From a virus: a DNA stretch of 64,000 nt. The notes below the pieces were generated by a model. The model did not search any database and had not been told where the DNA came from. It worked only from the letters and a program-made list of their open reading frames with translations. Position numbers and translations under genes: made by a program. Location of the stretch: IMG/VR virus record IMGVR_UViG_3300045988_166055, positions 64,001 to 128,000 of that record. One strand, 5' to 3'. How positions within the stretch are numbered: the first letter of the stretch is position 1; each line of letters opens with the position of its first letter. Below, piece after piece: positions 1 to 64,000 of this stretch.

Positions 1-125
1 TCCGAAAGTGGGACATTGATGCCTCAACTGTCAACATGAATCTTTTGAAGAGATTGAATGATAAAGAAAAGTTAGACTACATCAAGAAACATATTCGTTT
101 TGATCAGTTCGACTGGAGTAAGTGA
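1..125 (+). CDS. 3' end of a gene starting upstream of the window; function unknown
   Basis: Frame open from window edge (codons from nt 3: RKWDIDAST...HIRFDQFDWSK), TGA at 123-125. Confidence 0.5.
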   Translation, partial: RKWDIDASTVNMNLLKRLNDKEKLDYIKKHIRFDQFDWSK

Positions 126-166
126 ATACAATATATCACACGGTTCACGACAGGAGGTAAAATTAA

Positions 167-445
167 ATGATCATCAATGCTTCTAAAGCAAAACAACTTT
201 CTAATGACGCTAACAGCTACGAACCTTACTGTGAAATTGCTGATGCTATAAGAGATGCGGCTGAATCCGGAGAATACAGCTGCCGAGTTATATTATCTGA
301 ACAGTGCACAAAGGACGCAAAGAAGAAATATCGTGAAATTCTCGAAGAATTGGGTTACAAGGTAGAAGTAGAAAGGCATCTTGAAACGGATGACTTTGGC
401 CAAGGTTACTACAACATATCTGTTAAGATTAGGTGGGATGAATGA
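167..445 (+). CDS. small hypothetical protein (92 aa), first of a tandem paralogue pair
   Basis: ATG preceded by GACAGGAGG SD; ends ...ISVKIRWDE like next ORF (...VRISISWE). Confidence 0.7.
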   Translation: MIINASKAKQLSNDANSYEPYCEIADAIRDAAESGEYSCRVILSEQCTKDAKKKYREILEELGYKVEVERHLETDDFGQGYYNISVKIRWDE

Positions 446-446
446 T

Positions 447-713
447 ATGGAAAATACTATTTACTCAGCTGAATTTGCAAGGAAACTTTGCGATGATTAT
501 AATTCATTAACGAATACGATCAATCGATACATAAAAGAAGCTGTAAACACTGGAAGATATCAAACAGATTTTGTTGTAACAAAAGCTTGTTCAGATTATG
601 ACAAACTTGTAGAATGCCTTAATCAATTTGAAGACCTAGGTTATTGTATTTCTATTCGAAATGAGAATCTTTTCAACAACGATTCTGTTAGGATTTCAAT
701 TTCGTGGGAATAA
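447..713 (+). CDS. small hypothetical protein (88 aa), paralogue of 167-445
   Basis: ATG 447 lies 9 nt after AGGTGGG SD and just after the upstream TGA; shared pattern I..A...G.Y...C...LGY...IS..W.E. Confidence 0.65.
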   Translation: MENTIYSAEFARKLCDDYNSLTNTINRYIKEAVNTGRYQTDFVVTKACSDYDKLVECLNQFEDLGYCISIRNENLFNNDSVRISISWE

Positions 714-720
714 GAATTAT

Positions 721-750
721 GAGCAGCTATAACTTAGCTGCTCATCATTT
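721..750 (+). terminator. hairpin terminator candidate
   Basis: GAGCAGCT-ATAACTT-AGCTGCTC (8 bp) followed by ATCATTTT. Confidence 0.5.
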
Positions 751-751
751 T

Positions 752-769
752 GAACCTTGTATACAAATG
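752..769 (+). promoter_or_regulatory. class B box (GAACCTTGTAT) upstream of tail operon
   Basis: TGAACCTTGTATACAAATGA; one of six near-identical intergenic boxes. Confidence 0.5.
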
Positions 770-824
770 AAGGTGAGTCATAAAATTCACCATAACCAAA
801 CAAAACTTTTGGAGGTTTTACTTT

Positions 825-1607
825 ATGGCGCTATCTGAAAAGATACAGCTTCTAGGCGCGGGGCTGTATAAAAACATTCCAGATGAACTTACACTTAAGA
901 ACATTCCAACAGCATCTGAATTAGATTATGTAGGGAGTGAAGATTTTGATCAAACAATGATCGACAAAATCCTTCCTTCAGCAATTGAAGAGAAAATCGA
1001 TACAAAAGAACTTCTCGAAATTGATTACCAGTGGATTTGCAGATGCTTAAGACTGCTAAACTACGGACCATATTTCACAACAAATTCTATCTTCTGTGAT
1101 AAATGCGGACAGATGTACGGAGAATACAGAGTAAACTTAACATCTGTAGAATGCAAACCACTTCCAGAAAACTTCAAGAATAAACTTAAGATCAAGGCCG
1201 ATGAATTTCTTGATTTTAACGGTGATGTAGAGCTACATCTGCTGACGATGCAGCAAGCATTAAATTCATATAAAGACAAACAATTTATCAGTCCTACTGG
1301 AAAACCTAACAGAGAGCTTTCAAGAATCTGCTACATGATTACATCAATGGGAGATGAAAAGAACATGACTCCTATTGATGTAAGAGTATCAATTAAGAAT
1401 AAGCTATCGTCCGCTGATTACATTGTCCTAAAGGACAGAGTAGCAGAGCTTACAGACTACGGTCTAAGAGCTGGAGGTAGCTGCAATTGTCCTAGATGCG
1501 GAAGCAATGGGGCAGCATTTTTAGCTCTGGTTGACGAAAGATTTTTTCGCCCAACCTTGGACGATCTACGGCAATGGAAGCACGATAGAAGTAAACGGCC
1601 AGAATAA
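825..1607 (+). CDS. tail assembly chaperone-like protein (G-like), zinc-ribbon containing
   Basis: Sits immediately upstream of the tape measure gene; its 3' end overlaps an extension ORF in another frame; CDKCG...CPRCG cysteine pairs. Confidence 0.6.
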   Translation: MALSEKIQLLGAGLYKNIPDELTLKNIPTASELDYVGSEDFDQTMIDKILPSAIEEKIDTKELLEIDYQWICRCLRLLNYGPYFTTNSIFCDKCGQMYGEYRVNLTSVECKPLPENFKNKLKIKADEFLDFNGDVELHLLTMQQALNSYKDKQFISPTGKPNRELSRICYMITSMGDEKNMTPIDVRVSIKNKLSSADYIVLKDRVAELTDYGLRAGGSCNCPRCGSNGAAFLALVDERFFRPTLDDLRQWKHDRSKRPE

Positions 1608-1809
1608 AACATACATGGAGATTCGTCAACAAATGTATGAAAACATAATTGACGAAACATTATTTATCTCAAGAGCTTCTGAAGGAGCTGTTTCTGCTGA
1701 ATGGCTCATGGATCAACCAATATTCGTGAGAAAGAAATATGTAGAGTCATTTGAAAAAGAGCTTCGAGAAAGAGAAAAGAGACTAAATCAAGGTAAGAAA
1801 CCAAAATAG
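1531..1809 (+). CDS. extension ORF (T-like) of the tail chaperone, reached by frameshift
   Basis: No ATG start or SD of its own (track start is TTG); overlaps the 3' end of 825-1607; classic G/GT position before the tape measure. Confidence 0.5.
   Translation: MTKDFFAQPWTIYGNGSTIEVNGQNKTYMEIRQQMYENIIDETLFISRASEGAVSAEWLMDQPIFVRKKYVESFEKELREREKRLNQGKKPK
1542..1548 (+). promoter_or_regulatory. candidate ribosomal slip site (TTTTTTC)
   Basis: In-frame AGA TTT TTT CGC; a +1 (UUU to UUC) or -2 slip enters the 1531-1809 frame; a -1 slip meets a stop after about 13 codons. Confidence 0.5.
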
Positions 1810-1826
1810 ATATTTTCCTCCAATAA

Positions 1827-1860
1827 GGGACGGGATGTAAAAGTCCCGTCTCTAATTTAA
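1827..1860 (+). terminator. hairpin, weak terminator or attenuator
   Basis: GGGACGGGA-loop-TCCCGTCTC (about 9 bp), weak T tract. Confidence 0.4.
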
Positions 1861-1944
1861 TATCCAGAAATCTTATATAATATCATAAAACAGAAATTCT
1901 GAATATGATAACTAGAAAAGAAGATTGAGAGGTGAAGAAACAAT

Positions 1945-4900
1945 ATGGCTGATAACAACAAGCAAAATAAAACATCAAGATTTGTTTCTGAATCTCAAGG
2001 ATTACAGGATGAAAATCAGCAACAGCAAAATCAGAACAACCAAGGTAATCTAAACTCAGTAAAAGATTATCTTAAGTCTATAGATCAAACAACAAAGCAG
2101 ATCCTTCAGAAAGCAAATGGTTTCTCTCAATCATCTGCTCGTGATCAATTTGGTCAGAAAAAGGGATACTTTGGAGATCAATACGCTCAGAACGCAGGAA
2201 GTAGAAAGTCAGGAAAGAAATCATACGGTAGCTTCAGCGATGGATTTGAAGACGCATTCTGGGAAGGTATTCTAGGAAAAGACTTCAAAGATCAAATGGC
2301 GAGTGTTGTTCAAGGCTTCGCAAAGGACTTTGGAGTAAGCGTACAAGACCTACCCGGTGAGCTTGGAAACCAACTCGGAAAAGTTGGTATGAACGCATTT
2401 AAGAGCACAAAGCTTGGAAAGAAAGTAACCGGTAAGCTCGACAATGCAAAACAGAAGATATTTGAGTCTGCTTCTAATGCTTTTCAACAAGGTGCAGACA
2501 AATACGGCGGTAAATCTGCAGCAGGTGATGCGATAAAAAACTTAGCTGGTAAGTTCAAAGGTCAGTCAGCTGTACAAACAGCTTCTGGAACATCTTCTAT
2601 ATTAGGAAAAGCGGGAAATATAATAAACAGCGTCTTTGGATCAAGCCAAGGAGCTGCCTCAGCTGCCGGAGCTGGAGAGGCTGCTGCAACTGCTGCAGCT
2701 ACAATGGCTGAAGGTGCAGCAACTGCTGGAACAGCTGCTCAAGCAGGTGCAACAGCAATGGCCACAATGACATCTTCTGCTGCTGCAGCAACAAGCGGAA
2801 TTGCTTCAATGGCTGCCGCTGCAGGACCTGCAGGCATTGCTATTGTTGCAGGAATGGTAGCAGTAGAACTATTCTCAGAAGCACTTGGACCTGCAATTGA
2901 AGGTGCAAAGAAATTCGGCAAAGCGCTGAAAGATAGTGCAAAAAGAGATCAAGCTTCTGAAGATAGAAGAGCTGAACTTGCAAAAGACCGTCTTAAGCAA
3001 GATGTAGAAACCATCATAACTCAGCCTTTCAAGATTCTAGAAGAAGCTGCTCAAAAGATTTATGACGCTTGGGACGCAAATCTAAGAACAATAAACCAAA
3101 CACAAGGTTACACAAAATCAGATCTTCAAGATCTGATGGCTTCGTATGCTGAAAGACTTAGACAAGAAGGTCTAGCGAAATACGTAAGCGGTTCTGATAT
3201 AACAACAAACCTAACAAAAGTTCTTGAATCGGGGCTAAGCGGTAAAGTAGCAGAAGAGTTTGCATATCTAGCAACAAAGCTAAATGCTGCAATACCTACA
3301 GAAGATTTCTTCCAGTATTCATCAACATATGCTTCTCTTGCAGCTAATGCAATAAAGAATGGAAAGTCTGAAACAGAAGCAATATCTTATGCAACATCTG
3401 AGCTAGAAAACTTTGCAAGTAATCTACTTTATTCTAGTAGACAGCTTGCAGGAGGATTTAGTACTGGATTAAAGAATGCTTCGTCTCTATTTGAAGAAGC
3501 TGTAAAGATTACAACAGCAGCTAAACAAGGAGACGCAGGTCAGCTGTCATCTGTGCTAACCGCAGTATCTGCTGTAACGGGAGCAATTGCTCCTGACCTT
3601 GCATCTTCAATGACTGATGCAATAGTAAAAGCAGCGACAGGTGGTAATTCTTCTCAAATTGTTGCATTAAGATCGCTTGCGGGAATCAACGCAGGAAATA
3701 CTGAGTTCCTAAAAGCTCTGGTAAATAACCCTCAACAAGTATTCTCAACACTCTTCACTAATTTAGCGAAGATGCAGAATATGTCCAATGACAACTTCAT
3801 GGAAGTTGCAGAAGGACTTTCAGATGTATTCGGAGTATCAATGGATGCTTTCGCAAGAGTTGATTTCAACTATCTTGCAAAAGCAATCACAAACATGAAT
3901 ACATCAAATGCTTCTCTCAATGAGAACATTTCTAATCTACAATCTGGTCAGTCTACAACAAATGCTGATATTCTTAGAAACCAGCAAGTAAACCAATATA
4001 TGATAGAGAACGGTCTATCACTTGTAATGGACAACGAAGCTGCAAGAGCTATTCAGCAGCATATGTGGGATGAACAGAGACTTCAACAGCTTCAAGAAAC
4101 TACTTACGGAGTAGAAATCCAAGGTTCAGCATTAGAGTTCTTAGCTGGTATCAAAAATACTATCAAGAACATAATGAATATCCTCAACCCGGTAAGATGG
4201 TTGATTACTACTGTATCTAATGTAGCACAATCTACTGCCGAAGGAAATGCTCTAAAAGATGATGTTGCAAAAGTTCTTGCACTTGGAAAAGTCGGTCAAG
4301 GAAATGCAAAATCTTTCTACAATCTGACAACAAGAGGAAAAGAGCTTAATTTAACACCTAACCTTGTTCAACTTCTAGGCGGAGAGTCATCATATTACAA
4401 AGCTCAAGCTGTTGGCAGAACTGCATACGCAATAGGTGACCTAACATCTGCGATTCTTTCTCCTGGTGCATACTTGAGTCAGCTTGCAACACAAGGCATA
4501 GCAAGCTTTCTTCTTTCTAGAACAGATAGCAAGAATCCGAACAAATATGGAGTAGGCGGTAAATCTTCGTCATATGGTCCATCAAGCAATTATCAATGGG
4601 GCACAGTAGGAAAGAGTCAAGGTTACGGTCTTAAAGTAAAGAATACAGCAATGTCTGTATCCTCTGGAAGTTCTACTTCTTCTAATGAACAATCCGCAGA
4701 AGAAAGGAACAAGCAGATTCTTCAATCAAACTTCGATAGAATGATGAATACTATCGACAGTTTTGTTGACCAAGGTAAGACATATGATGAGTGGGCAGCA
4801 ACTGCAAGAAACTTCGGAATATCTGACTATCAAAAAGCGCTGAATACTTTAGGATATTCAGAAGCAGACCTTCAAGGCTACTTTGAAGCAAAAGAAGGAG

Positions 4901-5385
4901 TTAAGGGCGGACAAGAACAAGCAAGAAAAGCAAAGAAAGAAGAAACCTTCTGGGATAAAGGTCTAGAATACTTCGATACATTCTCATTGAACTCAGACAG
5001 TCAAATGCAGAGTATGATAGACCTAACCACATCAGGAAACGATCTAATTTCTAAGATACTTGCGAAGAATACAGAGTTCAAACAAGCCTTTGATGATTAC
5101 TTCGTGAATCATATTCTATATAGTAAATCGTATGATCACGCAGCTGTAACAAAAATACAGAACGATGAGAAGTATAAATCTTCTGATGCTATTTATGCAC
5201 TTGCAGATGCACTAACAGCTGCAACAGACCTGACTGATCCTACATTGCAAACAAATGCAATACTGAGCCAGATTCTAATCGTTGTTCAGAGCATAATGCA
5301 GCAGAATAACACATCTGGTAGGCTTACACTTCCCGATGCAATCGCAGCAATGGCAACAGGTACATTTAATTATGAATCCACTTGA
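1945..5385 (+). CDS. tail tape measure protein
   Basis: 1146 aa; follows the chaperone pair; Ala/Gly-rich hydrophobic core (AAAGPAGIAIVAGMVAVELF) flanked by long helical segments. Confidence 0.8.
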   Translation: MADNNKQNKTSRFVSESQGLQDENQQQQNQNNQGNLNSVKDYLKSIDQTTKQILQKANGFSQSSARDQFGQKKGYFGDQYAQNAGSRKSGKKSYGSFSDGFEDAFWEGILGKDFKDQMASVVQGFAKDFGVSVQDLPGELGNQLGKVGMNAFKSTKLGKKVTGKLDNAKQKIFESASNAFQQGADKYGGKSAAGDAIKNLAGKFKGQSAVQTASGTSSILGKAGNIINSVFGSSQGAASAAGAGEAAATAAATMAEGAATAGTAAQAGATAMATMTSSAAAATSGIASMAAAAGPAGIAIVAGMVAVELFSEALGPAIEGAKKFGKALKDSAKRDQASEDRRAELAKDRLKQDVETIITQPFKILEEAAQKIYDAWDANLRTINQTQGYTKSDLQDLMASYAERLRQEGLAKYVSGSDITTNLTKVLESGLSGKVAEEFAYLATKLNAAIPTEDFFQYSSTYASLAANAIKNGKSETEAISYATSELENFASNLLYSSRQLAGGFSTGLKNASSLFEEAVKITTAAKQGDAGQLSSVLTAVSAVTGAIAPDLASSMTDAIVKAATGGNSSQIVALRSLAGINAGNTEFLKALVNNPQQVFSTLFTNLAKMQNMSNDNFMEVAEGLSDVFGVSMDAFARVDFNYLAKAITNMNTSNASLNENISNLQSGQSTTNADILRNQQVNQYMIENGLSLVMDNEAARAIQQHMWDEQRLQQLQETTYGVEIQGSALEFLAGIKNTIKNIMNILNPVRWLITTVSNVAQSTAEGNALKDDVAKVLALGKVGQGNAKSFYNLTTRGKELNLTPNLVQLLGGESSYYKAQAVGRTAYAIGDLTSAILSPGAYLSQLATQGIASFLLSRTDSKNPNKYGVGGKSSSYGPSSNYQWGTVGKSQGYGLKVKNTAMSVSSGSSTSSNEQSAEERNKQILQSNFDRMMNTIDSFVDQGKTYDEWAATARNFGISDYQKALNTLGYSEADLQGYFEAKEGVKGGQEQARKAKKEETFWDKGLEYFDTFSLNSDSQMQSMIDLTTSGNDLISKILAKNTEFKQAFDDYFVNHILYSKSYDHAAVTKIQNDEKYKSSDAIYALADALTAATDLTDPTLQTNAILSQILIVVQSIMQQNNTSGRLTLPDAIAAMATGTFNYEST

Positions 5386-5401
5386 TAGGAGAGTGCGATA
5401 A

Positions 5402-8071
5402 ATGAATTTCATAAGATTCTCAACAGGAACAACAAACATATTCCCATTAGCTAACTCTAAGACAGGCGGTCAGCTAATGACTGAATTCAACCTTCGTTCT
5501 AGAGAAAGTGTTGAAGTAGGCCCTATTCAGAGTAATAAGCGAATCCATTATATGGTTGGTCAGTCTTTTGTTAATTCAGAAGATGATTTTAAGCTGGTTG
5601 GAACTACAACAAGCTCTGGACAGATAGCTTCCGGTGACAGCCAAGTTCTAATGATAACAGAAGGTAGAGCTGTCATCAACGGTCACTACTTTGAATCACT
5701 TGTACCTGTAAAGATTGATATAGGTGAAGCAAATCAGAAGTTAAGAAAGAATTCTATGCAACCACTTCTAGGAGAGCTCTCTGTTGGTCTTCGTGCAATG
5801 TATAGCACAACAGAAACAATGGCCGGAGCCATGATTGCAGAAGAGAAAAACTACTTTGAAGGAGTTCAGGTAGTTATTCTGCCTAAATCAGAATTCAAAC
5901 TTCCTATTGACTGCAAAGATGATCAAGGGCAAGTTACAGCTCACATCAAGCTAGGTGACATCATTTATCAGAATGGTAGAATAACAAACATATCTCAGAA
6001 TTATCCTGATAAGTGTAGATATCTAGATGCTGATAGAATTACAAATATCAGTAAGCTCATGTCTGATAACTATATCAATCGAGATGGATTGAATCCGGGA
6101 TACATATACGGATTCTCTGGTAAGGGTTCATCAACAAAGGACACCTGGTGCAACATAACAGATAGCTTGATTGTATGGGATAAGAGTTACAACAAGGCTA
6201 CAACCGAAAAGCCTTCTGTAACTAATGCAAACTTCGGAACTGACACAAACGGAAATGTAGTTCTAGCTCTTCCTCATAAACAAATTGATGGGATGATGAA
6301 TACAGACGGTAAACAGCTTTACTATCAGCCCAGAATAATGAAGTTACCTAAAGCTGATTACTCATCTGGATCTTCCGGTACTGTTGATCATGCTTACACT
6401 CAGAAGATAAAAGATGCTTTTGAGAAGATCCATACAAAGATTCTAGAAGGAAAACAAAGAGCATACATTGATATTATAACTGATGAAAAACGAAAAGAGC
6501 TGCCCCCTATAAGTTCTAGCTGGAGCATTGGCGATTATGTAGTAGTAGGAACGGATAACTCAGTTGTTGCTTCTTCTGATTCAACCAAATCTCCTTCTAC
6601 ATTGTACATAATCATTGATGGAACTGTTACACAATTTAAGTTCAAAACAAGTAACAAGAATGGAGATGTTCCTTCTGGGCTTGATCTGCAGATAACCAAG
6701 TTTGAATGGTCGTCCGATAAGAATGATCCAATTCCGGAAACAGGTTCTTCTGATGAATCTGTAGAGAAGTACAACAATCAACTTCAAGTAGCTACAAGCA
6801 ACTACAGAGGAGCAATTGGCACATCTTACATCGTAATAAAATATGACCAGGTAGATAAGGATACACAAGCAGTAGATACAACATATTATTTCTACACCGT
6901 TTCAGCAAAGAATGCAGATAAGATGTATTCAGATCCTATTTGGTTAACTGGAGAAATCAATCTAGCAACAGAAGAATCAATTGGAGGGTTCTTAAATGTA
7001 CCTGACACGAAACTAGATGGTGGATATGTTTACAGAGACGAGAATGGTAATCTTAGACTGCTAGATTATGCTCTACTTCGTACAGGCACGCTCGCCTATC
7101 AGCTTGGCGCAGATCAAGAGTTCGGAAATGGGCTTACAACAGAGTCCATTCAAGAACAACTTGATGAATACGTAAACGATCGTGTAGCATTTCCTACTTC
7201 TGATACATTGAACGATAGTAAGTATAACGGTATGATAAATATCACCTTAGAGCTACCTAAAGAAGATGAAGCATCAATAGTTACTATTCGAAACATTGAC
7301 AGCAGATTCGGAACTGGTGTAAATATAAATCTTTCAGGTGAAGCAGATTCAAATACAATTATCAATATAGTAAATTGCGAGAAAATAAAGATAAATTCTA
7401 CATTAGCTCTTAGCAAGGATAAAGGTCCAGCTATAAATTTGTCTAATTGTAGTCTATGGTATGATTCAGAGGTAATTGAGAATCTAACATACATTTATGG
7501 ATTGAAGTTATGGTACAGACAGTTTGATGAATCCGATAACAACTTAACTGTTTCTGGTATGACTGTCATGTCTCTTGATTCAATATCGCAAACAAACGAC
7601 ATAGACTATTGGAATGAAGCGGTAGATAATGACATACATTATCTATACGCTCTTCAAAGTTTAACATTCAATACAGATGGAACTATCTTAGGAGCCGGAA
7701 TTCTATTAAAGAATAGAACTACTGGAAATGTGTCAAATGGTAAATCAATAATTGTTTCAAGTTTCCAATTACCAAACAACTCGTTACTACAGTATCCTAA
7801 GAATAGATTGACAAAGCAATTGAAGATAGATGGCCAATTCATTTCTGCTTATGCGTCGGATGAACCTGAAGGATATATAGTAATAGATACAAAATTCACA
7901 GCTTTATCACAGAAATGGAATACAAATGATGAGGATGTTGAGCCTGGAACAATTTCATTCCTCGCAAATGTCGAGCACATTACAAATGTTGTCGGTGTAA
8001 GCTATGGTACAGAGATTGATGGTTGGGCAACTGAATCCTTCCATCCTTTTGAAGGGAAGATAATCGGATGA
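5402..8071 (+). CDS. large tail-module structural protein, function unknown (889 aa)
   Basis: Long intact ORF, SD GGAGAG, beta-rich composition, position after tape measure. Confidence 0.55.
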   Translation: MNFIRFSTGTTNIFPLANSKTGGQLMTEFNLRSRESVEVGPIQSNKRIHYMVGQSFVNSEDDFKLVGTTTSSGQIASGDSQVLMITEGRAVINGHYFESLVPVKIDIGEANQKLRKNSMQPLLGELSVGLRAMYSTTETMAGAMIAEEKNYFEGVQVVILPKSEFKLPIDCKDDQGQVTAHIKLGDIIYQNGRITNISQNYPDKCRYLDADRITNISKLMSDNYINRDGLNPGYIYGFSGKGSSTKDTWCNITDSLIVWDKSYNKATTEKPSVTNANFGTDTNGNVVLALPHKQIDGMMNTDGKQLYYQPRIMKLPKADYSSGSSGTVDHAYTQKIKDAFEKIHTKILEGKQRAYIDIITDEKRKELPPISSSWSIGDYVVVGTDNSVVASSDSTKSPSTLYIIIDGTVTQFKFKTSNKNGDVPSGLDLQITKFEWSSDKNDPIPETGSSDESVEKYNNQLQVATSNYRGAIGTSYIVIKYDQVDKDTQAVDTTYYFYTVSAKNADKMYSDPIWLTGEINLATEESIGGFLNVPDTKLDGGYVYRDENGNLRLLDYALLRTGTLAYQLGADQEFGNGLTTESIQEQLDEYVNDRVAFPTSDTLNDSKYNGMINITLELPKEDEASIVTIRNIDSRFGTGVNINLSGEADSNTIINIVNCEKIKINSTLALSKDKGPAINLSNCSLWYDSEVIENLTYIYGLKLWYRQFDESDNNLTVSGMTVMSLDSISQTNDIDYWNEAVDNDIHYLYALQSLTFNTDGTILGAGILLKNRTTGNVSNGKSIIVSSFQLPNNSLLQYPKNRLTKQLKIDGQFISAYASDEPEGYIVIDTKFTALSQKWNTNDEDVEPGTISFLANVEHITNVVGVSYGTEIDGWATESFHPFEGKIIG

Positions 8072-8622
8072 GTTTAGTTCACGACTACATCAAGATAAAG
8101 TATACTCGGGAAGGTTATCTTCCCGACTATCCTTATCATATGATATCAGATGATGAAATGATAGAAGCATTCATGAAATCTGATTCCGATGAGGGATTCT
8201 TCTTTGACAACTATTATGTTAAAGACGAATCACTTAAAGAGCAATATGCAACCCTTGTCCGGACAATACGATTTCATATTGACATCTTCAAGAAATCTAA
8301 AGAAGATAAGAAGGTTCTACCAGATTGGGTGTATTCATATATGCTCGGTGTAGTTGTTTCAGAACATTCTTCAGATATTGACAGACACGACCTTTTGGTC
8401 TTGTTAGATTTAGATAATGTAGATGATGACTTCACTGAACAAGCTAAGAAAAAATGCTTGTCTATCAGCAAGCAGTGGATAAAGAAAATAACAGAAGACA
8501 ACAGATATGTTAAAATCCTTAATCCAAACGGAACATATTCTAGATATGACGGAAGACCTGCAACCATGTTCGGAGAACCTCATGTTATAAAGAGTTTGAG
8601 ACTTGAATCCGCAGGTGTTTAA
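8068..8622 (+). CDS. hypothetical protein (184 aa)
   Basis: ATGA start/stop overlap with the upstream gene (translational coupling). Confidence 0.65.
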   Translation: MSLVHDYIKIKYTREGYLPDYPYHMISDDEMIEAFMKSDSDEGFFFDNYYVKDESLKEQYATLVRTIRFHIDIFKKSKEDKKVLPDWVYSYMLGVVVSEHSSDIDRHDLLVLLDLDNVDDDFTEQAKKKCLSISKQWIKKITEDNRYVKILNPNGTYSRYDGRPATMFGEPHVIKSLRLESAGV

Positions 8623-8636
8623 GAAGGTGAAAGTGA

Positions 8637-9644
8637 ATGAAGTATCTACAACTTACCAATGATACAAAGCTAAAAGATGTCGCATCTATTGTTGGAGATT
8701 CAAATGTAGAAAGATTACTAGTTGCAAACGACATTGAACGAACTCCTAATATCGGAAAGTCTTTTATTGCTAAGTGCAATAAGACAGTTTCTGATACATC
8801 TAAGTTAGTAACATGGCAAAGGAAGTCAACAATACTCAATGGCATGACGAGTGATTCTGATGTATTTGAAAAAGCGTCTATTCAGAGTGATGATGATTGG
8901 AAAGTTCTAGACACTTTAGGAACATTCCCCGGAATGCTCAAAATTCCCGATTCGATGGAAGTTCCTACATCTTACAGCATATTGGGAAATAATGAAGGAG
9001 TAAAGAAAACAGTATACAACAAAGCCATGACAATGCTTTCTAACCCTCCGCATTACATTGATCCTTCAATATTTAACGAAGTAAGTAACATACGGAATTC
9101 TAAAATAGTTAGCGGATACAGATCTAACGGTAGCAATACACAGTTCTTCAATTTACCTTGGGGAGATATAACATTGTATTCTTCTCTTGAGCCAACTGGA
9201 ATTGATATTCCGGCGTATCCTGAAGAATATAATGATAGCAGAAAAGCTAACTATACTCAAATGCCTGATATGCTCTATCAATATGAGCCATGGCAGCTAT
9301 ACGAAAGTTCTGGTCCTAGAACAAATCAGTTTGAATTCCAACTTCATAGAGATATGTGGACAACAGACCATAGAGACGGTAAAGCAAATGATCTGATACG
9401 CTATTGTCAATCAAATTGCTATCCTGATTTCAATGGGTCTGCTGTAAATTGTCCAATAGTTTCCTTATATATTATGGGCAAATGTTTAATACGAGGAGTA
9501 ATGACAGATTGCTCTGTTAGCTGGAATGGACCAATTGGATTAGATGGTTGGTATCTTGCTTTTAAGCTTTCCTTCAACATAACAGAAGTTTCTGAAATTG
9601 CTCTAAATCATAGCGTAATTAGAAACAAACCATTGATTGGATAA
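8637..9644 (+). CDS. hypothetical tail/baseplate-module protein (335 aa)
   Basis: ATG after GAAGGTGAAAG SD; sits in the tail module. Confidence 0.6.
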   Translation: MKYLQLTNDTKLKDVASIVGDSNVERLLVANDIERTPNIGKSFIAKCNKTVSDTSKLVTWQRKSTILNGMTSDSDVFEKASIQSDDDWKVLDTLGTFPGMLKIPDSMEVPTSYSILGNNEGVKKTVYNKAMTMLSNPPHYIDPSIFNEVSNIRNSKIVSGYRSNGSNTQFFNLPWGDITLYSSLEPTGIDIPAYPEEYNDSRKANYTQMPDMLYQYEPWQLYESSGPRTNQFEFQLHRDMWTTDHRDGKANDLIRYCQSNCYPDFNGSAVNCPIVSLYIMGKCLIRGVMTDCSVSWNGPIGLDGWYLAFKLSFNITEVSEIALNHSVIRNKPLIG

Positions 9645-9765
9645 TATCAAATCGTATATTTATAATCTTGTTTCGTATAATTATTTGAGAAAGTGTTTTT
9701 CTCGCATATGCGAAACACAAACAAATCCAGAAAATCAATAATATTTATACGAAACAGGTGATTTG

Positions 9766-10188
9766 ATGTACATACAAAATACATTGATACCTTATCAGGT
9801 CATTGAAAAACGAGGAATAGAATACAGTGTATGTAAAGACTACAGTCATGTATCTAGATACAGGGGGCTAAGACAAGTTATTCATCTTCCTACATCAAAC
9901 GATAGAATAACAACTCTTGAAACTCCAAATGCTTTTGTAACTAATTTGAATGTAAAGTACTATGAAGTACCTAATAAGTATGAAAATAGATTAGACCTCA
10001 TTGCAAGAGATACATTAGGGTCAGCTGAATATTCATGGGTCATTTCATACTTCAATAGGATAGAAGATGGGTTTACTGTCAAAGAAGGACAAAAATTGAT
10101 GATACCTACATCATTCTACGACTTGTTCAAAACAGGCGAAATCCTTCAGTCCATTCCAGCAACTTCATTGAATCTAGGACAGGAGTAA
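9766..10188 (+). CDS. LysM-like tail protein (P2 gpX / PBSX XkdP type)
   Basis: C-terminal RLDLIARDTLGSAEYSWVISYFNRIEDGFTVKEGQKLMIP resembles a LysM fold; position before the gpD-like gene. Confidence 0.55.
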   Translation: MYIQNTLIPYQVIEKRGIEYSVCKDYSHVSRYRGLRQVIHLPTSNDRITTLETPNAFVTNLNVKYYEVPNKYENRLDLIARDTLGSAEYSWVISYFNRIEDGFTVKEGQKLMIPTSFYDLFKTGEILQSIPATSLNLGQE

Positions 10189-10194
10189 CTACAC

Positions 10195-10731
10195 ATGAAA
10201 AGATACATCAGAGCATCTTCTAATCTTCGTCAGTCAGAATACAACGAGTATCTTATGAAGCACATAAACGGAGTAAATACAGCGTGGCGTGATATTCTGT
10301 ATCCTGCTATCCTTACCGATAGTGACGAAGATGTTGATCAGATTACAAAGGTAATTGATTTGGTTGCTAATCATGATAAGTCAAAATATCAGAAGGATGA
10401 ATATGATGCGTATCTGAATTACTTTTATCCTGATAGAAACAACAAGAAAGATTCAAACGCATTTGATATGGCTTTACTACTGCATCAAAAGCGAAACCAT
10501 CATCATTGGCAGTATTGGTGCCTTATTAGAGATGAAGGCGAAGTCAAAGCAATGGATATGCCTTTTGAGTATATTTGCGAAATGTTGTGTGACTGGAGTT
10601 CGTTTCAATTTGTATTTGATCCAAAGTCAACTGCAAACAAATGGTATAAAGATAATAAGAATAAGATGATTCTATCTGATAATACTAGAAAGGAAGTTGA
10701 AAGACTTCTTTCAATAGCACCTGAACTGTAA
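10195..10731 (+). CDS. HD-like small protein embedded in the tail module
   Basis: VANHDKSKY plus HQKRNHHHW His-rich motifs. Confidence 0.4.
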   Translation: MKRYIRASSNLRQSEYNEYLMKHINGVNTAWRDILYPAILTDSDEDVDQITKVIDLVANHDKSKYQKDEYDAYLNYFYPDRNNKKDSNAFDMALLLHQKRNHHHWQYWCLIRDEGEVKAMDMPFEYICEMLCDWSSFQFVFDPKSTANKWYKDNKNKMILSDNTRKEVERLLSIAPEL

Positions 10732-10744
10732 GGTGGTGTCATAA

Positions 10745-12205
10745 TTGGCTAAACATTGTTTTTGCAACTTTTTTCTTGCAGGAGTGGCTATTACAGACTT
10801 TGGGCTTGTAATCCCTTCTCCATTTACATCATTATCATTAAGTAACAGCGAGATATCATCAATGACTCAATGGACTCTTGATTGCATTGTTGGAGGAGAT
10901 GACAAAAGAAGAATAAACATTTCAGCTTTTGAAGCTCTTCTATACACATCAGCACAGAATGCAAGCAACTATTCAAATTCATCTGGAATACCTGTTTCAT
11001 TCCTGTTCGGATGGTTAGATGAAAATGGGAGTGTATTAGAATCTCTTTCTTATCAAGGCTTTACATTAACCTTCAAAGTTTCCACATCTGGTAGATACAT
11101 GAAATATTCCATTACGGGTTATGCTTCGCTTGCTATACAAACAAGTTTACCTGTATTAAGAGTTCCAGAGCTTTCTGGGATAGTACAACCATCAGCAGTT
11201 GTTGAGGGGCTAGCAGTAGCAGTGAAAGCTACTAACTACTATGATCTAGATATTGATCATTGCGATCAACCTACACTCGTTAATCACGGAGCAATGACAA
11301 CATCATTCAATAGTTATGTTAGAGGAACCTATTCAGGAAAAGACGATTACGAAACGTTTCCAGGGTTACTTAAACTGTCAAAATCTTACAATGCTTCTAG
11401 AGATTCTGCAGGTCTTGATAGCTACAAAGTTAGAAAACTAAGTCAAGCTATCAACAACAGAAAAGTAAGTCCGCTTTCAAATTTCTTGAAAACAAGTTTT
11501 ACAGATACAAAGCCACAAAGTTCGTCTTTCTCTTATTGGGTAGACGAACCAACTATGACAATCAGAGGTTGTATACATTATAAGAGCAACGCAGGTCTCC
11601 TTGGCACATACACAAAAGATACTCTTGAGTATGGTACAGCTAACACAAATGTTCTTACATTGTCAGGTTCATACAATGGTGTCGCTTATAACATGACTGA
11701 TATGAACTATACACAAGTTGGGTTCAATGTTGATGGCAGCGGTAACACTATTGCTCAAGATTATCAAGTTGTCAATAGCTGGAGTAGTACACTTGCAGAT
11801 GTATTTCAATCTGCTAACATCATAAATGATGTGAATGCAATTGCTTCTCAATTCAGTGGAGACTTTACAGTAACTATTCCTGGTAGCACAAATAAGTACA
11901 ATATTGCTCAGCCTATATCCTTACTTGTAATGTCAGGGAACACAATATCTCCTATAACCGGAGTATACAACATAATTTCTGTATCACATGATATCAGTTC
12001 GACATTCGTTACAACATTAAAGCTCCAAAGACTTGTTATGAGCTCAGCTAATCAGGTTGCAGCTCAGCAAGGAATATTGATAAGAGGAAGTTCATCATAT
12101 CCTAAACTTTCGTACTCAAAAACAAAAAACATAGTATCTACTTCAAAAGTTGATTTCGGAACAATTTATCCTGACTTCACATATATGTCAGGGACATATA
12201 TCTAA
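10745..12205 (+). CDS. baseplate hub / late-control-D-like protein (XkdQ type)
   Basis: TTG start 8 nt after AAGGTGG; position between the LysM protein and the baseplate wedge genes. Confidence 0.45.
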   Translation: MAKHCFCNFFLAGVAITDFGLVIPSPFTSLSLSNSEISSMTQWTLDCIVGGDDKRRINISAFEALLYTSAQNASNYSNSSGIPVSFLFGWLDENGSVLESLSYQGFTLTFKVSTSGRYMKYSITGYASLAIQTSLPVLRVPELSGIVQPSAVVEGLAVAVKATNYYDLDIDHCDQPTLVNHGAMTTSFNSYVRGTYSGKDDYETFPGLLKLSKSYNASRDSAGLDSYKVRKLSQAINNRKVSPLSNFLKTSFTDTKPQSSSFSYWVDEPTMTIRGCIHYKSNAGLLGTYTKDTLEYGTANTNVLTLSGSYNGVAYNMTDMNYTQVGFNVDGSGNTIAQDYQVVNSWSSTLADVFQSANIINDVNAIASQFSGDFTVTIPGSTNKYNIAQPISLLVMSGNTISPITGVYNIISVSHDISSTFVTTLKLQRLVMSSANQVAAQQGILIRGSSSYPKLSYSKTKNIVSTSKVDFGTIYPDFTYMSGTYI

Positions 12206-12765
12206 TGGTGACAAAAATGAAAATACTGAACTGCATTCTTACAAACAATGATATAGAATATCCTGAAGTAGGAACAAAGTATGGATTTGGGAGAACCGAA
12301 GACGATATTCACACAGGAGTAAATATAAAGTGTAAAAATGTTTACTCTATATGCGACGGTGTTGTTATTGATTCGGCAAAGTATAAAAATGGATATCTGG
12401 TTTTGATTCAATATGACAATACAATTTGTTTGTTGTACAGTATGCTTCGAGAGTCGTTTGTTGTTCCTGGGCAACTTATCCGAAAGGGTACAATTTTAGG
12501 AACAACAGACGACTTTGTCCATTTTGAATATTTGAGAACAGATAAAAATCCTCTTAGTTTAACATTTATATATAAATCAATAGCACTACATCCTAACGAA
12601 CCTAAAGAAGTTCTTGACGGCTCATACAATTTCTATTCATCAATAGAGACAAGATACAGCAACTATTCTCTAGAAGGAGATTATTCTACTGAAATTATTA
12701 CAGATTTTAGCAAGCTTCCTCCTTCATTTTTGGCAGAAACTGCAAGCATGGGAGAGGGTGAGTAA
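12205..12765 (+). CDS. M23/LytM-like peptidase domain protein (possibly degenerate)
   Basis: IHTGVNI ... GYLVLIQYDN ... GTILGTTDDFVHFEY resembles the HxxxD ... HxH layout, with substitutions. Confidence 0.5.
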   Translation: MVTKMKILNCILTNNDIEYPEVGTKYGFGRTEDDIHTGVNIKCKNVYSICDGVVIDSAKYKNGYLVLIQYDNTICLLYSMLRESFVVPGQLIRKGTILGTTDDFVHFEYLRTDKNPLSLTFIYKSIALHPNEPKEVLDGSYNFYSSIETRYSNYSLEGDYSTEIITDFSKLPPSFLAETASMGEGE

Positions 12766-12767
12766 GG

Positions 12768-13973
12768 TTGCCTAGTTACTCAAATAGTAGTTTAGCTACA
12801 GTGAAGATACTAACAAAAAATTATGGAAGCAGAACAGATAGCAGATTCAATAATCCATCTGGAGTAATTGATCATATTGTTATTCACCACATGGCAGGTG
12901 TAATGTCTGCAGAAAGTTGTGGTAACTGGTTCAAATATGGTACCGATGGAGCATCCTCAAATTATGGAATAGGAAGAGATGGAGATATTGGACTATATGT
13001 AGAGGAAAAGAATAGGTCATGGGCAACATCGAGTGGAAAGATTGATTGCAGAGCAGTAACAATAGAAGTTTCAAATAGTGTTGCCGGTGGTGAATGGCCT
13101 GTAAGTGATGCGTCATATAAATCGCTGATAAAACTTGTTGCAGATATTTGCAAGAGAAACGGAATAAAACGATTGAACTATACAGGTGACAAATCTGGAA
13201 ACTTACATATGCACAAATGGTATGCTTCTACAGCCTGCCCTGGACCATATTTAGAAGCAAGATTTCCTGATATAGCTAATCAAGTAAATAATATTTTATC
13301 AAATCCTTCATATAATCCTACTAGGTCACCGTCGTCGGTAAACATAAGTATAGATTCAAGTATACCTGCTGATACAACAACTGCTTATGCTTTAGCTGTA
13401 AATGGAGGAATACTTCCATCACCTGAACAAATAGACCCATATGTAATAACAATAAATAGAAAAGTAAAATCAGTAGACTTCAAGAAGATAAAAGAACTTG
13501 GAGTAATAGGGGTAGTTGTTGAATTAGGTTTCCTATTTGATTCAACGCATTCAAAAGTTGAATTTAGAAATCCTAATTTAATAAATCAGATACATATGAT
13601 TCAGGACGAAAATCTTCTATACGGTATGTATTTCAACGGAAGAGCAAGAACATTACAAGAAGCTAAAGAAGAAATGTATGAAGTGTATCTTGCTGTAAAA
13701 TCATTTCATCCTAATTTAGGGTTCTGGGTAGTTCCGTCATTCACATTCAACAAAACAAAAAATGATGAAATACTAAAGTTATACAAAGAGACATTAGAAG
13801 AACTCGGACTTAAGGGTCAGATAGGTCTATACACTAAACGTGAAGAATTAAAGAAGATAGACTGGGAAAAGGATTCGGAAGATTGGTTGCTTTGGATTGA
13901 CGATCATATTGATGCTTTTAACAACATAACTGAACTTCTTACACCTATGTTCTTTGCATACAATAATCAATGA
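12768..13973 (+). CDS. virion-associated N-acetylmuramoyl-L-alanine amidase with GH25-like C-terminal half
   Basis: IVIHHMAG...NYGIGRDG...AVTIEVSN...TACPGPYL; N-terminal half is a paralogue of endolysin 33325-34563; TTG start supported by the shared MP.Y.NSSL N-terminus. Confidence 0.8.
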   Translation: MPSYSNSSLATVKILTKNYGSRTDSRFNNPSGVIDHIVIHHMAGVMSAESCGNWFKYGTDGASSNYGIGRDGDIGLYVEEKNRSWATSSGKIDCRAVTIEVSNSVAGGEWPVSDASYKSLIKLVADICKRNGIKRLNYTGDKSGNLHMHKWYASTACPGPYLEARFPDIANQVNNILSNPSYNPTRSPSSVNISIDSSIPADTTTAYALAVNGGILPSPEQIDPYVITINRKVKSVDFKKIKELGVIGVVVELGFLFDSTHSKVEFRNPNLINQIHMIQDENLLYGMYFNGRARTLQEAKEEMYEVYLAVKSFHPNLGFWVVPSFTFNKTKNDEILKLYKETLEELGLKGQIGLYTKREELKKIDWEKDSEDWLLWIDDHIDAFNNITELLTPMFFAYNNQ

Positions 13974-13984
13974 GGTGATTATTT

Positions 13985-15670
13985 ATGGCCTTCAAGCCTA
14001 GGACAACTGCACCGAATAAAGGGGACTACTATTGGTACGGAGGTAGCCCATTCTATCCTTCATATGGTATGCCAAACTGTACAACATATGCTTGGGGCAG
14101 GTTCTGGGAGATACTAGGAGAAAGACCTAAACTTTGTACAGGTAATGCCGGAACATGGTACAGCTACACTCAGGATGGATACAAAAGAGGAAGTAAACCT
14201 GCATTAGGCGCTGTAGCTTGTTGGGCAAAACCGGGAGCAGCCGGTCATGTAGCAATAGTCGAGAAAATAAACTCAGATGGTTCTATTGTTACTTCTGAAA
14301 GCGGTTGGAAATCGTCTACCTTTTGGTGGACATCCACAAGGTGGCCAAATAATTATGCAAATAACGCATACACATTTCAAGGATTTATATACAATCCGGC
14401 TGTAAGCTCATCATCTAATTCAGAAGATAATGTACTAGCAAAATTCTTACAAGCTGCTAGATCAAAGATAGGTCAAGATGGAACATGGGCATGGTCTACA
14501 TCTGGATTATCAAAACCTCAACCATGGTGTGCAGCATTTGTTGTAGCTTGTGCAAAAGCTGTAGGAGTATTAGGAAAAATAATTCCTACTGACTATGGTG
14601 CTGGAAGTTTATGTAGAACAGGCGTAGCAAACGGCTGGGGAAAGTTCTATACAGGTCCTTGGCATGGAACAAATTTCAAACCTCAGCCCGGTGACATGAT
14701 TGTATATAGATGGGACAGTAGGTCATCCTATTCAGGGCATGACAAATACTATTCAGATCATATAGGTATTGTAGAGTCATTTGACGGATCGGTTGTTCAT
14801 ACAATAGAAGGAAACTCGGGTCCTGGAGGAAGCAATGAAAAAAGAAAAGTTGTTACGCATAATTATGATTATACATATAGTTGTATAAACGGATACTACA
14901 GACCTGATTGGGAGAAAGTAGGAGGATTTGTTGGCGGGCTAGGCAGTGGATCATCAGGGTACATTGGTCCTCTATATGATTACCAAAACACAAAGCAAGA
15001 TTCAATAATAAGAGAGATAGGATACTTGAATTCCTCATCAGAACCTTCTATAAAAACATCTGATATTAAATTATCTGTAGTTAACTATACATCATTGTTC
15101 ACTGCAATGTATAATTCTGCTGCTTCTAGTGTTTTAGGTTCGTCAAGATACATTGTTTCTTCAGATTTAGATCTAAGCAATGTTGAATCTGTTGCAAGAG
15201 AGATAGTTAAGTTCTGTATGACGAAGGGTCTCCCATCTTCATCTGGCGTAGGAATTGTAGCTAATATATACGCGGAATGCTCATTGAATATATCGTTAGG
15301 GCCAATAATGGACAGTAACGGTCAGTATTCTGGTGGTATGTGTATGTGGAATGGAGATAACTGGAGAGCTTTCTTACAATTTGTTGGAAGTGATTGGAAG
15401 ACAGATTTATCAGGACAATGTGAATTTTTATTTCATTACATTGATCAAAACTATTCTTGGTACAAGAGTCTTGTAAAGCGGTACTACGGATCAAATCTTG
15501 GATTAGTTGAATATCTTTCTCAGCTTCCAAATACAGAAGAAGGCGCTAAGAAAGCTGCAGATGTCTTTGTAAGATGCTATGAAAGACCTGCAAACATGGA
15601 TTATCAATCTTCTAAGCGTCAAGGCTTTGCATCAGACTTCTGGAAGAAACTGACACCAATATTGAGGTAG
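13985..15670 (+). CDS. tail lysin: two CHAP/NlpC-P60-type domains plus a tail-lysozyme-like C-terminal domain
   Basis: NCTTYAWGR...GHVAIVE; WCAAFV...DHIGIVE...TIEGNSG; C-terminal GIVANIYAECS...GGMCMWNG...YERPA. Confidence 0.8.
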   Translation: MAFKPRTTAPNKGDYYWYGGSPFYPSYGMPNCTTYAWGRFWEILGERPKLCTGNAGTWYSYTQDGYKRGSKPALGAVACWAKPGAAGHVAIVEKINSDGSIVTSESGWKSSTFWWTSTRWPNNYANNAYTFQGFIYNPAVSSSSNSEDNVLAKFLQAARSKIGQDGTWAWSTSGLSKPQPWCAAFVVACAKAVGVLGKIIPTDYGAGSLCRTGVANGWGKFYTGPWHGTNFKPQPGDMIVYRWDSRSSYSGHDKYYSDHIGIVESFDGSVVHTIEGNSGPGGSNEKRKVVTHNYDYTYSCINGYYRPDWEKVGGFVGGLGSGSSGYIGPLYDYQNTKQDSIIREIGYLNSSSEPSIKTSDIKLSVVNYTSLFTAMYNSAASSVLGSSRYIVSSDLDLSNVESVAREIVKFCMTKGLPSSSGVGIVANIYAECSLNISLGPIMDSNGQYSGGMCMWNGDNWRAFLQFVGSDWKTDLSGQCEFLFHYIDQNYSWYKSLVKRYYGSNLGLVEYLSQLPNTEEGAKKAADVFVRCYERPANMDYQSSKRQGFASDFWKKLTPILR

Positions 15671-15677
15671 ATGAATT

Positions 15678-15977
15678 ATGATAGTATACGGATACGCAAT
15701 GAACTATCAATATACAAACGAGGGAACAATGCTCATTCAAGTAAGGATTCCTGCTATACATGGTCCTATGAATAAGAAGGAATACAAGGGTGCTAACATA
15801 CGAAATTACGTTAATGAGGAAAACCTCCCTTGGTATCAATCATTGTTATTGCCTAACAATCCATTAAGAGGTCAAGTAGTTGCATTATCATCACTAAATG
15901 ATACTCCAAATGATTTTCTTGTTCTAGGATTAACTGGTGGGCAGTATTCACCTGCAGGATTGAATACTATTGATTGA
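15678..15977 (+). CDS. small baseplate protein (XkdR/gpV-like position)
   Basis: 99 aa, directly upstream of the gp25/W-like gene. Confidence 0.4.
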   Translation: MIVYGYAMNYQYTNEGTMLIQVRIPAIHGPMNKKEYKGANIRNYVNEENLPWYQSLLLPNNPLRGQVVALSSLNDTPNDFLVLGLTGGQYSPAGLNTID

Positions 15978-15988
15978 GGTGAATTAAG

Positions 15989-16426
15989 ATGTATACAAAT
16001 TCATTAGCTTGGCCGTCAATGTTTGATGTTGCTAGAAACAAAGTTTCTGTTATAGAAGATAATCAATCAGTTGTAAATAGGTCAAAGCTCTTAATATTAA
16101 CTGATCCAACTGAGTTATATATGAATCCAAATTTTGGAGTAGGATTGAAAAAGTACTTATGGCAGTACAACACAGCCAATCAGAAAGAAAGAATAAAAGA
16201 CGATATAGTTTCTCAACTTAGATTACATGAACCGTGTTCAATTCCTGAAGAAACTCAGATTTCAGAAGGCCTCTTGTTTACAGGAACATCTGATGTAGAA
16301 ACAACAAAAGATACTCAGCAGTCACTGAAGATGACTTTAGCAATAAAAACAACATATGGATCTACACTAAATATTGATACAGCTGATTTGCAATCAATAG
16401 TAGATTATTTCAATTCGTTGACATGA
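15989..16426 (+). CDS. baseplate wedge protein, gp25/gpW-like
   Basis: LILTDPTELYMNPNFGVGLKKYLWQ matches the gp25-type motif; gene order. Confidence 0.65.
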   Translation: MYTNSLAWPSMFDVARNKVSVIEDNQSVVNRSKLLILTDPTELYMNPNFGVGLKKYLWQYNTANQKERIKDDIVSQLRLHEPCSIPEETQISEGLLFTGTSDVETTKDTQQSLKMTLAIKTTYGSTLNIDTADLQSIVDYFNSLT

Positions 16427-16444
16427 CGAAGGAGGATACATCAA

Positions 16445-18328
16445 ATGGCGGAAAATGGGCTCATAAGTTACACATCAAGAGATTATAATTCTCTTGTAAA
16501 TGAATTTTGGTCTTTGGTTCCAAAACTAACAGAACTTTGGAAACCCGAAGCTGATGCGGATCCAGGTGTTGTGCTTGGAAAGTATCTCGCTTCTGTTGCT
16601 GATATGCTTGGTGTCAATCTAGACTTTATGGCGAATGAAGTATTTGCTCCTTCAGTTTCTCAACGAAAAAACGCTGAGAAACTTTTCAGTTTGATTGGAT
16701 ATGAATTAGGATTCTATACAGCTGCAAGAACAGAAGTAACTTTCACAAATACTTCTAATGAAACAATGACAATTGATTTTGGATTCAACGGAAGTAACTT
16801 CTGCACTCTTAACGCTTATACAGATATTACAAATCAATCTAGAGTAATAACATACAATATTCTCCCTCTTACAAATAAGTATGGTACAAAGGAAACAAGA
16901 AGTCAGCGAACTGTACTTACTGAAAATATAAATGTGTTTGTTGATTCAGATATTGTTCATCTTGATCCAGGCGAAAGCTGCACAAGAGTAGCAATAGAGG
17001 GAGAGCTTCGTAGTTATAGTGTTTCGGTAGAAAAAATAAAGTCAAGTAACTACATAATAAAGCTTCCGTCGCAGCACATTGATACAACAGCTATTTGGGT
17101 GAAAGCAAAGACAAGCCAAAATGCAGATGATTTCTTGTCTACTCAGTGGATTCAATGCAACAGCCCTGCAGAATTTATTCAGCCTGAACCTAGATTCTCA
17201 GTAACATATGATAATTATTCAAATGCACAGATTCAATTCTCAAACTATCTTAACCAGCTTGAGAACTATGATAAAAACTGGATAACTATTTATTGGATTG
17301 ACTGCTCAGGTGTAATTGGATGCGTAGGTGAAAATGTTTTACAAGATTTCATGCCTGCAAAATCTGGGCAATATATTGATAGCGACTCAGGTGAATTTTC
17401 TATATCAAACTTATCAAATACTGTTGAGCTGCCTCATAGCTATACAGTAACAGGTAAGAGCCCTGAGACAGCTCGTGAAGCGTATTTCAACAGCAGAAAC
17501 TATATCAATACCTTTGACAGCTTAGTAACACTTCCCGACTTCAACAGATTTCTTAATAGAGAACCTGGAGTAGACTGCGGAGTTGTAATTGACTGTCAGA
17601 AAGCGCTTGAAATAAATCTTGCTATATACAATGATAAGAATCTAACAGATTCACAGAAGTCTAAGATGTATCTAACAAAGTATGATTTCCCTGAAGGAGA
17701 TCCAACACTTGATTGGAATTCAGTACTTGGGCTTGGGTTTGATCCATCTGATCCAAACAAGTTTGTATTTGCAACAAACTTCAAGAGGTACACAGCAATG
17801 TGCTTTGCAATACATAATGATTTCTTATCGAGTAATTACGGTTCAGGGCAGATGAATAACTCTCAGATAAAGAGGAAGACAAACTTCATTCAGTATAAAC
17901 CGCCTATTCAGTTCATTGATAATGTTGTAAGAGATTACAAACCGCTGCAAGCAATGACAGTTGATCTTCAGTTTGGCTGGTTAAGAATATTTAACTTCTA
18001 TATTGTTGGAACAATAACACCTAAGAAGTCTCTTGACAAGGATACAGCAGCTGTTATCATCAACAAGGTCAAAGAGAACCTTGCAATTTACTTCTCTCCA
18101 GCAAATAGAAATATCGGAGTCAAACCTACACTAATGGAAATTATAGATGTAGTTGAAAATAGCGATTCTAGAATAAGACATTTTGATCCAGGCAGTGCAA
18201 AGACATTGGGCATTGTTTGGTCTGATTGTGACATTGAATATTTTAACTACATCAGCTTTGCTAGATATACACCAGATGTAGCATCAGCAATGGCAATAAG
18301 GATAAATCCTGAGTATCTAAGTAATTAA
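16445..18328 (+). CDS. baseplate J-like protein
   Basis: N-terminal YTSRDYNSLVNEF...DADPGVVLGKYLASVADMLGVNLDF typical of the J family; size; order after the W-like gene. Confidence 0.7.
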   Translation: MAENGLISYTSRDYNSLVNEFWSLVPKLTELWKPEADADPGVVLGKYLASVADMLGVNLDFMANEVFAPSVSQRKNAEKLFSLIGYELGFYTAARTEVTFTNTSNETMTIDFGFNGSNFCTLNAYTDITNQSRVITYNILPLTNKYGTKETRSQRTVLTENINVFVDSDIVHLDPGESCTRVAIEGELRSYSVSVEKIKSSNYIIKLPSQHIDTTAIWVKAKTSQNADDFLSTQWIQCNSPAEFIQPEPRFSVTYDNYSNAQIQFSNYLNQLENYDKNWITIYWIDCSGVIGCVGENVLQDFMPAKSGQYIDSDSGEFSISNLSNTVELPHSYTVTGKSPETAREAYFNSRNYINTFDSLVTLPDFNRFLNREPGVDCGVVIDCQKALEINLAIYNDKNLTDSQKSKMYLTKYDFPEGDPTLDWNSVLGLGFDPSDPNKFVFATNFKRYTAMCFAIHNDFLSSNYGSGQMNNSQIKRKTNFIQYKPPIQFIDNVVRDYKPLQAMTVDLQFGWLRIFNFYIVGTITPKKSLDKDTAAVIINKVKENLAIYFSPANRNIGVKPTLMEIIDVVENSDSRIRHFDPGSAKTLGIVWSDCDIEYFNYISFARYTPDVASAMAIRINPEYLSN

Positions 18329-18342
18329 GGAGGAATTGATCT

Positions 18343-19461
18343 ATGGACATGAAAAATGTTTCTGTCCCCGAAGTTTATAAGTCCAGTCAGGACTTCAGAT
18401 TCTTCCTAGATTGGTTTGAAAAAGCACTAGGTCAGATAAAGTATGACACAGAAAATCTAATTGACTGCTTTGATCCACTAAGATGCAAAGAGGATCTCTT
18501 GTGGTTACTTGGTGACACCATAGGATTCAAATATGATGATAGATTATCAGCAGCATATAACCGTCTTGTTATGCTCTATTTCATGTCTATGATAAAGAAC
18601 AAGGGATCTAAAGATGGAGTAACATTAGCTGCGGAAGTCAATCTTGCACAATTTAGTGTAATAAATTACGGGAAAGAAAAGGACATTCTTCAAAACAGAC
18701 TGGAAGATACTTCTATTCCTGTAAATGCTGTTTATGTATCTAGCGATGTAGAAAATGGGTTCATTGATATAGTTTATTTTACATCAAACGATGTTCCAAT
18801 TGACGCTTGTATAGAGTATGTAAGGCCATTAGGTATGTACTGCTTCCAGCATTCAGGTGTTAGGTTCGACGGAAGAACAAAAATATCAATTGATGCAAGA
18901 CTTACAAATGAGAATGAGAAAAGTAAACTTTCTAACTTTGTTACTCATGTAGGACATTACAGTAGAAATGATTATGCAAGAATGCAGAAGATGAAAAACG
19001 AATATCTTCACGAAGTTAACAAAGACGATAAAAGAAGGTACGCATGGTACCGAAATTCTGATGTTGAAGATAGACCAGATGAAGAAATTGATCCAGGGTA
19101 CAGATCTCTTTATTCGCTTCAGATGGCCAACAACGAACACATAGTTAAGTCACTGCTTGAACCTATATTTGGTCTAGGTAAGGAACCGCTCAAGGTAGAA
19201 ACTACTGTACCTGATAATTATGTTATAAGTAATGATGAGCCTCCTTACAATCTAAGATATGATAAAGATAAAGAAGAATCAGTTTCAAAGGATATTTATA
19301 CAATTGATCAAGATCGATCTGAAAATATCCTCAATCCTCGTCCTGCTGTAAGCCCTATAATGTCCGAGCTAGGTTCAGCAGTTTTCTTAGACGATGGAAA
19401 GACATATCTTGTTAGGGATGAAAATGGAAACATAATTAAGAAAACACTTCCAGAAGAATGA
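18343..19461 (+). CDS. baseplate/tail protein, gpI/XkdU-like position
   Basis: Follows the J-like gene; 372 aa. Confidence 0.45.
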   Translation: MDMKNVSVPEVYKSSQDFRFFLDWFEKALGQIKYDTENLIDCFDPLRCKEDLLWLLGDTIGFKYDDRLSAAYNRLVMLYFMSMIKNKGSKDGVTLAAEVNLAQFSVINYGKEKDILQNRLEDTSIPVNAVYVSSDVENGFIDIVYFTSNDVPIDACIEYVRPLGMYCFQHSGVRFDGRTKISIDARLTNENEKSKLSNFVTHVGHYSRNDYARMQKMKNEYLHEVNKDDKRRYAWYRNSDVEDRPDEEIDPGYRSLYSLQMANNEHIVKSLLEPIFGLGKEPLKVETTVPDNYVISNDEPPYNLRYDKDKEESVSKDIYTIDQDRSENILNPRPAVSPIMSELGSAVFLDDGKTYLVRDENGNIIKKTLPEE

Positions 19462-19462
19462 T

Positions 19463-19483
19463 GAGAACCTTGTATCTTTATGA
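19463..19483 (+). promoter_or_regulatory. class B box
   Basis: GAGAACCTTGTATCTTTATGA; 15-nt identity (ATGAGAACCTTGTAT) with the box at 42231-42245. Confidence 0.5.
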
Positions 19484-19495
19484 ATCTTAAAGGAT

Positions 19496-19750
19496 GTGAT
19501 TTCATTGGCTGAAGATATCAAACGGATGGGAAATGGTCCGTGGAAGGAAGCTTCAGATGAAGATGTAGCTAAAGACGAAAAAGGATTTACAATGCCAAAT
19601 CTTCACAGAAGATTAGATCCTCAACAGCCTACGTCTTTATATGAAGTAGCTCCCAGAGAATATCAAATAGGTGTATACGAAAAAGATTCATACAGAACAA
19701 CAACAATAAATACTCATGATGAAGAATCTGAGTATGATGAGATTCCATAA
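19496..19750 (+). CDS. hypothetical protein (84 aa)
   Basis: GTG start after AAAGGA; start uncertain. Confidence 0.4.
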   Translation: MISLAEDIKRMGNGPWKEASDEDVAKDEKGFTMPNLHRRLDPQQPTSLYEVAPREYQIGVYEKDSYRTTTINTHDEESEYDEIP

Positions 19751-19762
19751 GGAGATGATTAC

Positions 19763-20965
19763 TTGGATCAGCTTAAGAAAGTTGCAAAACAAATACCTAT
19801 AAGACACAATGTATCTATCCGAGTAATTGATCCTACTTCCGGAAATGTTGTATCCGAGCATACAGGTCACAATGCTGCAACTAATTCATTAGTTACCGGA
19901 ATTGCTCACTACTTAAAGGGCGACGGTGTCCTTAACCAAGGGTATCATATGCTAAGTTCGTATGTCCCAATGTACATATCATTAGGTACAATGGGATTGA
20001 TAAATCAAGAATCAGATTCTGAAGGGCTTCCGTCAGGTCTAGGAGTTATAAGCTATAAAGATAAGTATCCAAATGATCCAGATCTAGAGGAAGCAAACAG
20101 ATTTGTTGATTATCTAACACAGACTCCTGGATACGGTGCAGACGGATACGACCCAAATGAAAATAATGGTCGAGAATATCTAGGTCTAGGTCCTGTGTTC
20201 GAAAAAAGAGTGCATAAAGAAATAAAACAAGAAATCCTACAGATTGGTGATATAAACTTTGATGGTAAAGTAGACTATCAAGATGTTATGCTACTAGTTG
20301 ATTACAATTGCGGTGTTAAACAGCTTTCTGAAAAGCAACTTTTCGTTGCTCAAGCAGACGAAAACGGATCTGTATCTTGTGAAACTGTTCAGAAGGTAAA
20401 AGATTGTGCAGAAGGAAAGATACTTCCATCCGAACTAGGTACAGCTATTTATCAGCCTAAGAGTGCTCCAACAGTAAATTGCGAGCTTATATCTGAATCA
20501 TTTCCAAGAGCTAAAATTGCATTCAGAGATATTGTACCTGAAACGGAAGCAGAATTTCCTCAAACAGTTGATGTTGTGTATAGTGCAATGATATCTACAG
20601 GAGCACTTTCGCAATTTAGAGAAACAGATAAGGATTATATCTACATTACAGAGGCTGGTCTTTGGTCTAAGCCTGATTGGTCAGACGGAGGCGACAACGG
20701 ATTGCTTGCCGGTTACAGAATATCTCCTCCTAACTCTAACAATTGGAAGATGGCTGAATGGGATACACAGAGACATGTTTATTTTGATTCACCAGAATGC
20801 AAAGAAAACAGACGAATTCTAAAACAAAATATAATCAAAGTTAAACGAAATCAAATAGTACAAGTTGTGTGGAAGATACAGATAGGCGGAATGGATCAGC
20901 TTGGAGGAATAATGAGCCTGTACCCGCACTACTCACCGACTCTTAAATGGATAAATTGGGAATAA
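19763..20965 (+). CDS. tail fibre / receptor-binding candidate with an internal dockerin-like module
   Basis: TTG start 8 nt after AAGGAG; last large gene of the baseplate module; GDINFDGKVDYQDVMLLVDY matches a dockerin Ca-binding repeat. Confidence 0.55.
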   Translation: MDQLKKVAKQIPIRHNVSIRVIDPTSGNVVSEHTGHNAATNSLVTGIAHYLKGDGVLNQGYHMLSSYVPMYISLGTMGLINQESDSEGLPSGLGVISYKDKYPNDPDLEEANRFVDYLTQTPGYGADGYDPNENNGREYLGLGPVFEKRVHKEIKQEILQIGDINFDGKVDYQDVMLLVDYNCGVKQLSEKQLFVAQADENGSVSCETVQKVKDCAEGKILPSELGTAIYQPKSAPTVNCELISESFPRAKIAFRDIVPETEAEFPQTVDVVYSAMISTGALSQFRETDKDYIYITEAGLWSKPDWSDGGDNGLLAGYRISPPNSNNWKMAEWDTQRHVYFDSPECKENRRILKQNIIKVKRNQIVQVVWKIQIGGMDQLGGIMSLYPHYSPTLKWINWE

Positions 20966-20977
20966 GGAGTGATAGAT

Positions 20978-21355
20978 TTGAAGAAGGTAATACATGCTGC
21001 TGAAGAAGAATACAGTCAGATTCTATTTACTCCTTCATCTCTAGTTGATTTCTTAACTCAAGTAGACGAGCTTAAAGATGTCAACATAGGCGTAAATGAT
21101 GACGGAGAAAATGTTTCAATCTCTATCGGGGATTCAACATATCAAATAAATCCTAAGTCAGTTACAAATATTGATGTATCTGATGATGATCTAGATCAAG
21201 CTTGTCAAGCGAACGAAAGTAATTATGACGAGCTTGAAGAGTCAGGTTCAATTGAAGTGAATGATTCAGTTGAATCGGGAATCATAAAACAGCTATTAAA
21301 GACCTTAGCAATAGGCGGAATAGTACGTTTAGCTGCTAAGGAATTGAAAAATTGA
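20978..21355 (+). CDS. acidic hypothetical protein
   Basis: TAAGGAG SD; TTG 20978 has better spacing than GTG 20969; acidic, with an amphipathic C-terminus. Confidence 0.5.
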   Translation: MKKVIHAAEEEYSQILFTPSSLVDFLTQVDELKDVNIGVNDDGENVSISIGDSTYQINPKSVTNIDVSDDDLDQACQANESNYDELEESGSIEVNDSVESGIIKQLLKTLAIGGIVRLAAKELKN

Positions 21356-21366
21356 GGTATTGGAAT

Positions 21367-22752
21367 ATGAAAGATACTAGAAAGAAGATTGTATCTGATA
21401 TAGAATCAGAAAAGCCCAAGAACCCTGTCATTGGAATATTTGAAGGTGAGTGTGCTGATTCAAACATAACAAATGAGAATGGACTAGATATAACTAGACC
21501 TGTATGGGAAAACATATTTAGTTCTGAATCGTATCAGCAAGCTATTGAACTTGGATGGTACATAGGATTCCTAGGACATCCCGATGATCCTGGATGTATG
21601 GACTTCCGAAATGCTTGTATTGTAATGACAGAAGGACATATAGATGATAACGGAAAAGTATATGGTAAATTTAATCTGATTGATACTCCTGTTGGTAGGA
21701 CAGTTAAAACATTCATAGACGCAGGTGTAACATTCGGAATTTCTGTAAGAGGCGCAGGGGACATTGTAAACAATTCTGTTGATCCTGATACATTTGTATT
21801 TAGAGGATTTGACCTTGTATCGTTTCCTGCGTTTCCTGAAAGCATCCCTACTTTTACATCGATTGCAGCTTCTAGCGATGTAGAGTCCCAGAAGAAGTAT
21901 AAAGCAATTTGTGCAGCAGTTAAAGAGAATCTACCTAACATTGATAGCTGCGAAGCTATTGATATTCTACAGTGTCAGTTTGCTGAACAGTCTGATGAAT
22001 ATAAAGCTTTAGAAGACAGAAAGAAAGAAATAAAAGGATGTAATTTAACTGACGATGATTTAAGTGAATGCGATGATGTAGACATTACAAAAGATAAAGT
22101 AGAGTCAATGACAAAACTTTATCTAGAACAGGTAGAAGCAAACAATCATCTGAAGAAAGAAAATCAAATTCTTTCAAGTAAATTAGCTTCAAACGAAATT
22201 GAAGCAAGACGAAAGATTTCTTCTATTAGTAGAATAACAGCAGATCAGATAAAATGTGCAACAGATGCAAAGGATGCTGCAGAGAAAAGATGCAAGCAAT
22301 TAGTTGCAGCGTCAATCAGAATGAAAGAGACGATTTCGCAAGAAAGATCAAACAACCTTAAATATCTACAGAAGATAAGCGAAAGCAAGAATATTGTTGA
22401 TTCTAAGGATTCTTTAATTTCTTCTCTAAAAACCAGACTCAATGAAACCGTCAATGCTTCTGCTAATGTAGAGAGAAGAACTTCAAACCTTGACGAACAG
22501 TTAAAGCGATCCAAGGCTGAAATAGTAGCTTGCAAAAAGATGCTTAAAGATTATCAGGATGCTTATGCAGAACTGTATTCGCAAGCAGTTGGAGCTGATC
22601 TTCAGAAGGTTAAAGTAACTGAATCAACAAGTGTAGCTTCACTTCGTTCTGCTATTACAAGCTCAATAAGTAGAAAACCATCCTCTATTAGAGAGCCTGA
22701 AGAAATTGATGTAGATGATTGTTACTTTGACGATGACATGGTAACTATTTAA
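21367..22752 (+). CDS. prohead protease / scaffold-like protein
   Basis: Sits directly upstream of the capsid gene; globular N-terminus (FLGHPDDP...GISVRGAGD), long coiled-coil C-terminal half. Confidence 0.45.
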   Translation: MKDTRKKIVSDIESEKPKNPVIGIFEGECADSNITNENGLDITRPVWENIFSSESYQQAIELGWYIGFLGHPDDPGCMDFRNACIVMTEGHIDDNGKVYGKFNLIDTPVGRTVKTFIDAGVTFGISVRGAGDIVNNSVDPDTFVFRGFDLVSFPAFPESIPTFTSIAASSDVESQKKYKAICAAVKENLPNIDSCEAIDILQCQFAEQSDEYKALEDRKKEIKGCNLTDDDLSECDDVDITKDKVESMTKLYLEQVEANNHLKKENQILSSKLASNEIEARRKISSISRITADQIKCATDAKDAAEKRCKQLVAASIRMKETISQERSNNLKYLQKISESKNIVDSKDSLISSLKTRLNETVNASANVERRTSNLDEQLKRSKAEIVACKKMLKDYQDAYAELYSQAVGADLQKVKVTESTSVASLRSAITSSISRKPSSIREPEEIDVDDCYFDDDMVTI

Positions 22753-22783
22753 TTACAAATTTTATATAGGAGAGTGTTTCAAT

Positions 22784-24151
22784 ATGATCACTAAGCGTTC
22801 CACTGCTCCTGCCCGCAGACCTGTCACTGCCGGTCAGAGCATTACTTCTGGCGTTCGTAATCGTAACGCTTCCGCTATTAAGTCCTCAGTAAATCTTACT
22901 CCGTCACAGAGAATGTTCGCTAATCAGATCGCTCGTAACTGTAGAAAGCCTGGCGCTATCATGGCAGCTACAAATACATCAAACATCATGGCTCGTCCCG
23001 ACTTCCTGGACCTGCTGCCTGTGTTTGTTCAGAAGCTGATTGTAACTGACATCTTCGGTTCCGTTGCGATGCGTTCTCGTCAGCAGCTGGTTCCTTACTT
23101 CAAGTTCATTGCTGAGAACACTAAGGGAGAGACCAAGTCTGGTACCGTTATGTCTTCTCCGTTTGCTAACCGCCAGGGCGTTGATCCTAACTTTACTGGT
23201 CGGGTAGTAAAGAACGAAGAGGTTGACGGTCAGCTGATGTATACTCCTGTTCTGCCTGGCACTGTTACCATTAAGAGCGCTCAGGGAGTATTCGTTGATA
23301 AGGGTGACGGCAAGCTGTACAAAGCCGATACTCAGGAAGAATCAGGAACCATTGATTATGCTACCGGCGAGATTGGCACCCTGACAGGTGACATGACTGC
23401 TACCTACCAGTACGACAATGAGACTGTTGGTCCTGACACCAATGGCCAGTACGGTGCTAAGATGGGTAAGGGTTACCTGCAGCTTGATGAGTTCAATCTG
23501 GTCGCTGAGGCCAAGGAGCTCGCTTGCTACTGGAGTATCTATTCTGCATTTGCTGCTCAGCAAGAATATGGTTCCAACATCGCTGACATGGCCAAGGAGG
23601 CCGCTGTTGGTGAGATCACTGCTGAAATCAACACCTCTTGCCTGGATATGCTGATGCAAGCAGCTTCTTACAAGCCTGCTTTCAACTGGGATGCTTCTCC
23701 TGTTCTGTCTGGTGCAGTTGTTCCTTCTGATTACCTGAACATGTTCAAGCTGAAGCTGGGTCAGGCTGCTGCTTCTATCTACCAGCAGACTCGCATGACT
23801 CGCCCGAACCGTCTAGTGGTAGGTACTACCGCAGCTGAGTACATCGGCATGATCAACGGCTTCAAGGGTGACAACATCGATGACACTGTTGGTCCTTACA
23901 AGTTCGGTACTCTTGACCAGTTCGAGATATATGTCAATCCTTCTTACGATCCTGATTCTTGGGTCATGTGCTGCAAGAGTAACGACATTAGAAAGAACAC
24001 GGCTCTGTTCGGCGAGTATATGCCTATCACCAACACTGATGTGGTTGGTCTGGCTAACATGTCCGCGCAGCAAGGCTATGCCACAATGTACGCAAGCAAG
24101 GTCGTCAACCCTGCCACTTGCGTGAAGGGCAAGATCCTAGGCACTTTCTAA
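22784..24151 (+). CDS. major capsid protein (candidate)
   Basis: 455 aa; strong SD TAGGAGAG; marked shift to CTG/AAG/GGT/CGT codons (high-expression style); strong terminator downstream; follows the scaffold-like gene. Confidence 0.65.
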   Translation: MITKRSTAPARRPVTAGQSITSGVRNRNASAIKSSVNLTPSQRMFANQIARNCRKPGAIMAATNTSNIMARPDFLDLLPVFVQKLIVTDIFGSVAMRSRQQLVPYFKFIAENTKGETKSGTVMSSPFANRQGVDPNFTGRVVKNEEVDGQLMYTPVLPGTVTIKSAQGVFVDKGDGKLYKADTQEESGTIDYATGEIGTLTGDMTATYQYDNETVGPDTNGQYGAKMGKGYLQLDEFNLVAEAKELACYWSIYSAFAAQQEYGSNIADMAKEAAVGEITAEINTSCLDMLMQAASYKPAFNWDASPVLSGAVVPSDYLNMFKLKLGQAAASIYQQTRMTRPNRLVVGTTAAEYIGMINGFKGDNIDDTVGPYKFGTLDQFEIYVNPSYDPDSWVMCCKSNDIRKNTALFGEYMPITNTDVVGLANMSAQQGYATMYASKVVNPATCVKGKILGTF

Positions 24152-24187
24152 TCCTTTTAAGGATACTAACTTCATCATTTATCACAG

Positions 24188-24219
24188 CCCGGTCTCGAAA
24201 GAGACCGGGTTTATTTTTG
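24188..24219 (+). terminator. rho-independent terminator
   Basis: CCCGGTCTC-GAAA-GAGACCGGG then TTTATTTTT. Confidence 0.85.
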
Positions 24220-24245
24220 TATTATTCTATATCATTTCTTTTTCA

Positions 24246-24262
24246 GAATCGTTATTGTAATT
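24246..24262 (+). promoter_or_regulatory. class A box (GAATCGTTAT)
   Basis: GAATCGTTATTGTAATT, 16 nt upstream of ATG 24278. Confidence 0.55.
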
Positions 24263-24277
24263 AAGAGGTGATACTAT

Positions 24278-26092
24278 ATGGGTGGACACATAAAGGTGCC
24301 GGATAATGTGTTTAGAAAATGCGAAATTTGCGGAGATACATTTCATCCTAATACATATAGACAAAGAACATGTGGAAAGCCAAAGACAAAAACTTGTCCC
24401 GTTTGCGGAAAACAATTTGAATATTCATGCAAACCCGATTATATTAAAACCACTTGTTCAAGGAAATGCGCGGATATACTTGCTAAGAAAGTTAGAAACG
24501 ACAATTCGGAAAAGCTAACTAGAAAATGTGCATATTGTGGAAAAGAATTTACGCCTAAGACAAAAAAAGATATTTATTGTAGTGGCCCACACTACAAGAA
24601 TTGTGAAGTATGCGGAAAAGAATTCGAGTTTGATGTAAGAGGATATTCTAACATAAAGACTTGTTCTAAAGAATGTAGATATAAATTATCATCTAGAAAC
24701 AAAGACATTGAATCTATGATTCGGAATCATAAGAAAACAATGACTGAAAAGTACGGTGTTGATCAACCTATGCACATTCCTGGAGTAATAGAAAAGATCA
24801 AGGAAACAAATCGAGAAAGGTACGGATCAGATTGGTATACGCAAACTTCGGAATACAAGAAATCAGTTGAAGAAACTTCATTATCCAGATATGGAGTAAA
24901 ACATTTTCTTTCAAGCGAAGATGTTAAGAATAAAAGAAGAGATACATGTAAAGAAAAATATGGATTCAGCAACTATGCTTTTCTTATGGTTGATCACCCT
25001 GAAAAACTTGAAAAATGGATTGAATTCAGAAAAGACGGAAAGAAGTACATATCAGAGAACTATTCAGAAAAGCCTACTAGAAATCAGCTATCAGAAGATT
25101 TAGGAGTATCATATTCTACTATTTCTCAAGAAATACGACTGAAGGGCTTAGATGATTATGTAATGTGTAATGTATCTTACATGGAAGACGAAATAGTAGA
25201 CGAGCTGAGGAAACTGATTCCTGATGTTCAAATCATTCGAAGATGTAAGAATTTAATAACACCGTATGAATTAGATATTTATCTACCTGAATATGAAGTT
25301 GCAATAGAATGCAATCCAACTTATACGCATAATTCGTCTACAAGTAGTTTCACAAATAAACCAAAGCCTATTAGATACCATCAAATGAAAACAGAAATGT
25401 GCGAAAGAAAAGGTGTATTTCTTTTTCATGTATTTGGTTATGAATGGTACAGCAGAAAAGAAATCCTACTTAGTATGATAGGTAATCTTTTAAGATGTAA
25501 TAGAAATAGGGTATATGCTCGAAAATGCAAACTAATTGATGTTTCGTCTAATGAATCTAGATCATTCCTAGAATGTAATCATAGACAAGGAGAAGCGTCA
25601 GCATCAATTAAGCTAGGACTAACTTACAATGACGAGTTAGTTAGTTTGATGACATTTGGAAAGCTAAGAGGAACAATTGGCACAGATAAATCGGATACAT
25701 CTAATTGCTGGGAATTAGTACGGTTTTGTTCTAAGTTAGGCACAAATGTTGTTGGTGGCGCAAGCAAGCTATTCAAATACTTTGTTGATAATTACAATCC
25801 AGAAGAAATAAGATCATTTTCAGATAGGGCTCATACAAAGGGAAATTTGTACTATAAATTAGGATTCCATGAATTGCGAAGATCTGACCCCGGGTATGTT
25901 TGGGTTGAACTTGCTACAGATAATCCTGTTAATAGAGTAACTGTACAGAAATCAAATATAAAATCCTTTCTTCATGATGATTCAATTGACCTTTCTCTTA
26001 GTGAATCGGAAATAATGATTCAACACGGTTTCGTAAAGGTATTTGATTCAGGCACAATAACATGGCAGTTGAATAAACAAAAATCGTTATAA
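24278..26092 (+). CDS. multi-zinc-ribbon protein with HTH and PD-(D/E)XK-like nuclease region; homing-endonuclease-like selfish gene candidate
   Basis: Four CxxCGKxF...C(S)xxC units; HTH (LSEDLGVSYSTISQEI); DIYLPEYEVAIECNP nuclease-like motif; free-standing between a terminator and the next operon. Confidence 0.45.
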   Translation: MGGHIKVPDNVFRKCEICGDTFHPNTYRQRTCGKPKTKTCPVCGKQFEYSCKPDYIKTTCSRKCADILAKKVRNDNSEKLTRKCAYCGKEFTPKTKKDIYCSGPHYKNCEVCGKEFEFDVRGYSNIKTCSKECRYKLSSRNKDIESMIRNHKKTMTEKYGVDQPMHIPGVIEKIKETNRERYGSDWYTQTSEYKKSVEETSLSRYGVKHFLSSEDVKNKRRDTCKEKYGFSNYAFLMVDHPEKLEKWIEFRKDGKKYISENYSEKPTRNQLSEDLGVSYSTISQEIRLKGLDDYVMCNVSYMEDEIVDELRKLIPDVQIIRRCKNLITPYELDIYLPEYEVAIECNPTYTHNSSTSSFTNKPKPIRYHQMKTEMCERKGVFLFHVFGYEWYSRKEILLSMIGNLLRCNRNRVYARKCKLIDVSSNESRSFLECNHRQGEASASIKLGLTYNDELVSLMTFGKLRGTIGTDKSDTSNCWELVRFCSKLGTNVVGGASKLFKYFVDNYNPEEIRSFSDRAHTKGNLYYKLGFHELRRSDPGYVWVELATDNPVNRVTVQKSNIKSFLHDDSIDLSLSESEIMIQHGFVKVFDSGTITWQLNKQKSL

Positions 26093-26144
26093 TAATTGTA
26101 GATAGAAATGACTTATCAAAATTTATCGAAAGGAACAAAGTTTT

Positions 26145-27032
26145 ATGACAAGAGAAGAACAACTTTCTACTATTAAGCAGCTTCGTGATCTTACAGCAGA
26201 TCTTGAATGGCAGCAGGATACACTTGATGAACTTGAATGGAGCAGCTACGATCCTCCTGTAAAGCCTGTTTTGAAAACATATACCAAGCCTGCATACCCT
26301 GAGCCAGAGTCTTCCATGAGGTTCAACTGGAAGGTTTTCAACTACTTTTGGGCTATTACAGCTCTTATTTTTCTTGGCATCTGTAAGCTGTTTGATACAC
26401 CTATTTTTCTGCTTCTTCACGTAGCTATTACCATTGGATACGTCATGAAGTATCGTGAAATGAAAAAGGCTGATGTTGAGAAAGTTAGAAACTCTGCTGA
26501 ATTCAAAGCTAAGTTGAAGCAAATTGATGATGACTACGACAGTCTGGTTTATGCAGCTAAAGCGAAATACGAAAAGGATATGGATGAATGGAAGAATGAT
26601 TTGATGCCTAGATACGAGATCGACAAGGTCAAGTACGAAGCAAAGAAACGTGAAGATATTGCTAACTGCAAAGCCGCTATCACTCATGACAAGCGAGAAA
26701 TTTCTCGTATTTATGGTGAGACTAAAATCCTTCCTACTGCTTACAGGTCTCTTCCTATTCTAGAATACATTGAAGAATTCATGGCTTCTTCTAACTTCGA
26801 TGTAAATCGAGCAATTGAGAACTACGACAGAGAACAGCAGAGATGCATTGATGAAAAGAGGTTCCAGCAGGAGGTTTATTACAATCAGCTTCAGGAGCAA
26901 ATGGTTGATGCTCAGGAAAGAGCAAACAGCATTGCAGATAGAGCTAGACGCGATGCTAACAGAGCAGATTTTGTTGCAGCTGTTCAGCGTCATAACACTA
27001 ATAAGCATTTGAAGAGGATGGCTGAGAAGTAA
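26145..27032 (+). CDS. membrane-anchored coiled-coil protein
   Basis: Hydrophobic span FNYFWAITALIFLGICKLF...LLLHVAITIGYV, then a charged helical region. Confidence 0.55.
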   Translation: MTREEQLSTIKQLRDLTADLEWQQDTLDELEWSSYDPPVKPVLKTYTKPAYPEPESSMRFNWKVFNYFWAITALIFLGICKLFDTPIFLLLHVAITIGYVMKYREMKKADVEKVRNSAEFKAKLKQIDDDYDSLVYAAKAKYEKDMDEWKNDLMPRYEIDKVKYEAKKREDIANCKAAITHDKREISRIYGETKILPTAYRSLPILEYIEEFMASSNFDVNRAIENYDREQQRCIDEKRFQQEVYYNQLQEQMVDAQERANSIADRARRDANRADFVAAVQRHNTNKHLKRMAEK

Positions 27033-27033
27033 T

Positions 27034-27426
27034 ATGAAGAGAGAGAAAGGTGTAAGACATTATTGGGAGATTACTCTTGGCACAGAGACATTTCAAGAAA
27101 AATACAAAGGTGGAGTTTTATGGTACTTGAAACACGATTTTAGGGTACCTCCTCTGCATCCTACACTTCATAACTCATCTTTGGAATCATGGCTGAATGA
27201 CATCAAAGATGGAAATGCAGAAAATGTACCAGATTGGCTTATAGAAAATGTCAAATTCGTAGAAAGTAAATCGTTCAAATGCGATGATTGTGGGAAGATT
27301 GTTTATGAACCAAATCAAGCAATCATCATTCCGGGATACACATTACATTTCTGCTCATATAAGTGTGCTTGCGATTATGGCTTAGGTTGTTACAGACTTT
27401 CTGTTCAAGATGCACTTGATCTTTGA
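27034..27426 (+). CDS. small protein with C-terminal FCS/TRASH-type zinc finger
   Basis: CDDCGKIV...HFCSYKCACDYG. Confidence 0.55.
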   Translation: MKREKGVRHYWEITLGTETFQEKYKGGVLWYLKHDFRVPPLHPTLHNSSLESWLNDIKDGNAENVPDWLIENVKFVESKSFKCDDCGKIVYEPNQAIIIPGYTLHFCSYKCACDYGLGCYRLSVQDALDL

Positions 27427-27429
27427 TAA

Positions 27430-27448
27430 GAATCGTTATATTAAGTAT
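27430..27448 (+). promoter_or_regulatory. class A box
   Basis: GAATCGTTATATTAAGTAT. Confidence 0.5.
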
Positions 27449-27485
27449 CTAACATATCAAAACTTGAATACTAGAGGCTACTAAC

Positions 27486-28052
27486 ATGACAATTGCTTAC
27501 TTTGAAGGAAAGAAATACACTACCTGCAAAGATTTAAGAAAAGCTGTATTTGAATGGTGTATTGAAAAAGACATTATTCTTCCTAGCGGATCCTCTATAG
27601 TAAATCTTTGGAAACACTGGAAGATAACAAACAAATATATAGATGTTTTGTCTAGAATTGATATTGTAGATGATAGAGGTGAATTTAGACCCGATAGAAT
27701 TAGATATGTCATTGATGACAAATTCTTTGACAACACAAGCTCGCTGTATCGATATATTGATTTCTATCACAGAAGAGACATTGAGCGTGTTCGAGAAGAG
27801 AACATCAATATGTATCTTTTCAATTCTAGATTTGATACAAGCAAAATGAATTTGAAGAACAAGGTTAAAGTAGTATTTCTTCCTAAAATTTATTGCCCTA
27901 AATGTCATAGAAAGATTTTCCTTGGTGAAAATGTATTTCACACAGATAAAATGTCTAACTATTGTTCGTATGACTGTTTACCTGAAGGTGAAAGATATAT
28001 TCAGAGAATATTAAGAATGGAGGATTTGCTCTATGCCCCAGCGGTCGTATGA
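27486..28052 (+). CDS. small protein with C-terminal FCS/TRASH-type zinc finger
   Basis: CPKCHRKI...NYCSYDCLPEG. Confidence 0.55.
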   Translation: MTIAYFEGKKYTTCKDLRKAVFEWCIEKDIILPSGSSIVNLWKHWKITNKYIDVLSRIDIVDDRGEFRPDRIRYVIDDKFFDNTSSLYRYIDFYHRRDIERVREENINMYLFNSRFDTSKMNLKNKVKVVFLPKIYCPKCHRKIFLGENVFHTDKMSNYCSYDCLPEGERYIQRILRMEDLLYAPAVV

Positions 28053-28218
28053 ATATAAAGGTGTAACAATCTATCTTTATTACTATGGGTGTTTTCTTTT
28101 CTACGCTGAAAAGAATAAATATGGGCTAAAGCACGGACGGTGGAAATGGATTAGTTTTTGCAATACAGATGAAGCGGAACAATTCATAGACAAGCATATA
28201 GATACTTTCTGTTGGTGA
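28033..28218 (+). CDS. hypothetical protein (61 aa)
   Basis: ATG after GGAGG SD; overlaps the upstream 3' end. Confidence 0.5.
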   Translation: MPQRSYEYKGVTIYLYYYGCFLFYAEKNKYGLKHGRWKWISFCNTDEAEQFIDKHIDTFCW

Positions 28219-28237
28219 ACCTTATATTTTTATGTGA
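28215..28237 (+). promoter_or_regulatory. class B box
   Basis: GTGAACCTTATATTTTTATGTGA. Confidence 0.5.
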
Positions 28238-28321
28238 TAGGCGGGAGATACTATATCTTTCGTTGTATGATGAAGTTAATAAAAAACAAAGATCACATAA
28301 ATCATTTTGGAGGTTATCTAA

Positions 28322-28726
28322 ATGAGTTACAAGATTACTATTAAGTTCACCAAGCCTGTTAAGGTTGAAGCATCTATTCCTACTTATCCAATTGCCCCTG
28401 AATTTGTTCTGGGTCAGTCTTATGTGGATGAGAAGGCTTTCCGTGACCAGGCAGGCGATACCGCTTATTCCAAGAACATTTGGGAGAAGGGTGAGTTCCT
28501 GATGGCTCAGGACCTGTCTGAGTTCCTAGGTGAAGTTTCTGTCCATCCTGGTGTTGTTCTTGCTTGCAAGTCCGCTATTCTGGCTGCTGAGGCTGCCGAA
28601 GCTTCTTCTGGTGAGAATGCTGGTTATGAGTTCATAACTGATGACTACAAAGACAAGATGCTGTACGAAGAGATCGGTCGTGCTCTTGCCGGTCAGGGAT
28701 TCGAGGTAACTGTCGACCCTACGTAA
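28322..28726 (+). CDS. abundant small virion protein candidate (134 aa)
   Basis: SD GGAGG; same G+C-rich, CTG/AAG-type codon usage as the capsid gene. Confidence 0.65.
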   Translation: MSYKITIKFTKPVKVEASIPTYPIAPEFVLGQSYVDEKAFRDQAGDTAYSKNIWEKGEFLMAQDLSEFLGEVSVHPGVVLACKSAILAAEAAEASSGENAGYEFITDDYKDKMLYEEIGRALAGQGFEVTVDPT

Positions 28727-29403
28727 AGGGTCAGGTTGATATTTCAGCTTCTGACGGAGAGGATGCTATCCAGAAAGCCATTTCAGCTAATCCGTCAGGA
28801 GCTTATATCAAGCTGGCCCAGAATGTCTACCAAGGTGGCATTCAGGCAGAAGCTGGATCAAACATCACTATTGATCTAAATGGACATGAGCTAAAATGCG
28901 TGCCTCCATTTGTCGGATCTGATAGTAGCTATTCAAACGGATTGAGATTCATGAAGGGTTCAAAAGTTCTAATTAAGAACGGAACTGTCAAAACATCTTC
29001 TCCGGAGTTAGCTATTCTTATTCAGAACTTCGCAGACGAGTTGATTCTAGATAATGTAACATTGTCTGGAAAGCTTTCTACTCAGTACATTCTATCAAAT
29101 AACTTCGGAAATGTTGTTATGAAGAATGGAACTACTGTAAAAGCATCTGGTGGTCATGTAGCATTTGATGCTCATTACGGCTTATCTCCTGAATATGACG
29201 ATGGTGTTACAGTAAATATTGCGGATGACACTGTTAAGATAATTGGACTTGTAGAATATACTAAGCAGGAAGGAAAGTCAGATGAAGATTTCCTATCAAG
29301 GACACATATCTACATACCTGTTGGATATGACCTTACTGCTCCAGAGGGATACAAGTTCCAGTTAACAGAAGATAAAACAAGACAAGAACTAGTTAAAGCG
29401 TGA
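28720..29403 (+). CDS. beta-helix-like domain ORF in the -1 frame with no usable start; candidate frameshift extension of 28322-28726
   Basis: Frame open from 28645; no ATG/GTG/TTG before GTG 28900, which has no SD; the region upstream of 28900 reads as good protein (DGEDAIQKAISANPSGAYIKLAQNVYQGG...). Confidence 0.5.
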   Translation, partial: YVKGQVDISASDGEDAIQKAISANPSGAYIKLAQNVYQGGIQAEAGSNITIDLNGHELKCVPPFVGSDSSYSNGLRFMKGSKVLIKNGTVKTSSPELAILIQNFADELILDNVTLSGKLSTQYILSNNFGNVVMKNGTTVKASGGHVAFDAHYGLSPEYDDGVTVNIADDTVKIIGLVEYTKQEGKSDEDFLSRTHIYIPVGYDLTAPEGYKFQLTEDKTRQELVKA

Positions 29404-29425
29404 TAGAGAGGAGGCCTAGTAAGAT

Positions 29426-30136
29426 ATGACTATGGATGAAGTAACTGCTCAAGTTGGATTCTTACTAGGCTTTCCTACTAACGAGAATGTAGAAGAGGTT
29501 GATCTAAGGCAAGCAGTATTGATTGCATTTAGAGAACTAAAAAGATACATTCGTCAGTCAGTGGAAAAGACTGTCCCGTTTCAAACTAGAATAGACTTGC
29601 TCAAGCAAGATATCCATACAAACAAAGTTCTCAATGTTCAAGCTGCCTATCCTAGAATAGGCCTTACAATGAGTAACATAGACAGTGGTAATGTTTTCCA
29701 GGTTGCTGCCGCTGTAAACGCCTATAGTACGATAGGCAACACAAGTTCAATCAACATAGATCCTATAATGTCTGAACTTGCAATGGCTCAAGTCCGTAAC
29801 ACAATTTCTACTGATTTTCAATGGAAATATGATCCGTATAATCAAGTAGTTTATGTTACGCACAGAGATCCATTACCTGCAATGGTAACTATACGATATG
29901 TTCCAGATTTGCAGGATGTATCAGAGATTCAAGGAACAACCTGGATTGACTACTTAGTCCGGATGAGCCTAGCATTCGCAAAAATATCGTTAGGCAGATC
30001 TCGGTCAAAATATACAATTGAGGGCTCTAATGTAACACTTGACGGTGATACACTTCTTCAAGAAGCTAACGCAGAGTTAGAAGCTATAAGAGGTGAACTT
30101 GAGCCTAAGAAAAGTAGACTTGTTGTTTTGAACTAA
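29426..30136 (+). CDS. hypothetical virion-module protein (236 aa)
   Basis: SD GAGAGGAGG; context among structural genes. Confidence 0.6.
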   Translation: MTMDEVTAQVGFLLGFPTNENVEEVDLRQAVLIAFRELKRYIRQSVEKTVPFQTRIDLLKQDIHTNKVLNVQAAYPRIGLTMSNIDSGNVFQVAAAVNAYSTIGNTSSINIDPIMSELAMAQVRNTISTDFQWKYDPYNQVVYVTHRDPLPAMVTIRYVPDLQDVSEIQGTTWIDYLVRMSLAFAKISLGRSRSKYTIEGSNVTLDGDTLLQEANAELEAIRGELEPKKSRLVVLN

Positions 30137-30161
30137 AATTTTATGAAAAGGAGTCTCTTAC

Positions 30162-30563
30162 ATGTTTGTTTCTAAGAAAAACACTAAGAAGGTAACTGCT
30201 AGCGACGATCTGGATACCGAAGTGATTGAGCCCGAAATGGATGAAGATGTTGTCGATGACACTCCTGATGCTGATGAAGATGTAAATGTTGCCCCTGAGG
30301 CAACTGATCTTCTATTTGAAGCAGAGGATGTAGCGCAGCTGGTTGCAGAAGTGACTGGTCAGCCTGTCGATGTTGACACAGCTGAAGATGGTAATTCTGT
30401 TGAATTCACTGTCGGTGAAGATGTTTTCACTGTTACTGCTGAAGGTGACGAGGAAGTTCTGGAAGCTGTTCGAAAGCCACTGAAGAAAAAGAAGCCTGTG
30501 TCTGCTTCTACTAATAGAAAGCCTGCTGGTAAGACCGTTCGCAAGCTGCCTAGCAAGAAGTAA
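30162..30563 (+). CDS. bipolar protein: very acidic N-terminal part, basic C-terminal tail
   Basis: DDLDTEVIEPEMDEDVVDD... then KKKKPVSASTNRKPAGKTVRKLPSKK; G+C-rich codon style. Confidence 0.6.
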   Translation: MFVSKKNTKKVTASDDLDTEVIEPEMDEDVVDDTPDADEDVNVAPEATDLLFEAEDVAQLVAEVTGQPVDVDTAEDGNSVEFTVGEDVFTVTAEGDEEVLEAVRKPLKKKKPVSASTNRKPAGKTVRKLPSKK

Positions 30564-30579
30564 GATAAATACTATGAAA

Positions 30580-30625
30580 AAAGAGCTGGTCGTGTCTTAT
30601 CAACATTGATCAGCTCTTTGATTTG
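30580..30625 (+). terminator. long-loop hairpin, terminator candidate
   Basis: AAAGAGCTG ... CAGCTCTTT (9 bp, 22-nt loop) then GATTTG. Confidence 0.35.
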
Positions 30626-30643
30626 TATGAAAGGATTGTTTGT

Positions 30644-31702
30644 ATGGAAAATGTAGAAGCTGGAATCATTGCTAAGCTACTTAAATCACTGCCCAAGTAC
30701 TTAGGCAACGGAATCAATGAGGTAGTTAAGAGAGGAATCAAAGTAGAAGAGTCCAAGCCAGTTGATGGAAAGAATTATGACAGTGGTATCATCTTCGTAG
30801 CTACAAGCGGAAAGGGCACTGTAATTAAGTGTAAGGTTGTACCCGTTCCTGAGAGAAAAGGTAGATTCAACATGTACATCAAGTCCAAGGATGGGAAGAA
30901 AGCATCGTATCCTTCTATAAGTCAAGATCAGATGGATGATAAGATCACTGAATTCTTTGATAAGTTTTATGGTGAAGCTTTTGAAGATGCAGATAACAAT
31001 GAAGATGATTTCAACATGGAAGAGTTCAATGAGGATGAAGACGCAAAGAATCAGTCAGCTGATAACGATGACGCAAGTTCTTCTTCAAAGTTATTCATGA
31101 AGCTGTCTAAAGTTACATCGGGAACAGATTTTCATGTCAATCTAGAGTCTGTTATGGCGAACTATAACACAGTTTCAGCTCTTGCAGATATGACTGCAGT
31201 TGTTAACAACGATGACTTTGTTTCTCTTCTAAGCGAAACTCCTAAATGTTATGAAGTTACAACAGTTGATGGACAACTAGATGTAGCTGATAGTGAAGAT
31301 ATGCCACAATTCAATCCATTTGCTGAACTGCTGAAGGGATATTATGTAGCTACGCTGAATCTAGATTATCTTTCAACGAACTACTCTGGTAGCTCTATGA
31401 ATAGATTAGATCCATATTACATGTCAAGCGACATAAGATATTGGATTCACAATATTGTAACTATAGCAAAGGTGTCAGGTTGCTGCACACCTAATCCCAT
31501 TGACCTTCTTCAAGGGCAAGTAGGAATTGTTTGCGATCAAAACCAGCAAGGATCTTGCTGTATGAAATCTGTTCTAGAAACATTGCTTGCAACAATTGAG
31601 CTATATTATGCAAATTTTTCTCATGACATACAATCTATTCTAGATGATAACATAATCCAGATTAAGACATATATCATGAATATAGGAGTTGCTCAATGTT
31701 AA
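30644..31702 (+). CDS. hypothetical protein (353 aa from ATG 30644)
   Basis: ATG 8 nt after AAAGGA; N-terminal VEAGIIAKLLKSL motif is shared with the C-terminus of 20978-21355. Confidence 0.55.
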   Translation: MENVEAGIIAKLLKSLPKYLGNGINEVVKRGIKVEESKPVDGKNYDSGIIFVATSGKGTVIKCKVVPVPERKGRFNMYIKSKDGKKASYPSISQDQMDDKITEFFDKFYGEAFEDADNNEDDFNMEEFNEDEDAKNQSADNDDASSSSKLFMKLSKVTSGTDFHVNLESVMANYNTVSALADMTAVVNNDDFVSLLSETPKCYEVTTVDGQLDVADSEDMPQFNPFAELLKGYYVATLNLDYLSTNYSGSSMNRLDPYYMSSDIRYWIHNIVTIAKVSGCCTPNPIDLLQGQVGIVCDQNQQGSCCMKSVLETLLATIELYYANFSHDIQSILDDNIIQIKTYIMNIGVAQC

Positions 31703-31741
31703 GATAGTAATTCGTTTATTGCATAAAAGTATTTGAAAATT

Positions 31742-31790
31742 ACCTCCTTGAATCGTTATTGTATTTGATATACAATACCTTCAAGGAGGT
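31742..31790 (+). promoter_or_regulatory. anti-SD / class A box / SD arrangement
   Basis: ACCTCCTTGAA (31742-31752) is the exact complement of TTCAAGGAGGT (31780-31790, the SD of ATG 31797); box GAATCGTTATTGTATTT lies in the loop. Confidence 0.55.
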
Positions 31791-31796
31791 TAAAAT

Positions 31797-32279
31797 ATGA
31801 AAACAGGAAATAGAACATATGGAAAACAATTTAGAACATATCAAGATTCTTCATGCGAAATCACAGATACTTCTATTCTTCACGAATACATAAATAATGG
31901 TTGTGGAGTAGTTACTCTTGAAAATCCTGAAACTAAAAAGTACAGAACATATGCTTTTAATCTTCCTAGATATGATAAGTTCAATGAACCTACCATCTTT
32001 GTTTATGCAAGGATGCGAGACGATTGTTGGCTCTATGTAGGGATGATGAGAAAAGATGTATTCAGAGAAACTAGAAACTCTAACTTCGGTGTAGGCAATC
32101 CTGTATACGAAGGTGCATTATACATTGTTCAAGTAGCGAATAATAGAAGAAAAAATACAAGAATGAAAATTTATCATTGCGGTGTTTGCTCTGTATGCGG
32201 AAGAAAACTTATTCAGCCTAAATCAATCAAATACGGTGTAGGCCCTAAATGCAGAAATAAGTTGAAGAATGAACAATGA
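31797..32279 (+). CDS. hypothetical protein with C-terminal zinc-ribbon
   Basis: HCGVCSVCGRKLIQPKSIKYGVGPKCRNKL. Confidence 0.6.
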   Translation: MKTGNRTYGKQFRTYQDSSCEITDTSILHEYINNGCGVVTLENPETKKYRTYAFNLPRYDKFNEPTIFVYARMRDDCWLYVGMMRKDVFRETRNSNFGVGNPVYEGALYIVQVANNRRKNTRMKIYHCGVCSVCGRKLIQPKSIKYGVGPKCRNKLKNEQ

Positions 32280-32713
32280 GTTTCTATGAAGATAGTAAAA
32301 ATTTCAAAGTATGGGTTGATAGATACAACGGAAATGTTTATAGAGCTGTGTATGAATTAGGCCAAGCTGCTGCAAAAAGAGTAAAAGACTGTAACAACAA
32401 AATATCTAATGCAGAAGGAATTTCATGGGTACTAAATGGTCATAAACCTGATTATGAACATAGACGAGCATACTGGGATACAAAGAAAGCTATAATTGAA
32501 GAATATATTGCTACAAATTTGGAGCTCATTGATGACAAAAAAATTTGTAAATGTGTAAGGTCATCAGTTTGGAATAGCTTGAACCATAGATACCTTTTAT
32601 ATGATTACAAAGGTGTTGACGACGAATCACGTAGGGCAAGAATAAGAATTCTTACCAAGTTAATTTGGTATGAAATAAAACCAAACTATAGAGAGGATGC
32701 TAATGATGCCTGA
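32276..32713 (+). CDS. hypothetical protein (145 aa)
   Basis: ATGA overlap with the upstream stop. Confidence 0.6.
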   Translation: MSFYEDSKNFKVWVDRYNGNVYRAVYELGQAAAKRVKDCNNKISNAEGISWVLNGHKPDYEHRRAYWDTKKAIIEEYIATNLELIDDKKICKCVRSSVWNSLNHRYLLYDYKGVDDESRRARIRILTKLIWYEIKPNYREDANDA

Positions 32714-33161
32714 AATAGAAAATCAAGCTACTGAAGTCAAGGAAAGAAAGAAACCGGGACCTAAACCGAAATCTAAAATCGAACCAATTGATCTATTTGA
32801 AACAAAGACCAATCCTGTAATCAATGAGAATTTAGAAGATAATGTTGAAGTAACTAACGAGATTGATTCCACTCCTGTTATTTCAGAACCTATCAAGGCT
32901 GAAGATACATTGAAACCTATAGAAACCCCTCCTATCTACGAGAGACCTGTTGAACCGATTAGATACGAAATTATGTCTACATCTGGTAAAACAGTAATGG
33001 TCTATAGAAACAAGAATTTCAAAGGAGTTGCTATTAGGTACAAAGGTGTCCTAAAGGTCATGAATGAAGTAGAAGGCGGTTACAAAGTTAACTACATGAA
33101 TTCAGGATTTGGTTATTGTATAGGTTATGTCAAAGCGTCAGCCATCAACGCAATTAGATAA
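32703..33161 (+). CDS. hypothetical protein (about 152 aa)
   Basis: Three in-frame ATGs at 32697, 32703 and 32706; SD AGAGAGG favours the later ones. Confidence 0.55.
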   Translation: MMPEIENQATEVKERKKPGPKPKSKIEPIDLFETKTNPVINENLEDNVEVTNEIDSTPVISEPIKAEDTLKPIETPPIYERPVEPIRYEIMSTSGKTVMVYRNKNFKGVAIRYKGVLKVMNEVEGGYKVNYMNSGFGYCIGYVKASAINAIR

Positions 33162-33194
33162 TCTAGTTGCGAATAATATATGGAGGTATTAAAT

Positions 33195-33323
33195 ATGGAC
33201 GAAAAGATTATTGATCAAATCAATCCAGAAACAACTGCTCCTGTGATTGAGAATGTTGATGACCTTCCCGAAAGTGCTGCTCAAGAGTTCACTGGAGGTA
33301 AGGGAGAAGAGGAGGCTGAGTAA
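33195..33323 (+). CDS. small acidic ORF (42 aa) immediately upstream of the endolysin
   Basis: ATG after TGGAGGT SD; its TAA ends 1 nt before the endolysin ATG; below the track size cutoff. Confidence 0.4.
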   Translation: MDEKIIDQINPETTAPVIENVDDLPESAAQEFTGGKGEEEAE

Positions 33324-33324
33324 T

Positions 33325-34563
33325 ATGCCTAATTACACAAATAGCTCATTAGTTAACTACACTAAAATCAGCCCTATGCAGAGTGGAAGCAGAGTAAATT
33401 CCAGATACAATCCTTCTGGTAAGATTACTGTTATCACTATTCATCATATGGCTGGTAACCTTTCTGTAGAAACTTGTGGAAATGTATTTCAGACAAGAGA
33501 AGCATCCGCGAACTACGGTATTGGTTCTGATGGTCGTGTAGGAATGTATGTAGAAGAAAAGGATAGAGCTTGGACTTCTTCCAGTCCTTCAAACGATTAT
33601 AAGGCAGTTACAATCGAGGTAGCTAACTGTGCATATGGTGATCCTTGGCCTGTTTCTTCTGCTGCATATGAGAAGCTGATCCTCCTTTGCGCAGATATTT
33701 GCAAACGTAATGGAATTGATAAGCTGAACTACACTGGAGACACAACAGGTAACCTTACAATGCACTGCTGGTTTGCTGCTACTGCATGCCCTGGTCCTTA
33801 TCTAAAGGCAAGATTCAGCGATATCGCAAATAGAGTAAATGCTATCTTAGATGCTTCAAAGCCTGATCCGACTCCTGTACCGTCAGGTAATCTAGCTGTT
33901 GGAGATGTAGTTACCTTCGTAGGTGGTTCCCATTATTACAGCTCAGATGCGGCTTCTCCTGCATCTACAGATCTAAAGCCTGGTAAGGCTAAAGTTACAG
34001 CTATTTACAAGAGCGGAAAGCATCCATATCACCTTATTCACACAGATAGCTCAACTTCTGTATATGGTTGGGTAGATGCATCAGCAATTAAGGAGCTGGA
34101 AGAGAAGCCGTCTACTCCGTCAACCGGTTCTTATGATGTTGGAGATGTTGTAAATTTCAAGGGTGGTAATCACTATTCAAGCGCAAATGCTTCTTCTCCT
34201 GCATCTACCGGCCTAAAGGCAGGTCCTGCAAAGATCACGTATAAGGCTAACGGAGCACATCCTTATCACCTTGTTCATACAGATAATCAAACAAGCGTAT
34301 ATGGTTGGGTTGATGCTTCTCAGATCGAAGGCGCTTCTTCAGCACCTTCTGCCCCTTCTGTTGAAACATTCAATAAGGGAGATAAAGTAAAGATCAAGTT
34401 GTCTACAACCAGATGGGTTGGCGGTGCGTCAATTCCTTCTTGGGTTAAGAATAGTCAGCTTTACATTTGTGGATTCAGAGATAGTGATCCTTGCGTCACA
34501 ATCAATTCTGATCTATCAGGTGTAACAGGTGTTCTTAAGACTTCCGATCTTTATCACAACTAA
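33325..34563 (+). CDS. endolysin: N-acetylmuramoyl-L-alanine amidase plus repeated SH3-like wall-binding modules
   Basis: ATG after GAGGAGG; ITIHHMAG...NYGIGSDG...AVTIEVAN...TACPGPYL; two repeats of about 69 aa plus a third related module. Confidence 0.85.
   Translation: MPNYTNSSLVNYTKISPMQSGSRVNSRYNPSGKITVITIHHMAGNLSVETCGNVFQTREASANYGIGSDGRVGMYVEEKDRAWTSSSPSNDYKAVTIEVANCAYGDPWPVSSAAYEKLILLCADICKRNGIDKLNYTGDTTGNLTMHCWFAATACPGPYLKARFSDIANRVNAILDASKPDPTPVPSGNLAVGDVVTFVGGSHYYSSDAASPASTDLKPGKAKVTAIYKSGKHPYHLIHTDSSTSVYGWVDASAIKELEEKPSTPSTGSYDVGDVVNFKGGNHYSSANASSPASTGLKAGPAKITYKANGAHPYHLVHTDNQTSVYGWVDASQIEGASSAPSAPSVETFNKGDKVKIKLSTTRWVGGASIPSWVKNSQLYICGFRDSDPCVTINSDLSGVTGVLKTSDLYHN
33886..34332 (+). 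repeat. tandem coding repeat (two wall-binding modules)
   Basis: 33886-34095 and 34126-34332 encode G..VGDVV.F.GG.HY.S..ASSPAST.LK.G.AK.T......HPYHL.HTD..TSVYGWVDAS.I. Confidence 0.8.
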
Positions 34564-34587
34564 TTAAGAACATCTGATGATATAAAG

Positions 34588-34620
34588 GCAGGGCATCGAA
34601 AGATGCCCTGCTAATTTGTT
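34588..34620 (+). terminator. rho-independent terminator
   Basis: GCAGGGCATC-GAAA-GATGCCCTGC then TAATTTGTT. Confidence 0.75.
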
Positions 34621-34622
34621 AT

Positions 34623-34643
34623 GAACCGTTATTATAATTGTAG
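34623..34643 (+). promoter_or_regulatory. class A box variant (GAACCGTTAT)
   Basis: GAACCGTTATTATAATTGTAG. Confidence 0.45.
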
Positions 34644-34687
34644 TAATTATTACTTACTGTATTTCAATAAATTAGGAGACAAATGAT

Positions 34688-35326
34688 ATGAAGAAAATGA
34701 GAATTTCAGCGTTTGTTGTATTTATCATTGGAATGGTCGCTATTATTATTCATATGCTTACTTTGAACACATCTTCTAAGATGGAACCTAAAGATGTAAC
34801 AGCTCCAAAAGAAGATAAGTTATCTACTGAAATAACTAATACTCCTGATAATGATTATCCGGTTGCGCAACTTGTAAATAATGAAAGTAATTTTAATTAT
34901 TCAGTAAATAAATCGAAGTCTGAGTCAGAAATTGATGATATCATTGAACCATTTATCTTACTTACCGAAGAAGAAAAGCGAGACTTTTCTGCACTAGTTT
35001 ATCTAGAAGCTGGAGGGGAGTCTTATGAATGCATGAAAACTGTTGCAAGCGTTATTGTTAACAGAATGATAAACAATGATCTTTCTCTTTACGATGTTAT
35101 ATATGCTACTAATCAGTTTGAGCCTGCTGAAAATATTCCGTACACTGATCCTTCTGAAGAAGCAATACAAGCAGTGAACGAAATTGTTCAGAATGGTCCG
35201 TGCGTTCCTAAAAATGTAACTTTCTTCAGAGCAAGCTACTACCATAATTGGAGCGATCTTATTCAGCCTTACACCGTTATTGATAATACATATTTCTCTT
35301 ACGATGTTAGAATTGAGGTGGATTGA
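34688..35326 (+). CDS. membrane-anchored SleB/CwlJ-family cell-wall hydrolase
   Basis: N-terminal TM (ISAFVVFIIGMVAIIIHML); LVYLEAGGESYECMKTVASVIVNRM...TNQFEP matches the SleB-type hydrolase motif. Confidence 0.7.
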   Translation: MKKMRISAFVVFIIGMVAIIIHMLTLNTSSKMEPKDVTAPKEDKLSTEITNTPDNDYPVAQLVNNESNFNYSVNKSKSESEIDDIIEPFILLTEEEKRDFSALVYLEAGGESYECMKTVASVIVNRMINNDLSLYDVIYATNQFEPAENIPYTDPSEEAIQAVNEIVQNGPCVPKNVTFFRASYYHNWSDLIQPYTVIDNTYFSYDVRIEVD

Positions 35327-35682
35327 GATTGTTGTTCACTGTAATTGGTCCGGATGGGAATCCTAAGATGGTAACAGAATATCGTGAATGTATATACGAT
35401 ATAGAACAACTTGAGAGTATGGCTTCAGCAGGATGTAAATTCAAGTTGAATGATAAGCTAGTTTCTTTAAGTAATTTGAAGAAAGAGTTGGAATCTTCTT
35501 CTGATAGTATTGAAAAGATTTCTACTAGTAGATCAATTATTCTTTGCTTGGAAACTGGAGATAAGTTCAATAAGCAATCAGAAGCTGCAAAAGCATTAGG
35601 AATTGATCCAGCATCAGTATCAGATAGTTTGAAAACAGGGCGGAAAAGAGCAGGATATACATTCACTCGTGTTGAGGTGTAA
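35323..35682 (+). CDS. small DNA-binding protein (NUMOD1-like HTH at the C-terminus)
   Basis: ILCLETGDKFNKQSEAAKALGIDPASVSDSLKTGRKRAGYTFTRV; TTG start. Confidence 0.45.
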   Translation: MRLLFTVIGPDGNPKMVTEYRECIYDIEQLESMASAGCKFKLNDKLVSLSNLKKELESSSDSIEKISTSRSIILCLETGDKFNKQSEAAKALGIDPASVSDSLKTGRKRAGYTFTRVEV

Positions 35683-35683
35683 T

Positions 35684-37519
35684 ATGATCAGCATTACTCA
35701 AGTAGGAAATCTCTACAACATTTCATTCAAATATGACCCAGAATTAGTAGATATGATCAAGAAGGTTCCGGGCAAGTCTTGGAACCCTGTTGAGAAATAT
35801 TGGACAATTGAAAAAAGCAAACTTGGGTTCTTCATGAATCAGATAAAGGGTACTAGATTTGAAAATCAAGTGAACCTTCAAAGTAATGAAGACATTGGAA
35901 AGAATGACACTTTAGATAAAACTTCACATATTCCCAATATTGATATTTCAAATGTCCCATTCTATGTTAAGAATGGGTCAAAACCTTATCAGCATCAGCT
36001 TGACTTCATGAAATACGCTATTGATAGACAGCAGAGAGGATACAGAAGCGGATTTCTTTGTGCGGATGAGCCTGGACTAGGAAAAACAATAGAGAGCATT
36101 AACCTCGCTATGTTCAATAGAAATTATAATAATTTCAATCATTGCCTTATCATATGCAACATAAACACATCTAAATATAACTGGGAACAGGAAGTATCTG
36201 AGCACACAAACGGAAAAATGTTTGGATATCTCCTCGGGTCTAGAATGAAGAAGAAAAGAGGAACAAAAAAGAAAAGAAGGGTTGTATGCGGTACAAAAGA
36301 GAAGTATGAAGACCTGATGACTTTGCACATATATAGTGACGATAACGAACCTGAACTTCCGTATTTCATCATAATGAATGTAGAAACTCTTAGAATGAAA
36401 GAAGGGAAACGCTATCCTATTACAGAGAGACTGATTGAAATGATCAATTCAGGATTTATAAATATGATAGTTATTGACGAAATACATAAGAACATGTCAC
36501 CTACTTCTATTCAAGGAAAGCAGATTCTTAAAATAAAAGATAAAACAGGTTCTAGATGTATTTGGTTGCCGCTTACAGGTACACCTATTGTTAACAAGCC
36601 TACTGATGTCTTCTTACCAATGAAGCTTATAGACGCTCATAATTTTTCAAGCTACTACAAATGGTGTCAAGAGTTTTGCGTTTACGGTGGATATGGTGAT
36701 GTTGAAATAGTAGCTTACAAGAATATTCCAAGAATGAAGATCATGCTTCAGCAAAATATGATCAGGCGCTTGAAGAAAGATGTACTAGACCTTCCGGATA
36801 AGATTCATTTTGATATATTTGTAGAGAATACAAAATATCAAGAAAAGCTTGCTGACGAAGTAACTGCTGAGCTATATGCACACGCAGGAGAAATTTCTAA
36901 TTCAATGAACCCAATGGTGAAATTTTTGAAACTTCGTCAGGTGAATGGATCACCAGAATTAGTTGACCAGTCTTTGAAGGTGAACAGTCAGTATATCAAA
37001 TATAATGCTAAGCTTCAGAAGCTATTTGAATTGTTAGAAGAGATTCATGACCGCGGTGAAAAGGTAGTTATTTTTTCTAATTGGGTTGAACCTTTAAGGA
37101 CCTTGTATAGATTCGTATCAACTAAATATAAAGTTTGTTGCTTTACAGGTACTATGTCTGAAGTAGAGAGGCAGAAACATAAGAGGGTTTTCTTAACAAA
37201 CCCCGAGTACACTGTAATGGTTGGAACTATCGGTGCATTAGGAACAACCCATACTTTAACTTCTGCAAACAACGTTATATTCTATGATGAGCCTTGGACC
37301 TACACAGACAAGCTTCAAGCAGAAGATAGATGCCACAGAGTAGGAACAAACTCATCTGTAAACATATATACATTGCTTTCAAAAGATACAGTAGATGAAA
37401 GAGTTCATGATATTGTATACGGAAAGAAAGATGTTGCAGGATACATTGTAGACAACAAACTTGATTTTAGAAACAATCCAGACCTTGTTTACAAATTACT
37501 TGGAAAAGATAAGGAGTAG
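35684..37519 (+). CDS. SNF2-family helicase/ATPase
   Basis: LCADEPGLGKT (I), VIDEIHKN (II), LTGTPIVN (III), QAEDRCHRVGT (VI); ATG after GAGGTG. Confidence 0.85.
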   Translation: MISITQVGNLYNISFKYDPELVDMIKKVPGKSWNPVEKYWTIEKSKLGFFMNQIKGTRFENQVNLQSNEDIGKNDTLDKTSHIPNIDISNVPFYVKNGSKPYQHQLDFMKYAIDRQQRGYRSGFLCADEPGLGKTIESINLAMFNRNYNNFNHCLIICNINTSKYNWEQEVSEHTNGKMFGYLLGSRMKKKRGTKKKRRVVCGTKEKYEDLMTLHIYSDDNEPELPYFIIMNVETLRMKEGKRYPITERLIEMINSGFINMIVIDEIHKNMSPTSIQGKQILKIKDKTGSRCIWLPLTGTPIVNKPTDVFLPMKLIDAHNFSSYYKWCQEFCVYGGYGDVEIVAYKNIPRMKIMLQQNMIRRLKKDVLDLPDKIHFDIFVENTKYQEKLADEVTAELYAHAGEISNSMNPMVKFLKLRQVNGSPELVDQSLKVNSQYIKYNAKLQKLFELLEEIHDRGEKVVIFSNWVEPLRTLYRFVSTKYKVCCFTGTMSEVERQKHKRVFLTNPEYTVMVGTIGALGTTHTLTSANNVIFYDEPWTYTDKLQAEDRCHRVGTNSSVNIYTLLSKDTVDERVHDIVYGKKDVAGYIVDNKLDFRNNPDLVYKLLGKDKE

Positions 37520-37525
37520 TGAATA

Positions 37526-38329
37526 ATGAAAATTACATCGGCAAAAAGAGATGATATTCTAAAGCGTAAATCTGAATACGACGCAGATAGAGCCAGCAGG
37601 CAGGCTAAGTATGACAAGCAGTATGAATCTTTCAGAGACGAAGATTGGAGTCGTCAGTCTAAGATAGTTGCTGACATTCGTGGAGCTATTGGAGATACAT
37701 CTCTAAATATTGATATTGATGTAAGAAGCACATTTTCCGATAACTACGAAGTAGTTGTATCCGACGAAGATGATAAGTTCAACCCAGATAAATCACTTTC
37801 ATGGAATTGGCGAGTTACTCTTGATAAAAATGGTGAGGTAAAGAAAGAGTCTTCTTCTTGGTCAGGACTGAAAGCAGTTACTGCTAAGAATCTGTCTAAC
37901 CTTAAAGAGATTGTTAGAATTCTAGAAATTCTAAACAAGATTGACTTCAAGATGCTTCTTGAAGAAGTCACACCTCCTAACTATCAAGACTACATAACCG
38001 AGAAGAATCCTAAGTACGAAACAGCTCCCGATTTTGATAGAGAGCTTATGGAAGCTGATATTGAAGATTCTATTGGAGATCGAAAAGGTATTTTAGGAAC
38101 AGGAAGTAAATTCTACCGTGGTAATGTTTATCATTTTATTATGAAGGAAACACCGTCCAGCTATACAATGTGGGACATTCCTGCATACTATGTAGAAACC
38201 AACGACGGATCTCTATCTGATCTCTTTGAAAAGTATTCTGGAAAACGCAATGAATATAAGTATACTATGAGAAAAGATAAATTCTTTGAAACAATTGAAC
38301 AACCTATTAAGATTGTAGATTTTAATTGA
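37526..38329 (+). CDS. hypothetical protein (267 aa)
   Basis: Intact ORF, SD AAGGAG. Confidence 0.6.
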   Translation: MKITSAKRDDILKRKSEYDADRASRQAKYDKQYESFRDEDWSRQSKIVADIRGAIGDTSLNIDIDVRSTFSDNYEVVVSDEDDKFNPDKSLSWNWRVTLDKNGEVKKESSSWSGLKAVTAKNLSNLKEIVRILEILNKIDFKMLLEEVTPPNYQDYITEKNPKYETAPDFDRELMEADIEDSIGDRKGILGTGSKFYRGNVYHFIMKETPSSYTMWDIPAYYVETNDGSLSDLFEKYSGKRNEYKYTMRKDKFFETIEQPIKIVDFN

Positions 38330-38337
38330 GGTGAATT

Positions 38338-38565
38338 ATGAAGAAGCTAAGAAGAATTACAGCTGCTTCTGAGGATAAGATGTCAGAAGAATTAGACAAT
38401 CAGATTGACTCACTAAAAGACGATTTTGATTATGCTATTGATGGCTTGAGTAAGCTAGGAAGAATGGGTGTCAACGCGTCAAATGATGCAATGGCGATTG
38501 CTGAAAACTTTCACAATTCTCTTCAAACTATTATAAACGATATTGCTAATAAGGTGGTTGAGTAA
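38338..38565 (+). CDS. hypothetical protein (75 aa)
   Basis: SD GAGGTG. Confidence 0.55.
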   Translation: MKKLRRITAASEDKMSEELDNQIDSLKDDFDYAIDGLSKLGRMGVNASNDAMAIAENFHNSLQTIINDIANKVVE

Positions 38566-38566
38566 T

Positions 38567-39847
38567 ATGGCTAAAAGAACACACGGCACTCCAGAGCAAT
38601 TCTTAAACGCTCTTGAAAACAAGATAAACGAACTTGGTGGATACGATGTAGACAGCGCAACTAACATATCTAACATTCCTTCAAAGCCAGAAATGAAGAA
38701 TGTAAAGTCATCTGAAATGAACATTGACAAAGAGAGATATCTTCATAATCTGATCGGCGATCTAGAACTAGATCTTGAAGATTTAGTACAAGGATTTACT
38801 GCTGACTACGAAGACGATAACCTGTATGTTACTGTTGAAACATTCGACGGAAATACTAGAGAGTACAAAGTCCCGTTTTCTGATCTTAACTGGGATTTCA
38901 GATCAATGGATACAGATGTTGCATATATTTCTGATCACATTGCAGAAGACTTAGATCTCGACCCTACTTCTGACTTAGATTATGACGAGGACGAAGATGT
39001 ATATGCTGAAGGATCTACTTGGGATGAGTTCATAAAAAATCTGGAAGAGAATAATGAAGTTAAAGTAGATGCAGCTTATCGGTATAAGTATACAGGAGAC
39101 AAAATCATCTTTTACAGAAATAACCAAGCATTTGAAGGCGAAGTAACTGAATATTTTAACGGAGACTATGAGCTCATGAAGTATAATGTTCACAAGATTA
39201 GATCTATAAAGAACTCTACTTCTGTAAATTCATCAAAAGAAGCTAAAGCTGAATATAAAGATAGAAGAGGGTATAAGTATACTGAGAAAGAACTTCGAAG
39301 AATTCTTGAAGATCAGCGTGACTTGTATCCAGGTGTTTCATACGAAAACTGGATAAAGACTAACATAGACGAGGGACAGTTGTTCCCAATAAAAGAAGCT
39401 ATTAGCTTTGAAGAAAATGATGATGAAGTTATGTCTTCTAAAGATTACTTCATTAAACGAAATAATGATTACGAAAGAATTGAAGACAAAGTAGAGGCAG
39501 AGGTAATAAAGAAGCTGGAATCTCAAGGAGTAGACACAGATTCAACTGAAGCAGGATTCTTCCTAGATCGTGCTGTTGATCTGATAATGCAGCAGGATAA
39601 TCCAGATGTTGAGTATTGGTGGAAGAAATTGATGAAGGAGTATAAGGAAGACGTTGACGAACTTCCTCATAGAAACAATAAGAAGAATTCCACTAATTAT
39701 AATGATAGAAAATATTTAGATCAAGATGGCGAAGAATATACAATGTCTGAGTTGAAAGAAATTTTCAAAAATGAGTATCATCCCGATATTTCATTTGATG
39801 AATGGATGAGTGAATCACTCGAAAATGGATATCTTTTCGAGTCTTAA
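38567..39847 (+). CDS. hypothetical acidic protein (426 aa)
   Basis: ATG 38567 lies 1 nt after the upstream TAA. Confidence 0.6.
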   Translation: MAKRTHGTPEQFLNALENKINELGGYDVDSATNISNIPSKPEMKNVKSSEMNIDKERYLHNLIGDLELDLEDLVQGFTADYEDDNLYVTVETFDGNTREYKVPFSDLNWDFRSMDTDVAYISDHIAEDLDLDPTSDLDYDEDEDVYAEGSTWDEFIKNLEENNEVKVDAAYRYKYTGDKIIFYRNNQAFEGEVTEYFNGDYELMKYNVHKIRSIKNSTSVNSSKEAKAEYKDRRGYKYTEKELRRILEDQRDLYPGVSYENWIKTNIDEGQLFPIKEAISFEENDDEVMSSKDYFIKRNNDYERIEDKVEAEVIKKLESQGVDTDSTEAGFFLDRAVDLIMQQDNPDVEYWWKKLMKEYKEDVDELPHRNNKKNSTNYNDRKYLDQDGEEYTMSELKEIFKNEYHPDISFDEWMSESLENGYLFES

Positions 39848-39850
39848 CTG

Positions 39851-40327
39851 ATGGGAAACGACGGCCTTGGAAAGAAAGCTGAACAAAAGCTTCGTGTTTG
39901 GTTAGATAGACCTGAAGATGGGTTCAGCTTTGAGAGACTTCCAGATCAGTTATCAGGGTTCTATGGAAGTAAAAATAAATGCGATTTCATAGTTTTCAAA
40001 TCTCCATATATGATTTATCTAGAAAGCAAAAGTACTTGGGAAGATAGATTTGATTTTTCAATGATATCTGATTATCAGTATGAAAGCCTTTTAGATAGAT
40101 CGAAAATAGAAAATGTTTTTGGATATGTAGCAATCTTATTTGCTACATACAAGAGATGCTTTCTTATTGATGTTAATCAAATAGCTAAACTAAAAAGCGA
40201 AGGAAAAAAATCTATCAACATAAATAAGATAGATAAGTGGAATTTCAAATATTCTGAGATTCCTACATTACCAAGCAAAAAGCAGCTACTTGATTATGTG
40301 GGAAACATAGTAGATTTAATCAATTGA
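39851..40327 (+). CDS. RecU-like / PD-(D/E)XK Holliday-junction resolvase candidate
   Basis: FERLPDQ...CDFIVFKSPYMIYLESKST...ISDYQYESL fits the D...E.K RecU layout. Confidence 0.5.
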   Translation: MGNDGLGKKAEQKLRVWLDRPEDGFSFERLPDQLSGFYGSKNKCDFIVFKSPYMIYLESKSTWEDRFDFSMISDYQYESLLDRSKIENVFGYVAILFATYKRCFLIDVNQIAKLKSEGKKSININKIDKWNFKYSEIPTLPSKKQLLDYVGNIVDLIN

Positions 40328-40345
40328 ACCTTATATCGTATTACA
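40325..40345 (+). promoter_or_regulatory. class B box
   Basis: TGAACCTTATATCGTATTACA, 27 nt before ATG 40372. Confidence 0.5.
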
Positions 40346-40371
40346 AATAAGTATGTAAGGAGACGATTCAA

Positions 40372-40638
40372 ATGGGTTTTGAATTTGCAACATTCGCAGC
40401 AATTACAGTTCTTGCTTATCTTGTTGGTATCGCCGTAAAGGCTTCTTCACTCGACAGCAAGTGGATTCCTGTAATTGTAGGTGCTTTCGGACTTATCGTT
40501 GGTGTAGCTGCTTTCTACATTGGAACTCCTGAGTTCCCTGCAAACGATCCTATTACTGCTGCTGCAGTTGGCGTCGCTTCTGGGCTTGCTGCAACTGGTA
40601 TCAACCAGGCGGTTAAGCAGCTATCAAGCAAGGAATAA
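40372..40638 (+). CDS. holin-like small membrane protein
   Basis: 88 aa, two or three hydrophobic spans, charged C-terminus (NQAVKQLSSKE). Confidence 0.5.
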   Translation: MGFEFATFAAITVLAYLVGIAVKASSLDSKWIPVIVGAFGLIVGVAAFYIGTPEFPANDPITAAAVGVASGLAATGINQAVKQLSSKE

Positions 40639-40694
40639 GCTGATACCATAGCGCCCAGTGGTGTCAGCCAGGCGTGTTCATGGTTTTCATAAAG

Positions 40695-40788
40695 TACCTC
40701 CTTTCTTTAGGGTAGGCAGGATCTCACGGTCCTGCCTATTCCTATGTTTACTTAAGAATCGTTATTGTAATCATAAGAAAAGGAGGTA
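40695..40788 (+). promoter_or_regulatory. anti-SD / terminator / class A box / SD arrangement
   Basis: TACCTCCTTT (40695-40704) is complementary to AAAGGAGGTA (40779-40788, the SD of ATG 40795); box GAATCGTTATTGTAATC at 40756-40772. Confidence 0.5.
40713..40750 (+). terminator. hairpin terminator candidate
   Basis: TAGGCAGGA-TCTCACGG-TCCTGCCTA (9 bp) then TTCCTATGTTT. Confidence 0.5.
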
Positions 40789-40794
40789 TTCACT

Positions 40795-41691
40795 ATGGCA
40801 GCAACTTATAAGCCGTTTTCTGAATTCAAATATTGGTTCATAAGAGATAATGAAGAAAATGTCAGTGTTTTCAGATCTTCTGATAAGAAGAAGATTGGAT
40901 TCATGACAATTGATCCATCCGATGTAGATGTTTCAATGACAAAAGATAACAAATGGTTTCTTCCTTATCACGAAGCAGTAGTATCTGATGACATCTCAGA
41001 AAATGAAGTTGTTTGTTCCTACAATGACTGGATCAATCGTCCTGAGTACTTTGTAGGCTGTTATAATCAGCCTATCATTGACGGAATGAGCAACTATTCT
41101 AGACGAGAGGTATACATCAATATCCTAAGAGGGTGCTGCTACATTAGAGTTTACAACAATGGAAGAGATCCGGACACATGTCAGGATGCTGTAGATAGAA
41201 TTGTAGCTTGGCTTGACGAAACAGATTTCTTTACAGCACCCGCATCTACTCGATTCCACGAATCGTTTGAAGGTGGTCTTCTTTATCACACTTTGAAAGT
41301 ATACAATCAAATTGTTGATCTTATGAAAGTAACCAAGTTCAGCAAAGTTGGTGTTGCAAGTGCTGCTCTTGTAGCTCTTGTTCACGACTGGTGTAAGATC
41401 AACCTTTACTCTCCATATAAGAAGAATGTAAAGAATCAAGAAAACGGTCAGTGGGAACAGGTAGATGCATATAATAGAGGAAGTTACGAATTTCCTCATG
41501 GTCAGCAGTCTCTTGAAGTAGCAAGATGCTTCTTCAAATTCACCCAGGAGGAAAAGCTTGCAATTACTCATCATATGGGACACTGGTATTGTCATCCTTC
41601 AGAAGAGAGTTGCTTGCAAACATCAAATGAAAGATATCCGCTTGTTCATATGTTGCAGTTTGCTGATCAGCTAGCAATTACCTCTTACTAA
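40795..41691 (+). CDS. HD-domain phosphohydrolase
   Basis: RFHESFEGGLLYHTLKV ... ALVHDWCKI (H...HD signature). Confidence 0.7.
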   Translation: MAATYKPFSEFKYWFIRDNEENVSVFRSSDKKKIGFMTIDPSDVDVSMTKDNKWFLPYHEAVVSDDISENEVVCSYNDWINRPEYFVGCYNQPIIDGMSNYSRREVYINILRGCCYIRVYNNGRDPDTCQDAVDRIVAWLDETDFFTAPASTRFHESFEGGLLYHTLKVYNQIVDLMKVTKFSKVGVASAALVALVHDWCKINLYSPYKKNVKNQENGQWEQVDAYNRGSYEFPHGQQSLEVARCFFKFTQEEKLAITHHMGHWYCHPSEESCLQTSNERYPLVHMLQFADQLAITSY

Positions 41692-41703
41692 AGGATGATA
41701 TAG

Positions 41704-42231
41704 ATGACAGACGCCCAGGAGAAGCTAATAGTTGATAATTATCAACTTGTACATGGATTTGTTCATAAGTATGGCCAATCATTTGGTCATGAATATGATG
41801 AATCTGTACAGATAGCTTCTCTTGGGCTTTGTTATGCAGCTCTAAAGTATGATGAAACAAAATCAAAGTTTTCAACTTATGCTTATCAATGTATGATGAG
41901 AGAATTCTTGAAACTAGAAAGATTGAAGAAAGCAAAGCGGAGAGACTTCTCAACTATTTCAATTCAAACTCCTATTCAAAATGTAAAAGGTGAAGAGTCT
42001 GGTTGTCTTGAGGACATTATTTCATATGATGAATTAGGATTCCAAGAAATAGAAATAAAGGATCAAATCGAATACGCACTGTCTAGATTCAGTGGAAAAC
42101 AATTAGAAATAGTTAAATATTTCATAGAAAACGGAAAATGTAATCAAAAGACTGTAGCTAAATTATTTGGAGTATCTCAATCATACATATCTAGAATACT
42201 TAGAAGGTTCAAAAATCTAATAGAATATTAA
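41704..42231 (+). CDS. phage-encoded sigma-70-family sigma factor
   Basis: Region 2 (DESVQIASLGLCYAALKYDE..FSTYAYQCMMREF) and region 4 HTH (KTVAKLFGVSQSYISRILRR). Confidence 0.85.
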   Translation: MTDAQEKLIVDNYQLVHGFVHKYGQSFGHEYDESVQIASLGLCYAALKYDETKSKFSTYAYQCMMREFLKLERLKKAKRRDFSTISIQTPIQNVKGEESGCLEDIISYDELGFQEIEIKDQIEYALSRFSGKQLEIVKYFIENGKCNQKTVAKLFGVSQSYISRILRRFKNLIEY

Positions 42232-42232
42232 T

Positions 42233-42253
42233 GAGAACCTTGTATACTCATGA
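42233..42253 (+). promoter_or_regulatory. class B box
   Basis: GAGAACCTTGTATACTCATGA immediately after the sigma gene stop. Confidence 0.5.
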
Positions 42254-42283
42254 GTTAAGCTCTTGAAATAAGGAGGTATATTT

Positions 42284-42967
42284 ATGACCCTTTCTGAGGA
42301 CATGAAGAAAATAGCCCAAGACGATATAGAAGAAATCATTGATTGGCTTGAAGATGATGGATACAAAGCCAGTTTAGTTTCAATGGAACTTGATCCTGAT
42401 GAAATTGAAATGGATTTGATTCAAAATGTAAAAGCTGTTTTCAGTGTAAACGGAAAAGAAATCCCGCTTAATTTTTATTATTCAATTAAGACGGAAGCAA
42501 AAGAAATCTACATAAATAGGTCGGATGACGAACTTGCAAACGCTTTGAAGGCAGCATCAGTAAATGTATCTGAATCTAAAAAAATTAAATCAAAAAATAT
42601 TACTGCTGCTAAGATAACAGCTGCAGATGAAGATTTTGAAAGCGATGAATTTGACGAGTCTTTTGACGAGTCTACTTCTGAAGAAGATTCAGACAGCTTA
42701 GCTGATAGTATTGACAGCATTTCTGACAAGGTTGACGATATGCAGGATACTATTGATGATGCTGAAGTCGAAGATGATATTGACATAGATATAGAAAATA
42801 ATATCGACAATCATTATATCGCTGAATGCGAAAGATGTCATGGTATATTTATTTCTTCCGTTGTTGAATCAGATCAGCAGCTTGAAAAAATTCATGGAAC
42901 CTGTCCTCTTTGCGATAGAGATACCGATCAGTATCTAAAATGGACTGTCAAGAAGGTAGAAAAATGA
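42284..42967 (+). CDS. acidic protein with C-terminal zinc ribbon
   Basis: SD AAGGAGG; CERCHG...CPLCDRD. Confidence 0.6.
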   Translation: MTLSEDMKKIAQDDIEEIIDWLEDDGYKASLVSMELDPDEIEMDLIQNVKAVFSVNGKEIPLNFYYSIKTEAKEIYINRSDDELANALKAASVNVSESKKIKSKNITAAKITAADEDFESDEFDESFDESTSEEDSDSLADSIDSISDKVDDMQDTIDDAEVEDDIDIDIENNIDNHYIAECERCHGIFISSVVESDQQLEKIHGTCPLCDRDTDQYLKWTVKKVEK

Positions 42968-43143
42968 AGAGTAAAAAGAAAGGATTTTTAACTTGTGATA
43001 TATGCGGAAAAGACTTCATAAAGGTTTATGATAGCATATATCAGTTTCCTTTCAAAGGTAAAATGTGTCACTTCTGTTCATATACATGTTATAGAGTTGG
43101 GCAAGCGACAAAGGAGAGATTGAAAAATGAAAAAGATGGTTAG
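42964..43143 (+). CDS. small FCS/TRASH-type zinc-finger protein (59 aa)
   Basis: CDICGKDF...CHFCSYTCY; ATGA overlap with the upstream stop. Confidence 0.5.
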   Translation: MKSKKKGFLTCDICGKDFIKVYDSIYQFPFKGKMCHFCSYTCYRVGQATKERLKNEKDG

Positions 43144-43531
43144 CTCATTCCGAAGTGCAATCAAAGCTGATTCAATGAATACAAAGATAACCCAAACTAA
43201 TAAAATTAGAATAGGCGGAAATAATTTCAGAGTGCATACAACAGAATACAATGATGCACCCGATGCCGATGTTATTCAATTATACAATGATTTCTGCGCA
43301 TCCATTTCCATGATTGCACCTTACGATGATGCAGATTACTTCTGGGCAACAATTACAAGAGGAACAATCAAGTATATTCGAGGCGGAAAAGTAAAAGAAA
43401 TTGATTACTACATGAACGCTGATGATATGGACATTGAAAACAATGAATGGGCAAACGAAATAATTGAACAGGTTTGTGTTAGACTGAATCAGTTAAATAA
43501 AAACATTGAACCTAGAATTATTCACAATTGA
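43127..43531 (+). CDS. hypothetical protein (134 aa)
   Basis: SD AAGGAGAG. Confidence 0.6.
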   Translation: MKKMVSSFRSAIKADSMNTKITQTNKIRIGGNNFRVHTTEYNDAPDADVIQLYNDFCASISMIAPYDDADYFWATITRGTIKYIRGGKVKEIDYYMNADDMDIENNEWANEIIEQVCVRLNQLNKNIEPRIIHN

Positions 43532-43541
43532 GGTGAAATTT

Positions 43542-44234
43542 ATGAAGATAATCAAAAAGAGAATATTCTGCTCATTTAACGGTGAGCCTGATCCTACAGG
43601 TCTTTCTGAAGGGTCATTGCGAGATGCACAGAAAGCAAAAACATGGCAAGAAGTTTACAAATTATTTGATAAAATTGTAGACAAATATATGCCTGATGCT
43701 GAAAAGATTGAAAAAGAAGTTTACAATCTTTATGAAAAGAATAAAGGCTTGAAACAGTATCAAGAAGCATATGATCATTGGATTGATGAAGCTGATTTAT
43801 CTATCGAAAACAATGAAGAATACGAAATAGAGAGCTCTGTAGATATTGATGAAGAAACAGAAGATCCTAAATGGATATGTCTTGATATTAAGCATGTAAG
43901 AGATAGCGACGGAATGCTGACTGATTACGCTCTTTACACAACCAAAGACGAAGATAAATATATCTGCATGTTTGGAGATGCAGATGTATATGCTCCAGAT
44001 GAGATGTATGCAGATGCTGAATTTGATACTGAAGATGAAGCGCTTGAATGGTTTGAAAATTATGTTGGGCCTGGAGATGAAGATGATGAAGATGATATAT
44101 ACTCTTCAGAGGAAACTGATGGTGACGAAGATAATGATGATCTAGATCATCCTGATCAAGAGTTTGATTCCGCAGATACTTCAATAAATTCTTCTAAACT
44201 CCCAGCTGTGGGAGATGACATCATATTTATTTGA
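43542..44234 (+). CDS. acidic hypothetical protein; its C-terminus duplicates the N-terminus of 45268-46674
   Basis: ATG after GAGGTG; ends ...LDHPDQEFDSADTSINSSKLPAVGDDIIFI. Confidence 0.6.
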   Translation: MKIIKKRIFCSFNGEPDPTGLSEGSLRDAQKAKTWQEVYKLFDKIVDKYMPDAEKIEKEVYNLYEKNKGLKQYQEAYDHWIDEADLSIENNEEYEIESSVDIDEETEDPKWICLDIKHVRDSDGMLTDYALYTTKDEDKYICMFGDADVYAPDEMYADAEFDTEDEALEWFENYVGPGDEDDEDDIYSSEETDGDEDNDDLDHPDQEFDSADTSINSSKLPAVGDDIIFI

Positions 44235-44254
44235 GTGGGTAGTATGATAACGCC

Positions 44255-44272
44255 TTAACCTTATATCTTATT
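44255..44272 (+). promoter_or_regulatory. class B-like box inside a hairpin
   Basis: TTAACCTTATATCTTATT; flanked by CCTTAACC / GGTTAAGG inverted repeat. Confidence 0.35.
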
Positions 44273-44291
44273 GGTTAAGGGGGAGATAATA

Positions 44292-45293
44292 TTGGTAGGT
44301 ATATATAAAATACAAAACAAAATCAACGGAAAAATTTATATAGGACAATCGGTAGATATAAATAGTAGATTGCAGGATCATAGAAAAAACAGCAGTAATA
44401 CATATTTAAGAAATTCAATTAAAAAATATGGATTATCAAATTTTTCATTTGAAGTAGAAGAAATCTGTGATGAATCAGAATTAGATGAAAGAGAAAAATT
44501 CTATATAGAATATTATGATGCTACAAATCCTGACAAAGGTTATAATGTACAGCTAGGTGGAAAGATATCGGAAGCTGCTAGCGGAGAACATTATAGAAAC
44601 TGGTTAAGTCAATTAGCTAAGAATAGAGCTTCATCGCCAGATTATAAGAATCCTGCAGAAGGTACAACTCTAATAAGTAAAGGCGACATTACTTCTAGAT
44701 GTAAAGTATGCGATTTAGATAAATATCTATCAGAAGGTTGGATCATTGGACCTTCAAACATATGGAGGGAATCGCACAGACATTCGTCTAACATAGAATA
44801 TTTTTCAAATCATAAATTTGTAGGGCCTAAAAACGGATTCTACGGTAAACACCATACAGAAGCTACAAAAGAAAAGATACGTAGAAATATGCCAGATACT
44901 GGTAAAGCTAACAGAGGAAAAAAATTATCTGAGGAGCAGAAGGCTAAGCTTAGAGGACCCAGACCTTCTATATCAGGAGACAAGAATCCTAACTATGGTA
45001 AGCGAGGAGAAAATTCTATAATGCATGGTCGAAGAGTAATAAACAACGGAGTATCTGAAAAACGAATAAATTCAAATGAATTAGATAAATACTTATCTAA
45101 AGGATGGAGTTTAGGCCGTAAACCTTCTGTAAAAGATAACTTAAAACAAGTTGCTTCGAAGGCTAGTAACAATAAGAAGCTACTAAATAATGGGAAAATA
45201 TGCAAATACTTCTATACCGATGAGGTAGAAAATAAAATTAAAGACGGTTGGAAAGTAGGTAGGTTAAATGAAAATATTGAAAATAACTGCTAG
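44292..45293 (+). CDS. GIY-YIG homing endonuclease with NUMOD3-type repeats
   Basis: VGIYKIQNKINGKIYIGQS...R...H; repeated KNPNYGK / GFYGKHH motifs; TTG 44292 lies 6 nt after AAGGGGGAG (the track start 44271 is further upstream). Confidence 0.85.
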   Translation: MVGIYKIQNKINGKIYIGQSVDINSRLQDHRKNSSNTYLRNSIKKYGLSNFSFEVEEICDESELDEREKFYIEYYDATNPDKGYNVQLGGKISEAASGEHYRNWLSQLAKNRASSPDYKNPAEGTTLISKGDITSRCKVCDLDKYLSEGWIIGPSNIWRESHRHSSNIEYFSNHKFVGPKNGFYGKHHTEATKEKIRRNMPDTGKANRGKKLSEEQKAKLRGPRPSISGDKNPNYGKRGENSIMHGRRVINNGVSEKRINSNELDKYLSKGWSLGRKPSVKDNLKQVASKASNNKKLLNNGKICKYFYTDEVENKIKDGWKVGRLNENIENNC

Positions 45294-46674
45294 TGTTGAT
45301 GAAAATGATGTCGAATTAGATAATCCTGAACAAGAATTTACATCAGAAAATACATCAATAAATAAGAATAAGCTTCCAGCAGTTTATCGCTTAATAAATA
45401 TACCCAAATGGTCTGTAGGAATTGATTTTGGTGGTGGAAAATGGGACACCGCAGTAGAGCATATCCGAGATTTAGGTGCAACACTCTGTGTATACGATCC
45501 GTATAACAGAACTGCTCAGCACAACAGAGAAATGCTTAAAACGCTAAAAGCAAACGGCGGAGCTGATTGGGCTGTAAATTCAAATGTTCTGAATGTTATC
45601 AAGGAGCAGGAAGCAAGACAAAGTGTTTTAAGAAACATTTCTAAGATAACTAAATCTGGAGCCCCTATTTATATTACAGTCTACGAAGGTAGAGGAGACG
45701 CAAAGGAAGGTCCAACAAAATCTGGTTACCAGCTTAACAGAAAGACTCAAGATTATCTAGAAGAAATTCAAGAAGTCTTCCCAGATGCAAAGAGAAAAGG
45801 TAAGCTGATCATTGCACATAATGTTCAGTCAGCAAGCTCTTCTACAAATGTTAATTCGTCCGAAAAAGTTCGCCCTATAGATGAATTAAATGAGGTAACA
45901 GATCAAATTAGAGACGACCTGATTCAGAAACTAGTTGATGTTATGTCAGGTACAACTTTTGGATTCTCTAGAAATGAAGCTATTGATTATTCAAGAGTAG
46001 ATATTAGATTTGACGACGATGAAAACAGGATTGAAGTTGAAGTTGGTGCAGAAGTTAGCTACGACGGTCTAATGCGAATTGCTCAAGAGCTTGATCCTAT
46101 AATTCAATCGTATGATCAAGATGCTTACTTTGATGCTGAAGATGCAGGATTGCTTGTCGCAGTTATTCCATACGAGTCATTGAGAAAGCACATGAATGTT
46201 AATTCAGCTGTTGACGTTCCCGAACCTTCATTAGATCCTCCTGAATACGATGATCCTGAGGAAGGTGAAGAAACAGTTGAAGTTGAATGTGACATCAATC
46301 AACTTGAAATAACAGTTGACGAAGACGGATCATGGGAATATCAAAGAGATGATTTCCTTGACGAAATTCTTACTTCCGAGGATGAGCTTACTTCTGAAGA
46401 ATATGATGTATACATTCAGGACAGAAACGGCTTGATTGAAGACTTTGACTCAATTGTAGAGCCTAGCATCCCAGGAGTACCTGGAACTTATTTAATTTCT
46501 TGCCATGTCAAAATGGTTTATGACGTAACAGGCGTAGAGATTGTACGTGAATATCAAGGTAAAGACGAAGACGGTGATCCTATAATTGATGAGGATTACT
46601 ACACCGGAAATGCTGATGTAGAGTTCAACAGAAATGAAAGCTACATAACAAACTTCTATTCAGAAGAAATCTAA
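45268..46674 (+). CDS. class I methyltransferase-like N-terminal domain plus long acidic C-terminal region
   Basis: VGIDFGGGKWD ... CVYDPYN ... NSNVLNVI ... PIYITVYEG resemble SAM-MTase motifs I, II and IV; its start overlaps the endonuclease 3' end. Confidence 0.45.
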   Translation: MKILKITASVDENDVELDNPEQEFTSENTSINKNKLPAVYRLINIPKWSVGIDFGGGKWDTAVEHIRDLGATLCVYDPYNRTAQHNREMLKTLKANGGADWAVNSNVLNVIKEQEARQSVLRNISKITKSGAPIYITVYEGRGDAKEGPTKSGYQLNRKTQDYLEEIQEVFPDAKRKGKLIIAHNVQSASSSTNVNSSEKVRPIDELNEVTDQIRDDLIQKLVDVMSGTTFGFSRNEAIDYSRVDIRFDDDENRIEVEVGAEVSYDGLMRIAQELDPIIQSYDQDAYFDAEDAGLLVAVIPYESLRKHMNVNSAVDVPEPSLDPPEYDDPEEGEETVEVECDINQLEITVDEDGSWEYQRDDFLDEILTSEDELTSEEYDVYIQDRNGLIEDFDSIVEPSIPGVPGTYLISCHVKMVYDVTGVEIVREYQGKDEDGDPIIDEDYYTGNADVEFNRNESYITNFYSEEI

Positions 46675-46682
46675 ATAGATAA

Positions 46683-46729
46683 GAATCGTTATAATCAGTG
46701 AAGGAGAAATTCTTCACTGATTATTTTTT
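46683..46729 (+). promoter_or_regulatory. class A box overlapping a terminator hairpin
   Basis: GAATCGTTATAAT; the stem ATCAGTGAAG / CTTCACTGAT (46694-46721) begins inside the TATAAT; followed by TATTTTTT. Confidence 0.5.
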
Positions 46730-46746
46730 ACGGAGGACACATCAAA

Positions 46747-47127
46747 ATGAAAAAATTCAGATCCGTACTTTCTGTAATCTTTGGAGTTATCTGTGCATTC
46801 AGTTTCTTTATCTGCATCAGCATAGATGCAGATCATCCTGATTGGTTCAAGTATCTCATGATTGGATTCATCACCTTTGTAGTGTCTTACTTCCTTGCAA
46901 GTTTCTTCTATAATCCTCATAAGTACATTCGTCATTTTTATGCTGCTTTCATGACAATTGCAATTAAAATTCAAATTCGTCGTAGACCTAATAGCAAACT
47001 TGCTTTAGGTGTGAAGGAAAAATTTTCCTTTAGGCATGGCGGTCATTATAATAAGAAAATCAACTACAAGAAGTTCTATCGTTATGCTCTTAGCTACTAT
47101 GATAGAGATCATTTTCAGGAGGTATAA
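46747..47127 (+). CDS. small membrane protein (two TM)
   Basis: SD ACGGAGG; hydrophobic spans VLSVIFGVICAFSFFICI and LMIGFITFVVSYFLASFF. Confidence 0.6.
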   Translation: MKKFRSVLSVIFGVICAFSFFICISIDADHPDWFKYLMIGFITFVVSYFLASFFYNPHKYIRHFYAAFMTIAIKIQIRRRPNSKLALGVKEKFSFRHGGHYNKKINYKKFYRYALSYYDRDHFQEV

Positions 47128-47132
47128 ATACA

Positions 47133-48737
47133 TTGAATCTTAATGAAGAGCAGAAGCTAGCAGTTGAATGCGATGATGATCTAATTTTATGCATGGCTGG
47201 AGCAGGGTCTGGCAAAACAACTGTTCTCATTGAAAGAATAAGCAGACTTTGTGAAAAAGAAGATCCAAAGAGTATTCTTGCTCTTACATTTACAAATGCC
47301 GCAGCATTTGAAATGAAGGACAGATATATAAGACGAAATCCTGGAAAGCTTGTACCAGAATTTAGAACATTCCACAGTTTCTGCTATTCTGTTCTTTGCA
47401 CAGATTATGAAATCCGAAATAAGCTTGGATATCATTCTGTTCCGAGCATATGCGACGAAGCAAAGATGAAGCGTATTCAGAATACTGTTTATCTTGAATT
47501 AGGTCTACATCTTTCTAAAGATGAATTAAATGGAAAAGTTAAACTTAGTCCAAAGAAAGAGCAAGAATATGCTCTTTATAAAAAGAGAATCAAAAAAGTA
47601 ATGAAAGACGAAAACATAATCACTTTCGATGAATTGTCTTCGTCTATTTGTGATTTGTTCTTCAACGAAGACCAATTGACCAATAAATACAAAGATCGAT
47701 TCAAGTATCTTCTTATTGATGAATTTCAAGATACAAGTCCGGAACAGTGGAAGTTTGCAACTTCGTTCAAACATTCTAAAATTTTTCTTGTCGGAGATGA
47801 GAAACAGGCAATCTATTCCTTCAGAGGCGCTGACAGCTCTATCATAAAGATGCTTTCTGAACTTGATAATTGGACTCATATCTATCTTCCTAGAAATTAT
47901 AGATCAACAACGCAAATATGCAGTTTCGCAAATAAAATTGTTCGTCAGTCTGGTAGCAAACTGAAGATAGAACTGATTTCTGATAGGTCAGGACCTAGTG
48001 TTACTGTTCTTCCTTCTACATCAAACAGATATTCTGAACCTATTGGAATAGATGATTTTGCTACTTTCTGCGAAATGAATAGAGAGCTTGAAGGAACAAC
48101 AGCAATTCTATGTAGATCAAACTCAGAAGTAGCAGAAGTTTGCAGAATGCTTGATGGTGCAGGACTAAACTATCTTACAGGTAAGAAGAACACAGACTAC
48201 AAGTATATTATTAAATCTGTAAAGGATAACGAATATCTAGCAGACTGGCTTGCTTCTTACTTGAATGCAGATAAATACGCTGATTTTATTCGTATTCAGT
48301 CAATTGAAAATATGAGCAGAATTGATGTAATTGTAAATTACTTTTCAAATGTAAAGAAGATTCAAGATAGACTTAGAAAAGTGGTAACTATTAGAAAAGC
48401 GTTGAAAAACCCTTCTAGGTCAAGGATGTCTATGGCCGTCGATGTATTGACTATTTGTGGATTCAATCCCTTAGATAATCAAATTGAAGTAGACGAAAAT
48501 TGTTCGTCTGACGAACTTTTTGAAGCAATTACAGCAGTGATTGAAGAGAAGATTGTATCAGATCTATATGTAGGAACAATTCACAGCTCTAAGGGGCTTG
48601 AATATGACAATGTATTTCTTTTCAATGTGAACGACTATTCATTCAAATTGAACAAAGAGGATCAGTGGAATCTTTATTATGTAGGTGTTACAAGGGCAAA
48701 GACTAATCTTGTTATATTCAAAGGAGACGCATACTGA
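47133..48737 (+). CDS. UvrD/PcrA-family (SF1) DNA helicase
   Basis: MAGAGSGKT (I), LLIDEFQDTS (II), VGDEKQAIYSFRGA (III), RNYRST (IV), TIHSSKGLEYD (V), YVGVTRAK (VI); TTG start after AGGAGG. Confidence 0.85.
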   Translation: MNLNEEQKLAVECDDDLILCMAGAGSGKTTVLIERISRLCEKEDPKSILALTFTNAAAFEMKDRYIRRNPGKLVPEFRTFHSFCYSVLCTDYEIRNKLGYHSVPSICDEAKMKRIQNTVYLELGLHLSKDELNGKVKLSPKKEQEYALYKKRIKKVMKDENIITFDELSSSICDLFFNEDQLTNKYKDRFKYLLIDEFQDTSPEQWKFATSFKHSKIFLVGDEKQAIYSFRGADSSIIKMLSELDNWTHIYLPRNYRSTTQICSFANKIVRQSGSKLKIELISDRSGPSVTVLPSTSNRYSEPIGIDDFATFCEMNRELEGTTAILCRSNSEVAEVCRMLDGAGLNYLTGKKNTDYKYIIKSVKDNEYLADWLASYLNADKYADFIRIQSIENMSRIDVIVNYFSNVKKIQDRLRKVVTIRKALKNPSRSRMSMAVDVLTICGFNPLDNQIEVDENCSSDELFEAITAVIEEKIVSDLYVGTIHSSKGLEYDNVFLFNVNDYSFKLNKEDQWNLYYVGVTRAKTNLVIFKGDAY

Positions 48738-49066
48738 TGAATAACCCAACCGAAGATTTCTTGACAACAATATCAAAGAGATTATCATCTAGATCAGATT
48801 GTAAGAATGTTATGTATGTTGTTAGAATCAAAAGTAACACAGTGACAATGTTTCCAGATATATATGTATACAGAAGTAAGCACAACAGAAAGCCTGAAGA
48901 TAAAATGAACATACTATGTTATGTTCAGAATGTAGTTAAAGGACTTCATGTAAATTTAGAAGTAGACGGTGGAATCGTTATTGATGATGTAAATTTACAG
49001 GATGGTGAGTACATATATCAATCTTCTTTTGATAACAAAAGAAGAAAGTGGAGAAGACTTGTCTGA
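48737..49066 (+). CDS. hypothetical protein (109 aa)
   Basis: ATGA overlap with the helicase stop. Confidence 0.55.
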   Translation: MNNPTEDFLTTISKRLSSRSDCKNVMYVVRIKSNTVTMFPDIYVYRSKHNRKPEDKMNILCYVQNVVKGLHVNLEVDGGIVIDDVNLQDGEYIYQSSFDNKRRKWRRLV

Positions 49067-49083
49067 CACCTTAGGAGGAAAAT

Positions 49084-50868
49084 ATGAAAATTAAATCAGT
49101 TGAGATCTGGGGAATGCACAATGTGTTGCACAAGAAGTATGACTTCAGTAGTGTAAACTATTTCTTCGGAAAGAATGGTTCCGGAAAAACAACTGTGCTG
49201 CAGGCTGTGCAGCTGGCGCTTCTCGGATACATTCCTGGAACAAATAAGAAGGCACAGGATATCTTTACACATAGCTGCGCGCCAGAGATGAAAGTTTCTC
49301 TGGTATTTGACAATGGATACAATATCACTCGAAGCTACAAGAAAAACAAGCAGTCAGTAAAATCTGAAACAACTTGTATTCCTGATGGATTTGACCCTTC
49401 TGATATTCTAAAAGATATAGAATTGCCTGTTTTTAACTTTAGTTCCTTCCTCACAATGTCTCCAAATGCTATGAAGAATTGGTTCATTAAATTCTTGCCG
49501 TCTTCTGAAAATGAAGTAAACTGGAAAGATATTCTAGATGGATCAGAAGTAAGCTATGTAAATGACTCTCTTTATAGAGATGTTCTAAATTATGCGTCCG
49601 AGCTGCCTCCTGATATTGAAGGTGTTATTAAACTAAATGAATATATGAAAGCCTTACTTTCATTCAAACAAGCAGAGCAGAAGCGATATCAGTCTACTTT
49701 CTCTTCATTGGTTTACTATCAAGATTATGATGGACCAAACAATGAAAACGAAATTACTGATAAGATTGCGTCACTTCGTCTTACTAAGCAGAAGTATTTG
49801 AATGATGTCTCTGCTTATAATTCTCAGCAGTATACTGAACGATGTCTTTCTGAATATTCAGACTTAAGCGATGAAATAAATAATGATGACGATTTTATTT
49901 CCTGCCAGTCTTCTGTACATGATCTTGAAAATAAACTAAGAGAAATCGATTCAAAAAAGTTTGAAATTGAGAGAGAGATCAATTCAAAGCGTCATGAATA
50001 CGACGAAGTAAACAAAGTTGCATCAACCGGAGGAATTTGTTCTTACACAAATGAAGTTTGCTCTTCTATTCAGCCAATGATAAACGGAATGAAAGAGCGT
50101 TCAGTAAGGTTGAAAGAAAGCATTTCTAATCTAAAAATTCAGCTAGAATCTATTTCTTATTCTAGAGTGTCTGTATGTAAAACTTTGAATGAAACAAAAC
50201 AGAAAGTTGCGGCCATCATCAAGCGTTATGATGAAAGAGATACTATTCTTAAAAGCTACAATCCTGTAAGTAAGCCCGAAGATTTGGATATTTCTTTCAT
50301 TGATAATGAAATTGCAAGACTTGAGGAATGTATTGTTCAGTTGCGAGCAAACCTTCAATATGATAGAATTTCCGAAAATGTTAGCAGAGAAAAGATGGTC
50401 ATGGAGCAAGACATTGACACACTAAAGAATTGGATCAATGCTACCGGGCCTAATGGAATTCAGGCAAGCTTGTCTGAAAAGCCATTCCACGATATGGAAA
50501 TCATTCTAAATGATTTCCTCCATACAATGTATGATCCAAACATCTCCTTCAAGTTTATTCTTGACAGCAAGAACAATAGTTTCGGATTTGGAATCATTCG
50601 TGATAAACGATTCATCAAATTTGATACGCTATCAAGTGGTGAGAAATGCATTGTATCTATTGTACTTGCTACTGGGTTGATTAGCTGCAACAAATCTCAA
50701 ATTCATCTAATGCTTGTTGATGATGCGCTTGATCATCTAGATGACGAAAAAGCAGATATGTTCTTCAGCACACTCGCAAAACTTGGAGACACTCAGTTCA
50801 TTCTTGCAGGTGTTAAAAAATGTAATGTTAATACCAGTGATAACTTCAAAATCACTGAAATAATTTAA
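49084..50868 (+). CDS. Rad50/SbcC-like ABC-type ATPase with coiled-coil insert
   Basis: Walker A GKNGSGKTT; long helical middle; signature LSSGEK; Walker B LMLVDDALDHLD. Confidence 0.7.
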   Translation: MKIKSVEIWGMHNVLHKKYDFSSVNYFFGKNGSGKTTVLQAVQLALLGYIPGTNKKAQDIFTHSCAPEMKVSLVFDNGYNITRSYKKNKQSVKSETTCIPDGFDPSDILKDIELPVFNFSSFLTMSPNAMKNWFIKFLPSSENEVNWKDILDGSEVSYVNDSLYRDVLNYASELPPDIEGVIKLNEYMKALLSFKQAEQKRYQSTFSSLVYYQDYDGPNNENEITDKIASLRLTKQKYLNDVSAYNSQQYTERCLSEYSDLSDEINNDDDFISCQSSVHDLENKLREIDSKKFEIEREINSKRHEYDEVNKVASTGGICSYTNEVCSSIQPMINGMKERSVRLKESISNLKIQLESISYSRVSVCKTLNETKQKVAAIIKRYDERDTILKSYNPVSKPEDLDISFIDNEIARLEECIVQLRANLQYDRISENVSREKMVMEQDIDTLKNWINATGPNGIQASLSEKPFHDMEIILNDFLHTMYDPNISFKFILDSKNNSFGFGIIRDKRFIKFDTLSSGEKCIVSIVLATGLISCNKSQIHLMLVDDALDHLDDEKADMFFSTLAKLGDTQFILAGVKKCNVNTSDNFKITEII

Positions 50869-50885
50869 CAAGGAGAATATAATAA

Positions 50886-51341
50886 ATGGGTCTAGAAATT
50901 GGTAAATTTGTTGATGTAGAAGTAATTCGTATCATTGACAAGGGAGCAGTTGTTCGCCTAGAGGATGGACATACAGAGCTCATTCATCTATCTAAAGTTT
51001 CTAACAAATTTGTTAGAGACGTAAACGACTATCTTGCTGTAGGAGATAGACTGAAAGCAGAAGTAGTCAAAGGAACATACAAGGAAACTGAACTGTCAAT
51101 CAAGTATCTAGATCTGTCTCCTAAAAAGAAGGAAGAAAAAACTAACCAAAAGCCCGTTGAAAATGCTAAGCCTCAGAAATCATATAATCAAGCTAAAAAG
51201 GAGTCATTTCCTCAGATGAGCCTCGATGACATGATAAAGCAAAGCAACAAGCAGTTCGACGATAAGTTCAGAGGTAAGCGAGAGTTCACAAAGAAGAACA
51301 AGAACTATCGAAAGAAAAAAAGACCTTACGAAGATGATTGA
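50886..51341 (+). CDS. S1-domain RNA-binding protein with a basic tail
   Basis: GKFVDVEVIRIIDKGAVVRLEDGHTELIHLSKVSNKFVRDVNDYLAVGDRLKAEVV. Confidence 0.7.
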   Translation: MGLEIGKFVDVEVIRIIDKGAVVRLEDGHTELIHLSKVSNKFVRDVNDYLAVGDRLKAEVVKGTYKETELSIKYLDLSPKKKEEKTNQKPVENAKPQKSYNQAKKESFPQMSLDDMIKQSNKQFDDKFRGKREFTKKNKNYRKKKRPYEDD

Positions 51342-51528
51342 GACCATATTTCTTCCTGACGGAAGCATAAGGTATACAAATAGCTGTTCAAATAAATTGT
51401 ACACAAGTTATGCTGATGCTAAAGTAAATGAGGAAGAAATGAAGCAAATAGATAATAGGCTGAGGAGAAAATCCTCAGCCAATATCTATATAAATAAAAC
51501 GTTTGTAAAGAAAACAAGAGGTGTATGA
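51334..51528 (+). CDS. hypothetical protein (64 aa)
   Basis: Overlapping starts and stops on both sides. Confidence 0.45.
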   Translation: MIETIFLPDGSIRYTNSCSNKLYTSYADAKVNEEEMKQIDNRLRRKSSANIYINKTFVKKTRGV

Positions 51529-52772
51529 TGTTTAATAAGTATCCTGAATTACGAATTGCATATGAAAAAGAATGCAGACGACAGGAACAAAACATAGAGT
51601 TCATTGCTTCAGAAAATTTTGTAAGTATTGATATATTATCAGCCCTAGGAAGTGTATTTACAAACAAATATAGCGAAGGGTATCCAAAGTACAGAACTGA
51701 AGATAAGGGAAACAAAGGAAGATACTACGGAGGGTGTCAATACATTGACGAAGTAGAAGATTTCTGTATTGAGCAATGGAAGAAAGTATTTCATTTAGAT
51801 CATAAGATATCTGGATTGAATAAAACAAGTTATCATGTCAATGTTCAGCCTCATTCTGGTTCGCAAGCTAATATGGCTTCGTACATGAGTGTACTTAATC
51901 CTGGTGACACTATTCTGTCAATGAACCTAAACAACGGAGGGCATCTTACACACGGATCCTCTGTTAATTTCTCTGGAAAACTTTATAATGTTGTTTTCTA
52001 TGATGTAGATGAAAGAGGATACATTGATTATCTTGACATTGAAAAGAAGATAAAAGAGTTCAAACCTAAACTTGTTTTAGCAGGAGCAAGTGCCTATTCT
52101 AGAACAATTGATTTTGAAAGGATATATAACATAATAAATATATGTTCGACTCATGATTACAGGCCGTATTTCATGGTAGATATGAGTCATATAGCAGGAT
52201 TAGTTGCTACAGGTAACCATCCTTCTCCCTTTGGTTATGCAGATATTATAACTACCACAACACACAAGACATTAAGAGGGCCTAGAGGTGGTATAATATT
52301 TTGTGTAAATGACCTTGCAAAGAAAGTAGATAGTTCAGTATTTCCTGGTTGTCAAGGTGGTCCACTTCAGAATGTAATTCTTGCAAAGGCAGTATGCGCT
52401 TGTGAAGATTGCCAACCGGAATATTACAAATACATTGATAAAGTTGTTAGGAACGCAAATGCAATGGCCACCAGGTTCAAACAGCTTGGTTACGAAATAG
52501 TAACAGGTGGAACCGATAATCACATGTTCTTGATTGACTTGTCTAAAACTCATCCTAATTTATCCGGTAGAAATGTTCAGGAATATTTAGACAAATTTAA
52601 TATAACCGTTAATAAGAATTGTGTACCAAATGAAAAACGAGGTCCTCAGCAAGCTTCAGGAATACGGATTGGTACACCTGCAATGACAACTAAGGGCTGG
52701 TCAGAAACGGATTTCATAATTTGCGCTGAGAAGATTGACGAGCTAATTAAACAGCTAAATAAGAATCGTTAA
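51525..52772 (+). CDS. glyA: serine hydroxymethyltransferase
   Basis: IASENFVS, SEGYP..RYYGGC, VQPHSGSQAN, TTTTHKTLRGPRGG (PLP lysine motif). Confidence 0.9.
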   Translation: MMFNKYPELRIAYEKECRRQEQNIEFIASENFVSIDILSALGSVFTNKYSEGYPKYRTEDKGNKGRYYGGCQYIDEVEDFCIEQWKKVFHLDHKISGLNKTSYHVNVQPHSGSQANMASYMSVLNPGDTILSMNLNNGGHLTHGSSVNFSGKLYNVVFYDVDERGYIDYLDIEKKIKEFKPKLVLAGASAYSRTIDFERIYNIINICSTHDYRPYFMVDMSHIAGLVATGNHPSPFGYADIITTTTHKTLRGPRGGIIFCVNDLAKKVDSSVFPGCQGGPLQNVILAKAVCACEDCQPEYYKYIDKVVRNANAMATRFKQLGYEIVTGGTDNHMFLIDLSKTHPNLSGRNVQEYLDKFNITVNKNCVPNEKRGPQQASGIRIGTPAMTTKGWSETDFIICAEKIDELIKQLNKNR

Positions 52773-52784
52773 TAAGTATGTAGG
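52763..52784 (+). promoter_or_regulatory. class A box (overlaps the glyA stop)
   Basis: GAATCGTTAATAAGTATGTAGG. Confidence 0.5.
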
Positions 52785-52969
52785 CAGACAACATCTGCTT
52801 ACAACCAGAAGAGAAGGGTCGCTACCTTCGGGAAGTGCTATTTTTGGGACGAGCACTCAGGCAAGTTGGTGGGTAGCCTTGCCAGTTAAAACTCATTTGT
52901 ATCAAATCAGAAATGATTGTATTTTGACTTATCTAAAAGCTAAAGTTTTACGAACTAGAAAGAAGTTTG

Positions 52970-53179
52970 ATGATATTGAAGTCTGAGTCAAATAAATACT
53001 ACGATCAGATTGATAAAGCTATCAAGTCATATGAACAGTTTAGACCTTGTCATCCTATGGGTCCTGATAAAATATGTGACAAGATTGATTGGTGCTGGAA
53101 ATGGAGAAAAATTTCTGAAAATCAAATGCACAACCTGGTCGATAGAATAGTTTATCTTATGGACAATAACTTAGTTTGA
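52970..53179 (+). CDS. hypothetical protein (69 aa)
   Basis: ATG 52970; weak SD; Trp/Cys-rich (DWCWKWRK). Confidence 0.45.
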   Translation: MILKSESNKYYDQIDKAIKSYEQFRPCHPMGPDKICDKIDWCWKWRKISENQMHNLVDRIVYLMDNNLV

Positions 53180-53193
53180 TCTTATTTTAATAT

Positions 53194-53268
53194 TGGGGCG
53201 TAGCCAAGCGGAAAGGCAGTAGACTTTGACTCTATTATTCGCTGGTTCGAATCCAGCCGTCCCAGCCA
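53194..53268 (+). tRNA. tRNA-Gln (anticodon UUG)
   Basis: Acceptor TGGGGCG/CGTCCCA, loop CT-TTG-AC, T arm GCTGG-TTCGAAT-CCAGC, encoded G-CCA. Confidence 0.85.
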
Positions 53269-53469
53269 GTGGTCAATTAGCTATTGACTGATGTCAGAGT
53301 AATCAGCTAACCTGACAAAGAATGAAAATGATCGCTGAAAACTGCTACTAAAGGATTCGTCCTCATTATTCACCTTAAGATAGTGGCTAGTTATTTGTGG
53401 ATTACTAGTTGATGATGATTAGCGTGACAATCTAAGCGGTAAGCTGATGAATAGTTAGGAGGAACATAA

Positions 53470-53853
53470 ATGAAAATTCTTCGTCATCAAAACATAGAAG
53501 GAATGGCGAGAGTTGGATTTACTTCAGATAGCTACGAAGTATACGTCAATACAGACGATGGTGGAAAAATTCCTCACTTTCATTACAGACTGAAAAATGA
53601 TTGGAATAAGTTTCACACATGTATAAAAATTGAAAGTCCTGAATATTTTCATCATACAGGTAAAGAAAGCGTGTTGAATTCTAAACAAATTAGATCGCTC
53701 ATTCGATTTCTTAAGTCATCTGTATCTCTATCACAATATAGTGAAAAATTTTCTAACAACTTTGAATTGATTATTTTTCTATGGAACATAAACAATTCGG
53801 ATGTTATAGTTGATCCTGAAACAAAAATTCCTGATTACTATCAACTAAATTAA
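53470..53853 (+). CDS. hypothetical protein (127 aa)
   Basis: SD TAGGAGG; GGKIPHFHYRL motif. Confidence 0.6.
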   Translation: MKILRHQNIEGMARVGFTSDSYEVYVNTDDGGKIPHFHYRLKNDWNKFHTCIKIESPEYFHHTGKESVLNSKQIRSLIRFLKSSVSLSQYSEKFSNNFELIIFLWNINNSDVIVDPETKIPDYYQLN

Positions 53854-53855
53854 AT

Positions 53856-53877
53856 CCAATCGTTATTAAGTATGTAG
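53856..53877 (+). promoter_or_regulatory. class A box
   Basis: CCAATCGTTATTAAGTATGTAG. Confidence 0.5.
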
Positions 53878-54040
53878 CAGCTAGTAAGCTGTAACATAAG
53901 GAGCTCACAATCCTGCCGAAATATCTTCTAGAATATTTCCGCACAATATAGAAAAGAGTGGGTGGCAAGGAATATGCCAGGAATGATTCTAAGCTTGACA
54001 TGCAAGTACAACCGGGTGAGAAACTAGTCCCGGTAAATAT

Positions 54041-54115
54041 TGTCAATTAGTTTATGAGGTAAAACATTGTAGCTTAAGATACAATAAGTTGGTTCAATTC
54101 CAACATTGACAGCCA
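54041..54115 (+). tRNA. aberrant tRNA-like gene with an 8-nt anticodon loop (UAA or UUA)
   Basis: Perfect acceptor TGTCAAT/ATTGACA + G-CCA; D arm GTTT-ATGAGGTA-AAAC; T arm GTTGG-TTCAATT-CCAAC; anticodon stem TTGTA/TACAA closing GCTTAAGA; 3-nt variable region. Confidence 0.55.
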
Positions 54116-54234
54116 TCGGTCATTGTTGACTGACGCCCACCGAATCTGCTATCTTAGATCATCAGTAGCAGATGCAGTTTTCTAGTTCTCTTTTCTGTTC
54201 ATCGAACGTGTTGAAAATAAAGAGAATAATATAT

Positions 54235-54326
54235 GGCGCGATACCGAAGTGGTCATAACGGAGCGGTCTTGAAAACCGTAGGCGGTGATGAGCCGTCCGT
54301 GGGTTCGAATCCCACTCGCGCCGCCA
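54235..54326 (+). tRNA. tRNA-Ser (anticodon UGA), class II
   Basis: Acceptor GGCGCGA/TCGCGCC, loop CT-TGA-AA, long variable arm, T arm GTGGG-TTCGAAT-CCCAC, G-CCA. Confidence 0.85.
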
Positions 54327-54549
54327 TGCCTTTTCATTCAGCTGACATTAGATTGTCAAATTGATGAAAGTGAAACCAACTATGCTGGCAGGTTGTCGAC
54401 GGGTTGAAGAGCCGTAGAGTCTAAACTATTCTCCTCTATTCTAGAAAGAGTCGGAAAGCTAGGCCCCGTAGTAGCAGCCGAAAAGTATCCTAAAACGATA
54501 GGCGTTAAAAAATGTTTTATAGGTGACAGCCCGGAAAGACGGGCATTCT

Positions 54550-54645
54550 CATCTGCTAGAACAATGGTAGTTCAGATAAGTTTATGCTTATTCCGTGTCT
54601 GTTGGTCAATCAGACATTATCTCGGTTCGAATCCGAGGCAGGTGA
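54550..54645 (+). tRNA. atypical class-II-like tRNA look-alike 1 (UAU-type loop, no encoded CCA)
   Basis: Acceptor CATCTGC/GCAGGTG; D arm GAAC-AATGGTA-GTTC; hairpin ATAAG-TTTATG-CTTAT (6-nt loop); extra arm GTCTG-TTGGTCAAT-CAGAC; T arm CTCGG-TTCGAAT-CCGAG. Confidence 0.4.
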
Positions 54646-54649
54646 CAAA

Positions 54650-54977
54650 TGTCTACTGGTCACCATCTACATACGACAATCAAAACTGCATAGGAGATGG
54701 AATTGGCAACGGCAGCCATGATAAGTGAAGCGATGTTCGAGTCATCAACCTGATCCTGTTCGACTCAGGCAGGGCATGGTGCAAAACTTATCAAGAGGAA
54801 CTAAGTACCTGCCTCGCTTCGGATAGCAAAGAAGGCGTTAGTAGTAATCGAAAAACTACTCGCGGTTACAGGGAGGGAGCGGCGTTATAGGTAAACCTCC
54901 TGGGTGTTCTGCTATCGTGCACCTTAGAAAGGCGAAGCTTTTCAGTTAGGACTAATCCGGCCAGATAGCAAAAATAT
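54650..54977 (+). ncRNA. ORF-free, G+C-rich structured spacer (candidate stable RNA)
   Basis: No ORF in the track; several local hairpins; lies between the tRNA look-alike and tRNA-Gly. Confidence 0.3.
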
Positions 54978-55051
54978 GCGGATATAGTGTAACGGTAACA
55001 TGCGACTCTTCCAAAGTCGTGTTGCGGGTTCGAGTCCCGTTATCCGCTCCA
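54978..55051 (+). tRNA. tRNA-Gly (anticodon UCC)
   Basis: Acceptor GCGGATA/TATCCGC, loop CT-TCC-AA, T arm GCGGG-TTCGAGT-CCCGT, T-CCA. Confidence 0.85.
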
Positions 55052-55069
55052 TAGAAGGAGGTGACAAAT

Positions 55070-55405
55070 ATGTCTGTTTATAAATGCCCAGTTTGCGGAG
55101 GAAGAGGATTTGTTACTTGCGGATTCTATTCAAGTCAAACATACGATGGAAGCTCGGTAACTAATTACAATTCAACTGAAGTTTGTAGAAGCTGTAATGG
55201 TAGAGGAATTATATTTGATGAATTCTTAGGATCAACTTCAAATAGTATTCATAGATATTGCAGTAATTGTGAAATGAACGATGGTATGGTGTATCCATCG
55301 TATCCTCCTAAATACAGATGTACTTTATCAGGTAATTTCAATGAAGGAACGCATACATGTAATCTAGATGATATTTTGTCAAAGGAAAATAACCAATCTG
55401 AATAA
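55070..55405 (+). CDS. DnaJ-type CxxCxGxG zinc-finger protein
   Basis: ATG 55070 after GAAGGAGG (3 nt after the tRNA-Gly CCA); CPVCGGRG ... CRSCNGRG. Confidence 0.6.
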   Translation: MSVYKCPVCGGRGFVTCGFYSSQTYDGSSVTNYNSTEVCRSCNGRGIIFDEFLGSTSNSIHRYCSNCEMNDGMVYPSYPPKYRCTLSGNFNEGTHTCNLDDILSKENNQSE

Positions 55406-55449
55406 GTTGATAATCGGTAGGGCGCTGCGGTGTGCTTGACCGTGTTCTC

Positions 55450-55483
55450 CCGTCCGGGTGTTGGCGCATCCGGACGGCTTTTT
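55450..55483 (+). terminator. rho-independent terminator
   Basis: CCGTCCGG-12 nt-CCGGACGG then CTTTTT. Confidence 0.75.
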
Positions 55484-55518
55484 CTATCTAGTAAATTATT
55501 AACGAATGATTAAGACTA

Positions 55519-55553
55519 TTGACTTTTCATAAGAATCGTTATATAATATGTAC
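55519..55553 (+). promoter_or_regulatory. class A box with a canonical -35
   Basis: TTGACT (55519-55524), 17 nt spacer containing AAGAATCGTTA, then TATAAT (55542-55547). Confidence 0.65.
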
Positions 55554-55600
55554 ATAAGTCAGCCAACACATCAAAAAGCTTCAAAGCTAAGGAGGAAAAA

Positions 55601-55915
55601 ATGAACGGATACATTATCAAAGCTACATACCTCACAGGTCCGCATAAAGGAGCATCTTATTTCCTTCAAAAAGGCGGATATGTAACATCCGATCCCGATG
55701 ACCAGTGGTCAGATAACTGCTACAAGACAGAAAACATCTGCAAGTCAATTTGCATGAAGCTTGAAAGAAGCAACATGGCTGAAAACGTAGTAGAGAAAAG
55801 AACAAGAGAGTATAGATCTCAAAAAGGGTACAATGTATCCGATTTCATGATCTACGAATTGATGAAATATGAACCGTATTTTGTCAAAACTGTTCACAAT
55901 TCGGATGTTTTCTAA
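55601..55915 (+). CDS. hypothetical protein (104 aa)
   Basis: SD AAGGAGG. Confidence 0.6.
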   Translation: MNGYIIKATYLTGPHKGASYFLQKGGYVTSDPDDQWSDNCYKTENICKSICMKLERSNMAENVVEKRTREYRSQKGYNVSDFMIYELMKYEPYFVKTVHNSDVF

Positions 55916-55928
55916 GGAGGTATTCACA

Positions 55929-56201
55929 ATGATCATCAATTCTCGTTTAGAAGCAAGGAAGTCTGTTAAGGATAACTTCGAGCTCGCTTGTAAATTTCAA
56001 ATGACAGTCATCAATGTCTTTCATAAGGACTTGATTACAGGTGAAATTGTTCTCACTGATATGTTCAGCCACGATAGTATTCAAGCCGTTACATGGAGAG
56101 ACGATTACCTTGAATCGTTAAAGAAGCTAGAGGTACCTTACATTTGCTATGTGGGAGATCATTTCACAGAATCATCTGGCTACTTAGACTTTGAGGAGTG
56201 A
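55929..56201 (+). CDS. hypothetical protein (90 aa)
   Basis: ATG 55929 after AAGGAGG; the track start at 55869 is less likely. Confidence 0.55.
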   Translation: MIINSRLEARKSVKDNFELACKFQMTVINVFHKDLITGEIVLTDMFSHDSIQAVTWRDDYLESLKKLEVPYICYVGDHFTESSGYLDFEE

Positions 56202-56206
56202 CAATC

Positions 56207-56491
56207 ATGGATAGAAAAGTTTTTGAAGCTTTATCTTCTGCAAATAAATTGATCAACCATCAACTTGATTGTCAAAAGGCCGCTATTCCTGATATACAAA
56301 AAGCTATTGAAGAAACAGCGAAAGCTTTCAATATCACTTACAAACAAGGCCGCAGTGAAGGATTTGAATCCGAAACTATTGATGATATAGCAGAAATTTA
56401 CGGATATCTAATCGGAGCTAAAGGTGCAATTGAAGCGGTCATATCTAAGTTAGAAGGAGCAAAGAATATGATGTCTAATTTTGATAAATGA
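56207..56491 (+). CDS. hypothetical protein (94 aa)
   Basis: ATG 56207 after GAGGAG. Confidence 0.55.
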   Translation: MDRKVFEALSSANKLINHQLDCQKAAIPDIQKAIEETAKAFNITYKQGRSEGFESETIDDIAEIYGYLIGAKGAIEAVISKLEGAKNMMSNFDK

Positions 56492-56613
56492 ATGAATACA
56501 TGAAACGAATAATCAAGAAATCGGCTGTAATCGGGATGGCTAAAGAACCGTCAAGAGGTGTTTTTAGATCGTTGATGGAGAAGTCCTGTCATTTCCTTTT
56601 TACAATGACATAA
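56488..56613 (+). CDS. 41-aa ORF, probably the 5' part of a frameshifted gene
   Basis: ATGA coupling to the upstream stop; overlaps the open frame that continues into 56640-56894. Confidence 0.35.
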   Translation: MNEYMKRIIKKSAVIGMAKEPSRGVFRSLMEKSCHFLFTMT

Positions 56614-56894
56614 CTTCTCCCGGCGTTGCTAAATCCGGATTGACTTACAACCACAAAAATTTGTGGCCTGATGTTAAACCTAAAGGATGCAATAAACCGT
56701 ATAATTACTACCCTCGTGGACGAGTAGAGCTAGGAAAGAAAAATTCTATCATATATGTAAATCCTAACTTCGATAAATATGATTTAGCAGAAGTTAGAAA
56801 GGATTTTGGACTTATCAATGAGCCTAAAGTAGTATTTGATAATTCAGATCATTACAAATGTTATCTAGATGACGGATGGAAGCCAGATAAATAA
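56601..56894 (+). CDS. 3' part of the same gene (frame open from 56568; no SD or ATG of its own)
   Basis: The only in-frame start is TTG 56640, with no SD; a -1 shift on the T5 run 56597-56601 joins it to 56488-56613. Confidence 0.45.
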   Translation, partial: YNDITSPGVAKSGLTYNHKNLWPDVKPKGCNKPYNYYPRGRVELGKKNSIIYVNPNFDKYDLAEVRKDFGLINEPKVVFDNSDHYKCYLDDGWKPDK

Positions 56895-56915
56895 CAATCG
56901 TTATATAAAATGTAG
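56894..56915 (+). promoter_or_regulatory. class A box upstream of tRNA-Leu
   Basis: ACAATCGTTATATAAAATGTAG. Confidence 0.5.
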
Positions 56916-56926
56916 TAATCAAATTT

Positions 56927-57014
56927 GCTGGTGTGGTGGAACTGGTAAGACACTTTAGACTTAAAATCTAACGCATTAAGTTGTGTACGGGTTCGAATCC
57001 CGTCACCAGCACCA
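56927..57014 (+). tRNA. tRNA-Leu (anticodon UAA), class II
   Basis: Acceptor GCTGGTG/CACCAGC, stem TTAGA/TCTAA, loop CT-TAA-AA, long variable arm, T arm ACGGG-TTCGAAT-CCCGT, A-CCA. Confidence 0.85.
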
Positions 57015-58043
57015 TTGTCACAGTCATCTTGATTGTGTGGATTGAAATAAGGGCATACGGAGAAAGTGGTCGTATAAACGTTGTGGTGATCAAGCAATGC
57101 CTGAAGTATCAACGTGACAGATCGGAGAGACGATCAAAAGCGAGGTTCGATTCAGGAAGGTTACAAAATGTATTCCATTTAGAACCGGGTTACGCTGTCT
57201 AAGTGGTTGCCCCTGATGGTCCGGTACGATTCCGGAGGGAATGATTGCTAGAATCATTCCTAACGCTTAGACCTATCTTTTCTATATAGCTGGCCACTAT
57301 TCTGCCAATCGACGGATTGGATGAGGTTTCGACCATCAGATAAACGGCTGAAAATGTATAGGCGTTTACTGCTTAACGAAATGAAGCGGGCTGTTGTTCA
57401 TCTCAGGATAAAAAGATGGCGTGCCAGCCGACATTGTTAGCCTATTTCGGTAGGTATTCGGTTAGAATAAGGAATGCTACTTATTCGGGAGCTAAATTGA
57501 ATGTGCATCCTTCTGAAGTTGGAGTCTCGAAGATAACGGTTCTGAGAGATAGATGTTAAGTTAGTACTTAGCATTGAGGTTAAACTTGTCAGCTCCTAAA
57601 AGTTAATATCGAGCAAACTCACCATAAAGTGTTCTAGCTGCTAATCTAAAAGAGAATGAGATGATTAGAAGGATTGAGCGAATCTAGATGCTCGTTATTA
57701 TATTTGCCATCTGCTGGTCCTACACAGCAGTGAGGATGGTAGGACATCCAATAACCAAGCAATCGGTGGAGATAGCGCCGGACACCTCGCCTGTTGAGGA
57801 GGGAATTTGAACAAAAAGGTAAGATATGTTCACACCAGAACATAAGGGCATATGGAATGGTGAAAATACTTACTAAACCAATCTGCTAGGTTATCTGAGA
57901 GAATGTCAGGATTTGAGGCAGATAAGTGATAGAATGCAGTACTCTCATTTGACTTTGAGAAGAACCTTTCATATTATCACTTAATGAGTTCTATGCGTTG
58001 CAAACACTTCTCTCATTCGGGATAGAAAAGAAGGGTTAGACAT
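57015..58043 (+). ncRNA. large (about 1 kb) ORF-free, highly structured RNA candidate
   Basis: Abuts tRNA-Leu and tRNA-Glu; nested helices (57213-57221 with 57331-57339) around hairpins 57238-57260 and 57305-57320; H-type pseudoknot at 57711-57745. Confidence 0.4.
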
Positions 58044-58118
58044 GGCGCCTTGGTCAAGTGGTTAAGACACGGCCCTTTCACGGCTGTAACATGGGTTCGA
58101 GTCCCGTAGGCGTCACCA
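58044..58118 (+). tRNA. tRNA-Glu (anticodon UUC)
   Basis: Acceptor GGCGCCT/AGGCGTC, loop CT-TTC-AC, T arm ATGGG-TTCGAGT-CCCGT, A-CCA. Confidence 0.85.
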
Positions 58119-58209
58119 TCACATCCTATAGGATGTGTTAAGTGTGATATATGGTAACAGATTCCGACCTAAGCGCACGGGTCTTCTAGAGGCCTTCGGA
58201 ATCGAATAT

Positions 58210-58285
58210 CCGGGTGTAGCTCAGATGGTAGAGCGCGTGGTTTGGGACCACGATGCCGCTGGTTCGAATCCAGTCACTCGGACCA
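58210..58285 (+). tRNA. tRNA-Pro (anticodon UGG)
   Basis: Acceptor CCGGGTG/CACTCGG, stem CGTGG/CCACG, loop TT-TGG-GA, A-CCA. Confidence 0.85.
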
Positions 58286-58304
58286 TTTTTTCATTCAATT
58301 TTTA

Positions 58305-58326
58305 TTCATCGTTATATAACATGTAG
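58305..58326 (+). promoter_or_regulatory. class A box
   Basis: TTCATCGTTATATAACATGTAG. Confidence 0.45.
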
Positions 58327-58426
58327 GAGGCATCCATCTCGGATACAATACTACAACGTAGATAGAGAAAACATTTTCTCTGTAATGAGAGGTAAGATAC
58401 TCTTGAAGTCGCCTAAAAAAATAAAT

Positions 58427-58449
58427 TAGCATCGTTATATATCATGTAG
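58427..58449 (+). promoter_or_regulatory. class A box upstream of tRNA-Thr
   Basis: TAGCATCGTTATATATCATGTAG. Confidence 0.45.
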
Positions 58450-58459
58450 CATAAAATAT

Positions 58460-58535
58460 GCTGGATTAGCTCAGTTGGCAGAGCGCGTGATTTGTAATCT
58501 CGAGGTCAAGGGTTCGAGTCCCTTATCCAGCTCCA
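58460..58535 (+). tRNA. tRNA-Thr (anticodon UGU)
   Basis: Acceptor GCTGGAT/ATCCAGC, loop TT-TGT-AA, T arm AAGGG-TTCGAGT-CCCTT, T-CCA. Confidence 0.85.
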
Positions 58536-58627
58536 TTGCCACAATTTATTAGATTGTGTGGATTGAAACCATCTCATCTCCTTCCTGATCCAGTTTCTGG
58601 TCTGGATAAACAAAACCGGGTAAATAT

Positions 58628-58722
58628 CCTGCCTTAGCATAACGGTAGTGCAACCGGCCTATACCCGGCATAAGGCTCTAGATTGGGGCAAGATCTCGGT
58701 TCGAATCCGAGGGGCAGGACCA
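58628..58722 (+). tRNA. atypical class-II-like tRNA look-alike 2 (UAU-type loop)
   Basis: Acceptor CCTGCCT/GGGCAGG + A-CCA; D arm GCAT-AACGGTA-GTGC; hairpin CCGG-CCTATAC-CCGG; extra arm GCTC-TAGATTG-GGGC; T arm identical to look-alike 1. Confidence 0.45.
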
Positions 58723-58916
58723 TTAGCGCCCATACAAGCTTAAAAGTATGGTGAGGAATCAAGTTACTCAAGTTAGGTCAGCTTGACATCCAACAGTAAG
58801 GACCTACGACAGGTGAGAATGACGGATTAGTCCTTTCTTGAATAAACAGAACCTGACCCATTGGCGCCGAGGGTGAACGCTGCTTGAAGGTAAAGAAAGG
58901 CAATAAAACTTTACAT

Positions 58917-58993
58917 GGGAGCATAGCTCAGTTGGTTAGAGCGCATGACTGTTAATCATGATGTCGAAGGTTCAAGTCCTTCTGTTCCCGCCA
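58917..58993 (+). tRNA. tRNA-Asn (anticodon GUU)
   Basis: Acceptor GGGAGCA/TGTTCCC, stem CATGA/TCATG, loop CT-GTT-AA, G-CCA. Confidence 0.85.
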
Positions 58994-59540
58994 GCGCCTA
59001 TATCAGTCTAGGTCTTGAAAGGATATAGAGACCAATGAATTATCTTTTTAGAAAGGTGATTTATCTGATGAAAAGAGATCATCAACTCTCGGCGAATTAG
59101 AACTTGACGAATTTGTCTTTTGACAAAAAGAAGCAGCAGGTTCGTCTCTGCGCTTAATCTACTGAACTGCAATGTTGATGTAAGCGGTAATTAGGTTCCC
59201 AAACCAATTCAGGGAGATTAAGAAAAAGTTTGCTTATTTAGTAGAAAGAGGGTTGGAGGGGCACAGCAAGTAGAATAAAAGGACCTATCCAGAATGCCAG
59301 GATTGACACCATAAAATGCTGTCAATGAGAGCATCAGTATTAGACCACGGTGAAGCGATGTGATGATGATAGGAATTGGGACTATCTAATCTCATCTAAT
59401 GCCGATATACATCTGGTTGTGTAGGTAGGCAACAAATTTGAAAGCTATAACAGGATGTGCTAAGGAGTAGAAGTAATAACCTCTGTCTACTGTGTATTTC
59501 TGCTAAATAAGTTCAACTTTTTTATTAAGGGGTTTGAAAA
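58994..59540 (+). ncRNA. ORF-free structured spacer of about 550 nt (candidate stable RNA)
   Basis: No ORF in the track on either strand; starts at the tRNA-Asn 3' end. Confidence 0.3.
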
Positions 59541-59756
59541 ATGAAAACAATCACTTTTATCTGTTATGATAAATATCCAAAAACAACAAAAAGGTCTCAC
59601 ATTTTTAAGAAGCGTTTTTCTTCGTTAGCAGATGTTGCTAAATTCTTGAAAGTTTCAAATAAAATCTATTTGCAAAATCCGATGAACGAATTTTCAAAAG
59701 ACGAACTAAGAATTCTTTCAATGAAAGTTCGATCGTTAAATAAAATGAAGGTGTAG
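59541..59756 (+). CDS. doubtful small basic ORF (71 aa) running into tRNA-Lys
   Basis: SD-like AAGGGG; its last 10 nt overlap the tRNA-Lys 5' end. Confidence 0.3.
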   Translation: MKTITFICYDKYPKTTKRSHIFKKRFSSLADVAKFLKVSNKIYLQNPMNEFSKDELRILSMKVRSLNKMKV

Positions 59757-59822
59757 CTCAGTCGGTAGAGCACCTGCCTTTTAAGCAGGGTGTCGGGAGT
59801 TCGAATCTCCTCACCTTCACCA
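59747..59822 (+). tRNA. tRNA-Lys (anticodon UUU)
   Basis: Acceptor GAAGGTG/CACCTTC, stem CCTGC/GCAGG, loop CT-TTT-AA, A-CCA. Confidence 0.85.
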
Positions 59823-59828
59823 AAATAT

Positions 59829-59913
59829 GCACCTGTGGTGGAACTGGCAGACACGCTTGACTTAGGATCAAGTGCCTTCAGGTTTAAGGGTTCGAGTCCC
59901 TTCAGGTGCACCA
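59829..59913 (+). tRNA. tRNA-Leu (anticodon UAG), class II
   Basis: Acceptor GCACCTG/CAGGTGC, stem CTTGA/TCAAG, loop CT-TAG-GA, long variable arm, A-CCA. Confidence 0.85.
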
Positions 59914-59918
59914 TATAT

Positions 59919-59995
59919 GGAGGATTAGCTCAGCTGGTTAGAGCGCTTGCTTTACACGCAAGAAGTCGCAAGTTCGAATCTTGCATTCTCCACCA
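59919..59995 (+). tRNA. tRNA-Val (anticodon UAC)
   Basis: Acceptor GGAGGAT/ATTCTCC, stem CTTGC/GCAAG, loop TT-TAC-AC, A-CCA. Confidence 0.85.
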
Positions 59996-60001
59996 TTATT
60001 T

Positions 60002-60078
60002 GGCCAAGTAGTTCAGTTGGTTAGAACGCCAGCCTGTCACGCTGGAGGTCACGGGTTCGAACCCCGTCTTGGTCGCCA
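60002..60078 (+). tRNA. tRNA-Asp (anticodon GUC)
   Basis: Acceptor GGCCAAG/CTTGGTC, stem CCAGC/GCTGG, loop CT-GTC-AC, G-CCA. Confidence 0.85.
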
Positions 60079-60244
60079 TTGTTGGTTTTACTATTTTATC
60101 AATGTCAGAACGGGGCGAGTCCGTTCAAGTCGCTCAAATCGGGTTGGCCACCAGGAGAGTCAGATTAAAATGGGTTGAGGCGGAGAGTTGGAAAGCCTAG
60201 TAGCTACATTAGGCATGCATAGTGTAGCTACCTCAAAAAAATAA

Positions 60245-60319
60245 GGGTCCGTATTTCAATGGGAGAAAGCTTCCTTTGCACGGAAGAAGTTGCGTGTTCG
60301 AGTCACGTCGGATCCACCA
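60245..60319 (+). tRNA. tRNA-Ala (anticodon UGC)
   Basis: Acceptor GGGTCCG/CGGATCC with a G3:U70 pair, loop TT-TGC-AC, A-CCA. Confidence 0.85.
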
Positions 60320-60440
60320 TTTGAGACTTCAGACAAGTTGGTTAGAATGTCTGATTAAACGACATACAATGAGACGATACCAAGACTTTAGTTCGTTACA
60401 GAGCGGTGACTGAATGTCAAATCCCTTATGTCATTTATCT

Positions 60441-60517
60441 GGGCCTTTAGCTCAGTTGGTTAGAGCATCCGGCTCATAACCGGATCGTCCCGGGTTCGAA
60501 TCCCCGAAGGCCCACCA
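60441..60517 (+). tRNA. tRNA with CAU anticodon (elongator Met or Ile2)
   Basis: Acceptor GGGCCTT/AAGGCCC (G1:C72, so not an initiator), loop CT-CAT-AA, one T-stem mismatch, A-CCA. Confidence 0.75.
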
Positions 60518-60672
60518 TAATTGGTACAACACGACTGTAACGGCTCCCGCGGTTTAGAGTTGTATCCCGTTTCTTAGTTGAAGCGTGTAGTGTCAAGAGA
60601 GCCTACCAGACGAGCCATATGGGCACCACCTAGCGGTGAAAAGATATGTGGGACGATCGTCAATTATTATAT

Positions 60673-60749
60673 GCCTCAGTAGCTCAGTTGGATAGAGCAA
60701 CTTCCTTCTAAGCAGTAGGCCACAGGTTCAAGTCCTGTTTGAGGTGCCA
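60673..60749 (+). tRNA. tRNA-Arg (anticodon UCU)
   Basis: Acceptor GCCTCAG/TTGAGGT (two G:U pairs), loop CT-TCT-AA, T arm ACAGG-TTCAAGT-CCTGT, G-CCA. Confidence 0.75.
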
Positions 60750-60823
60750 GAAAGCACATTAAATAACGTGGAATAAAACTGGAGGTTGTGATGGGACGTT
60801 GAGCCTCCTTTACAAAACAATAA

Positions 60824-60892
60824 GATGCTTTACGCCAGTTGGTAGACGACTCTTGTACAGAGAAGACGCTGGTTCGAATACAGCAAGCATCA
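60824..60892 (+). pseudogene. degenerate tRNA-like element (GUA-type loop)
   Basis: Perfect acceptor GATGCTT/AAGCATC but a 3-bp anticodon stem (CTC-TTGTACA-GAG), mismatches in the D and T stems, no CCA. Confidence 0.35.
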
Positions 60893-61098
60893 AAAGCTGC
60901 TCTGATTGGGTCCGTGCTTGATACTAAGTTGCAGGAACATAAAGGCCTGCACGCTAATCTTCATCACCCAAAGAAGAAAAAGGACAGCAGTAAAAAATCT
61001 GTCAAAGATCAGATAAGACAGAAACTGCATCGAGCAAGTAGAGATAGCGCTGTCTTGAAAGCTCAAAAATATCCTATCTGCAGTAGGATATTAAATCT

Positions 61099-61124
61099 AG
61101 CCCTCCGTGACAACACGGAGGGCT
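61099..61124 (+). terminator. strong hairpin (terminator candidate, no U tract)
   Basis: AGCCCTCCGTG-ACAA-CACGGAGGGCT (11 bp). Confidence 0.5.
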
Positions 61125-61130
61125 TCACTA

Positions 61131-61150
61131 TGAATCGTTATAGTACATAT
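61131..61150 (+). promoter_or_regulatory. class A box
   Basis: TGAATCGTTATAGTACATAT. Confidence 0.5.
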
Positions 61151-61173
61151 ATCGATACAGGAGTGATATCAAT

Positions 61174-61353
61174 ATGGATCAAAAGGAATCAACTATTCAG
61201 AATAACATAAGGACACAATCAAAACTCATACAAGACTACATAGAAAAAGTAAGACAGCAAAAGAAAGAAATTGAAATGCTTCAATCCGAAATAGATAGGC
61301 TTACCTTTATCATTCAAGACTATCAATGTATGATGATTGTTAATAAGAGGTGA
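61174..61353 (+). CDS. small coiled-coil protein (59 aa; below the track cutoff)
   Basis: ATG after CAGGAG; MDQKESTIQNN...EIEMLQSEIDRLTFIIQDYQCMMIVNKR; TGA lies 5 nt before the ligase ATG. Confidence 0.5.
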   Translation: MDQKESTIQNNIRTQSKLIQDYIEKVRQQKKEIEMLQSEIDRLTFIIQDYQCMMIVNKR

Positions 61354-61358
61354 AATAA

Positions 61359-63275
61359 ATGAGTTTCAATGCACTTGAAAAGAAAATAAAGGAGAATGCG
61401 CAGAAATACTATACAGATGGGTCTCAGTCAATGACAGACTCAGAATTTGATTCTGCAGTAAGCGAACTTAAAAAGTCAAAACCCAATTCAGAATTATTTA
61501 CAACAGGTTGGGGATATGATCCAAATGAAAACAATTCCGGAAAGAAGTTCAAACATAGATACGGACTAGTTGGATCATTAGATAAAGTTCATAATTGGGA
61601 CGAACTGCAGAAAGATCTTAGAGACAGAGAAATAATTGCATCATTGAAGCTTGATGGACTAAGCGTAGTTCTATATTATGTTGACGGCAAACTTGATCAA
61701 GCTCTTACTCGCGGCGACGGAAAAATTGGAATTGACATCACTGACAAGGTCTTGTTCATCAATTCTAGACTGAAGCAAATTGATAAGACATTTACAGGAG
61801 GCGTTAGAGGAGAAATCTTGATGTCCTTCCCCGCGTTTGAAAACTATGCTAAAGATCATGAAGACGCGAAGAATCCTAGAAATACTACTGCGGGTCTTAT
61901 AAATGCAAAAGAAATTTCAACAGATCTAAGACTTCTAGACATTGTTTTCTACAAAGTAGTTGGATGTAATGAAGACAGATTCGATGACTATGTTGATATG
62001 CTGAACTACATTGAATCTCAGTTCTATCCTTATGTTGTAGATTATGAGAATGTTTCTCTAATGGAGAACGCAATCATGTACAGAATGAATGATCTAAGAT
62101 CAGTATGGTATGGCCACTACCCTGCAGATGGAATTGTGCTTGCAAGAAATGATCTAGGTAGACTTACTACAAATGAAACTGGAAATATGAATAGCGATGA
62201 AACAAACGAAACAATCTATACATTTGTTTCACAAGCATTCAAATTTCCTGCTGAAACAAAGGAAGCAAAAGTAGAATGTGTTGAATGGTCTTTGAGTAAA
62301 ACAAAATACCTCATTCCAAAAGTGAAGATTGAACCTACTCAGCTTTCAGGAACAACTGTTCAGTATACGGCAGGATTCAATGCTGATTACATTATGAATA
62401 GCAAGATAGGTCCAGGAGCGGTAGTTGAAATATGCAAGTCAGGAGAAATAATCCCTGATATTCAAAGTGTTGTCAAAACTTCCGATGAAGTTAAGATGCC
62501 TACAATTTGCCCTTTCTGCGGAGAATATCTTGAATGGAAAGGTGTACACCTATTCTGCCCTAACAATGATTGCAGACATTTTAAGATGACTGATTTGCTT
62601 ATTTGGTGTTCAAAACTTGTTCCAATTGATGGACTTGGAGATAAAATAAGAGAAAAATTCTTCACAGAAATTTATGGAGAAGAATACTGCACTGTCGATC
62701 AAATAATGAAATATCCTGTATTGACCCGTGCAAAGGTACCTGACATTGACAAAGGAAAGCAATATCAACTATTTAGAGATTCTATACTAGCGCTTTTCAG
62801 AAATAAATTTAACATCGTTACTGTTCTTGAAGCTCTTAATATTCCAAGACTTGGACATGAAACAGCAAAGAAACTGTCTAAGTATCCAGATTTTATCAAG
62901 AAACTTGCAAACAATGATGAAAATACCTTCATAAACCTTCATTCATTCATTGGAAATGCAAACGCAGATTCTATCAATGAGCATAGAGAAAAGTTCATGC
63001 GTATCAATTTCCTGTTAGATAGAGATGGAATTGATTGGAATGTGACAGAATCTTCTAATATAAGAGTTGCAATAACAGGTAAACTATCATGTAAGCGAGC
63101 GGATTTTGAGAAAGAGCTTGAATCAATTGGAATCTCAGTTGGTTCAATAAATAATGAAACAAAATACTTGATTACTGATGACCCTAATAGTTCTTCAGAA
63201 AAGAATAGAAAGGCAGACAAATTAGGAATTAAAAAGATAACAGAGGCAGAATTTAGAAAAATTTTCAGAATTTAA
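61359..63275 (+). CDS. ligA: NAD-dependent DNA ligase
   Basis: Adenylation motif SLKLDGLS, Zn finger CPFCG...CPNNDC, HhH region, C-terminal BRCT-like domain. Confidence 0.9.
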   Translation: MSFNALEKKIKENAQKYYTDGSQSMTDSEFDSAVSELKKSKPNSELFTTGWGYDPNENNSGKKFKHRYGLVGSLDKVHNWDELQKDLRDREIIASLKLDGLSVVLYYVDGKLDQALTRGDGKIGIDITDKVLFINSRLKQIDKTFTGGVRGEILMSFPAFENYAKDHEDAKNPRNTTAGLINAKEISTDLRLLDIVFYKVVGCNEDRFDDYVDMLNYIESQFYPYVVDYENVSLMENAIMYRMNDLRSVWYGHYPADGIVLARNDLGRLTTNETGNMNSDETNETIYTFVSQAFKFPAETKEAKVECVEWSLSKTKYLIPKVKIEPTQLSGTTVQYTAGFNADYIMNSKIGPGAVVEICKSGEIIPDIQSVVKTSDEVKMPTICPFCGEYLEWKGVHLFCPNNDCRHFKMTDLLIWCSKLVPIDGLGDKIREKFFTEIYGEEYCTVDQIMKYPVLTRAKVPDIDKGKQYQLFRDSILALFRNKFNIVTVLEALNIPRLGHETAKKLSKYPDFIKKLANNDENTFINLHSFIGNANADSINEHREKFMRINFLLDRDGIDWNVTESSNIRVAITGKLSCKRADFEKELESIGISVGSINNETKYLITDDPNSSSEKNRKADKLGIKKITEAEFRKIFRI

Positions 63276-63289
63276 GGAGGATTATTTAA

Positions 63290-64000
63290 TGGAACTTATT
63301 GAGCCTAATGTAGAAATGATTACGGAAAGAGATATCTACAAACGAATTGAACTTGCGGGGAGAACCTGCTATAAGTCAGAAGACAAAATTAAAGAAGACT
63401 CAGCAAAAAAGTTTGTTAAAGCTATGATTAAGAGTAATCATACTGCTATGCTGGAGCATGCGTCACTGGTATTTCAAGTAGATTCATATTTTGTTTGGGA
63501 AAAAATTAAGAGATGTAATAGAAGATATCTGAATCTAACTGAATGCTACGTTCCTACAGGATACAACAACCAAGAAAGACGGCTTCTTGTTTCAGGTAAC
63601 ATTCGAGCTATCAACGAATCCGAAAATCCTTTTCTGCTTAAAGCTATGGTAAATGCAGGATACGGTGACGCAGTATATGGTGACCCTACAGTAGAAAAGG
63701 ATAGGGAATACGATGTAGATGCTAGAGTTGTCAATCTCATTGATCTTGAAAATATTCAGAGAGAAGAGATCTTGAATCACTACTATCCTTCTTTCAGATT
63801 AATTACAGATAGGGCAGTAACTCATGAGATGGTTCGTCATCGTCCCGCAAGTTTTGCTCAAGAATCTCAGAGATATGTAAACTATGAAAAGAAAGGTGGA
63901 GTTCAGTTCATTAAACCTTATTGGTTTGATTCAGCATCTGCTACTGAAAAGATTTCGTTCAAATTTTCTTTGCAGAATTCTGAAGGAATTTACAAGGAGC
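63290..64000 (+). CDS. thyX: FAD-dependent thymidylate synthase ThyX (partial; runs off the window)
   Basis: ATG after TAAGGAGG; no stop through nt 64000; ThyX signature TDRAVTHEMVRHRPASFAQESQRY. Confidence 0.85.

Follow-up and report, generated by a model that had tools for sequence, protein, structure and literature searches.

Of the systems described to date, the type I dockerins (PF00404) stand nearest to the module considered here. As exemplified by Xyn10B of C. thermocellum (1OHZ/2CCL) and the double dockerin Clo1313_0689 (8X39/8X3A), they have two repeats of ~22 residues. Each repeat pairs an EF-hand-like loop of 12 residues (D-x-N-x-D-G-x-x-D-x-x-D) with a helix that comes after it, and the whole adopts a three-helix fold. 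In cellulosomes, the dockerin is a terminal module of a secreted enzyme. Single-mode dockerins that use one helix are known, many dockerin-like modules exist outside cellulosomes, and such modules also occur in organisms that have no cohesins. A second relevant group is formed by the modular receptor-binding proteins and tail fibres of phages, in which a conserved virion-anchoring part carries swappable host-binding modules, CBM-like or Ig-like; the T4 gp34-type and Milano gp124-type fibres, with their CBM5/12-like N-terminal subdomain, are examples. Among human gut bacteria, fibre-degrading Ruminococcus species are keystone members, and to our knowledge almost nothing has been learned about their phages.

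Literature searches yielded no phage fibre with a dockerin and no dockerin described as a displayed module. A study of an E. coli phage concerns a CBM template and not a dockerin (PMC5967307). Dockerin domains on an ANME-associated viral contig, with a proposed role in cell-surface adhesion, provide a case of virus-encoded dockerin-like modules; that contig, however, belongs with archaeal hosts, carries its modules beside NosD-like and S-layer genes, and lacks the baseplate scaffold described below (ISME J 2026, PMC13452462).

The dockerin-bearing protein of the window (the whole 64-kb stretch of viral DNA analysed here) shares features with both groups. It resembles type I dockerins in its two loop–helix repeats and predicted three-helix fold, at 24–33% identity to solved dockerins, and differs from them in a degenerate loop 2 and in cysteines at aa 183, 206 and 215. 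Unlike the terminal dockerins of cellulosomal enzymes, the module is internal to a putative structural protein. Like the genes of modular fibres, the scaffold gene closes the baseplate block, on its variable side, and the CBM5/12-like inserts of its family resemble those of the solved fibres 9rkv_M, 8fqc_P1, 9x3r_M and 9f4a_Le. It departs from them in that no solved baseplate or fibre protein is detectably related to the scaffold by sequence or fold, and in that modules are exchanged within an internal loop in addition to the C terminus. One database entry, DAF92094.1 (A0A8S5UCJ3), is essentially the same protein, with 2 mismatches in 400 residues (99.5% identical). Deriving from a human-metagenome virus catalogue, it bears only the automatic name “dockerin type 1 [Siphoviridae sp. 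ctgN495]”; the literature yielded neither a functional study of it nor any account of its architecture or gene context.

A type-I-like dockerin in the loop of a phage scaffold protein

The coordinates of the gene, its parts and its neighbours are collected in the table. The gene start falls at the same alignment position in homologues, of which 1085 were found, and the dockerin occupies residues 162–219 of the 400-aa product. The peptides quoted in the preliminary description of this DNA are present in this plus-strand reading frame; the interval it gave to the module, 20245–20418, corresponds to I161/G162 to K219 and lies one base out of codon frame. A profile search returned no second dockerin or scaffold copy within the 64-kb window.

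Features of the scaffold gene and its surroundings, numbered as in the window
Feature	Position	Strand	Basis or remark
gp25-like baseplate wedge gene	15989..16426	+	GPW_gp25 family present in the A3 ORF set, E 1.3e-6; homologue in locus L001 annotated GPW_gp25 (weak)
gp6-like baseplate wedge gene	16445..18328	+	phrog_219 baseplate wedge subunit, E 3.4e-8
372-aa and 84-aa genes, putative baseplate components	18343..19750	+	precede the scaffold gene
Shine–Dalgarno AAGGAG	19749..19754	+	read from sequence; 8 nt 5′ of the TTG start of the scaffold gene
Gene of the 400-aa dockerin-bearing scaffold protein	19763..20965	+	ORF list; putative baseplate-distal adhesin or short fibre
Scaffold N half, aa 1–150	19763..20212	+	N-domain HMM; C-terminal end is the invariant PGYGADGYD...GLGP motif
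Inserted module	20231..20452	+	strand 157–160, dockerin, strand 227–230; junction alignment and model secondary structure
Dockerin repeat 1, D163–G184	20249..20314	+	Ca loop DINFDGKVDYQD, canonical, then helix 1
Dockerin repeat 2, Q197–G218	20351..20416	+	Ca loop QADENGSVSCET, degenerate, then helix 3
Scaffold C half, aa 232–400	20456..20962	+	begins at NCELIS..FPR; C-domain HMM, invariant columns
First head-block genes, for a 128-aa acidic protein, prohead protease, gp23-type major capsid protein	20969..24151	+	

The segment is a genuine type-I-like dockerin of two repeats. Taken alone, the window protein matches Pfam Dockerin_1 with an E value of 0.0049 and 17.5 bits, below the gathering score of 22.9 bits; the match spans aa 162–205 and profile positions 2–45 only, and about 0.3 matches as strong as this are expected by chance among the ~66 ORFs of the window. 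The window copy falls under the cut-off because its second calcium loop has decayed (Q-A-D-E-N-G-S-V-S-C-E-T), and its membership therefore follows by homology to its orthologues, the copy itself being eroded. In the family alignment (A1), 18 of 18 members match Dockerin_1 (E up to 0.01, best 1.8e-12), far ahead of the EF-hand families, and precomputed PF00404 matches fall on nearly all of the homologues listed. The family profile in turn finds the solved dockerins 8x3a (6e-16), 2ccl_B (2.3e-7) and R. bromii Amy16 (7.7e-7); across PDB sequences, dockerins score from 6e-16 to 1e-4 and EF-hand proteins 4e-3 or weaker. With dockerin scores and fold matches clearly higher than those of EF-hand families, a generic EF-hand reading was discarded.

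Structure prediction agrees. A first AF2 model, built from 18 close homologues, gave a fold for the dockerin alone, with the remainder at pLDDT below 50; a second, to which 33 distant scaffold representatives had been added, folded the whole protein (pLDDT 85.8, pTM 0.81). The dockerin region, aa ~155–230, reaches pLDDT 86–98 in both, with predicted helices at 172–182 and 206–216 and a short linker helix at 190–195. As modelled, the module comprises two tandem repeats at the usual dockerin spacing, each a 12-residue EF-hand-like loop followed by a helix, and its three-helix fold superposes on solved dockerins. In two Foldseek searches of the PDB, dockerins made up all of the 22 top matches of the first and 13 of the 16 top matches of the second; target-normalised TM scores were 0.68–0.84 and rmsd 2.5–3.6 Å over ~62 residues. 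The two-repeat dockerin at usual spacing that the preliminary description had proposed is thus borne out by the Dockerin_1 matches in all 18 relatives, the profile matches to solved dockerins and the fold matches. As for the checks it had suggested, structure prediction of the fibre protein alone gave a confident region with two EF-hand-like loop–helix repeats that superposes on dockerins, and the Pfam search succeeded for the aligned relatives and failed for the window protein alone.

The two calcium loops are unequally preserved. In loop 1 (D1 N3 D5 G6 D9 D12), ligand positions 1, 3, 5, 9 and 12 read D-N-D-D-D and are fully canonical. Across 50 unique dockerin segments of the family, this loop has D at positions 1, 5 and 12 (with one N at 5), only N, D or T at position 3, and D, N, T or S at position 9. 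These ligands are essentially fixed, unlike the variable, recognition-type positions 10 and 11 of the same repeat (aa 172 and 173), whose entropy ranks second and fourth in the module. Repeat 2 begins at Q197, 34 residues after the start of repeat 1 at D163, in line with the usual dockerin spacing of about 32–36 residues; the preliminary description had placed a second and more degenerate copy roughly 30 residues on. Degenerate it is: Q occupies position 1, S position 9 and T position 12, such that the five ligand positions read Q-D-N-S-T in the window as against D-N-D-D/N-D in most family members (consensus DVNQDGxIDCxD); P0017 is one relative in which both loops are intact. The subclade of the window has Q, N or C at position 1, S at 9, and T or M at 12, and only there are the acidic ligands at positions 1 and 12 gone. 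To judge from these replacements, the second calcium site of the window dockerin is probably impaired. Even strains with more than 96% mutual identity differ in loop 2, and 7 of the 11 dockerin positions that vary among near-identical strains lie at aa 201–209, a variation that could reflect decay rather than adaptation. The conserved cysteines of the module, at the three positions given above, are of a kind unusual for cellulosomal dockerins; since Cys183, Cys206 and Cys215 do not co-vary cleanly, no conclusion on a disulfide was drawn.

The scaffold family and the baseplate block

An HMM of the scaffold N domain matches ~75 representatives clustered at 50% identity; between GLGP and NCELIS, a loop of 5–12 residues usually connects their N and C halves. 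The dockerin sits exactly in this loop, in place of the short connection of most relatives. It is, in other words, an insertion in the hypervariable loop of a widespread, uncharacterised and conserved phage scaffold protein, and not part of a fibre shaft. Other relatives fill the same loop differently. The profile of one insert type (A4) is CBM5/12-like, matching the CBM12 of a Vibrio deacetylase (7e-6) and the chitinase A1 ChBD (1e-4) as well as the tail fibres 9rkv_M (1.2e-4) and 8fqc_P1 (2e-3); seven relatives give weak Pfam CBM_5_12 matches at the dockerin insertion site, and in others Cys-rich CPxCG inserts are found there. At the C terminus, many relatives are extended by BspA-type LRRs (LRR_5, 1e-63 and 3.6e-98), DUF285 (down to 2.5e-62), SpaA, Big_2 or phrog_32409, annotated “tail fiber protein” (5e-41). 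Within the dockerin clade itself, the module was lost at least twice: two representatives that lack it, P0136 and P0138, nest inside the clade. The dockerin is therefore dispensable, which counts against its reading as a cohesin-binding receptor module.

The scaffold matched no PHROG or Pfam family, and neither the PDB sequence search, which returned dockerins and CBMs, nor a Foldseek search of the PDB yielded a solved homologue of it. The designed WD40 proteins Ika8 and Tako8 surfaced as matches and are spurious, their scores being summed over repeats that are individually insignificant (i-E ~18 or worse). A tblastn search of 50,697 cultured-phage records with the window protein and the minimal scaffold P0199 gave no match. 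With no solved or characterised homologue, the place of the scaffold in the virion is read from gene order and fusions, which would put it in the baseplate. In the model the scaffold is globular, not fibrous, and among its structural matches in BFVD are N-terminal regions of proteins annotated as tail fibres, at probabilities of 0.98–1.0 and low TM scores, along with small uncharacterised phage proteins, also at low TM.

The gene order gp25-like, gp6-like, 372-aa, 84-aa, scaffold is conserved in the window and in eleven related loci (L001–L011), across which the gp6-like gene is 60–72% identical; a twelfth, L012, starts too late to include the gp6-like gene and has only the 84-aa gene of those upstream. 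Neither the 372-aa nor the 84-aa gene matched a Pfam, PHROG or PDB-sequence family. In the window the scaffold gene is the last of the baseplate block and is followed directly by head genes (Peptidase_S77, 1.2e-6; phrog_207, 2.2e-27; Gp23, 4e-21), in keeping with the terminal baseplate or fibre gene to which the dockerin had originally been assigned. Two hallmarks of a receptor-binding protein are thus present, namely a gene at the distal end of the baseplate block and a conserved anchor with modules that are exchanged among relatives. In relatives, moreover, extra genes or paralogues pile up directly after the scaffold gene, as is typical of receptor-binding loci. A homologue of the 128-aa acidic protein was found in 8 of the 12 loci, in each directly upstream of the protease. 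Where extra genes part it from the scaffold gene (L008, L009 and L012), it stays with the protease.

Host clues and candidate ligands

The complete chromosome sequence of Ruminococcus callidus ATCC 27760 contains, around 1.47–1.50 Mb of NZ_CP186925.1, a syntenic relative of this phage, the only relative with a known host; its gp6-like protein is 60% and its major capsid protein 61% identical to those of the window phage. The cellulosome that this species displays is elaborate and rich in cohesins, and 76 of its enzymes bear dockerins (PMC13463774). The element links the lineage of the phage to a genus of cellulosome producers, and the suggestion that the dockerin is a clue to the host is supported. 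The genes for RecU, a SleB-like protein and a CHAP/M23/amidase lysin in the window point to a Gram-positive host. The host of the dockerin clade may be of the Ruminococcus type. Two observations count against a cohesin receptor: both scaffold paralogues of the R. callidus element lack a dockerin, and three of the eight genome matches are contigs binned with Bacteroidales. The ten clusters of bacterial proteins with the most similar dockerins gave no host clue, none of the clusters carrying a name, and the literature on R. callidus prophage yielded nothing relevant.

The mechanism that we favour starts from the nature of the module: because what this clade displays is a dockerin, cohesin binding is the most likely mechanism, and the dockerin is most likely a virion adhesion module aimed at host-surface cohesins. 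It would have been acquired once by a clade of ~140–147 kb contractile-tailed gut phages and placed in a surface loop of the conserved globular scaffold, whose gene closes the baseplate block. Most likely the scaffold is held at the periphery of the baseplate and presents host-binding modules. Related phages carry CBM5/12-like sugar-binding modules at this loop, or long extensions of adhesin type at the C terminus. Several dockerin copies per baseplate would bind, with calcium, the scaffoldin cohesins on the surface of a Ruminococcus-type host, and this multi-copy binding would give a reversible first step of adsorption by avidity. In the window subclade, where the second calcium site is degenerate, any binding that persists would depend for the most part on repeat 1 and have a single mode. 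The whole explanation, a loop-borne dockerin that acts as a baseplate adhesin through calcium-dependent cohesin binding on a Ruminococcus-type host, has in our estimate a probability of roughly 45%.

The failure of the window copy at the Pfam cut-off, its loss of acidic ligands in loop 2, the variation of that loop among close strains and the occurrence of dockerin-like modules in organisms that lack cohesins also count against a cohesin receptor, and other readings deserve weight. The dockerin fold may have been co-opted for a non-cohesin ligand, such as a cell-wall protein or glycan, or may serve as a mere calcium-dependent stabilising knob. Sister clades carry carbohydrate-binding-like modules in the same loop, which is thus a general ligand-display position and not a cohesin-specific one; the conserved cysteines set the module apart, no cohesin partner emerged from the window, and dockerin-like modules outside cellulosomes are, as noted, numerous. 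Still, sequence and fold alike place it closest to type I dockerins that do bind cohesins, and the lineage is linked to a cellulosome-producing genus (PMC13463774), such that co-option appears somewhat unlikely. Less likely again is that the window subclade retains only a decaying, non-binding remnant of an ancestral acquisition, tolerated in a permissive loop. The subclade-specific loss of acidic ligands, the clustering of strain variation at aa 201–209, the repeated loss of the module within the clade and the subthreshold Pfam score would all fit such a remnant. Decay, however, sits poorly with a strictly kept loop 1 and hydrophobic core and with an intact predicted fold at pLDDT 93–98. Neither frameshifts nor deletions occur among 235 cluster members and 1085 homologues, and single-mode dockerins, dependent on one helix, have precedent.

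Cohesin binding could also be directed inward, with the dockerin docking a phage-encoded, cohesin-bearing accessory protein (an enzyme or an extra fibre) onto the virion, as the preliminary description had offered for an alternative. Such docking is conceptually the normal use of dockerins. It found no support here: no cohesin was matched in a Pfam scan of 17 structural proteins (E up to 0.01–1), among the best 25 of the 36 families matched by the other 41 ORFs of the window, or in a PDB sequence search with 13 unassigned structural proteins. The search covered 64 kb of a ~147-kb genome, and ruminococcal cohesins are so divergent that they often evade HMMs and other sequence methods, so that their absence is weak negative evidence (PMC13463774). 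The neighbouring genes are common to dockerin-less relatives, which leaves no clade-specific partner nearby, and we regard accessory docking as improbable. Very improbable, finally, is a decoration of the head or neck whose dockerin would tether free virions to cellulosome-coated plant particles, with no part in infection. The scaffold gene adjoins the head block, its product is globular rather than fibrous, and no characterised homologue fixes its location; against this, where extra genes intervene it is the scaffold gene that they part from the protease and not the 128-aa protein, a tail-fibre PHROG domain occurs in relatives, and the BFVD matches resemble the N-terminal parts of tail fibres.

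Implications of a possible dockerin display

Attachment through a cohesin–dockerin pair, if true, would constitute a new class of phage–receptor interaction: a protein–protein, calcium-dependent contact made with a domain from the host's own assembly kit, linking phage pressure with cellulosome evolution. More tentative than the mechanism itself, and on balance doubtful, is the broader proposition that a populous clade of human-gut phages displays a baseplate dockerin that plugs into vacant cohesins on scaffoldins of the host cellulosome or amylosome as its receptor. Were it to hold, phage predation would select specifically on scaffoldin-displaying Ruminococcus, which may be part of the reason why ruminococcal cohesins have diverged so extremely in sequence, and the scaffold loop would be a natural plug-and-display site for phage retargeting. 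The host-range determinant would then be directly testable, as cohesin arrays and solved R. callidus cohesins exist. Whatever the ligand, a loop that accepts dockerin, CBM-like and Cys-rich inserts is a candidate site for engineering the host range of phages.

Identity of the inserted module

The peptides on which a preliminary description had based a two-repeat dockerin in a putative tail fibre are present in an ORF whose TTG start lies 8 nt 3′ of a Shine-Dalgarno AAGGAG, within a window that is uniform in strand and comes from a large phage genome (GC about 36-40%). The second, degenerate repeat of that description was found as well. By itself, the protein matches Pfam Dockerin_1 only marginally and below the cut-off (E 0.0049; 17.5 against 22.9 bits), through the first repeat and linker alone, but the same family is matched by all members of an 18-sequence alignment of close homologues (best 1.8e-12), and it is these relatives that decide the identity. 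EF-hand families matched fewer members of this alignment and with weaker scores, and a precomputed PF00404 match is held by almost all homologues among those listed (1085 homologues, E up to 1e-3). Against solved structures, the profile of the alignment retrieved the Clostridium thermocellum Clo1313_0689 double dockerin (6e-16), Xyn10B (2.3e-7) and Ruminococcus bromii Amy16 (7.7e-7), with ordinary EF-hand proteins appearing only at 4e-3 or worse. Structure prediction of the protein alone gave a confident module (residues about 155-230, pLDDT 86-98 in two AlphaFold models), for which dockerins were 22 of the 22 top Foldseek matches in the PDB in a first search and 13 of 16 in a second (target-normalised TM 0.68-0.84, rmsd 2.5-3.6 Å, with the predicted model as query). 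The module is a dockerin, and the window protein belongs to a group of dockerin-bearing orthologues, with its own copy eroded.

Features of the dockerin-bearing gene, its surroundings and a related locus
Feature	Position	Strand	Remarks
Two large genes	1945-8071		1146 and 889 aa; the tape-measure-like 1146-aa protein is first in upstream order
gp25-like protein			second in upstream order
Three consecutive tail-associated lysins (cell-wall hydrolases)	12205-15670		third in upstream order; M23 peptidase, Amidase_2, CHAP with Phage_lysozyme2; in baseplate block
Second gp25-like protein			fourth in upstream order
gp6-like wedge protein			fifth in upstream order
Two proteins, no assignment			372 and 84 aa; last before scaffold gene
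Dockerin-bearing (scaffold) ORF	19763-20965	+	400 aa; TTG start; encloses 20245-20418
Dockerin repeat 1	D163-G184	+	loop DINFDGKVDYQD; canonical ligands at 1, 3, 5, 9, 12
Dockerin repeat 2	from Q197, 34 residues after repeat 1 start	+	loop QADENGSVSCET; G at 6 kept; Q, S, T at 1, 9, 12
Dockerin cysteines	aa 183, 206, 215 (20309-20407)		kept across much of family
128-aa acidic protein, prohead protease, gp23-type capsid protein			downstream, in this order
Replication/recombination set	among 24278-63275		UvrD-type and SNF2 helicases, NAD-dependent ligase, RecU, SMC/RecF-like ATPase, sigma-70 region 2 protein, GIY-YIG/NUMOD3 homing endonuclease
Serine hydroxymethyltransferase (SHMT)	51525-52772		full-length
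tRNA cluster	53194-60749	+	17 genes
Abnormal anticodon call	54041-54115		in tRNA cluster
tRNA-Ile(tat)	58628-58722		95 nt; in tRNA cluster
R. callidus locus (L008), dockerin-less scaffold paralogues	10001-12531 (NZ_CP186925.1 about 1.47-1.50 Mb)		tandem, 325 and 512 aa, then 465-aa ORF

The bare observation of a dockerin is already on record, since a GenBank/UniProt entry differing from the window protein at 2 of 400 residues is named "dockerin type 1 [Siphoviridae sp. ctgN495]" and a few other phage proteins in BFVD bear the same automatic name. A literature search found no paper analysing such a module in a tail protein of a phage; the nearest case is a mention of dockerin domains in a contig of an ANME virus (PMC13452462). 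What is new is the way the dockerin is inserted, the loop that exchanges modules, the adhesin extensions within the scaffold family and the link to a cellulosome-producing Ruminococcus; the known kind to which we rate the dockerin-bearing scaffold as belonging is that of modular phage receptor-binding proteins.

A scaffold with an exchangeable loop

The remainder of the protein is a scaffold into which the dockerin is set. A profile search of 1.84 billion representatives found its N-terminal (aa 1-150) and C-terminal (aa 232-400) parts in about 75 clusters (50% identity) of 260 to 2700 aa, in most of which a loop of 5-12 residues links them between invariant GLGP and NCELIS motifs. The dockerin occupies exactly this loop. 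With a deeper alignment containing 33 distant scaffold representatives, the whole protein folds confidently (pLDDT 85.8, pTM 0.81), and strands 157-160 and 227-230 flank the dockerin. The two ends of a dockerin are close together, which suits insertion into a loop, and solved complexes suggest that helices 1 and 3, the face that binds cohesin, would stay free.

A large group of relatives carries a Y-x-G-D-x-V-x-Y-x-G-x-x-Y...W module in the same loop. Its profile matches the CBM12 of a Vibrio chitin-oligosaccharide deacetylase (7e-6) and the chitinase A1 chitin-binding domain (1e-4); among phage fibres of solved structure it matches 9rkv_M (1.2e-4), 8fqc_P1 (2e-3) and T4-type gp34 (about 0.03-0.05). 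Sub-threshold Pfam CBM_5_12 matches fall at the dockerin-equivalent site in seven proteins. In six further representatives (P0147, P0180, P0183, P0202, P0234 and P0243) the equivalent of window aa 147-238 holds Cys-rich CPxCG...C.C.CC inserts, possibly zinc-binding. Many members also bear C-terminal adhesin-type extensions, namely BspA-type LRR_5 (1e-63, 3.6e-98), DUF285 (to 2.5e-62), SpaA and Big_2, and one extension matches phrog_32409, "tail fiber protein" (5e-41). In a neighbour-joining tree of scaffold columns, built without bootstrap, the dockerin-bearing sequences cluster together with the dockerin-less P0136 and P0138 nested among them, a pattern that points to a single gain followed by losses or recombination. 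Many metagenomic proteins (P0208-P0284) are built of 3 to 30 dockerin modules in tandem and reach 2796 aa; the ten for which names were sought have none.

The gene order in the table recurs in twelve related loci wherever the contig extends far enough upstream. It ends the tail block and then passes to head genes, which agrees with the terminal baseplate or fibre gene originally proposed. Extra genes, where present, come after the scaffold gene but before the 128-aa/protease pair, as do the tandem paralogues and 465-aa ORF of the R. callidus locus, which makes the scaffold gene the last, and a variable, member of the tail block. No relative of the scaffold part was found in Pfam, PHROG or the PDB, and none of 50,697 cultured-phage records matched it; in BFVD it shows only low-TM similarity, to annotated tail fibres in their N-terminal parts and to small phage proteins that are uncharacterised. 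Gene order and fusion partners are thus the grounds from which its position on the baseplate is inferred. The 1146-aa and 889-aa genes likewise lack Pfam, PHROG or PDB sequence matches, and the former product has the Ala/Gly-rich, membrane-like core typical of tape-measure proteins.

Host, calcium sites and possible ligand

Eight related loci emerged when one genome per GTDB species was scanned. Seven are MAG contigs (five measure 127-145 kb) that were assigned to Clostridia/Oscillospiraceae in some cases and to Bacteroidales in others, which is weak evidence owing to binning. The eighth lies within the complete chromosome of Ruminococcus callidus ATCC 27760 (NZ_CP186925.1, 1,474,792-1,496,209) and shares synteny with the window (identity of 60% for the gp6-like protein, 61% for the capsid, 53% for the 372-aa protein and 47% for the protease), about as close to it as the dockerin-bearing relative L001; it may belong to an unusually large prophage. 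In R. callidus, 76 enzymes are fused to dockerins, and structure-based detection shows an elaborate cellulosome, anchored to the cell, with cohesins that diverge strongly in sequence (PMC13463774). The dockerin as a clue to the host gains a syntenic relative in a cellulosome producer, but this known-host element itself lacks the dockerin. RecU, the SleB-like hydrolase and the CHAP, M23 and amidase lysins point to a Gram-positive host, and the three consecutive hydrolases suggest a thick Gram-positive wall to breach. A further Amidase_2 and the SleB-like Hydrolase_2 are encoded elsewhere in the window.

Across 50 unique dockerin segments of the scaffold family, loop 1 keeps D at 1, 5 and 12 and G at 6, bar one sequence each at positions 5 and 6; position 3 admits only N/D/T, and position 9 only D/N/T/S. 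In loop 2, 35 segments carry D at both 1 and 12, three others have N at 1 with D kept at 12, and the remaining 12, the window's subclade, show Q/N/C at 1, S at 9 and T/M at 12. In variants that share over 96% identity with the window protein, aa 201-209 hold seven of the 11 variable dockerin positions, and loop 1 varies by V170I only. Judged from sequence, these replacements and this variation indicate that calcium site 2 is probably weakened in the window copy, through either decay or selection on a contact surface. Conserved cysteines inside the module would be unusual for cellulosomal dockerins; C206 occurs in 35 and C215 in 37 of the 50 segments, among which cysteine co-variation gives no clear sign of a disulfide.

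In the reading that fits the evidence best, the scaffold would act as a baseplate-peripheral carrier of host-binding modules, the one displayed in this clade being the dockerin. As dockerins bind cohesins, the most probable ligand would be cohesins on host-surface scaffoldins, and several copies per baseplate could give reversible first-step adsorption through avidity. We hold binding of a host cohesin tentatively, at a probability of about 0.45. Repeat 1 positions 10 and 11, at which type I dockerins contact cohesin, are the second and fourth most variable of the module by entropy, compatible with changing specificity and also with simple solvent exposure. A non-cohesin ligand, or a purely structural calcium knob, is somewhat unlikely. 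The loop-2 replacements would also suit a decaying remnant in the window's subclade, which we consider distinctly unlikely. Docking of a phage-encoded cohesin protein is improbable, no cohesin having been seen among the Pfam families listed for the 64-kb window or in a PDB sequence search of 13 unassigned structural proteins, and a head or neck decoration is very improbable.

Other genes of the window

The window SHMT is a phage-carried metabolic gene, whose product matches the Pfam SHMT family at 3.6e-137 and the SHMT structures of E. coli and Bacillus at E 6e-118. Within the tRNA cluster, the tRNA-Ile(tat) may hold an insertion.

Follow-up and report, generated by a model that had tools for sequence, protein, structure and literature searches.

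Gene A and ORF B, which lie within the head-gene module of a T4-like gut phage, likely constitute a single programmed -1 ribosomal frameshift cassette. They were identified in IMGVR_UViG_3300045988_166055, of which a stretch of 64 kb was analyzed, hereafter referred to as the window. The strategy is one already known for viruses. The gene family is undescribed, the slip site is both unusual and weak, and the RNA hairpin that follows it is very strong. A literature search of incomplete coverage revealed nothing specific on an A-B cassette, and its novelty is thus unproven. The host of the phage is probably a Gram-positive gut bacterium. No match to the region, to gene A, or to ORF B was found in GenBank phages, either at the DNA level with blastn or at the protein level with tblastn, and a search against Rfam identified only tRNAs within the window. 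The relevant features are listed in Table 1.

Table 1 Features of the gene A/ORF B locus and its surroundings (window coordinates)
Feature	Position	Strand	Remarks
Gp23-type major capsid protein	22784..24151	+	Pfam PF07068, E 4e-21; context only
Shine-Dalgarno GGAGG of gene A	28309..28313	+	8 nt before ATG 28322; read from sequence
Gene A	28322..28726	+	zero frame, 134 aa, 14.7 kDa, acidic; stop TAA 28724-28726
SD-like GAGGT inside gene A	28703..28707	+	11 nt 5' of CCU codon; read from sequence
Shift site C_GAC_CCU	28714..28720	+	position homologous to A_AAA_AAC / A_AAA_AAA of relatives
ORF B	28720..29403	+	-1 frame, start-less, 227 codons from UAC 28720 to TGA 29401; base 28720 read twice
Spacer ACGUAAA	28721..28727	+	7 nt; contains ACG and zero-frame stop TAA 28724-28726
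Stimulatory hairpin	28728..28819	+	about 27 bp; begins exactly 7 nt 3' of CCU codon
Hairpin, 5' arm	28728-28734, 28736-28742, 28746-28758	+	
Hairpin, apical region	28759-28790	+	
Hairpin, 3' arm	28791-28803, 28805-28811, 28813-28819	+	
GTG codon	28900..28902	+	first canonical start in B frame, not the real start; replaced by GTA/GTC in relatives
gp13-like head-tail adaptor/neck protein	29426..30136	+	downstream neighbor; PHROG 211, E 1.1e-7; context only

Gene A and its C-terminal fusions

The coordinates of gene A, which encodes 134 residues, agree with the original prediction. The gene is positioned between those for the Gp23 capsid protein and the gp13-like neck/adaptor protein, an arrangement that is conserved in T4-like phages. 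Homologues of the latter in the relatives carry the PF26809 (Phage_T4_gp13) domain, and on the basis of synteny in L016, L022, and L040, the capsid gene is the ancestral upstream neighbor of gene A. The GGAGG element preceding gene A is consistent with strong expression. When 50 ORFs were scored against the codon preferences of the Gp23 capsid gene, gene A ranked first after the capsid gene itself, with a value of 0.333 per codon as compared to 0.113 for the next ORF and -0.311 for ORF B. The capsid-like codon usage initially noted for gene A is thus borne out. Given that the usage of ORF B is ordinary, the implied expression levels fit a frameshift cassette.

The protein encoded by gene A displays no match to any Pfam, PHROG, or PDB entry, and its divergent relatives likewise lack PHROG and Pfam matches. 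The AlphaFold2 model, with a pLDDT of 47.7, was unusable. From its position and codon usage only, the protein would be an abundant, decoration-type component of the head module with its C-terminus serving as a display point. Several members of the A family are extended in frame at that end. Two of these, P0100 (23.8 bits; cutoff, 22.8) and P0117 (21.4 bits), carry Big_2 Ig-like domains, and in L034 the A protein is fused to another β-rich domain. The L034 extension does not match the B profile significantly (hhalign E 0.065), and it is thus a different domain rather than an in-frame A-B fusion. A survey of 56 B homologues and 31 representatives of the A family revealed no in-frame A-B fusion; the candidates of 392-393 residues proved to be tail-fibre-like proteins. 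These sequences show the C-terminus of A to be a fusion point, at which an extension is used while joined to A. Searches of GenBank phages with the divergent family member P0098 gave no match, and P0117 matched through its Ig-like part only.

Reading frame and fold of ORF B

The -1 frame, in the codon phase of nucleotide 28720, is open from 28645 to the TGA at 29401-29403 and, as originally described, contains no ATG, GTG, or TTG before the GTG at 28900, which itself lacks a Shine-Dalgarno sequence. That GTG was rejected as the start of ORF B. It is not conserved, being GTA in L002 and GTC in L007, the coding region upstream of it is under selection, and initiation there would, as had been anticipated, cut into the domain, which the homologues conserve. 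Relative to L007, the portion of ORF B lying 5' of the GTG has a dN/dS of 0.075, with 19 synonymous and 7 non-synonymous changes. For ORF B as a whole, the dN/dS values are 0.05-0.14, even at a dS of about 1.1 (L007), and are indicative of purifying selection. Note that the codon at 28720-28722 is maintained as tyrosine (TAC or TAT) in the B frame, whereas in the A frame threonine and methionine alternate across clades. Gene callers everywhere truncate ORF B to 125-240 residues by assigning false internal GTG or TTG starts.

The AlphaFold2 model of ORF B is all-β and of high confidence, with a pLDDT of 93.9 and a pTM of 0.91. In a fold search against the PDB the top matches were all β-helix enzymes (for 7o7t, probability 0.91, E 0.08, TM 0.41), and none reached an E-value of 0.001 or lower. 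Sequence-profile searches of the PDB gave no match, PHROGs yielded no family, and Pfam gave only a sub-threshold hit to NPCBM. A homologue that is 44% identical, P0052, matches the Pfam Beta_helix family (PF13229) over the B region with 26.0 bits, just above the cutoff of 25.9. The β-helical character suggested in the original prediction is thus partly upheld: the model is confident and all-β, its top PDB matches are of the β-helix type but not significant, and P0052 passes the Beta_helix cutoff whereas ORF B itself gives no such hit. On the basis of the model, ORF B encodes a β-rich domain, probably of the right-handed β-helix type. The same domain elsewhere terminates tail-fibre-like proteins and is found as well in a bacterial surface protein of the S-layer-homology type. 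Given these sequence contexts, it is likely to serve on the virion in the binding or cleavage of glycans.

The proposed shift site

The sequence GAC CCT ACG TAA, at 28715-28726, ends gene A. No canonical in-register X_XXY_YYZ heptamer is present within gene A (28322-28726), as a hand check also showed, in keeping with the original reading of the overlap. There is, however, a Z_ZZN tetramer, C_CCU at 28717-28720, in which one tRNA could re-pair cognately, CCC at 28717-28719 being the -1 codon. It is the sole re-pairing motif at the position set by homology and by the hairpin spacing. As the window's clade carries C_GAC_CCU in place of the heptamer, such that only C_CCU is left, tRNA-Pro may slip from CCU to CCC. 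This event, originally proposed, is still the best-supported candidate for the slip. Cognate re-pairing in the A site, from ZZN to ZZZ, is the chief bacterial rule (PMC4066793). In Escherichia coli, six Z_ZZN tetramers followed by a downstream pseudoknot gave 0.26-5.6% frameshifting, with a ranking of A_AAG >> U_UUC > U_UUU > C_CCU = C_CCC > A_AAA (PMC4066793). In the P site, GAC is unable to re-pair in the -1 frame (CGA), and the predicted efficiency is thus low, probably of the order of 1%.

Two additional elements surround the site. The ACG of the spacer is a rare threonine codon (3% of threonine codons, 1.8 per 1000), and gene A contains no other. The GAGGT within gene A is a possible upstream stimulator by analogy with the SD-like elements described as stimulating -1 frameshifting (PMC4066793). 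It is not conserved in all clades.

The hairpin

The hairpin located 3' of the spacer had been missed in the original prediction, which could also not take the relatives into account. The 110-nt segment from 28721 to 28830 that contains it folds with an energy of -48.1 kcal/mol (z -6.8) and ranks first in stability among the 12,778 segments of that length examined across the entire 64 kb. In an alignment of the hairpin, 10 of the 27 pairs are changed on both sides, as compared to 4.8 ± 1.5 in shuffles (0 of 500), and 89% of the cells are paired versus 24-45% when the partner is slid. RNAalifold recovers the identical helix. Within the window's clade, the arms are invariant whereas the apical loop and the flanks vary. 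Synonymous change is suppressed in the arms: of the third positions of codons, none of the 15 located in the inner arms is variable, as opposed to 111 of the remaining 204 of ORF B (p = 1.5e-5). The 7-nt spacer is also observed in L019, L021, L022, L029, L040, and L043, with the arm sequences differing between clades. Among the sequences folded, the window's clade, at -50, is exceeded in hairpin stability by L022 alone (-51.2), whereas the values of the SPM group are -29 to -35. An intrinsic terminator was considered and rejected, given that there is no U-tract and that no terminator was called in 27900-29600.

Conservation in relatives

The junction was compared in eight contigs of the clade, namely the window and seven further contigs from IMG/VR, 75-149 kb in length, all seven of which derive from one metagenome, 3300045988. 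It contains no indel in any of them, and the spacing is identical. Every distant relative examined has a complete ORF B that occupies the -1 frame and lacks a start, and in several of them no more than 5-8 codons separate the opening of that frame from the stop of gene A. The two-frame arrangement is thus retained beyond chance. Of the two options initially put forward, recoding or an assembly error, it is recoding that is strongly supported by the selection on ORF B, by the heptamers of the relatives, and by the covarying hairpin 7 nt 3' of the site.

Seven more distant lineages have an in-register A_AAA_AAC or A_AAA_AAA at the homologous place. The shift sites found before the one conserved hairpin, at its fixed 7-nt spacing, form a series: A_AAA_AAC (L019, L021, L022, L024), A_AAA_AAA (L015, L016, L023, L037), U_UCC_CCU (L029, L030, L043-45), C_AAC_CCU (L040-42), C_GAC_CCU (the window's clade), U_UCC_CUU (L038), and U_UCC_UCU (L039). 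C_CCU is kept in the DPT, NPM, and SPM groups. Both L038 and L039 lack it and yet retain ORF B and the hairpin, and it is thus not the universal slip codon of the subgroup. Such a series is useful for examining the trade-off between the slip site and the strength of the stimulator.

Proposed mechanism and its significance

According to the mechanism proposed here, most ribosomes would translate gene A and terminate at the TAA at 28724. A minority would move one base back at C_GAC_CCU, most likely through re-pairing of tRNA-Pro, and would resume reading at the UAC at 28720. The resultant A-B fusion is predicted to contain 360 residues, with a molecular mass of 39 kDa, a junction of ...GFEVTVDP-YVKGQVDIS..., and a tryptic junction peptide of ALAGQGFEVTVDPYVK. 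The very stable 27-bp hairpin would be the driver, with the rare ACG codon, the stop that follows it, and the GAGGT element as possible helpers. A few copies of the fusion per virion would display the β-helix domain, probably a glycan-binding or glycan-cleaving one, on A.

If correct, a real product is presently missing from the databases, and the same annotation error recurs in dozens of gut-phage contigs. The cassette would point to a so far undescribed display system that belongs to the head module of uncultured T4-like gut phages, whereby a small, abundant anchor carries a β-helix domain at low stoichiometry. There is a further, rather unlikely reading in which the frameshift signal resides mainly in the very strong hairpin and not in the slip motif, such that efficient, biologically tuned -1 shifting takes place on sites that are barely slippery (C_GAC_CCU) or, by present rules, not slippery (U_UCC_CUU and U_UCC_UCU of sister clades). 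In that case phage-encoded tRNAs such as tRNA-Pro(UGG) may assist the shift. The family would then represent a natural allelic series, with one conserved stimulator and at least seven shift sites, against which the rules of re-pairing in bacterial -1 frameshifting could be tested and revised.

Alternative explanations

A sequencing or assembly error, in which a 1-nt indel introduced by the assembler had split one continuous gene or separated ORF B from a normal start, was half of the original prediction and can be considered excluded. Although the common metagenome of the seven closest contigs makes a shared pipeline conceivable, the junction contains no homopolymer, and the contigs are separated by many substitutions and by no indels. 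In addition, gene A ends likewise in independent ENA, NCBI, and Logan assemblies of other samples (protein clusters P0011 with 80 members and P0010 with 102), and the -1 relation is kept in distant relatives from unrelated samples. Beyond the site, the C-terminal residues of A are not those read in the B frame, and a conserved stop comes after them. There is a similarly negligible chance that the cassette is decaying, such that loss of the heptamer from an ancestral frameshifter silenced ORF B and left an unexpressed remnant. Replacement of the canonical heptamer by C_GAC_CCU would be expected of such a history, but ORF B is intact in the eight contigs and in L040 with the low dN/dS values given above, the hairpin arms have remained invariant while the loop and flanks vary, and the hairpin of this clade is among the most stable of those folded. 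Two other routes into the B frame were rejected. For transcriptional slippage in bacteria a run of about nine or more A or T residues is needed, whereas the longest runs at the junction are CCC, AAA, and GGG, and the relatives have only 6-7 A. For a hop of the T4 gene 60 type, which needs a take-off codon and a matching landing codon on either side of a coding gap, a hand check of the first ~30 codons revealed no landing codon (ACG, ACN, or CCN) leading on in the B frame. The ACG nearest to the junction, at 28754-28756, is in the A frame.

It is quite improbable, but not negligibly so, that ORF B is made separately by re-initiation after the TAA at a non-canonical codon such as the ATT at 28741, with the hairpin blocking free initiation and thereby tying ORF B to the translation of gene A. 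The ATT is in frame, invariant in the eight contigs, and preceded 10-11 nt upstream by a weak AAGGG, and the canonical heptamer has been lost from the window's clade. Moreover, the variable sites at 28727, 28729, and 28730, just 3' of the stop and therefore between it and the ATT, are non-synonymous in the B frame. This variation is compatible with a linker but also with non-coding sequence, and it counts against the cassette. The ATT, on the other hand, is buried in the 27-bp stem (28736-28742), and it has no good Shine-Dalgarno sequence, whereas the neighboring genes have GGAGG or GAGGAGG. In L007 the AAGGG is lost (AAAGTG), and the position of the ATT is not conserved in other clades. Re-initiation would leave unexplained the in-register heptamers of the seven lineages, the fixed spacing, and the retention of C_CCU in three groups, and the in-frame fusions to the C-terminus of A show that an extension is used attached to it. 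An actual frameshift that proceeds by a different slip is improbable as well. In this scheme either tRNA-Pro would slip in the P site only, while the A site holds the ACG or the stop, or else a shift on the preceding codons would be forced by the hairpin. The rarity of ACG favors it, and the SLM and SSM relatives, which keep ORF B and the hairpin without C_CCU, need a shift on the preceding codons (U_UCC_CUU and U_UCC_UCU). With CCU in the P site, the base of the hairpin (28728) would also be close to the mRNA entry channel, roughly +11 relative to the P-site codon. The 7-nt distance to the end of CCU, however, equals that to the ends of the canonical heptamers, whose last codon is the A-site codon. 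The A-site and P-site-only versions yield the same protein junction and thus are not separable by sequence data.

Comparison with known systems

The -1 frameshift cassette favored here resembles the coat-protein extensions that frameshifting yields in phages T7 (10A/10B) and T3, Lactobacillus phage A2, and the Listeria phages A118, A500, and PSA (PMC5009743). There an abundant structural-module gene gives rise to a major short product and to a minor, C-terminally extended one through a frameshift near its 3' end, and the same is predicted for A and A-B, including the presence of both products in virions. Common to both, too, is an accessory surface domain that can be joined in frame, as in P0100, P0117, and L034, or out of frame, as in the frameshift loci. 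The upstream protein here, however, is not the major capsid protein but a separate one of 134 residues with no recognized fold. Its extension is an approximately 225-residue domain of the β-helix type rather than an Ig-like one, the phage is T4-like, and the slip site of this clade is a bare tetramer instead of a heptamer.

With respect to the signal itself, the locus is modular in the manner of bacterial signals that consist of a Z_ZZN tetramer and a downstream structure, and of the IS3, IS911, and dnaX signals, which combine a heptamer with an SD element and a hairpin (PMC4066793). A slip motif is followed, after a short spacer, by a strong structure, and an upstream SD-like element is optional. 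Its C_CCU belongs to the set of six tetramers shown in E. coli to be responsive to a stimulator located downstream (PMC4066793). Unlike the pseudoknot of IS3, the stimulator is a long, nearly perfect 27-bp hairpin contained within the trans-frame coding sequence, and the purpose would be a structural fusion rather than a transposase or a polymerase subunit. As in the lambda G/GT system (PMC5009743), a conserved -1 shift near the end of a small gene would set the ratio of the short to the extended product. The A-B pair, in contrast, is located between the capsid and neck genes rather than between those for the tail tube and the tape measure protein, and shows no sequence similarity to G/GT; G and GT are absent from virions, and T4-like phages use no G/GT pair.

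The Hoc and Soc proteins of T4 are capsid decoration and display proteins of the dispensable type that reside on the head and are not frameshift products. Whereas A has no detectable similarity to any PHROG, Pfam, or PDB entry, the proposed organization is reminiscent of theirs, with A as the putative anchor on the head and an adhesion-type domain, either B or Big_2, displayed upon it.

Results

Coordinates of the relevant features are listed in the table. Gene A and the start-less ORF B behind it very probably constitute a real and conserved cassette for programmed -1 frameshifting in T4-like gut phages, in which the two would be joined as one fusion protein. The original prediction had proposed either recoding or an assembly error at the A/B junction, and its factual statements were all correct: A ends at TAA 28724, the -1 frame is open from 28645, the first ATG, GTG, or TTG in that frame is GTG 28900, and no in-register X_XXY_YYZ heptamer occurs within gene A (computed listing and hand check). 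With the Gp23 capsid gene of the window as the reference, the codon usage of A is capsid-like, as claimed, and more so than that of any other ORF (0.333 per codon versus 0.113 for the next), and that of B is ordinary (-0.311).

Features of the window and of the shift position in related contigs (L numbers)
Feature	Position	Description
Prohead protease S77	21352-22752	T4-type head module
Gp23 major capsid protein	22784-24151	T4-type head module
Shine-Dalgarno GGAGG of gene A	28309-28313	
Gene A	28322-28726	134 aa; stop TAA 28724-28726
ORF B	within open frame 28645-29403	-1 frame of A; open from 28645, TGA 29401-29403
Hairpin, outer pairing	28728-28734 with 28813-28819	
Hairpin, middle pairing	28736-28742 with 28805-28811	
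Hairpin, inner pairing	28746-28758 with 28791-28803	
gp13-like head-tail adaptor	29426-30136	PHROG 211, E 1.1e-7
L019, L021		GTA AAA AAC GCA TAA; A_AAA_AAC
L022		GTA AAA AAC TAA; A_AAA_AAC
L024		GTA AAA AAC GTG TAA; A_AAA_AAC
L015, L023, L037		ACA AAA AAA TAG; A_AAA_AAA
L016		ACA AAA AAA GCA TAG; A_AAA_AAA
L029, L030, L043-45		GTT TCC CCT ATG TAA; U_UCC_CCU
L040-42		GTC AAC CCT ATG TAA; C_AAC_CCU
L038 (A ends ..VSLM)	L038:1884-1890, homologous to window 28714-28720	GTT TCC CTT ATG TAA; U_UCC_CUU
L039 (A ends ..VSSM)	L039:1884-1890, homologous to window 28714-28720	GTT TCC TCT ATG TAA; U_UCC_UCU

The downstream hairpin

Folding of the 110 nucleotides from 28721 gives a 27-bp hairpin at -48.1 kcal/mol (z = -6.8; none of 200 shuffles as stable). 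When the 64 kb are scanned in 12,778 overlapping windows of 110 nt (mean -19.9, s.d. 5.9), this one is the most stable. The base of the hairpin lies 7 nt 3' of the CCU codon near the end of A. The same architecture and 7-nt post-heptamer spacer are observed in L019 (-39.3, z = -6.9), L021 (-45.1, z = -9.1), L022 (-54.5, z = -5.5), and L007 (-48.3), and in the groups whose gene A ends in NPM or SPM, with inner-arm sequences that vary from clade to clade. In an alignment of 14 sequences, 89.4% of the cells are paired versus 24-45% once the 3' partner is displaced by 1-3 columns, and 10 of the 27 pairs show changes on both sides versus 4.8 ± 1.5 in shuffles (none of 500 as high). RNAalifold gives the same helix with 23 pairs, nine of them with a compensatory change.

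Within the clade of the window (A ending in DPT), substitutions between 28732 and 28814 all fall in the apical loop. None of the 15 third codon positions in the inner arms varies, whereas 111 of the other 204 in B do (p = 1.5e-5); without L007 the counts are 0 of 15 versus 52 of 204 (p = 0.025). In L007 (contig 3300045988_156307), G28729U and C28818A together turn a G-C pair into U-A. In this contig the dS relative to the window is 1.1 for B and only 0.25 for A. The more diverged stretch (L007:4100-4684, homologous to window ~28822-29403) begins where the hairpin's 3' arm ends, a sign that recombination at that point may have exchanged the B module. No intrinsic terminator was called at the hairpin, and no U-tract lies 3' of it. 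The most stable plus-strand 110-nt folds besides this one are located at 2651-2760 (-47.3 kcal/mol), 41716-41825 (-46.4), 40636-40745 (-44.2), and 61061-61170 (-43.7), versus the mean of -19.9.

Shift sites and proposed mechanism

All relatives carry a complete B that lacks a start and lies one frame back (-1) from A, the two-frame arrangement for which the original prediction had suggested looking; gene callers had assigned these ORFs false internal GTG or TTG starts. The position homologous to GTC GAC CCT ACG TAA of the window was compared. The A-rich heptamers A_AAA_AAC and A_AAA_AAA, textbook -1 slippery sequences, are correctly in register. The -1 frame of several relatives opens just 5-8 codons ahead of the stop of A, and the shift must therefore fall inside those codons. 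L038 and L039, which represent sister clades, have neither C_CCU nor a canonical heptamer at the shift position; in both, B is still intact and start-less and the hairpin still follows at the 7-nt spacer. Across the non-A-rich DPT, NPM, SPM, SLM, and SSM clades, codon 28720-28722 always reads Tyr (TAC or TAT) in the B frame and Thr or Met in the A frame, which fits B-frame reading from that codon.

The clade of the window retains the spacer and hairpin, with C_GAC_CCU at the heptamer position. The tRNA-Asp on GAC has no re-pairing option on CGA, whereas tRNA-Pro would re-pair perfectly from CCU to CCC on the tetramer C_CCU, in an A-site or a P-site event, in support of the slip codon originally put forward; we assign the exact site to C_CCU with moderate confidence. 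All 16 Z_ZZN tetramers were assayed in E. coli by Sharma et al. 2014 (PMC4066793), and with a downstream pseudoknot six of them gave 0.26-5.6% frameshifting, in the order A_AAG >> U_UUC > U_UUU > C_CCU = C_CCC > A_AAA. CCU is followed by ACG, which makes up 3% of Thr codons, the lowest share, and occurs nowhere else in A; the stop comes next. This ACG and stop, an SD-like GAGGT 11 nt upstream, and the phage-encoded tRNA-Pro(UGG) are possible helpers of the shift. The predicted products are A (14.7 kDa) and a 360-aa A-B fusion of 39.0 kDa with the junction ...GFEVTVDP/YVKGQVDIS....

Alternative explanations

An assembly error is contradicted by an identical junction, without indel, in seven IMG/VR contigs of 75-149 kb that differ by many substitutions, and by the same gene A end in protein clusters (P0011, 80 members; P0010, 102) that stem from other samples, in ENA, NCBI, and Logan assemblies. 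That B is a dead remnant is likewise contradicted, both by its dN/dS of 0.05-0.14 against these contigs and by the conservation of the hairpin arms. GTG 28900 was rejected as a start for B; L002 has GTA there, and L007 GTC. The part of B 5' of 28900 differs from L007 by 19 synonymous and seven non-synonymous changes (dN/dS 0.075). Selection reaches this part as well, which argues that the entire -1 ORF is translated and under selection.

Re-initiation at ATT 28741 could in principle produce B and is disfavored: the codon sits within the hairpin stem, has no SD, and is not kept across clades, and the heptamers and fixed spacing would be left unexplained. A gene 60-type hop and transcriptional slippage were rejected, as each fails its defining features. 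Recoding at the junction, by comparison, is supported by the heptamers of the relatives, the conserved hairpin, and the selection on B.

Nature of B and A

The model of B is confident and all-beta (pLDDT 93.9, pTM 0.91). Its earlier likening to a beta-helix holds in part: right-handed beta-helix enzymes (PL6 alginate lyase, PL3 pectate lyases, and pectin methylesterases) head the PDB matches, and the homologue P0052 barely passes the Pfam Beta_helix cutoff, but no PDB match is significant. The sole strong match in BFVD is a 94%-identical, truncated 150-aa call from 'Siphoviridae sp. ctgN495'. A profile search returned truncated calls from frameshift loci together with tail-fibre-like proteins of 390-528 aa, on contigs up to 214 kb, that have a PF24243 tail tip domain N-terminal and B C-terminal. 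Homologues outside the A/B junction are P0052, P0009, P0059, and P0088 (homologous to window 28726-29400); of these, P0088, also returned by the search, is a bacterial surface protein of 879 aa that carries SLH domains and has B near its N-terminus. Given its presence in tail-fibre-like and SLH proteins, B is thus a mobile extracellular module, plausibly with a glycan-binding or glycan-cleaving role.

Searches of Pfam, PHROGs, and the PDB gave no match for gene A, whose structure model is poor. An HMM search of 1.84 billion representatives found just 31 clusters, nearly all of 112-157 aa. Some family members are extended in frame at the C-terminus, by Big_2 Ig-like domains (P0100, P0117), by a different, beta-rich domain of ~220 aa (L034, 566-1648), or by short acidic tails (L035, L036). 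As judged from these sequences, the C-terminus of A appears to be a general attachment point for display domains. The extensions, the position of the gene, and its capsid-like codon usage suggest that A is an abundant head-module protein.

Genomic context

The order in the window is Gp23, a homing endonuclease with small ORFs, A, B, and the gp13-like adaptor; in relatives it is Gp23, variable inserts, an A-like gene (113-138 aa), B, and PF26809 gp13. The phages are uncultured, several relatives come from human gut samples (L019, for example, from a Hadza sample), and a search of GenBank phages gave no match. The stretch 24278-28218 between Gp23 and A carries several small ORFs and a homing endonuclease of 604 aa (PHROG 3339/559, DUF7487). 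Relatives differ in what is inserted there: a 562-aa ORF in L016, two DUF7487 genes in L019, and a GIY-YIG/NUMOD3 gene adjoining a short Gp23 call in L022; the interval looks like a homing endonuclease hot spot.

Just 3' of the gp13-like gene, 30162-30563 encodes a very acidic 133-aa protein with a basic tail and the second most capsid-like codon usage (0.113); it may be a further abundant head or scaffold component. Dockerin type I matches a 400-aa ORF 5' of the prohead protease (19763-20965) weakly and below threshold (E 0.005), perhaps a hint that the host is one of the cellulosome-bearing Clostridia. Clustered at 53194-60892 are 17-18 tRNA genes, among them Pro(UGG), Thr(UGU), Asp(GUC), Ser(UGA), Asn(GUU), and Lys(UUU); the ARAGORN call at 54041-54115 has a two-base anticodon, and tRNA-Ile(tat) at 58628-58722 is 95 nt.

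Discussion

The frameshift mechanism is of an already known kind, and the gene family of the A/B cassette is undescribed. Two aspects stand out: the slip site turns over ahead of a hairpin that is conserved, and B is systematically mis-annotated. A review of Ig-like domains on structural proteins of phages (PMC5009743) describes mixed in-frame and out-of-frame attachment, and the A family shows the same mix.

What the first reader, a model, noticed from the sequence alone, without database searches (positions are those of the whole stretch)
41704..42253. Phage sigma factor and a second box (GAGAACCTTRTAT) in front of late-type genes
Six copies of GA(G)AACCTT(G/A)TAT lie upstream of the following: the tail chaperone/tape-measure operon (752), the fibre operon (19463), the abundant small virion protein (28215), the holin-like gene (40325), the gene just after the sigma factor (42233), and in weaker form the GIY-YIG gene (44255). 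Each is followed by N4-6 and ATG(A/T). Two copies share 15 identical nucleotides. The sigma-70-family gene (41704-42231) is itself downstream of a class A box at 40756. This suggests a cascade: class A promoter, then phage sigma, then class B (late) promoters. Phage-encoded sigma cascades of this kind are known from SPO1-type phages.
Basis: inference. Interest (0 to 1): 0.65.

Follow-up and report, generated by a model that had tools for sequence, protein, structure and literature searches.

The report
Late-gene promoter box and phage sigma factor
An uncultured gut phage of about 145 kb carries a small sigma factor and a conserved, promoter-like box in front of its head, tail and lysis genes, but relatives that lack the sigma gene at that place keep the box, so a link between the two is plausible and not shown.

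Summary
ORF 41704-42231 is a real, minimal sigma-70-family protein made of sigma2, a linker and sigma4. GAACCTTRTAT occurs 5 times exactly (0.15 expected), with a sixth weaker copy. All copies are on the coding strand and in the 4.3% of the sequence that is intergenic.

The box is kept at orthologous sites in relatives whose proteins are only 35-65% identical and whose flanks have diverged. It has no -35 element. It reads [G/T]AACCTTNTAT, followed by a T and then a purine 14-15 nt after the A of ACCTT. Ribosome-binding sites place the start of transcription at or just before that purine, so the box itself must hold the -10-like part. It precedes the tail, head, connector and holin genes. A second box, AATCGTTA-N7-TGTA, has the same geometry and precedes tRNAs, replication genes, homing endonucleases and the sigma operon.

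The proposed cascade is only partly supported. The sigma gene sits at the same place in four divergent lineages. Several other lineages have no sigma there yet keep both boxes, in one case exactly where the sigma gene would end. Whether those phages carry a sigma elsewhere could not be settled. This is a new member of a known kind of system (SPO1, T4, phiEco32), and the sigma-box link is untested.

The parts
41704..42231 (+). Minimal sigma-70-family factor, 175 aa. Sigma2 is about aa 3-80, an extended 3.2-like linker covers aa 81-109, and sigma4 covers aa 110-174. It has no region 1.x or pro-sequence and no region 3.0/3.1 domain.
   Evidence: Pfam and NCBIfam matches. PDB sequence matches to SigB, SigA, SigH, SigF and SigK. 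AF2 model with pLDDT 93 and Foldseek matches to sigma chains. Orthologues at the same place in L011 (44% identity), L256 (40%) and L234 (34%).
42233..42251 (+). Class B box directly after the sigma stop codon: GAGAACCTTGTATACTCATGA. It precedes the acidic zinc-ribbon gene 42284-42967.
   Evidence: Invariant in 8 close relatives. Kept in L011, L256 and L234, and in the sigma-less L217 and L214.
40324..40342 (+). Class B box overlapping the stop codon of the RecU-like gene, 46 nt before the holin gene (40372-40638).
   Evidence: Variants sit at the same place in L011 (TAACCTTATTTAT), L256 (TAACCTTTTAT), L234 (GAACCTTAAATTAT) and L214 (TAACCTTACTTAT).
750..768 (+). Class B box behind a hairpin (721-743) and a short T run. 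It heads 825-1607 and the 1146-aa gene of the tail module.
   Evidence: Identical in the close relatives L027, L099 and L120.
19463..19481 (+). Class B box 2 nt after the stop codon of 18343-19461. It heads the head module (19496-24151, including the prohead-protease-like gene and the major head protein).
   Evidence: Orthologous boxes with unrelated flanks in L167 (AGAACCTTGTATACTTATGA) and L169 (TGAACCTTGTATACTGATGG).
28215..28233 (+). Class B box 105 nt before 28322-28726 and the connector genes (29426-30136 is adaptor-like).
   Evidence: Orthologous boxes in L213 (CAACCTTATATTTTTACATGATAGG) and in L169 at 16250 and 16555.
44254..44272 (+). Weaker class B box (TAACCTTATAT) in front of the free-standing GIY-YIG homing endonuclease. 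The likely start codon is TTG at 44292, behind the ribosome-binding site AAGGGGGAG.
   Evidence: The endonuclease gene is missing in L012 and L011, where the flanking ORFs form a single gene.
40757..40775 (+). Class A box (AATCGTTAT...) behind the terminator 40710-40741. It heads the operon made of the 298-aa gene and the sigma gene.
   Evidence: Kept in L011, L012 and L256, and as the variant ATTCGTTAT in L217 and L234.
40795..41691 (+). A 298-aa gene of unknown function, co-transcribed with the sigma gene. It is present in all lineages, with or without the sigma gene.
42284..42967 (+). Acidic protein with a C-terminal zinc ribbon. It is the first gene behind the post-sigma box and is conserved in every lineage.

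Best explanation
The class B box is a late-type promoter without a -35 element, built as one block. It reads [G/T]AACCTTNTAT, then about five bases, then a T and a purine 14-15 nt after the A of ACCTT. That span corresponds to about -17 to +1, with the -10-like part (TTNTAT or TATNNT) inside the box and initiation near the conserved purine.

The box sits directly behind the stop codon of the preceding gene, mostly without a terminator. It would add late transcription to the tail, head, connector and holin units, to the gene after the sigma gene, and to mobile genes that have landed in the genome.

The most likely reader is host core RNA polymerase carrying the phage's own 175-aa minimal sigma (sigma2-linker-sigma4). 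That sigma is made from the class A unit 40757-42231. This would make it the last step of a programme like that of SPO1: sigma-A-type early promoters, then class A, then class B. Promoter recognition would rest on a single element, as it does for T4 gp55 and phiEco32 gp36.

Shown: the box is real and conserved, it has no -35 element, it lies before late-type genes, and the sigma is a genuine sigma. Inferred: it acts as a promoter, the start site is where stated, transcription is late, and this sigma reads it.
For: Box statistics and position. Across 15 family loci ACCTTNTAT occurs 53 times on the + strand and 4 times on the - strand, and 32 of the 53 lie in the 10.8% of sequence that is intergenic.

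Conservation at orthologous sites against diverged flanks.

Logo of 26 non-redundant sites: no information upstream of -2, T at +14 in 20 of 26 sites, and a purine at +15 in 23 of 26.

Ribosome-binding sites right after the box leave no room for a separate -10 further downstream: window 19489-19494, L169 11110 (ATGGAGG), and L256 7238 and L136 9429 (ATGAAGGAGG).

In relative L169 the 21-kb structural module has only class B boxes. The class A boxes inside the window's structural region go with inserted genes that L169 lacks.

Sigma. It lies in the class A unit with no terminator before it. It is held at the same place in four lineages at 34-44% identity. It belongs to a large family of short sigmas of 165-190 aa rather than being a fresh copy of a host gene.

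Precedents: phiEco32 gp36 reads a single AATGTA element centred at -11.5 (PMC12276001). In SPO1 the late sigma gp34 is a middle gene (PMC13401047).
Against: There are no transcript data, so promoter function, timing and start site are all inferred.

Several syntenic relatives (L213, L214/L215, L217) have no sigma gene at this place, or anywhere in the 20-40 kb held for each. They keep class B and class A boxes that cannot be told apart from those of sigma-bearing relatives.

No sigma of this family turned up on their contigs in two pattern scans or in one profile search.

The sigma has a normal-looking sigma4 domain, but the box offers no -35 element for it to bind.

Nothing distinguishes 'the sigma reads class B' from 'the sigma reads class A'. 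Both boxes share one geometry.
Confidence: 0.45

Rival explanations
1. The boxes are promoters, but something other than this sigma reads them. Candidates are another phage-encoded specificity factor or RNA polymerase encoded outside the window, or a host holoenzyme remodelled by a phage protein. In this reading the 175-aa sigma serves class A promoters or some other target set.
For: Sigma-less relatives keep both boxes, including a perfect box exactly where the sigma gene would end. Contiguous promoters without a -35 element, of about 18 nt, in two classes that share one geometry and differ only in an 8-nt block, resemble the promoters of phage-encoded polymerases (the resemblance comes from general knowledge of T7-type promoters). 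Only 64 kb of a genome of about 145 kb is visible.
Against: No polymerase or second sigma was seen in the window or in about 40 kb of any relative. The sigma gene keeps its place next to a class B box in four divergent lineages.
Confidence: 0.25
2. The sigma is an accessory, sporulation-type sigma that reprogrammes a spore-forming host, as reported for the SigF/SigG-like sigmas of Bacillus phages. In this reading it has nothing to do with the boxes.
For: Its best family matches are SigK, SigE, SigF and SigG. One database source names a member of its cluster 'sporulation-specific sigma factor'. Its distribution among relatives is patchy. A relative lacking the sigma at this place carries a SpoIIID homologue. 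Sporulation-like phage sigmas are dispensable and alter host sporulation (PMC9429907), and gut phages carry sporulation regulators (PMC10294663).
Against: It scores far below the curated cutoffs for every sporulation sigma (67.8 against 252 for SigK). It lacks the pro-sequence, region 1.2 and region 3.0/3.1, which the bacterial SigK-like P0043 has. It belongs to a large clade of sigmas of 165-190 aa. It has been kept at one position through divergence down to 34% identity.
Confidence: 0.12
3. The box is not a promoter. It acts on the RNA, as a processing or stability site at operon junctions, or it is the binding site of a DNA-binding regulator.
For: Most boxes abut the stop codon of the upstream gene without a terminator, so read-through transcripts would carry them. 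Strand specificity fits an RNA element as well as a promoter.
Against: The layout is typical of a promoter: a TA-rich -10-like block, then a pyrimidine-purine step about 7 nt later. The box at 752 follows a terminator-like hairpin. Class A, with the same geometry, sits behind strong terminators and directly before tRNA genes, where a promoter is needed.
Confidence: 0.1

Closest known systems
Bacillus phage SPO1 sigma cascade (host sigma-A, then gp28 for middle genes, then gp34 with gp33 for late genes)
   Same: Both are large lytic Firmicute-type phages with small phage sigmas lacking parts of sigma-A. In both, the late sigma gene belongs to the preceding temporal class, and each class has its own promoter consensus (PMC13401047). 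Relatives here also carry canonical sigma-A promoters, which gives three classes.
   Different: SPO1 middle and late promoters are bipartite, with -35 and -10 elements (general knowledge). The boxes here have no -35 element. SPO1 was not among the tblastn matches at E <= 1e-3; the only annotated matches were sigma genes of two phages, Bacillus phage Goe8 (family Herelleviridae) and Staphylococcus phage f2b1, at 28-29% identity. Only one sigma was found here, and no gp33-like partner was identified.
E. coli phage phiEco32 gp36 with its cofactor gp79
   Same: A small phage sigma of the sigma2 plus sigma4 type reads middle and late promoters that consist of a single element around -10 (AATGTA centred at -11.5; PMC12276001). 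Class B (TTGTAT) and class A (ATGTA) both contain the same TGTA core.
   Different: The host phylum differs, and no sequence relationship was shown. The box here extends a further 5-6 conserved bases upstream (AACC). No gp79-like cofactor was identified.
T4 late transcription (gp55 with gp33 and the sliding clamp; promoter TATAAATA)
   Same: Late promoters lack a -35 element and are defined by one short block at -10 (general knowledge; gp55 is cited as the essential late sigma in PMC9429907).
   Different: gp55 has no sigma4 domain and needs gp33 and the clamp. The sigma here has a confident sigma4 domain.
Sporulation-like sigma factors of Bacillus phages (SP10 g120, SPO1 gp2.21, Eldridge g169, Fah/Wbeta)
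   Same: The best profile matches are to SigK, SigE, SigF and SigG. The host is likely a Firmicute, possibly a spore-former, judging from an amidase with a weak GW-domain match (E 0.0077, below Pfam's cut-off) and a cell-wall hydrolase of Pfam family Hydrolase_2.
   Different: The sigma here is much shorter, falls below all the equivalog cutoffs, and is fixed in position inside a phage operon next to a phage-specific box.
ECF (group 4) sigma factors
   Same: The two-domain sigma2-sigma4 architecture matches. TIGR02937 is passed, and the box contains GAAC, as ECF -35 elements do.
   Different: No conserved -10 lies 16-17 nt after GAAC. At several sites the ribosome-binding site lies too close to the box to leave room for one. 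No anti-sigma gene was recognised next to it.

Membership tests
Sigma-70 family | Region 2 (sigma2: core binding and -10 recognition) | tested here: met
   Pfam Sigma70_r2 at E 1.6e-9, above its cutoff. The FSTYAY motif is conserved. The AF2 model and Foldseek matches agree.
Sigma-70 family | Region 4 (sigma4 helix-turn-helix) | tested here: met
   The Pfam Sigma70_r4 match is weak (E 0.0039, below cutoff), but HTH_28 is above its cutoff. The protein aligns to region 4 of SigB and SigK. Helices 110-174 are modelled with confidence.
Sigma-70 family | Binds core RNAP and directs promoter-specific initiation | not testable with these tools
   This needs biochemistry.
Sporulation sigma SigK/SigE/SigF/SigG (NCBIfam equivalogs) | Score above the curated family cutoff, at full length | tested here: not met
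   67.8 bits against 252 for SigK, 53 against 339 for SigE, and 48.5 against 321 for SigF. The N-terminal ~50 residues and region 3.0/3.1 are missing.
ECF (group 4) sigma with its cognate promoter | A bipartite promoter: an AAC-containing -35 element and a -10 element 16-17 nt downstream | tested here: not met
   Nothing is conserved 16-17 nt after GAAC. The ribosome-binding site lies too close to the box at 19465, at L169 11110 and at L256 7238.
SPO1-type phage sigma cascade | The phage sigma gene is expressed from an earlier promoter class than the one it would serve | tested here: met
   By position only. The sigma lies in the unit headed by class A box 40757, behind terminator 40710-40741.
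SPO1-type phage sigma cascade | A distinct consensus in front of late (structural and lysis) genes | tested here: met
SPO1-type phage sigma cascade | The sigma and its promoter class occur together in related genomes | tested here: inconclusive
   They occur together in the window lineage, L011, L234/L238 and L256. The boxes occur without a sigma in the held parts of L213, L214/L215 and L217. The rest of those genomes could not be read.
SPO1-type phage sigma cascade | Temporal separation of the classes and dependence of late transcription on the sigma | not testable with these tools
   This needs time-resolved transcript data or in vitro transcription.
Single-element (-10-only) promoters of phage sigmas (T4 gp55, phiEco32 gp36) | No -35 element, and one conserved block around -10 | tested here: met
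   The logos of 26 class B and 36 class A sites carry no information upstream of the box. The register relative to the start site is inferred.

The most novel reading that the evidence does not exclude
Both boxes belong to one unusual promoter design: an 8-9-nt class-specific block (AACCTTNT or AATCGTTA), followed at a fixed distance by ATG(A/T), with no -35 element. This design is older than the sigma gene and independent of it. If so, promoter class in this phage family is set by something other than a classical sigma. That could be an unrecognised polymerase or specificity subunit, with the sigma as a later add-on.
Probability: 0.2. Interest if true: 0.7.

Novelty: new member of a known kind. 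Interest (0 to 1): 0.45.

Why it matters
Transcription programmes of large uncultured gut phages of Firmicutes are almost unknown. This work yields two sharply defined, family-wide promoter-like boxes and a candidate reader. Together they give a ready-made way to split these genomes into temporal modules. They also help to spot inserted mobile genes, which carry their own box, and to design in vitro tests.

If the sigma does read the box, it adds a Firmicute example of promoter recognition by a sigma2-sigma4 factor without a -35 element. If it does not, the family hides an unrecognised specificity factor.

Tried and rejected
1. ECF-type reading (GAAC as a -35 element). Rejected: nothing is conserved 16-17 nt downstream, and ribosome-binding sites lie too close to the box for a separate -10.

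2. Extended -10 of host sigma-A (TGn or TRTG). Rejected: the register does not fit. Canonical TTGACA-N17-TATAAT sites are rare in the window.

3. Whole-collection scan for GAACCTTRTATNNNNATGA. It was useful only because it returned further pieces of relatives, including the divergent L129.

4. Sigma relatives at about 40% N-terminal identity on gut contigs of 130-215 kb (L137-L166, L172-L208). These are unrelated phages, often with two sigma genes. They show no synteny and no boxes.

5. De novo k-mer search for a shared motif in those unrelated sigma-bearing phages. Nothing was found.

6. Covariation between sigma divergence and box sequence. None is visible: the box core is the same with sigmas of 34-100% identity and with no sigma.

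7. Gain or loss of the sigma gene from trees of four neighbouring genes. The trees are star-like and disagree, so nothing can be concluded.

8. Walking along a lineage-C contig. The last collection scan, using a sigma-A promoter repeat of L213, gave only 10 kb of new sequence, with a SpoIIID homologue and no sigma.

9. Matching contig lengths in a profile search of 5.8 billion proteins. Only 120 of 1222 hits were listed and none matched. The two candidates followed up were unrelated phages.

10. Search for cultured relatives. None is present in 50,697 phage records.

11. Group I intron around the GIY-YIG gene. Rfam gave no hit.

Full report
WHAT THE WINDOW IS

The window is 64 kb at 37% G+C, with almost all genes on the + strand. 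The gene order is:
- a tail module (1-19.4 kb; two amidase or lysin-domain tail proteins and a baseplate wedge protein);
- a head module (19.5-24.2 kb; a prohead-protease-like gene and the major head protein);
- an HNH homing endonuclease and a few unknown genes;
- connector genes;
- an amidase endolysin and a second cell-wall hydrolase;
- an SNF2 helicase and a RecU-like resolvase;
- a holin, a 298-aa gene and the sigma gene;
- an acidic zinc-ribbon protein;
- a GIY-YIG endonuclease;
- UvrD and SbcC-like genes, SHMT, 17-18 tRNA genes and an NAD-dependent ligase.

No deposited phage is related at the DNA level, and none is closer than about 37% identity for the helicase protein. Close relatives are contigs of about 145 kb from human gut metagenomes.

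THE SIGMA FACTOR

ORF 41704-42231 (175 aa) is a genuine sigma-70-family protein. Region 2 scores above Pfam's cutoff. The protein as a whole passes NCBIfam's sigma70-ECF superfamily model. Its best partial alignments are to SigK (positions 50-219 of 235), SigE, SigF/SigG and SigB, all far below the family cutoffs.

Compared with a bacterial SigK-like homologue (P0043), it lacks the N-terminal pro-sequence and region 1.2, and most of region 3.0/3.1. The AlphaFold2 model is confident (pLDDT 93.3). It shows a helical sigma2 (aa 3-80), an extended linker and a helical sigma4 (aa 110-174). Its PDB neighbours are sigma chains in initiation complexes.

A profile search of 1.84 billion representative proteins shows that it belongs to a large family of sigmas of 165-190 aa. 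Some members sit in Oscillospiraceae genomes.

THE BOX IN THE WINDOW

GAACCTTRTAT occurs five times exactly, against 0.15 expected. The sixth copy, TAACCTTATAT, lies at 44256. All six are on the coding strand. All six fall in the 4.3% of the coding part that is intergenic, 15-105 nt before the next annotated start codon. Two copies share the 15-mer ATGAGAACCTTGTAT.

The genes behind the boxes are:
- 825-1607 plus the 1146-aa gene (tail module by position);
- 28322-28726 plus the connector genes;
- the holin gene;
- the acidic zinc-ribbon gene after the sigma gene;
- the GIY-YIG endonuclease gene.

THE BOX IN RELATIVES

Close relatives (sigma 78-95% identical) keep the box, but their whole intergenic regions are conserved, so they say little. 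The informative relatives are distant ones whose orthologous proteins are 35-70% identical.

- L011 (sigma 44% identical) has GAACCTTGTATACT after the sigma gene and TAACCTTATTTAT before the holin gene, with unrelated flanks.
- L256 (sigma 40%) has GAACCTTTTATACTAATGA after the sigma gene and TAACCTTTTAT before the holin gene.
- L234/L238 (sigma 34%) have (C/T)ACCTTTTATTGTTGTATGA after the sigma gene and GAACCTTAAATTAT before the holin gene.
- L167 and L169 keep the box at the orthologue of site 19465. L169 and L213 keep it at the orthologue of site 28217.

Across 15 family loci (326 kb, with some redundancy) ACCTTNTAT occurs 53 times on the gene strand and 4 times on the other strand. Of the 53, 32 lie in the 10.8% of sequence that is intergenic.

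A logo of 26 non-redundant sites carries no information upstream of position -2, counted from the A of ACCTT. It reads [G/T]AACCTTNTAT a n T n a T R, with T at +14 in 20 of 26 sites and a purine at +15 in 23 of 26. There is therefore no -35 element.

Several sites have the Shine-Dalgarno sequence starting at +15 to +22: ATGGAGG in L169, ATGAAGGAGG before TnpB genes in L256 and L136, and AAAGGA at 19489 in the window. The transcript must begin at or before about +15. The box itself must therefore contain the -10-like part, and the ECF-type reading (GAAC as -35) is excluded.

THE SECOND BOX

AATCGTTAT occurs 11 times in the window against 0.78 expected, always on the + strand. The shorter core ATCGTTAT occurs 14 times on the + strand and once on the - strand.

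Family-wide, over 36 non-redundant sites, it reads A-ATCGTTA-T-w-d-w-n-n-r-TGTA. The T, G, T and A at +14 to +17 are strongly conserved, and again there is no -35 element. Both classes therefore share one geometry: a class-specific block at positions 0-8 and (A)TG(T/A) at positions 13-16.

Class A boxes sit behind strong terminators (24213, 40745, 55479). They lie directly before tRNA genes, the HNH endonuclease, the UvrD unit and the operon of the 298-aa gene and the sigma gene.

In L169 the 21-kb structural module has only class B boxes. The class A boxes inside the window's structural region (24248, 26083, 27432) belong to genes that L169 lacks. This is the best available evidence that class B is the structural, late class.

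Some relatives (L213, L216, L223) also carry textbook sigma-A promoters. The family therefore probably runs three classes, as SPO1 does (PMC13401047).

THE LINK BETWEEN THE SIGMA AND THE BOX

In favour of a link:
- The sigma gene lies in a class A unit.
- It is immediately followed by a class B box.
- It has been kept at that position in four divergent lineages.
- A small phage sigma reading a single -10-type element has precedents. phiEco32 gp36 reads AATGTA centred at -11.5 (PMC12276001), and T4 gp55 is another case.

Against a link:
- In L213, L214/L215 and L217 the 298-aa gene is followed directly by the box and the acidic zinc-ribbon gene, with no sigma gene in between.
- In L217 the stop codon of the 298-aa gene overlaps a perfect TTGAACCTTGTATACT.
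- A sigma profile finds nothing in these loci at E <= 10.
- Two pattern scans of IMG/VR and a profile search listed no sigma on any of the nine contigs of these lineages.
- Both box classes are as well preserved there as in sigma-bearing lineages.

I could read only 20-40 kb of those genomes, which reach up to 165 kb, so a sigma elsewhere is not excluded. Trees of neighbouring genes are star-like and do not show whether the sigma gene was gained or lost. One of these lineages encodes a SpoIIID homologue under a sigma-A promoter.

RIVALS

- A different reader for the boxes: another phage factor or a phage polymerase encoded outside the window.
- An accessory, sporulation-type role for the sigma (PMC9429907, PMC10294663).
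- A function other than a promoter for the box, on RNA or as a regulator site.

The sporulation reading is weakened by four facts: the protein is truncated, it scores far below the equivalog cutoffs, it belongs to a large clade of short sigmas, and its position is fixed. The non-promoter reading is weakened by the promoter-like layout and by class A, which has the same geometry and sits where promoters are required.

VERDICT

The box is very likely a late promoter without a -35 element, shared by a family of uncultured gut phages. The cascade through this sigma is a reasonable hypothesis, modelled on SPO1, T4 and phiEco32. It is untested and is weakened by relatives that keep the box without the sigma gene. 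This is a new member of a known kind of system, of moderate interest.

Noticed in passing
window 24247, 26082, 27431, 31751, 40757, 46684, 48973, 52765, 53858, 55534, 56896, 58308, 58431, 61133: The class A box AATCGTTA-N7-TGTA is family-wide and found almost only on the + strand. It has no -35 element and shares its geometry with class B. It lies before tRNA genes, replication genes, the HNH endonuclease and the sigma operon. It probably needs its own, unidentified reader.
   Followed up: partly
window 46685-46730; L234 10544-10600; L256 15500-15560: The class A box before the gene upstream of UvrD is followed immediately by a strong hairpin and a T run. The hairpin includes the conserved TGTA region. 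The layout is kept in distant relatives and may be a leader attenuator or an autoregulatory site.
   Followed up: no
window 43506-46674: The GIY-YIG/NUMOD3 homing endonuclease (44292-45293) splits a gene that is single in L012 (653 aa) and L011 (803 aa). The two halves repeat about 20 aa at the junction (..EF.S..TSIN..KLPAV). Rfam finds no intron. The endonuclease carries its own weak class B box.
   Followed up: partly
window 24278-28052: An HNH homing endonuclease (class A box in front) and three unknown genes lie between the major head gene and the connector genes. This block is absent from relative L169, where only 1.6 kb separates those genes.
   Followed up: partly
L256 7238-8518; L136 9429: An IS605-type TnpB gene is inserted between the RecU and holin genes in two relatives. 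In both, a class B box lies immediately before its ribosome-binding site (AACCTTATATTATAATGAAGGAGG).
   Followed up: no
L260 3612-3866 (- strand), contig IMGVR_UViG_3300045988_099217: A relative without the sigma gene at the usual place encodes a SpoIIID homologue (Pfam E 1.4e-22). The gene lies downstream of a canonical, repeated sigma-A promoter and a few kb upstream of the tail module.
   Followed up: partly
window 53194-60892: There is an array of 17-18 tRNA genes. One has an undetermined anticodon (54041-54115). tRNA-Ile(tat) is unusually long at 95 nt (58628-58722). Rfam calls an extra weak tRNA at 60824-60892. Several of the tRNA genes have a class A box about 29-30 nt upstream.
   Followed up: no
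window 57949-57983: A sigma-A-like promoter (TTGACT-N17-TATTAT) has a spacer containing a class-B-like core (GAACCTTTCATAT). It lies upstream of tRNA-Glu. At 55519 a perfect TTGACT-N17-TATAAT overlaps a class A box.
   Followed up: no
window 42284-43143: A very acidic protein with a C-terminal zinc ribbon (CxxC...CxxC) and a 67-aa zinc-finger protein (weak zf-FCS match) follow the sigma gene. The acidic protein is present in every lineage and always sits behind a class B box. It is a candidate transcription cofactor or DNA mimic.
   Followed up: no
L173-L207 (for example L179 at 3293-3799 and 10001-10243): A separate group of gut phage contigs, most of 140-170 kb, carries two sigma-like genes about 6-7 kb apart. 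They show no synteny with this family and none of its boxes.
   Followed up: partly
window 12768-13973, 13985-15670, 33247-34563, 34688-35326: Four cell-wall-hydrolase genes are present: two amidase or lysin-domain proteins in the tail module, an Amidase_2 endolysin with a weak GW-domain match (E 0.0077, below Pfam's cut-off), and a cell-wall hydrolase of Pfam family Hydrolase_2. The endolysin lies in a class A unit, while the holin gene has a class B box.
   Followed up: no
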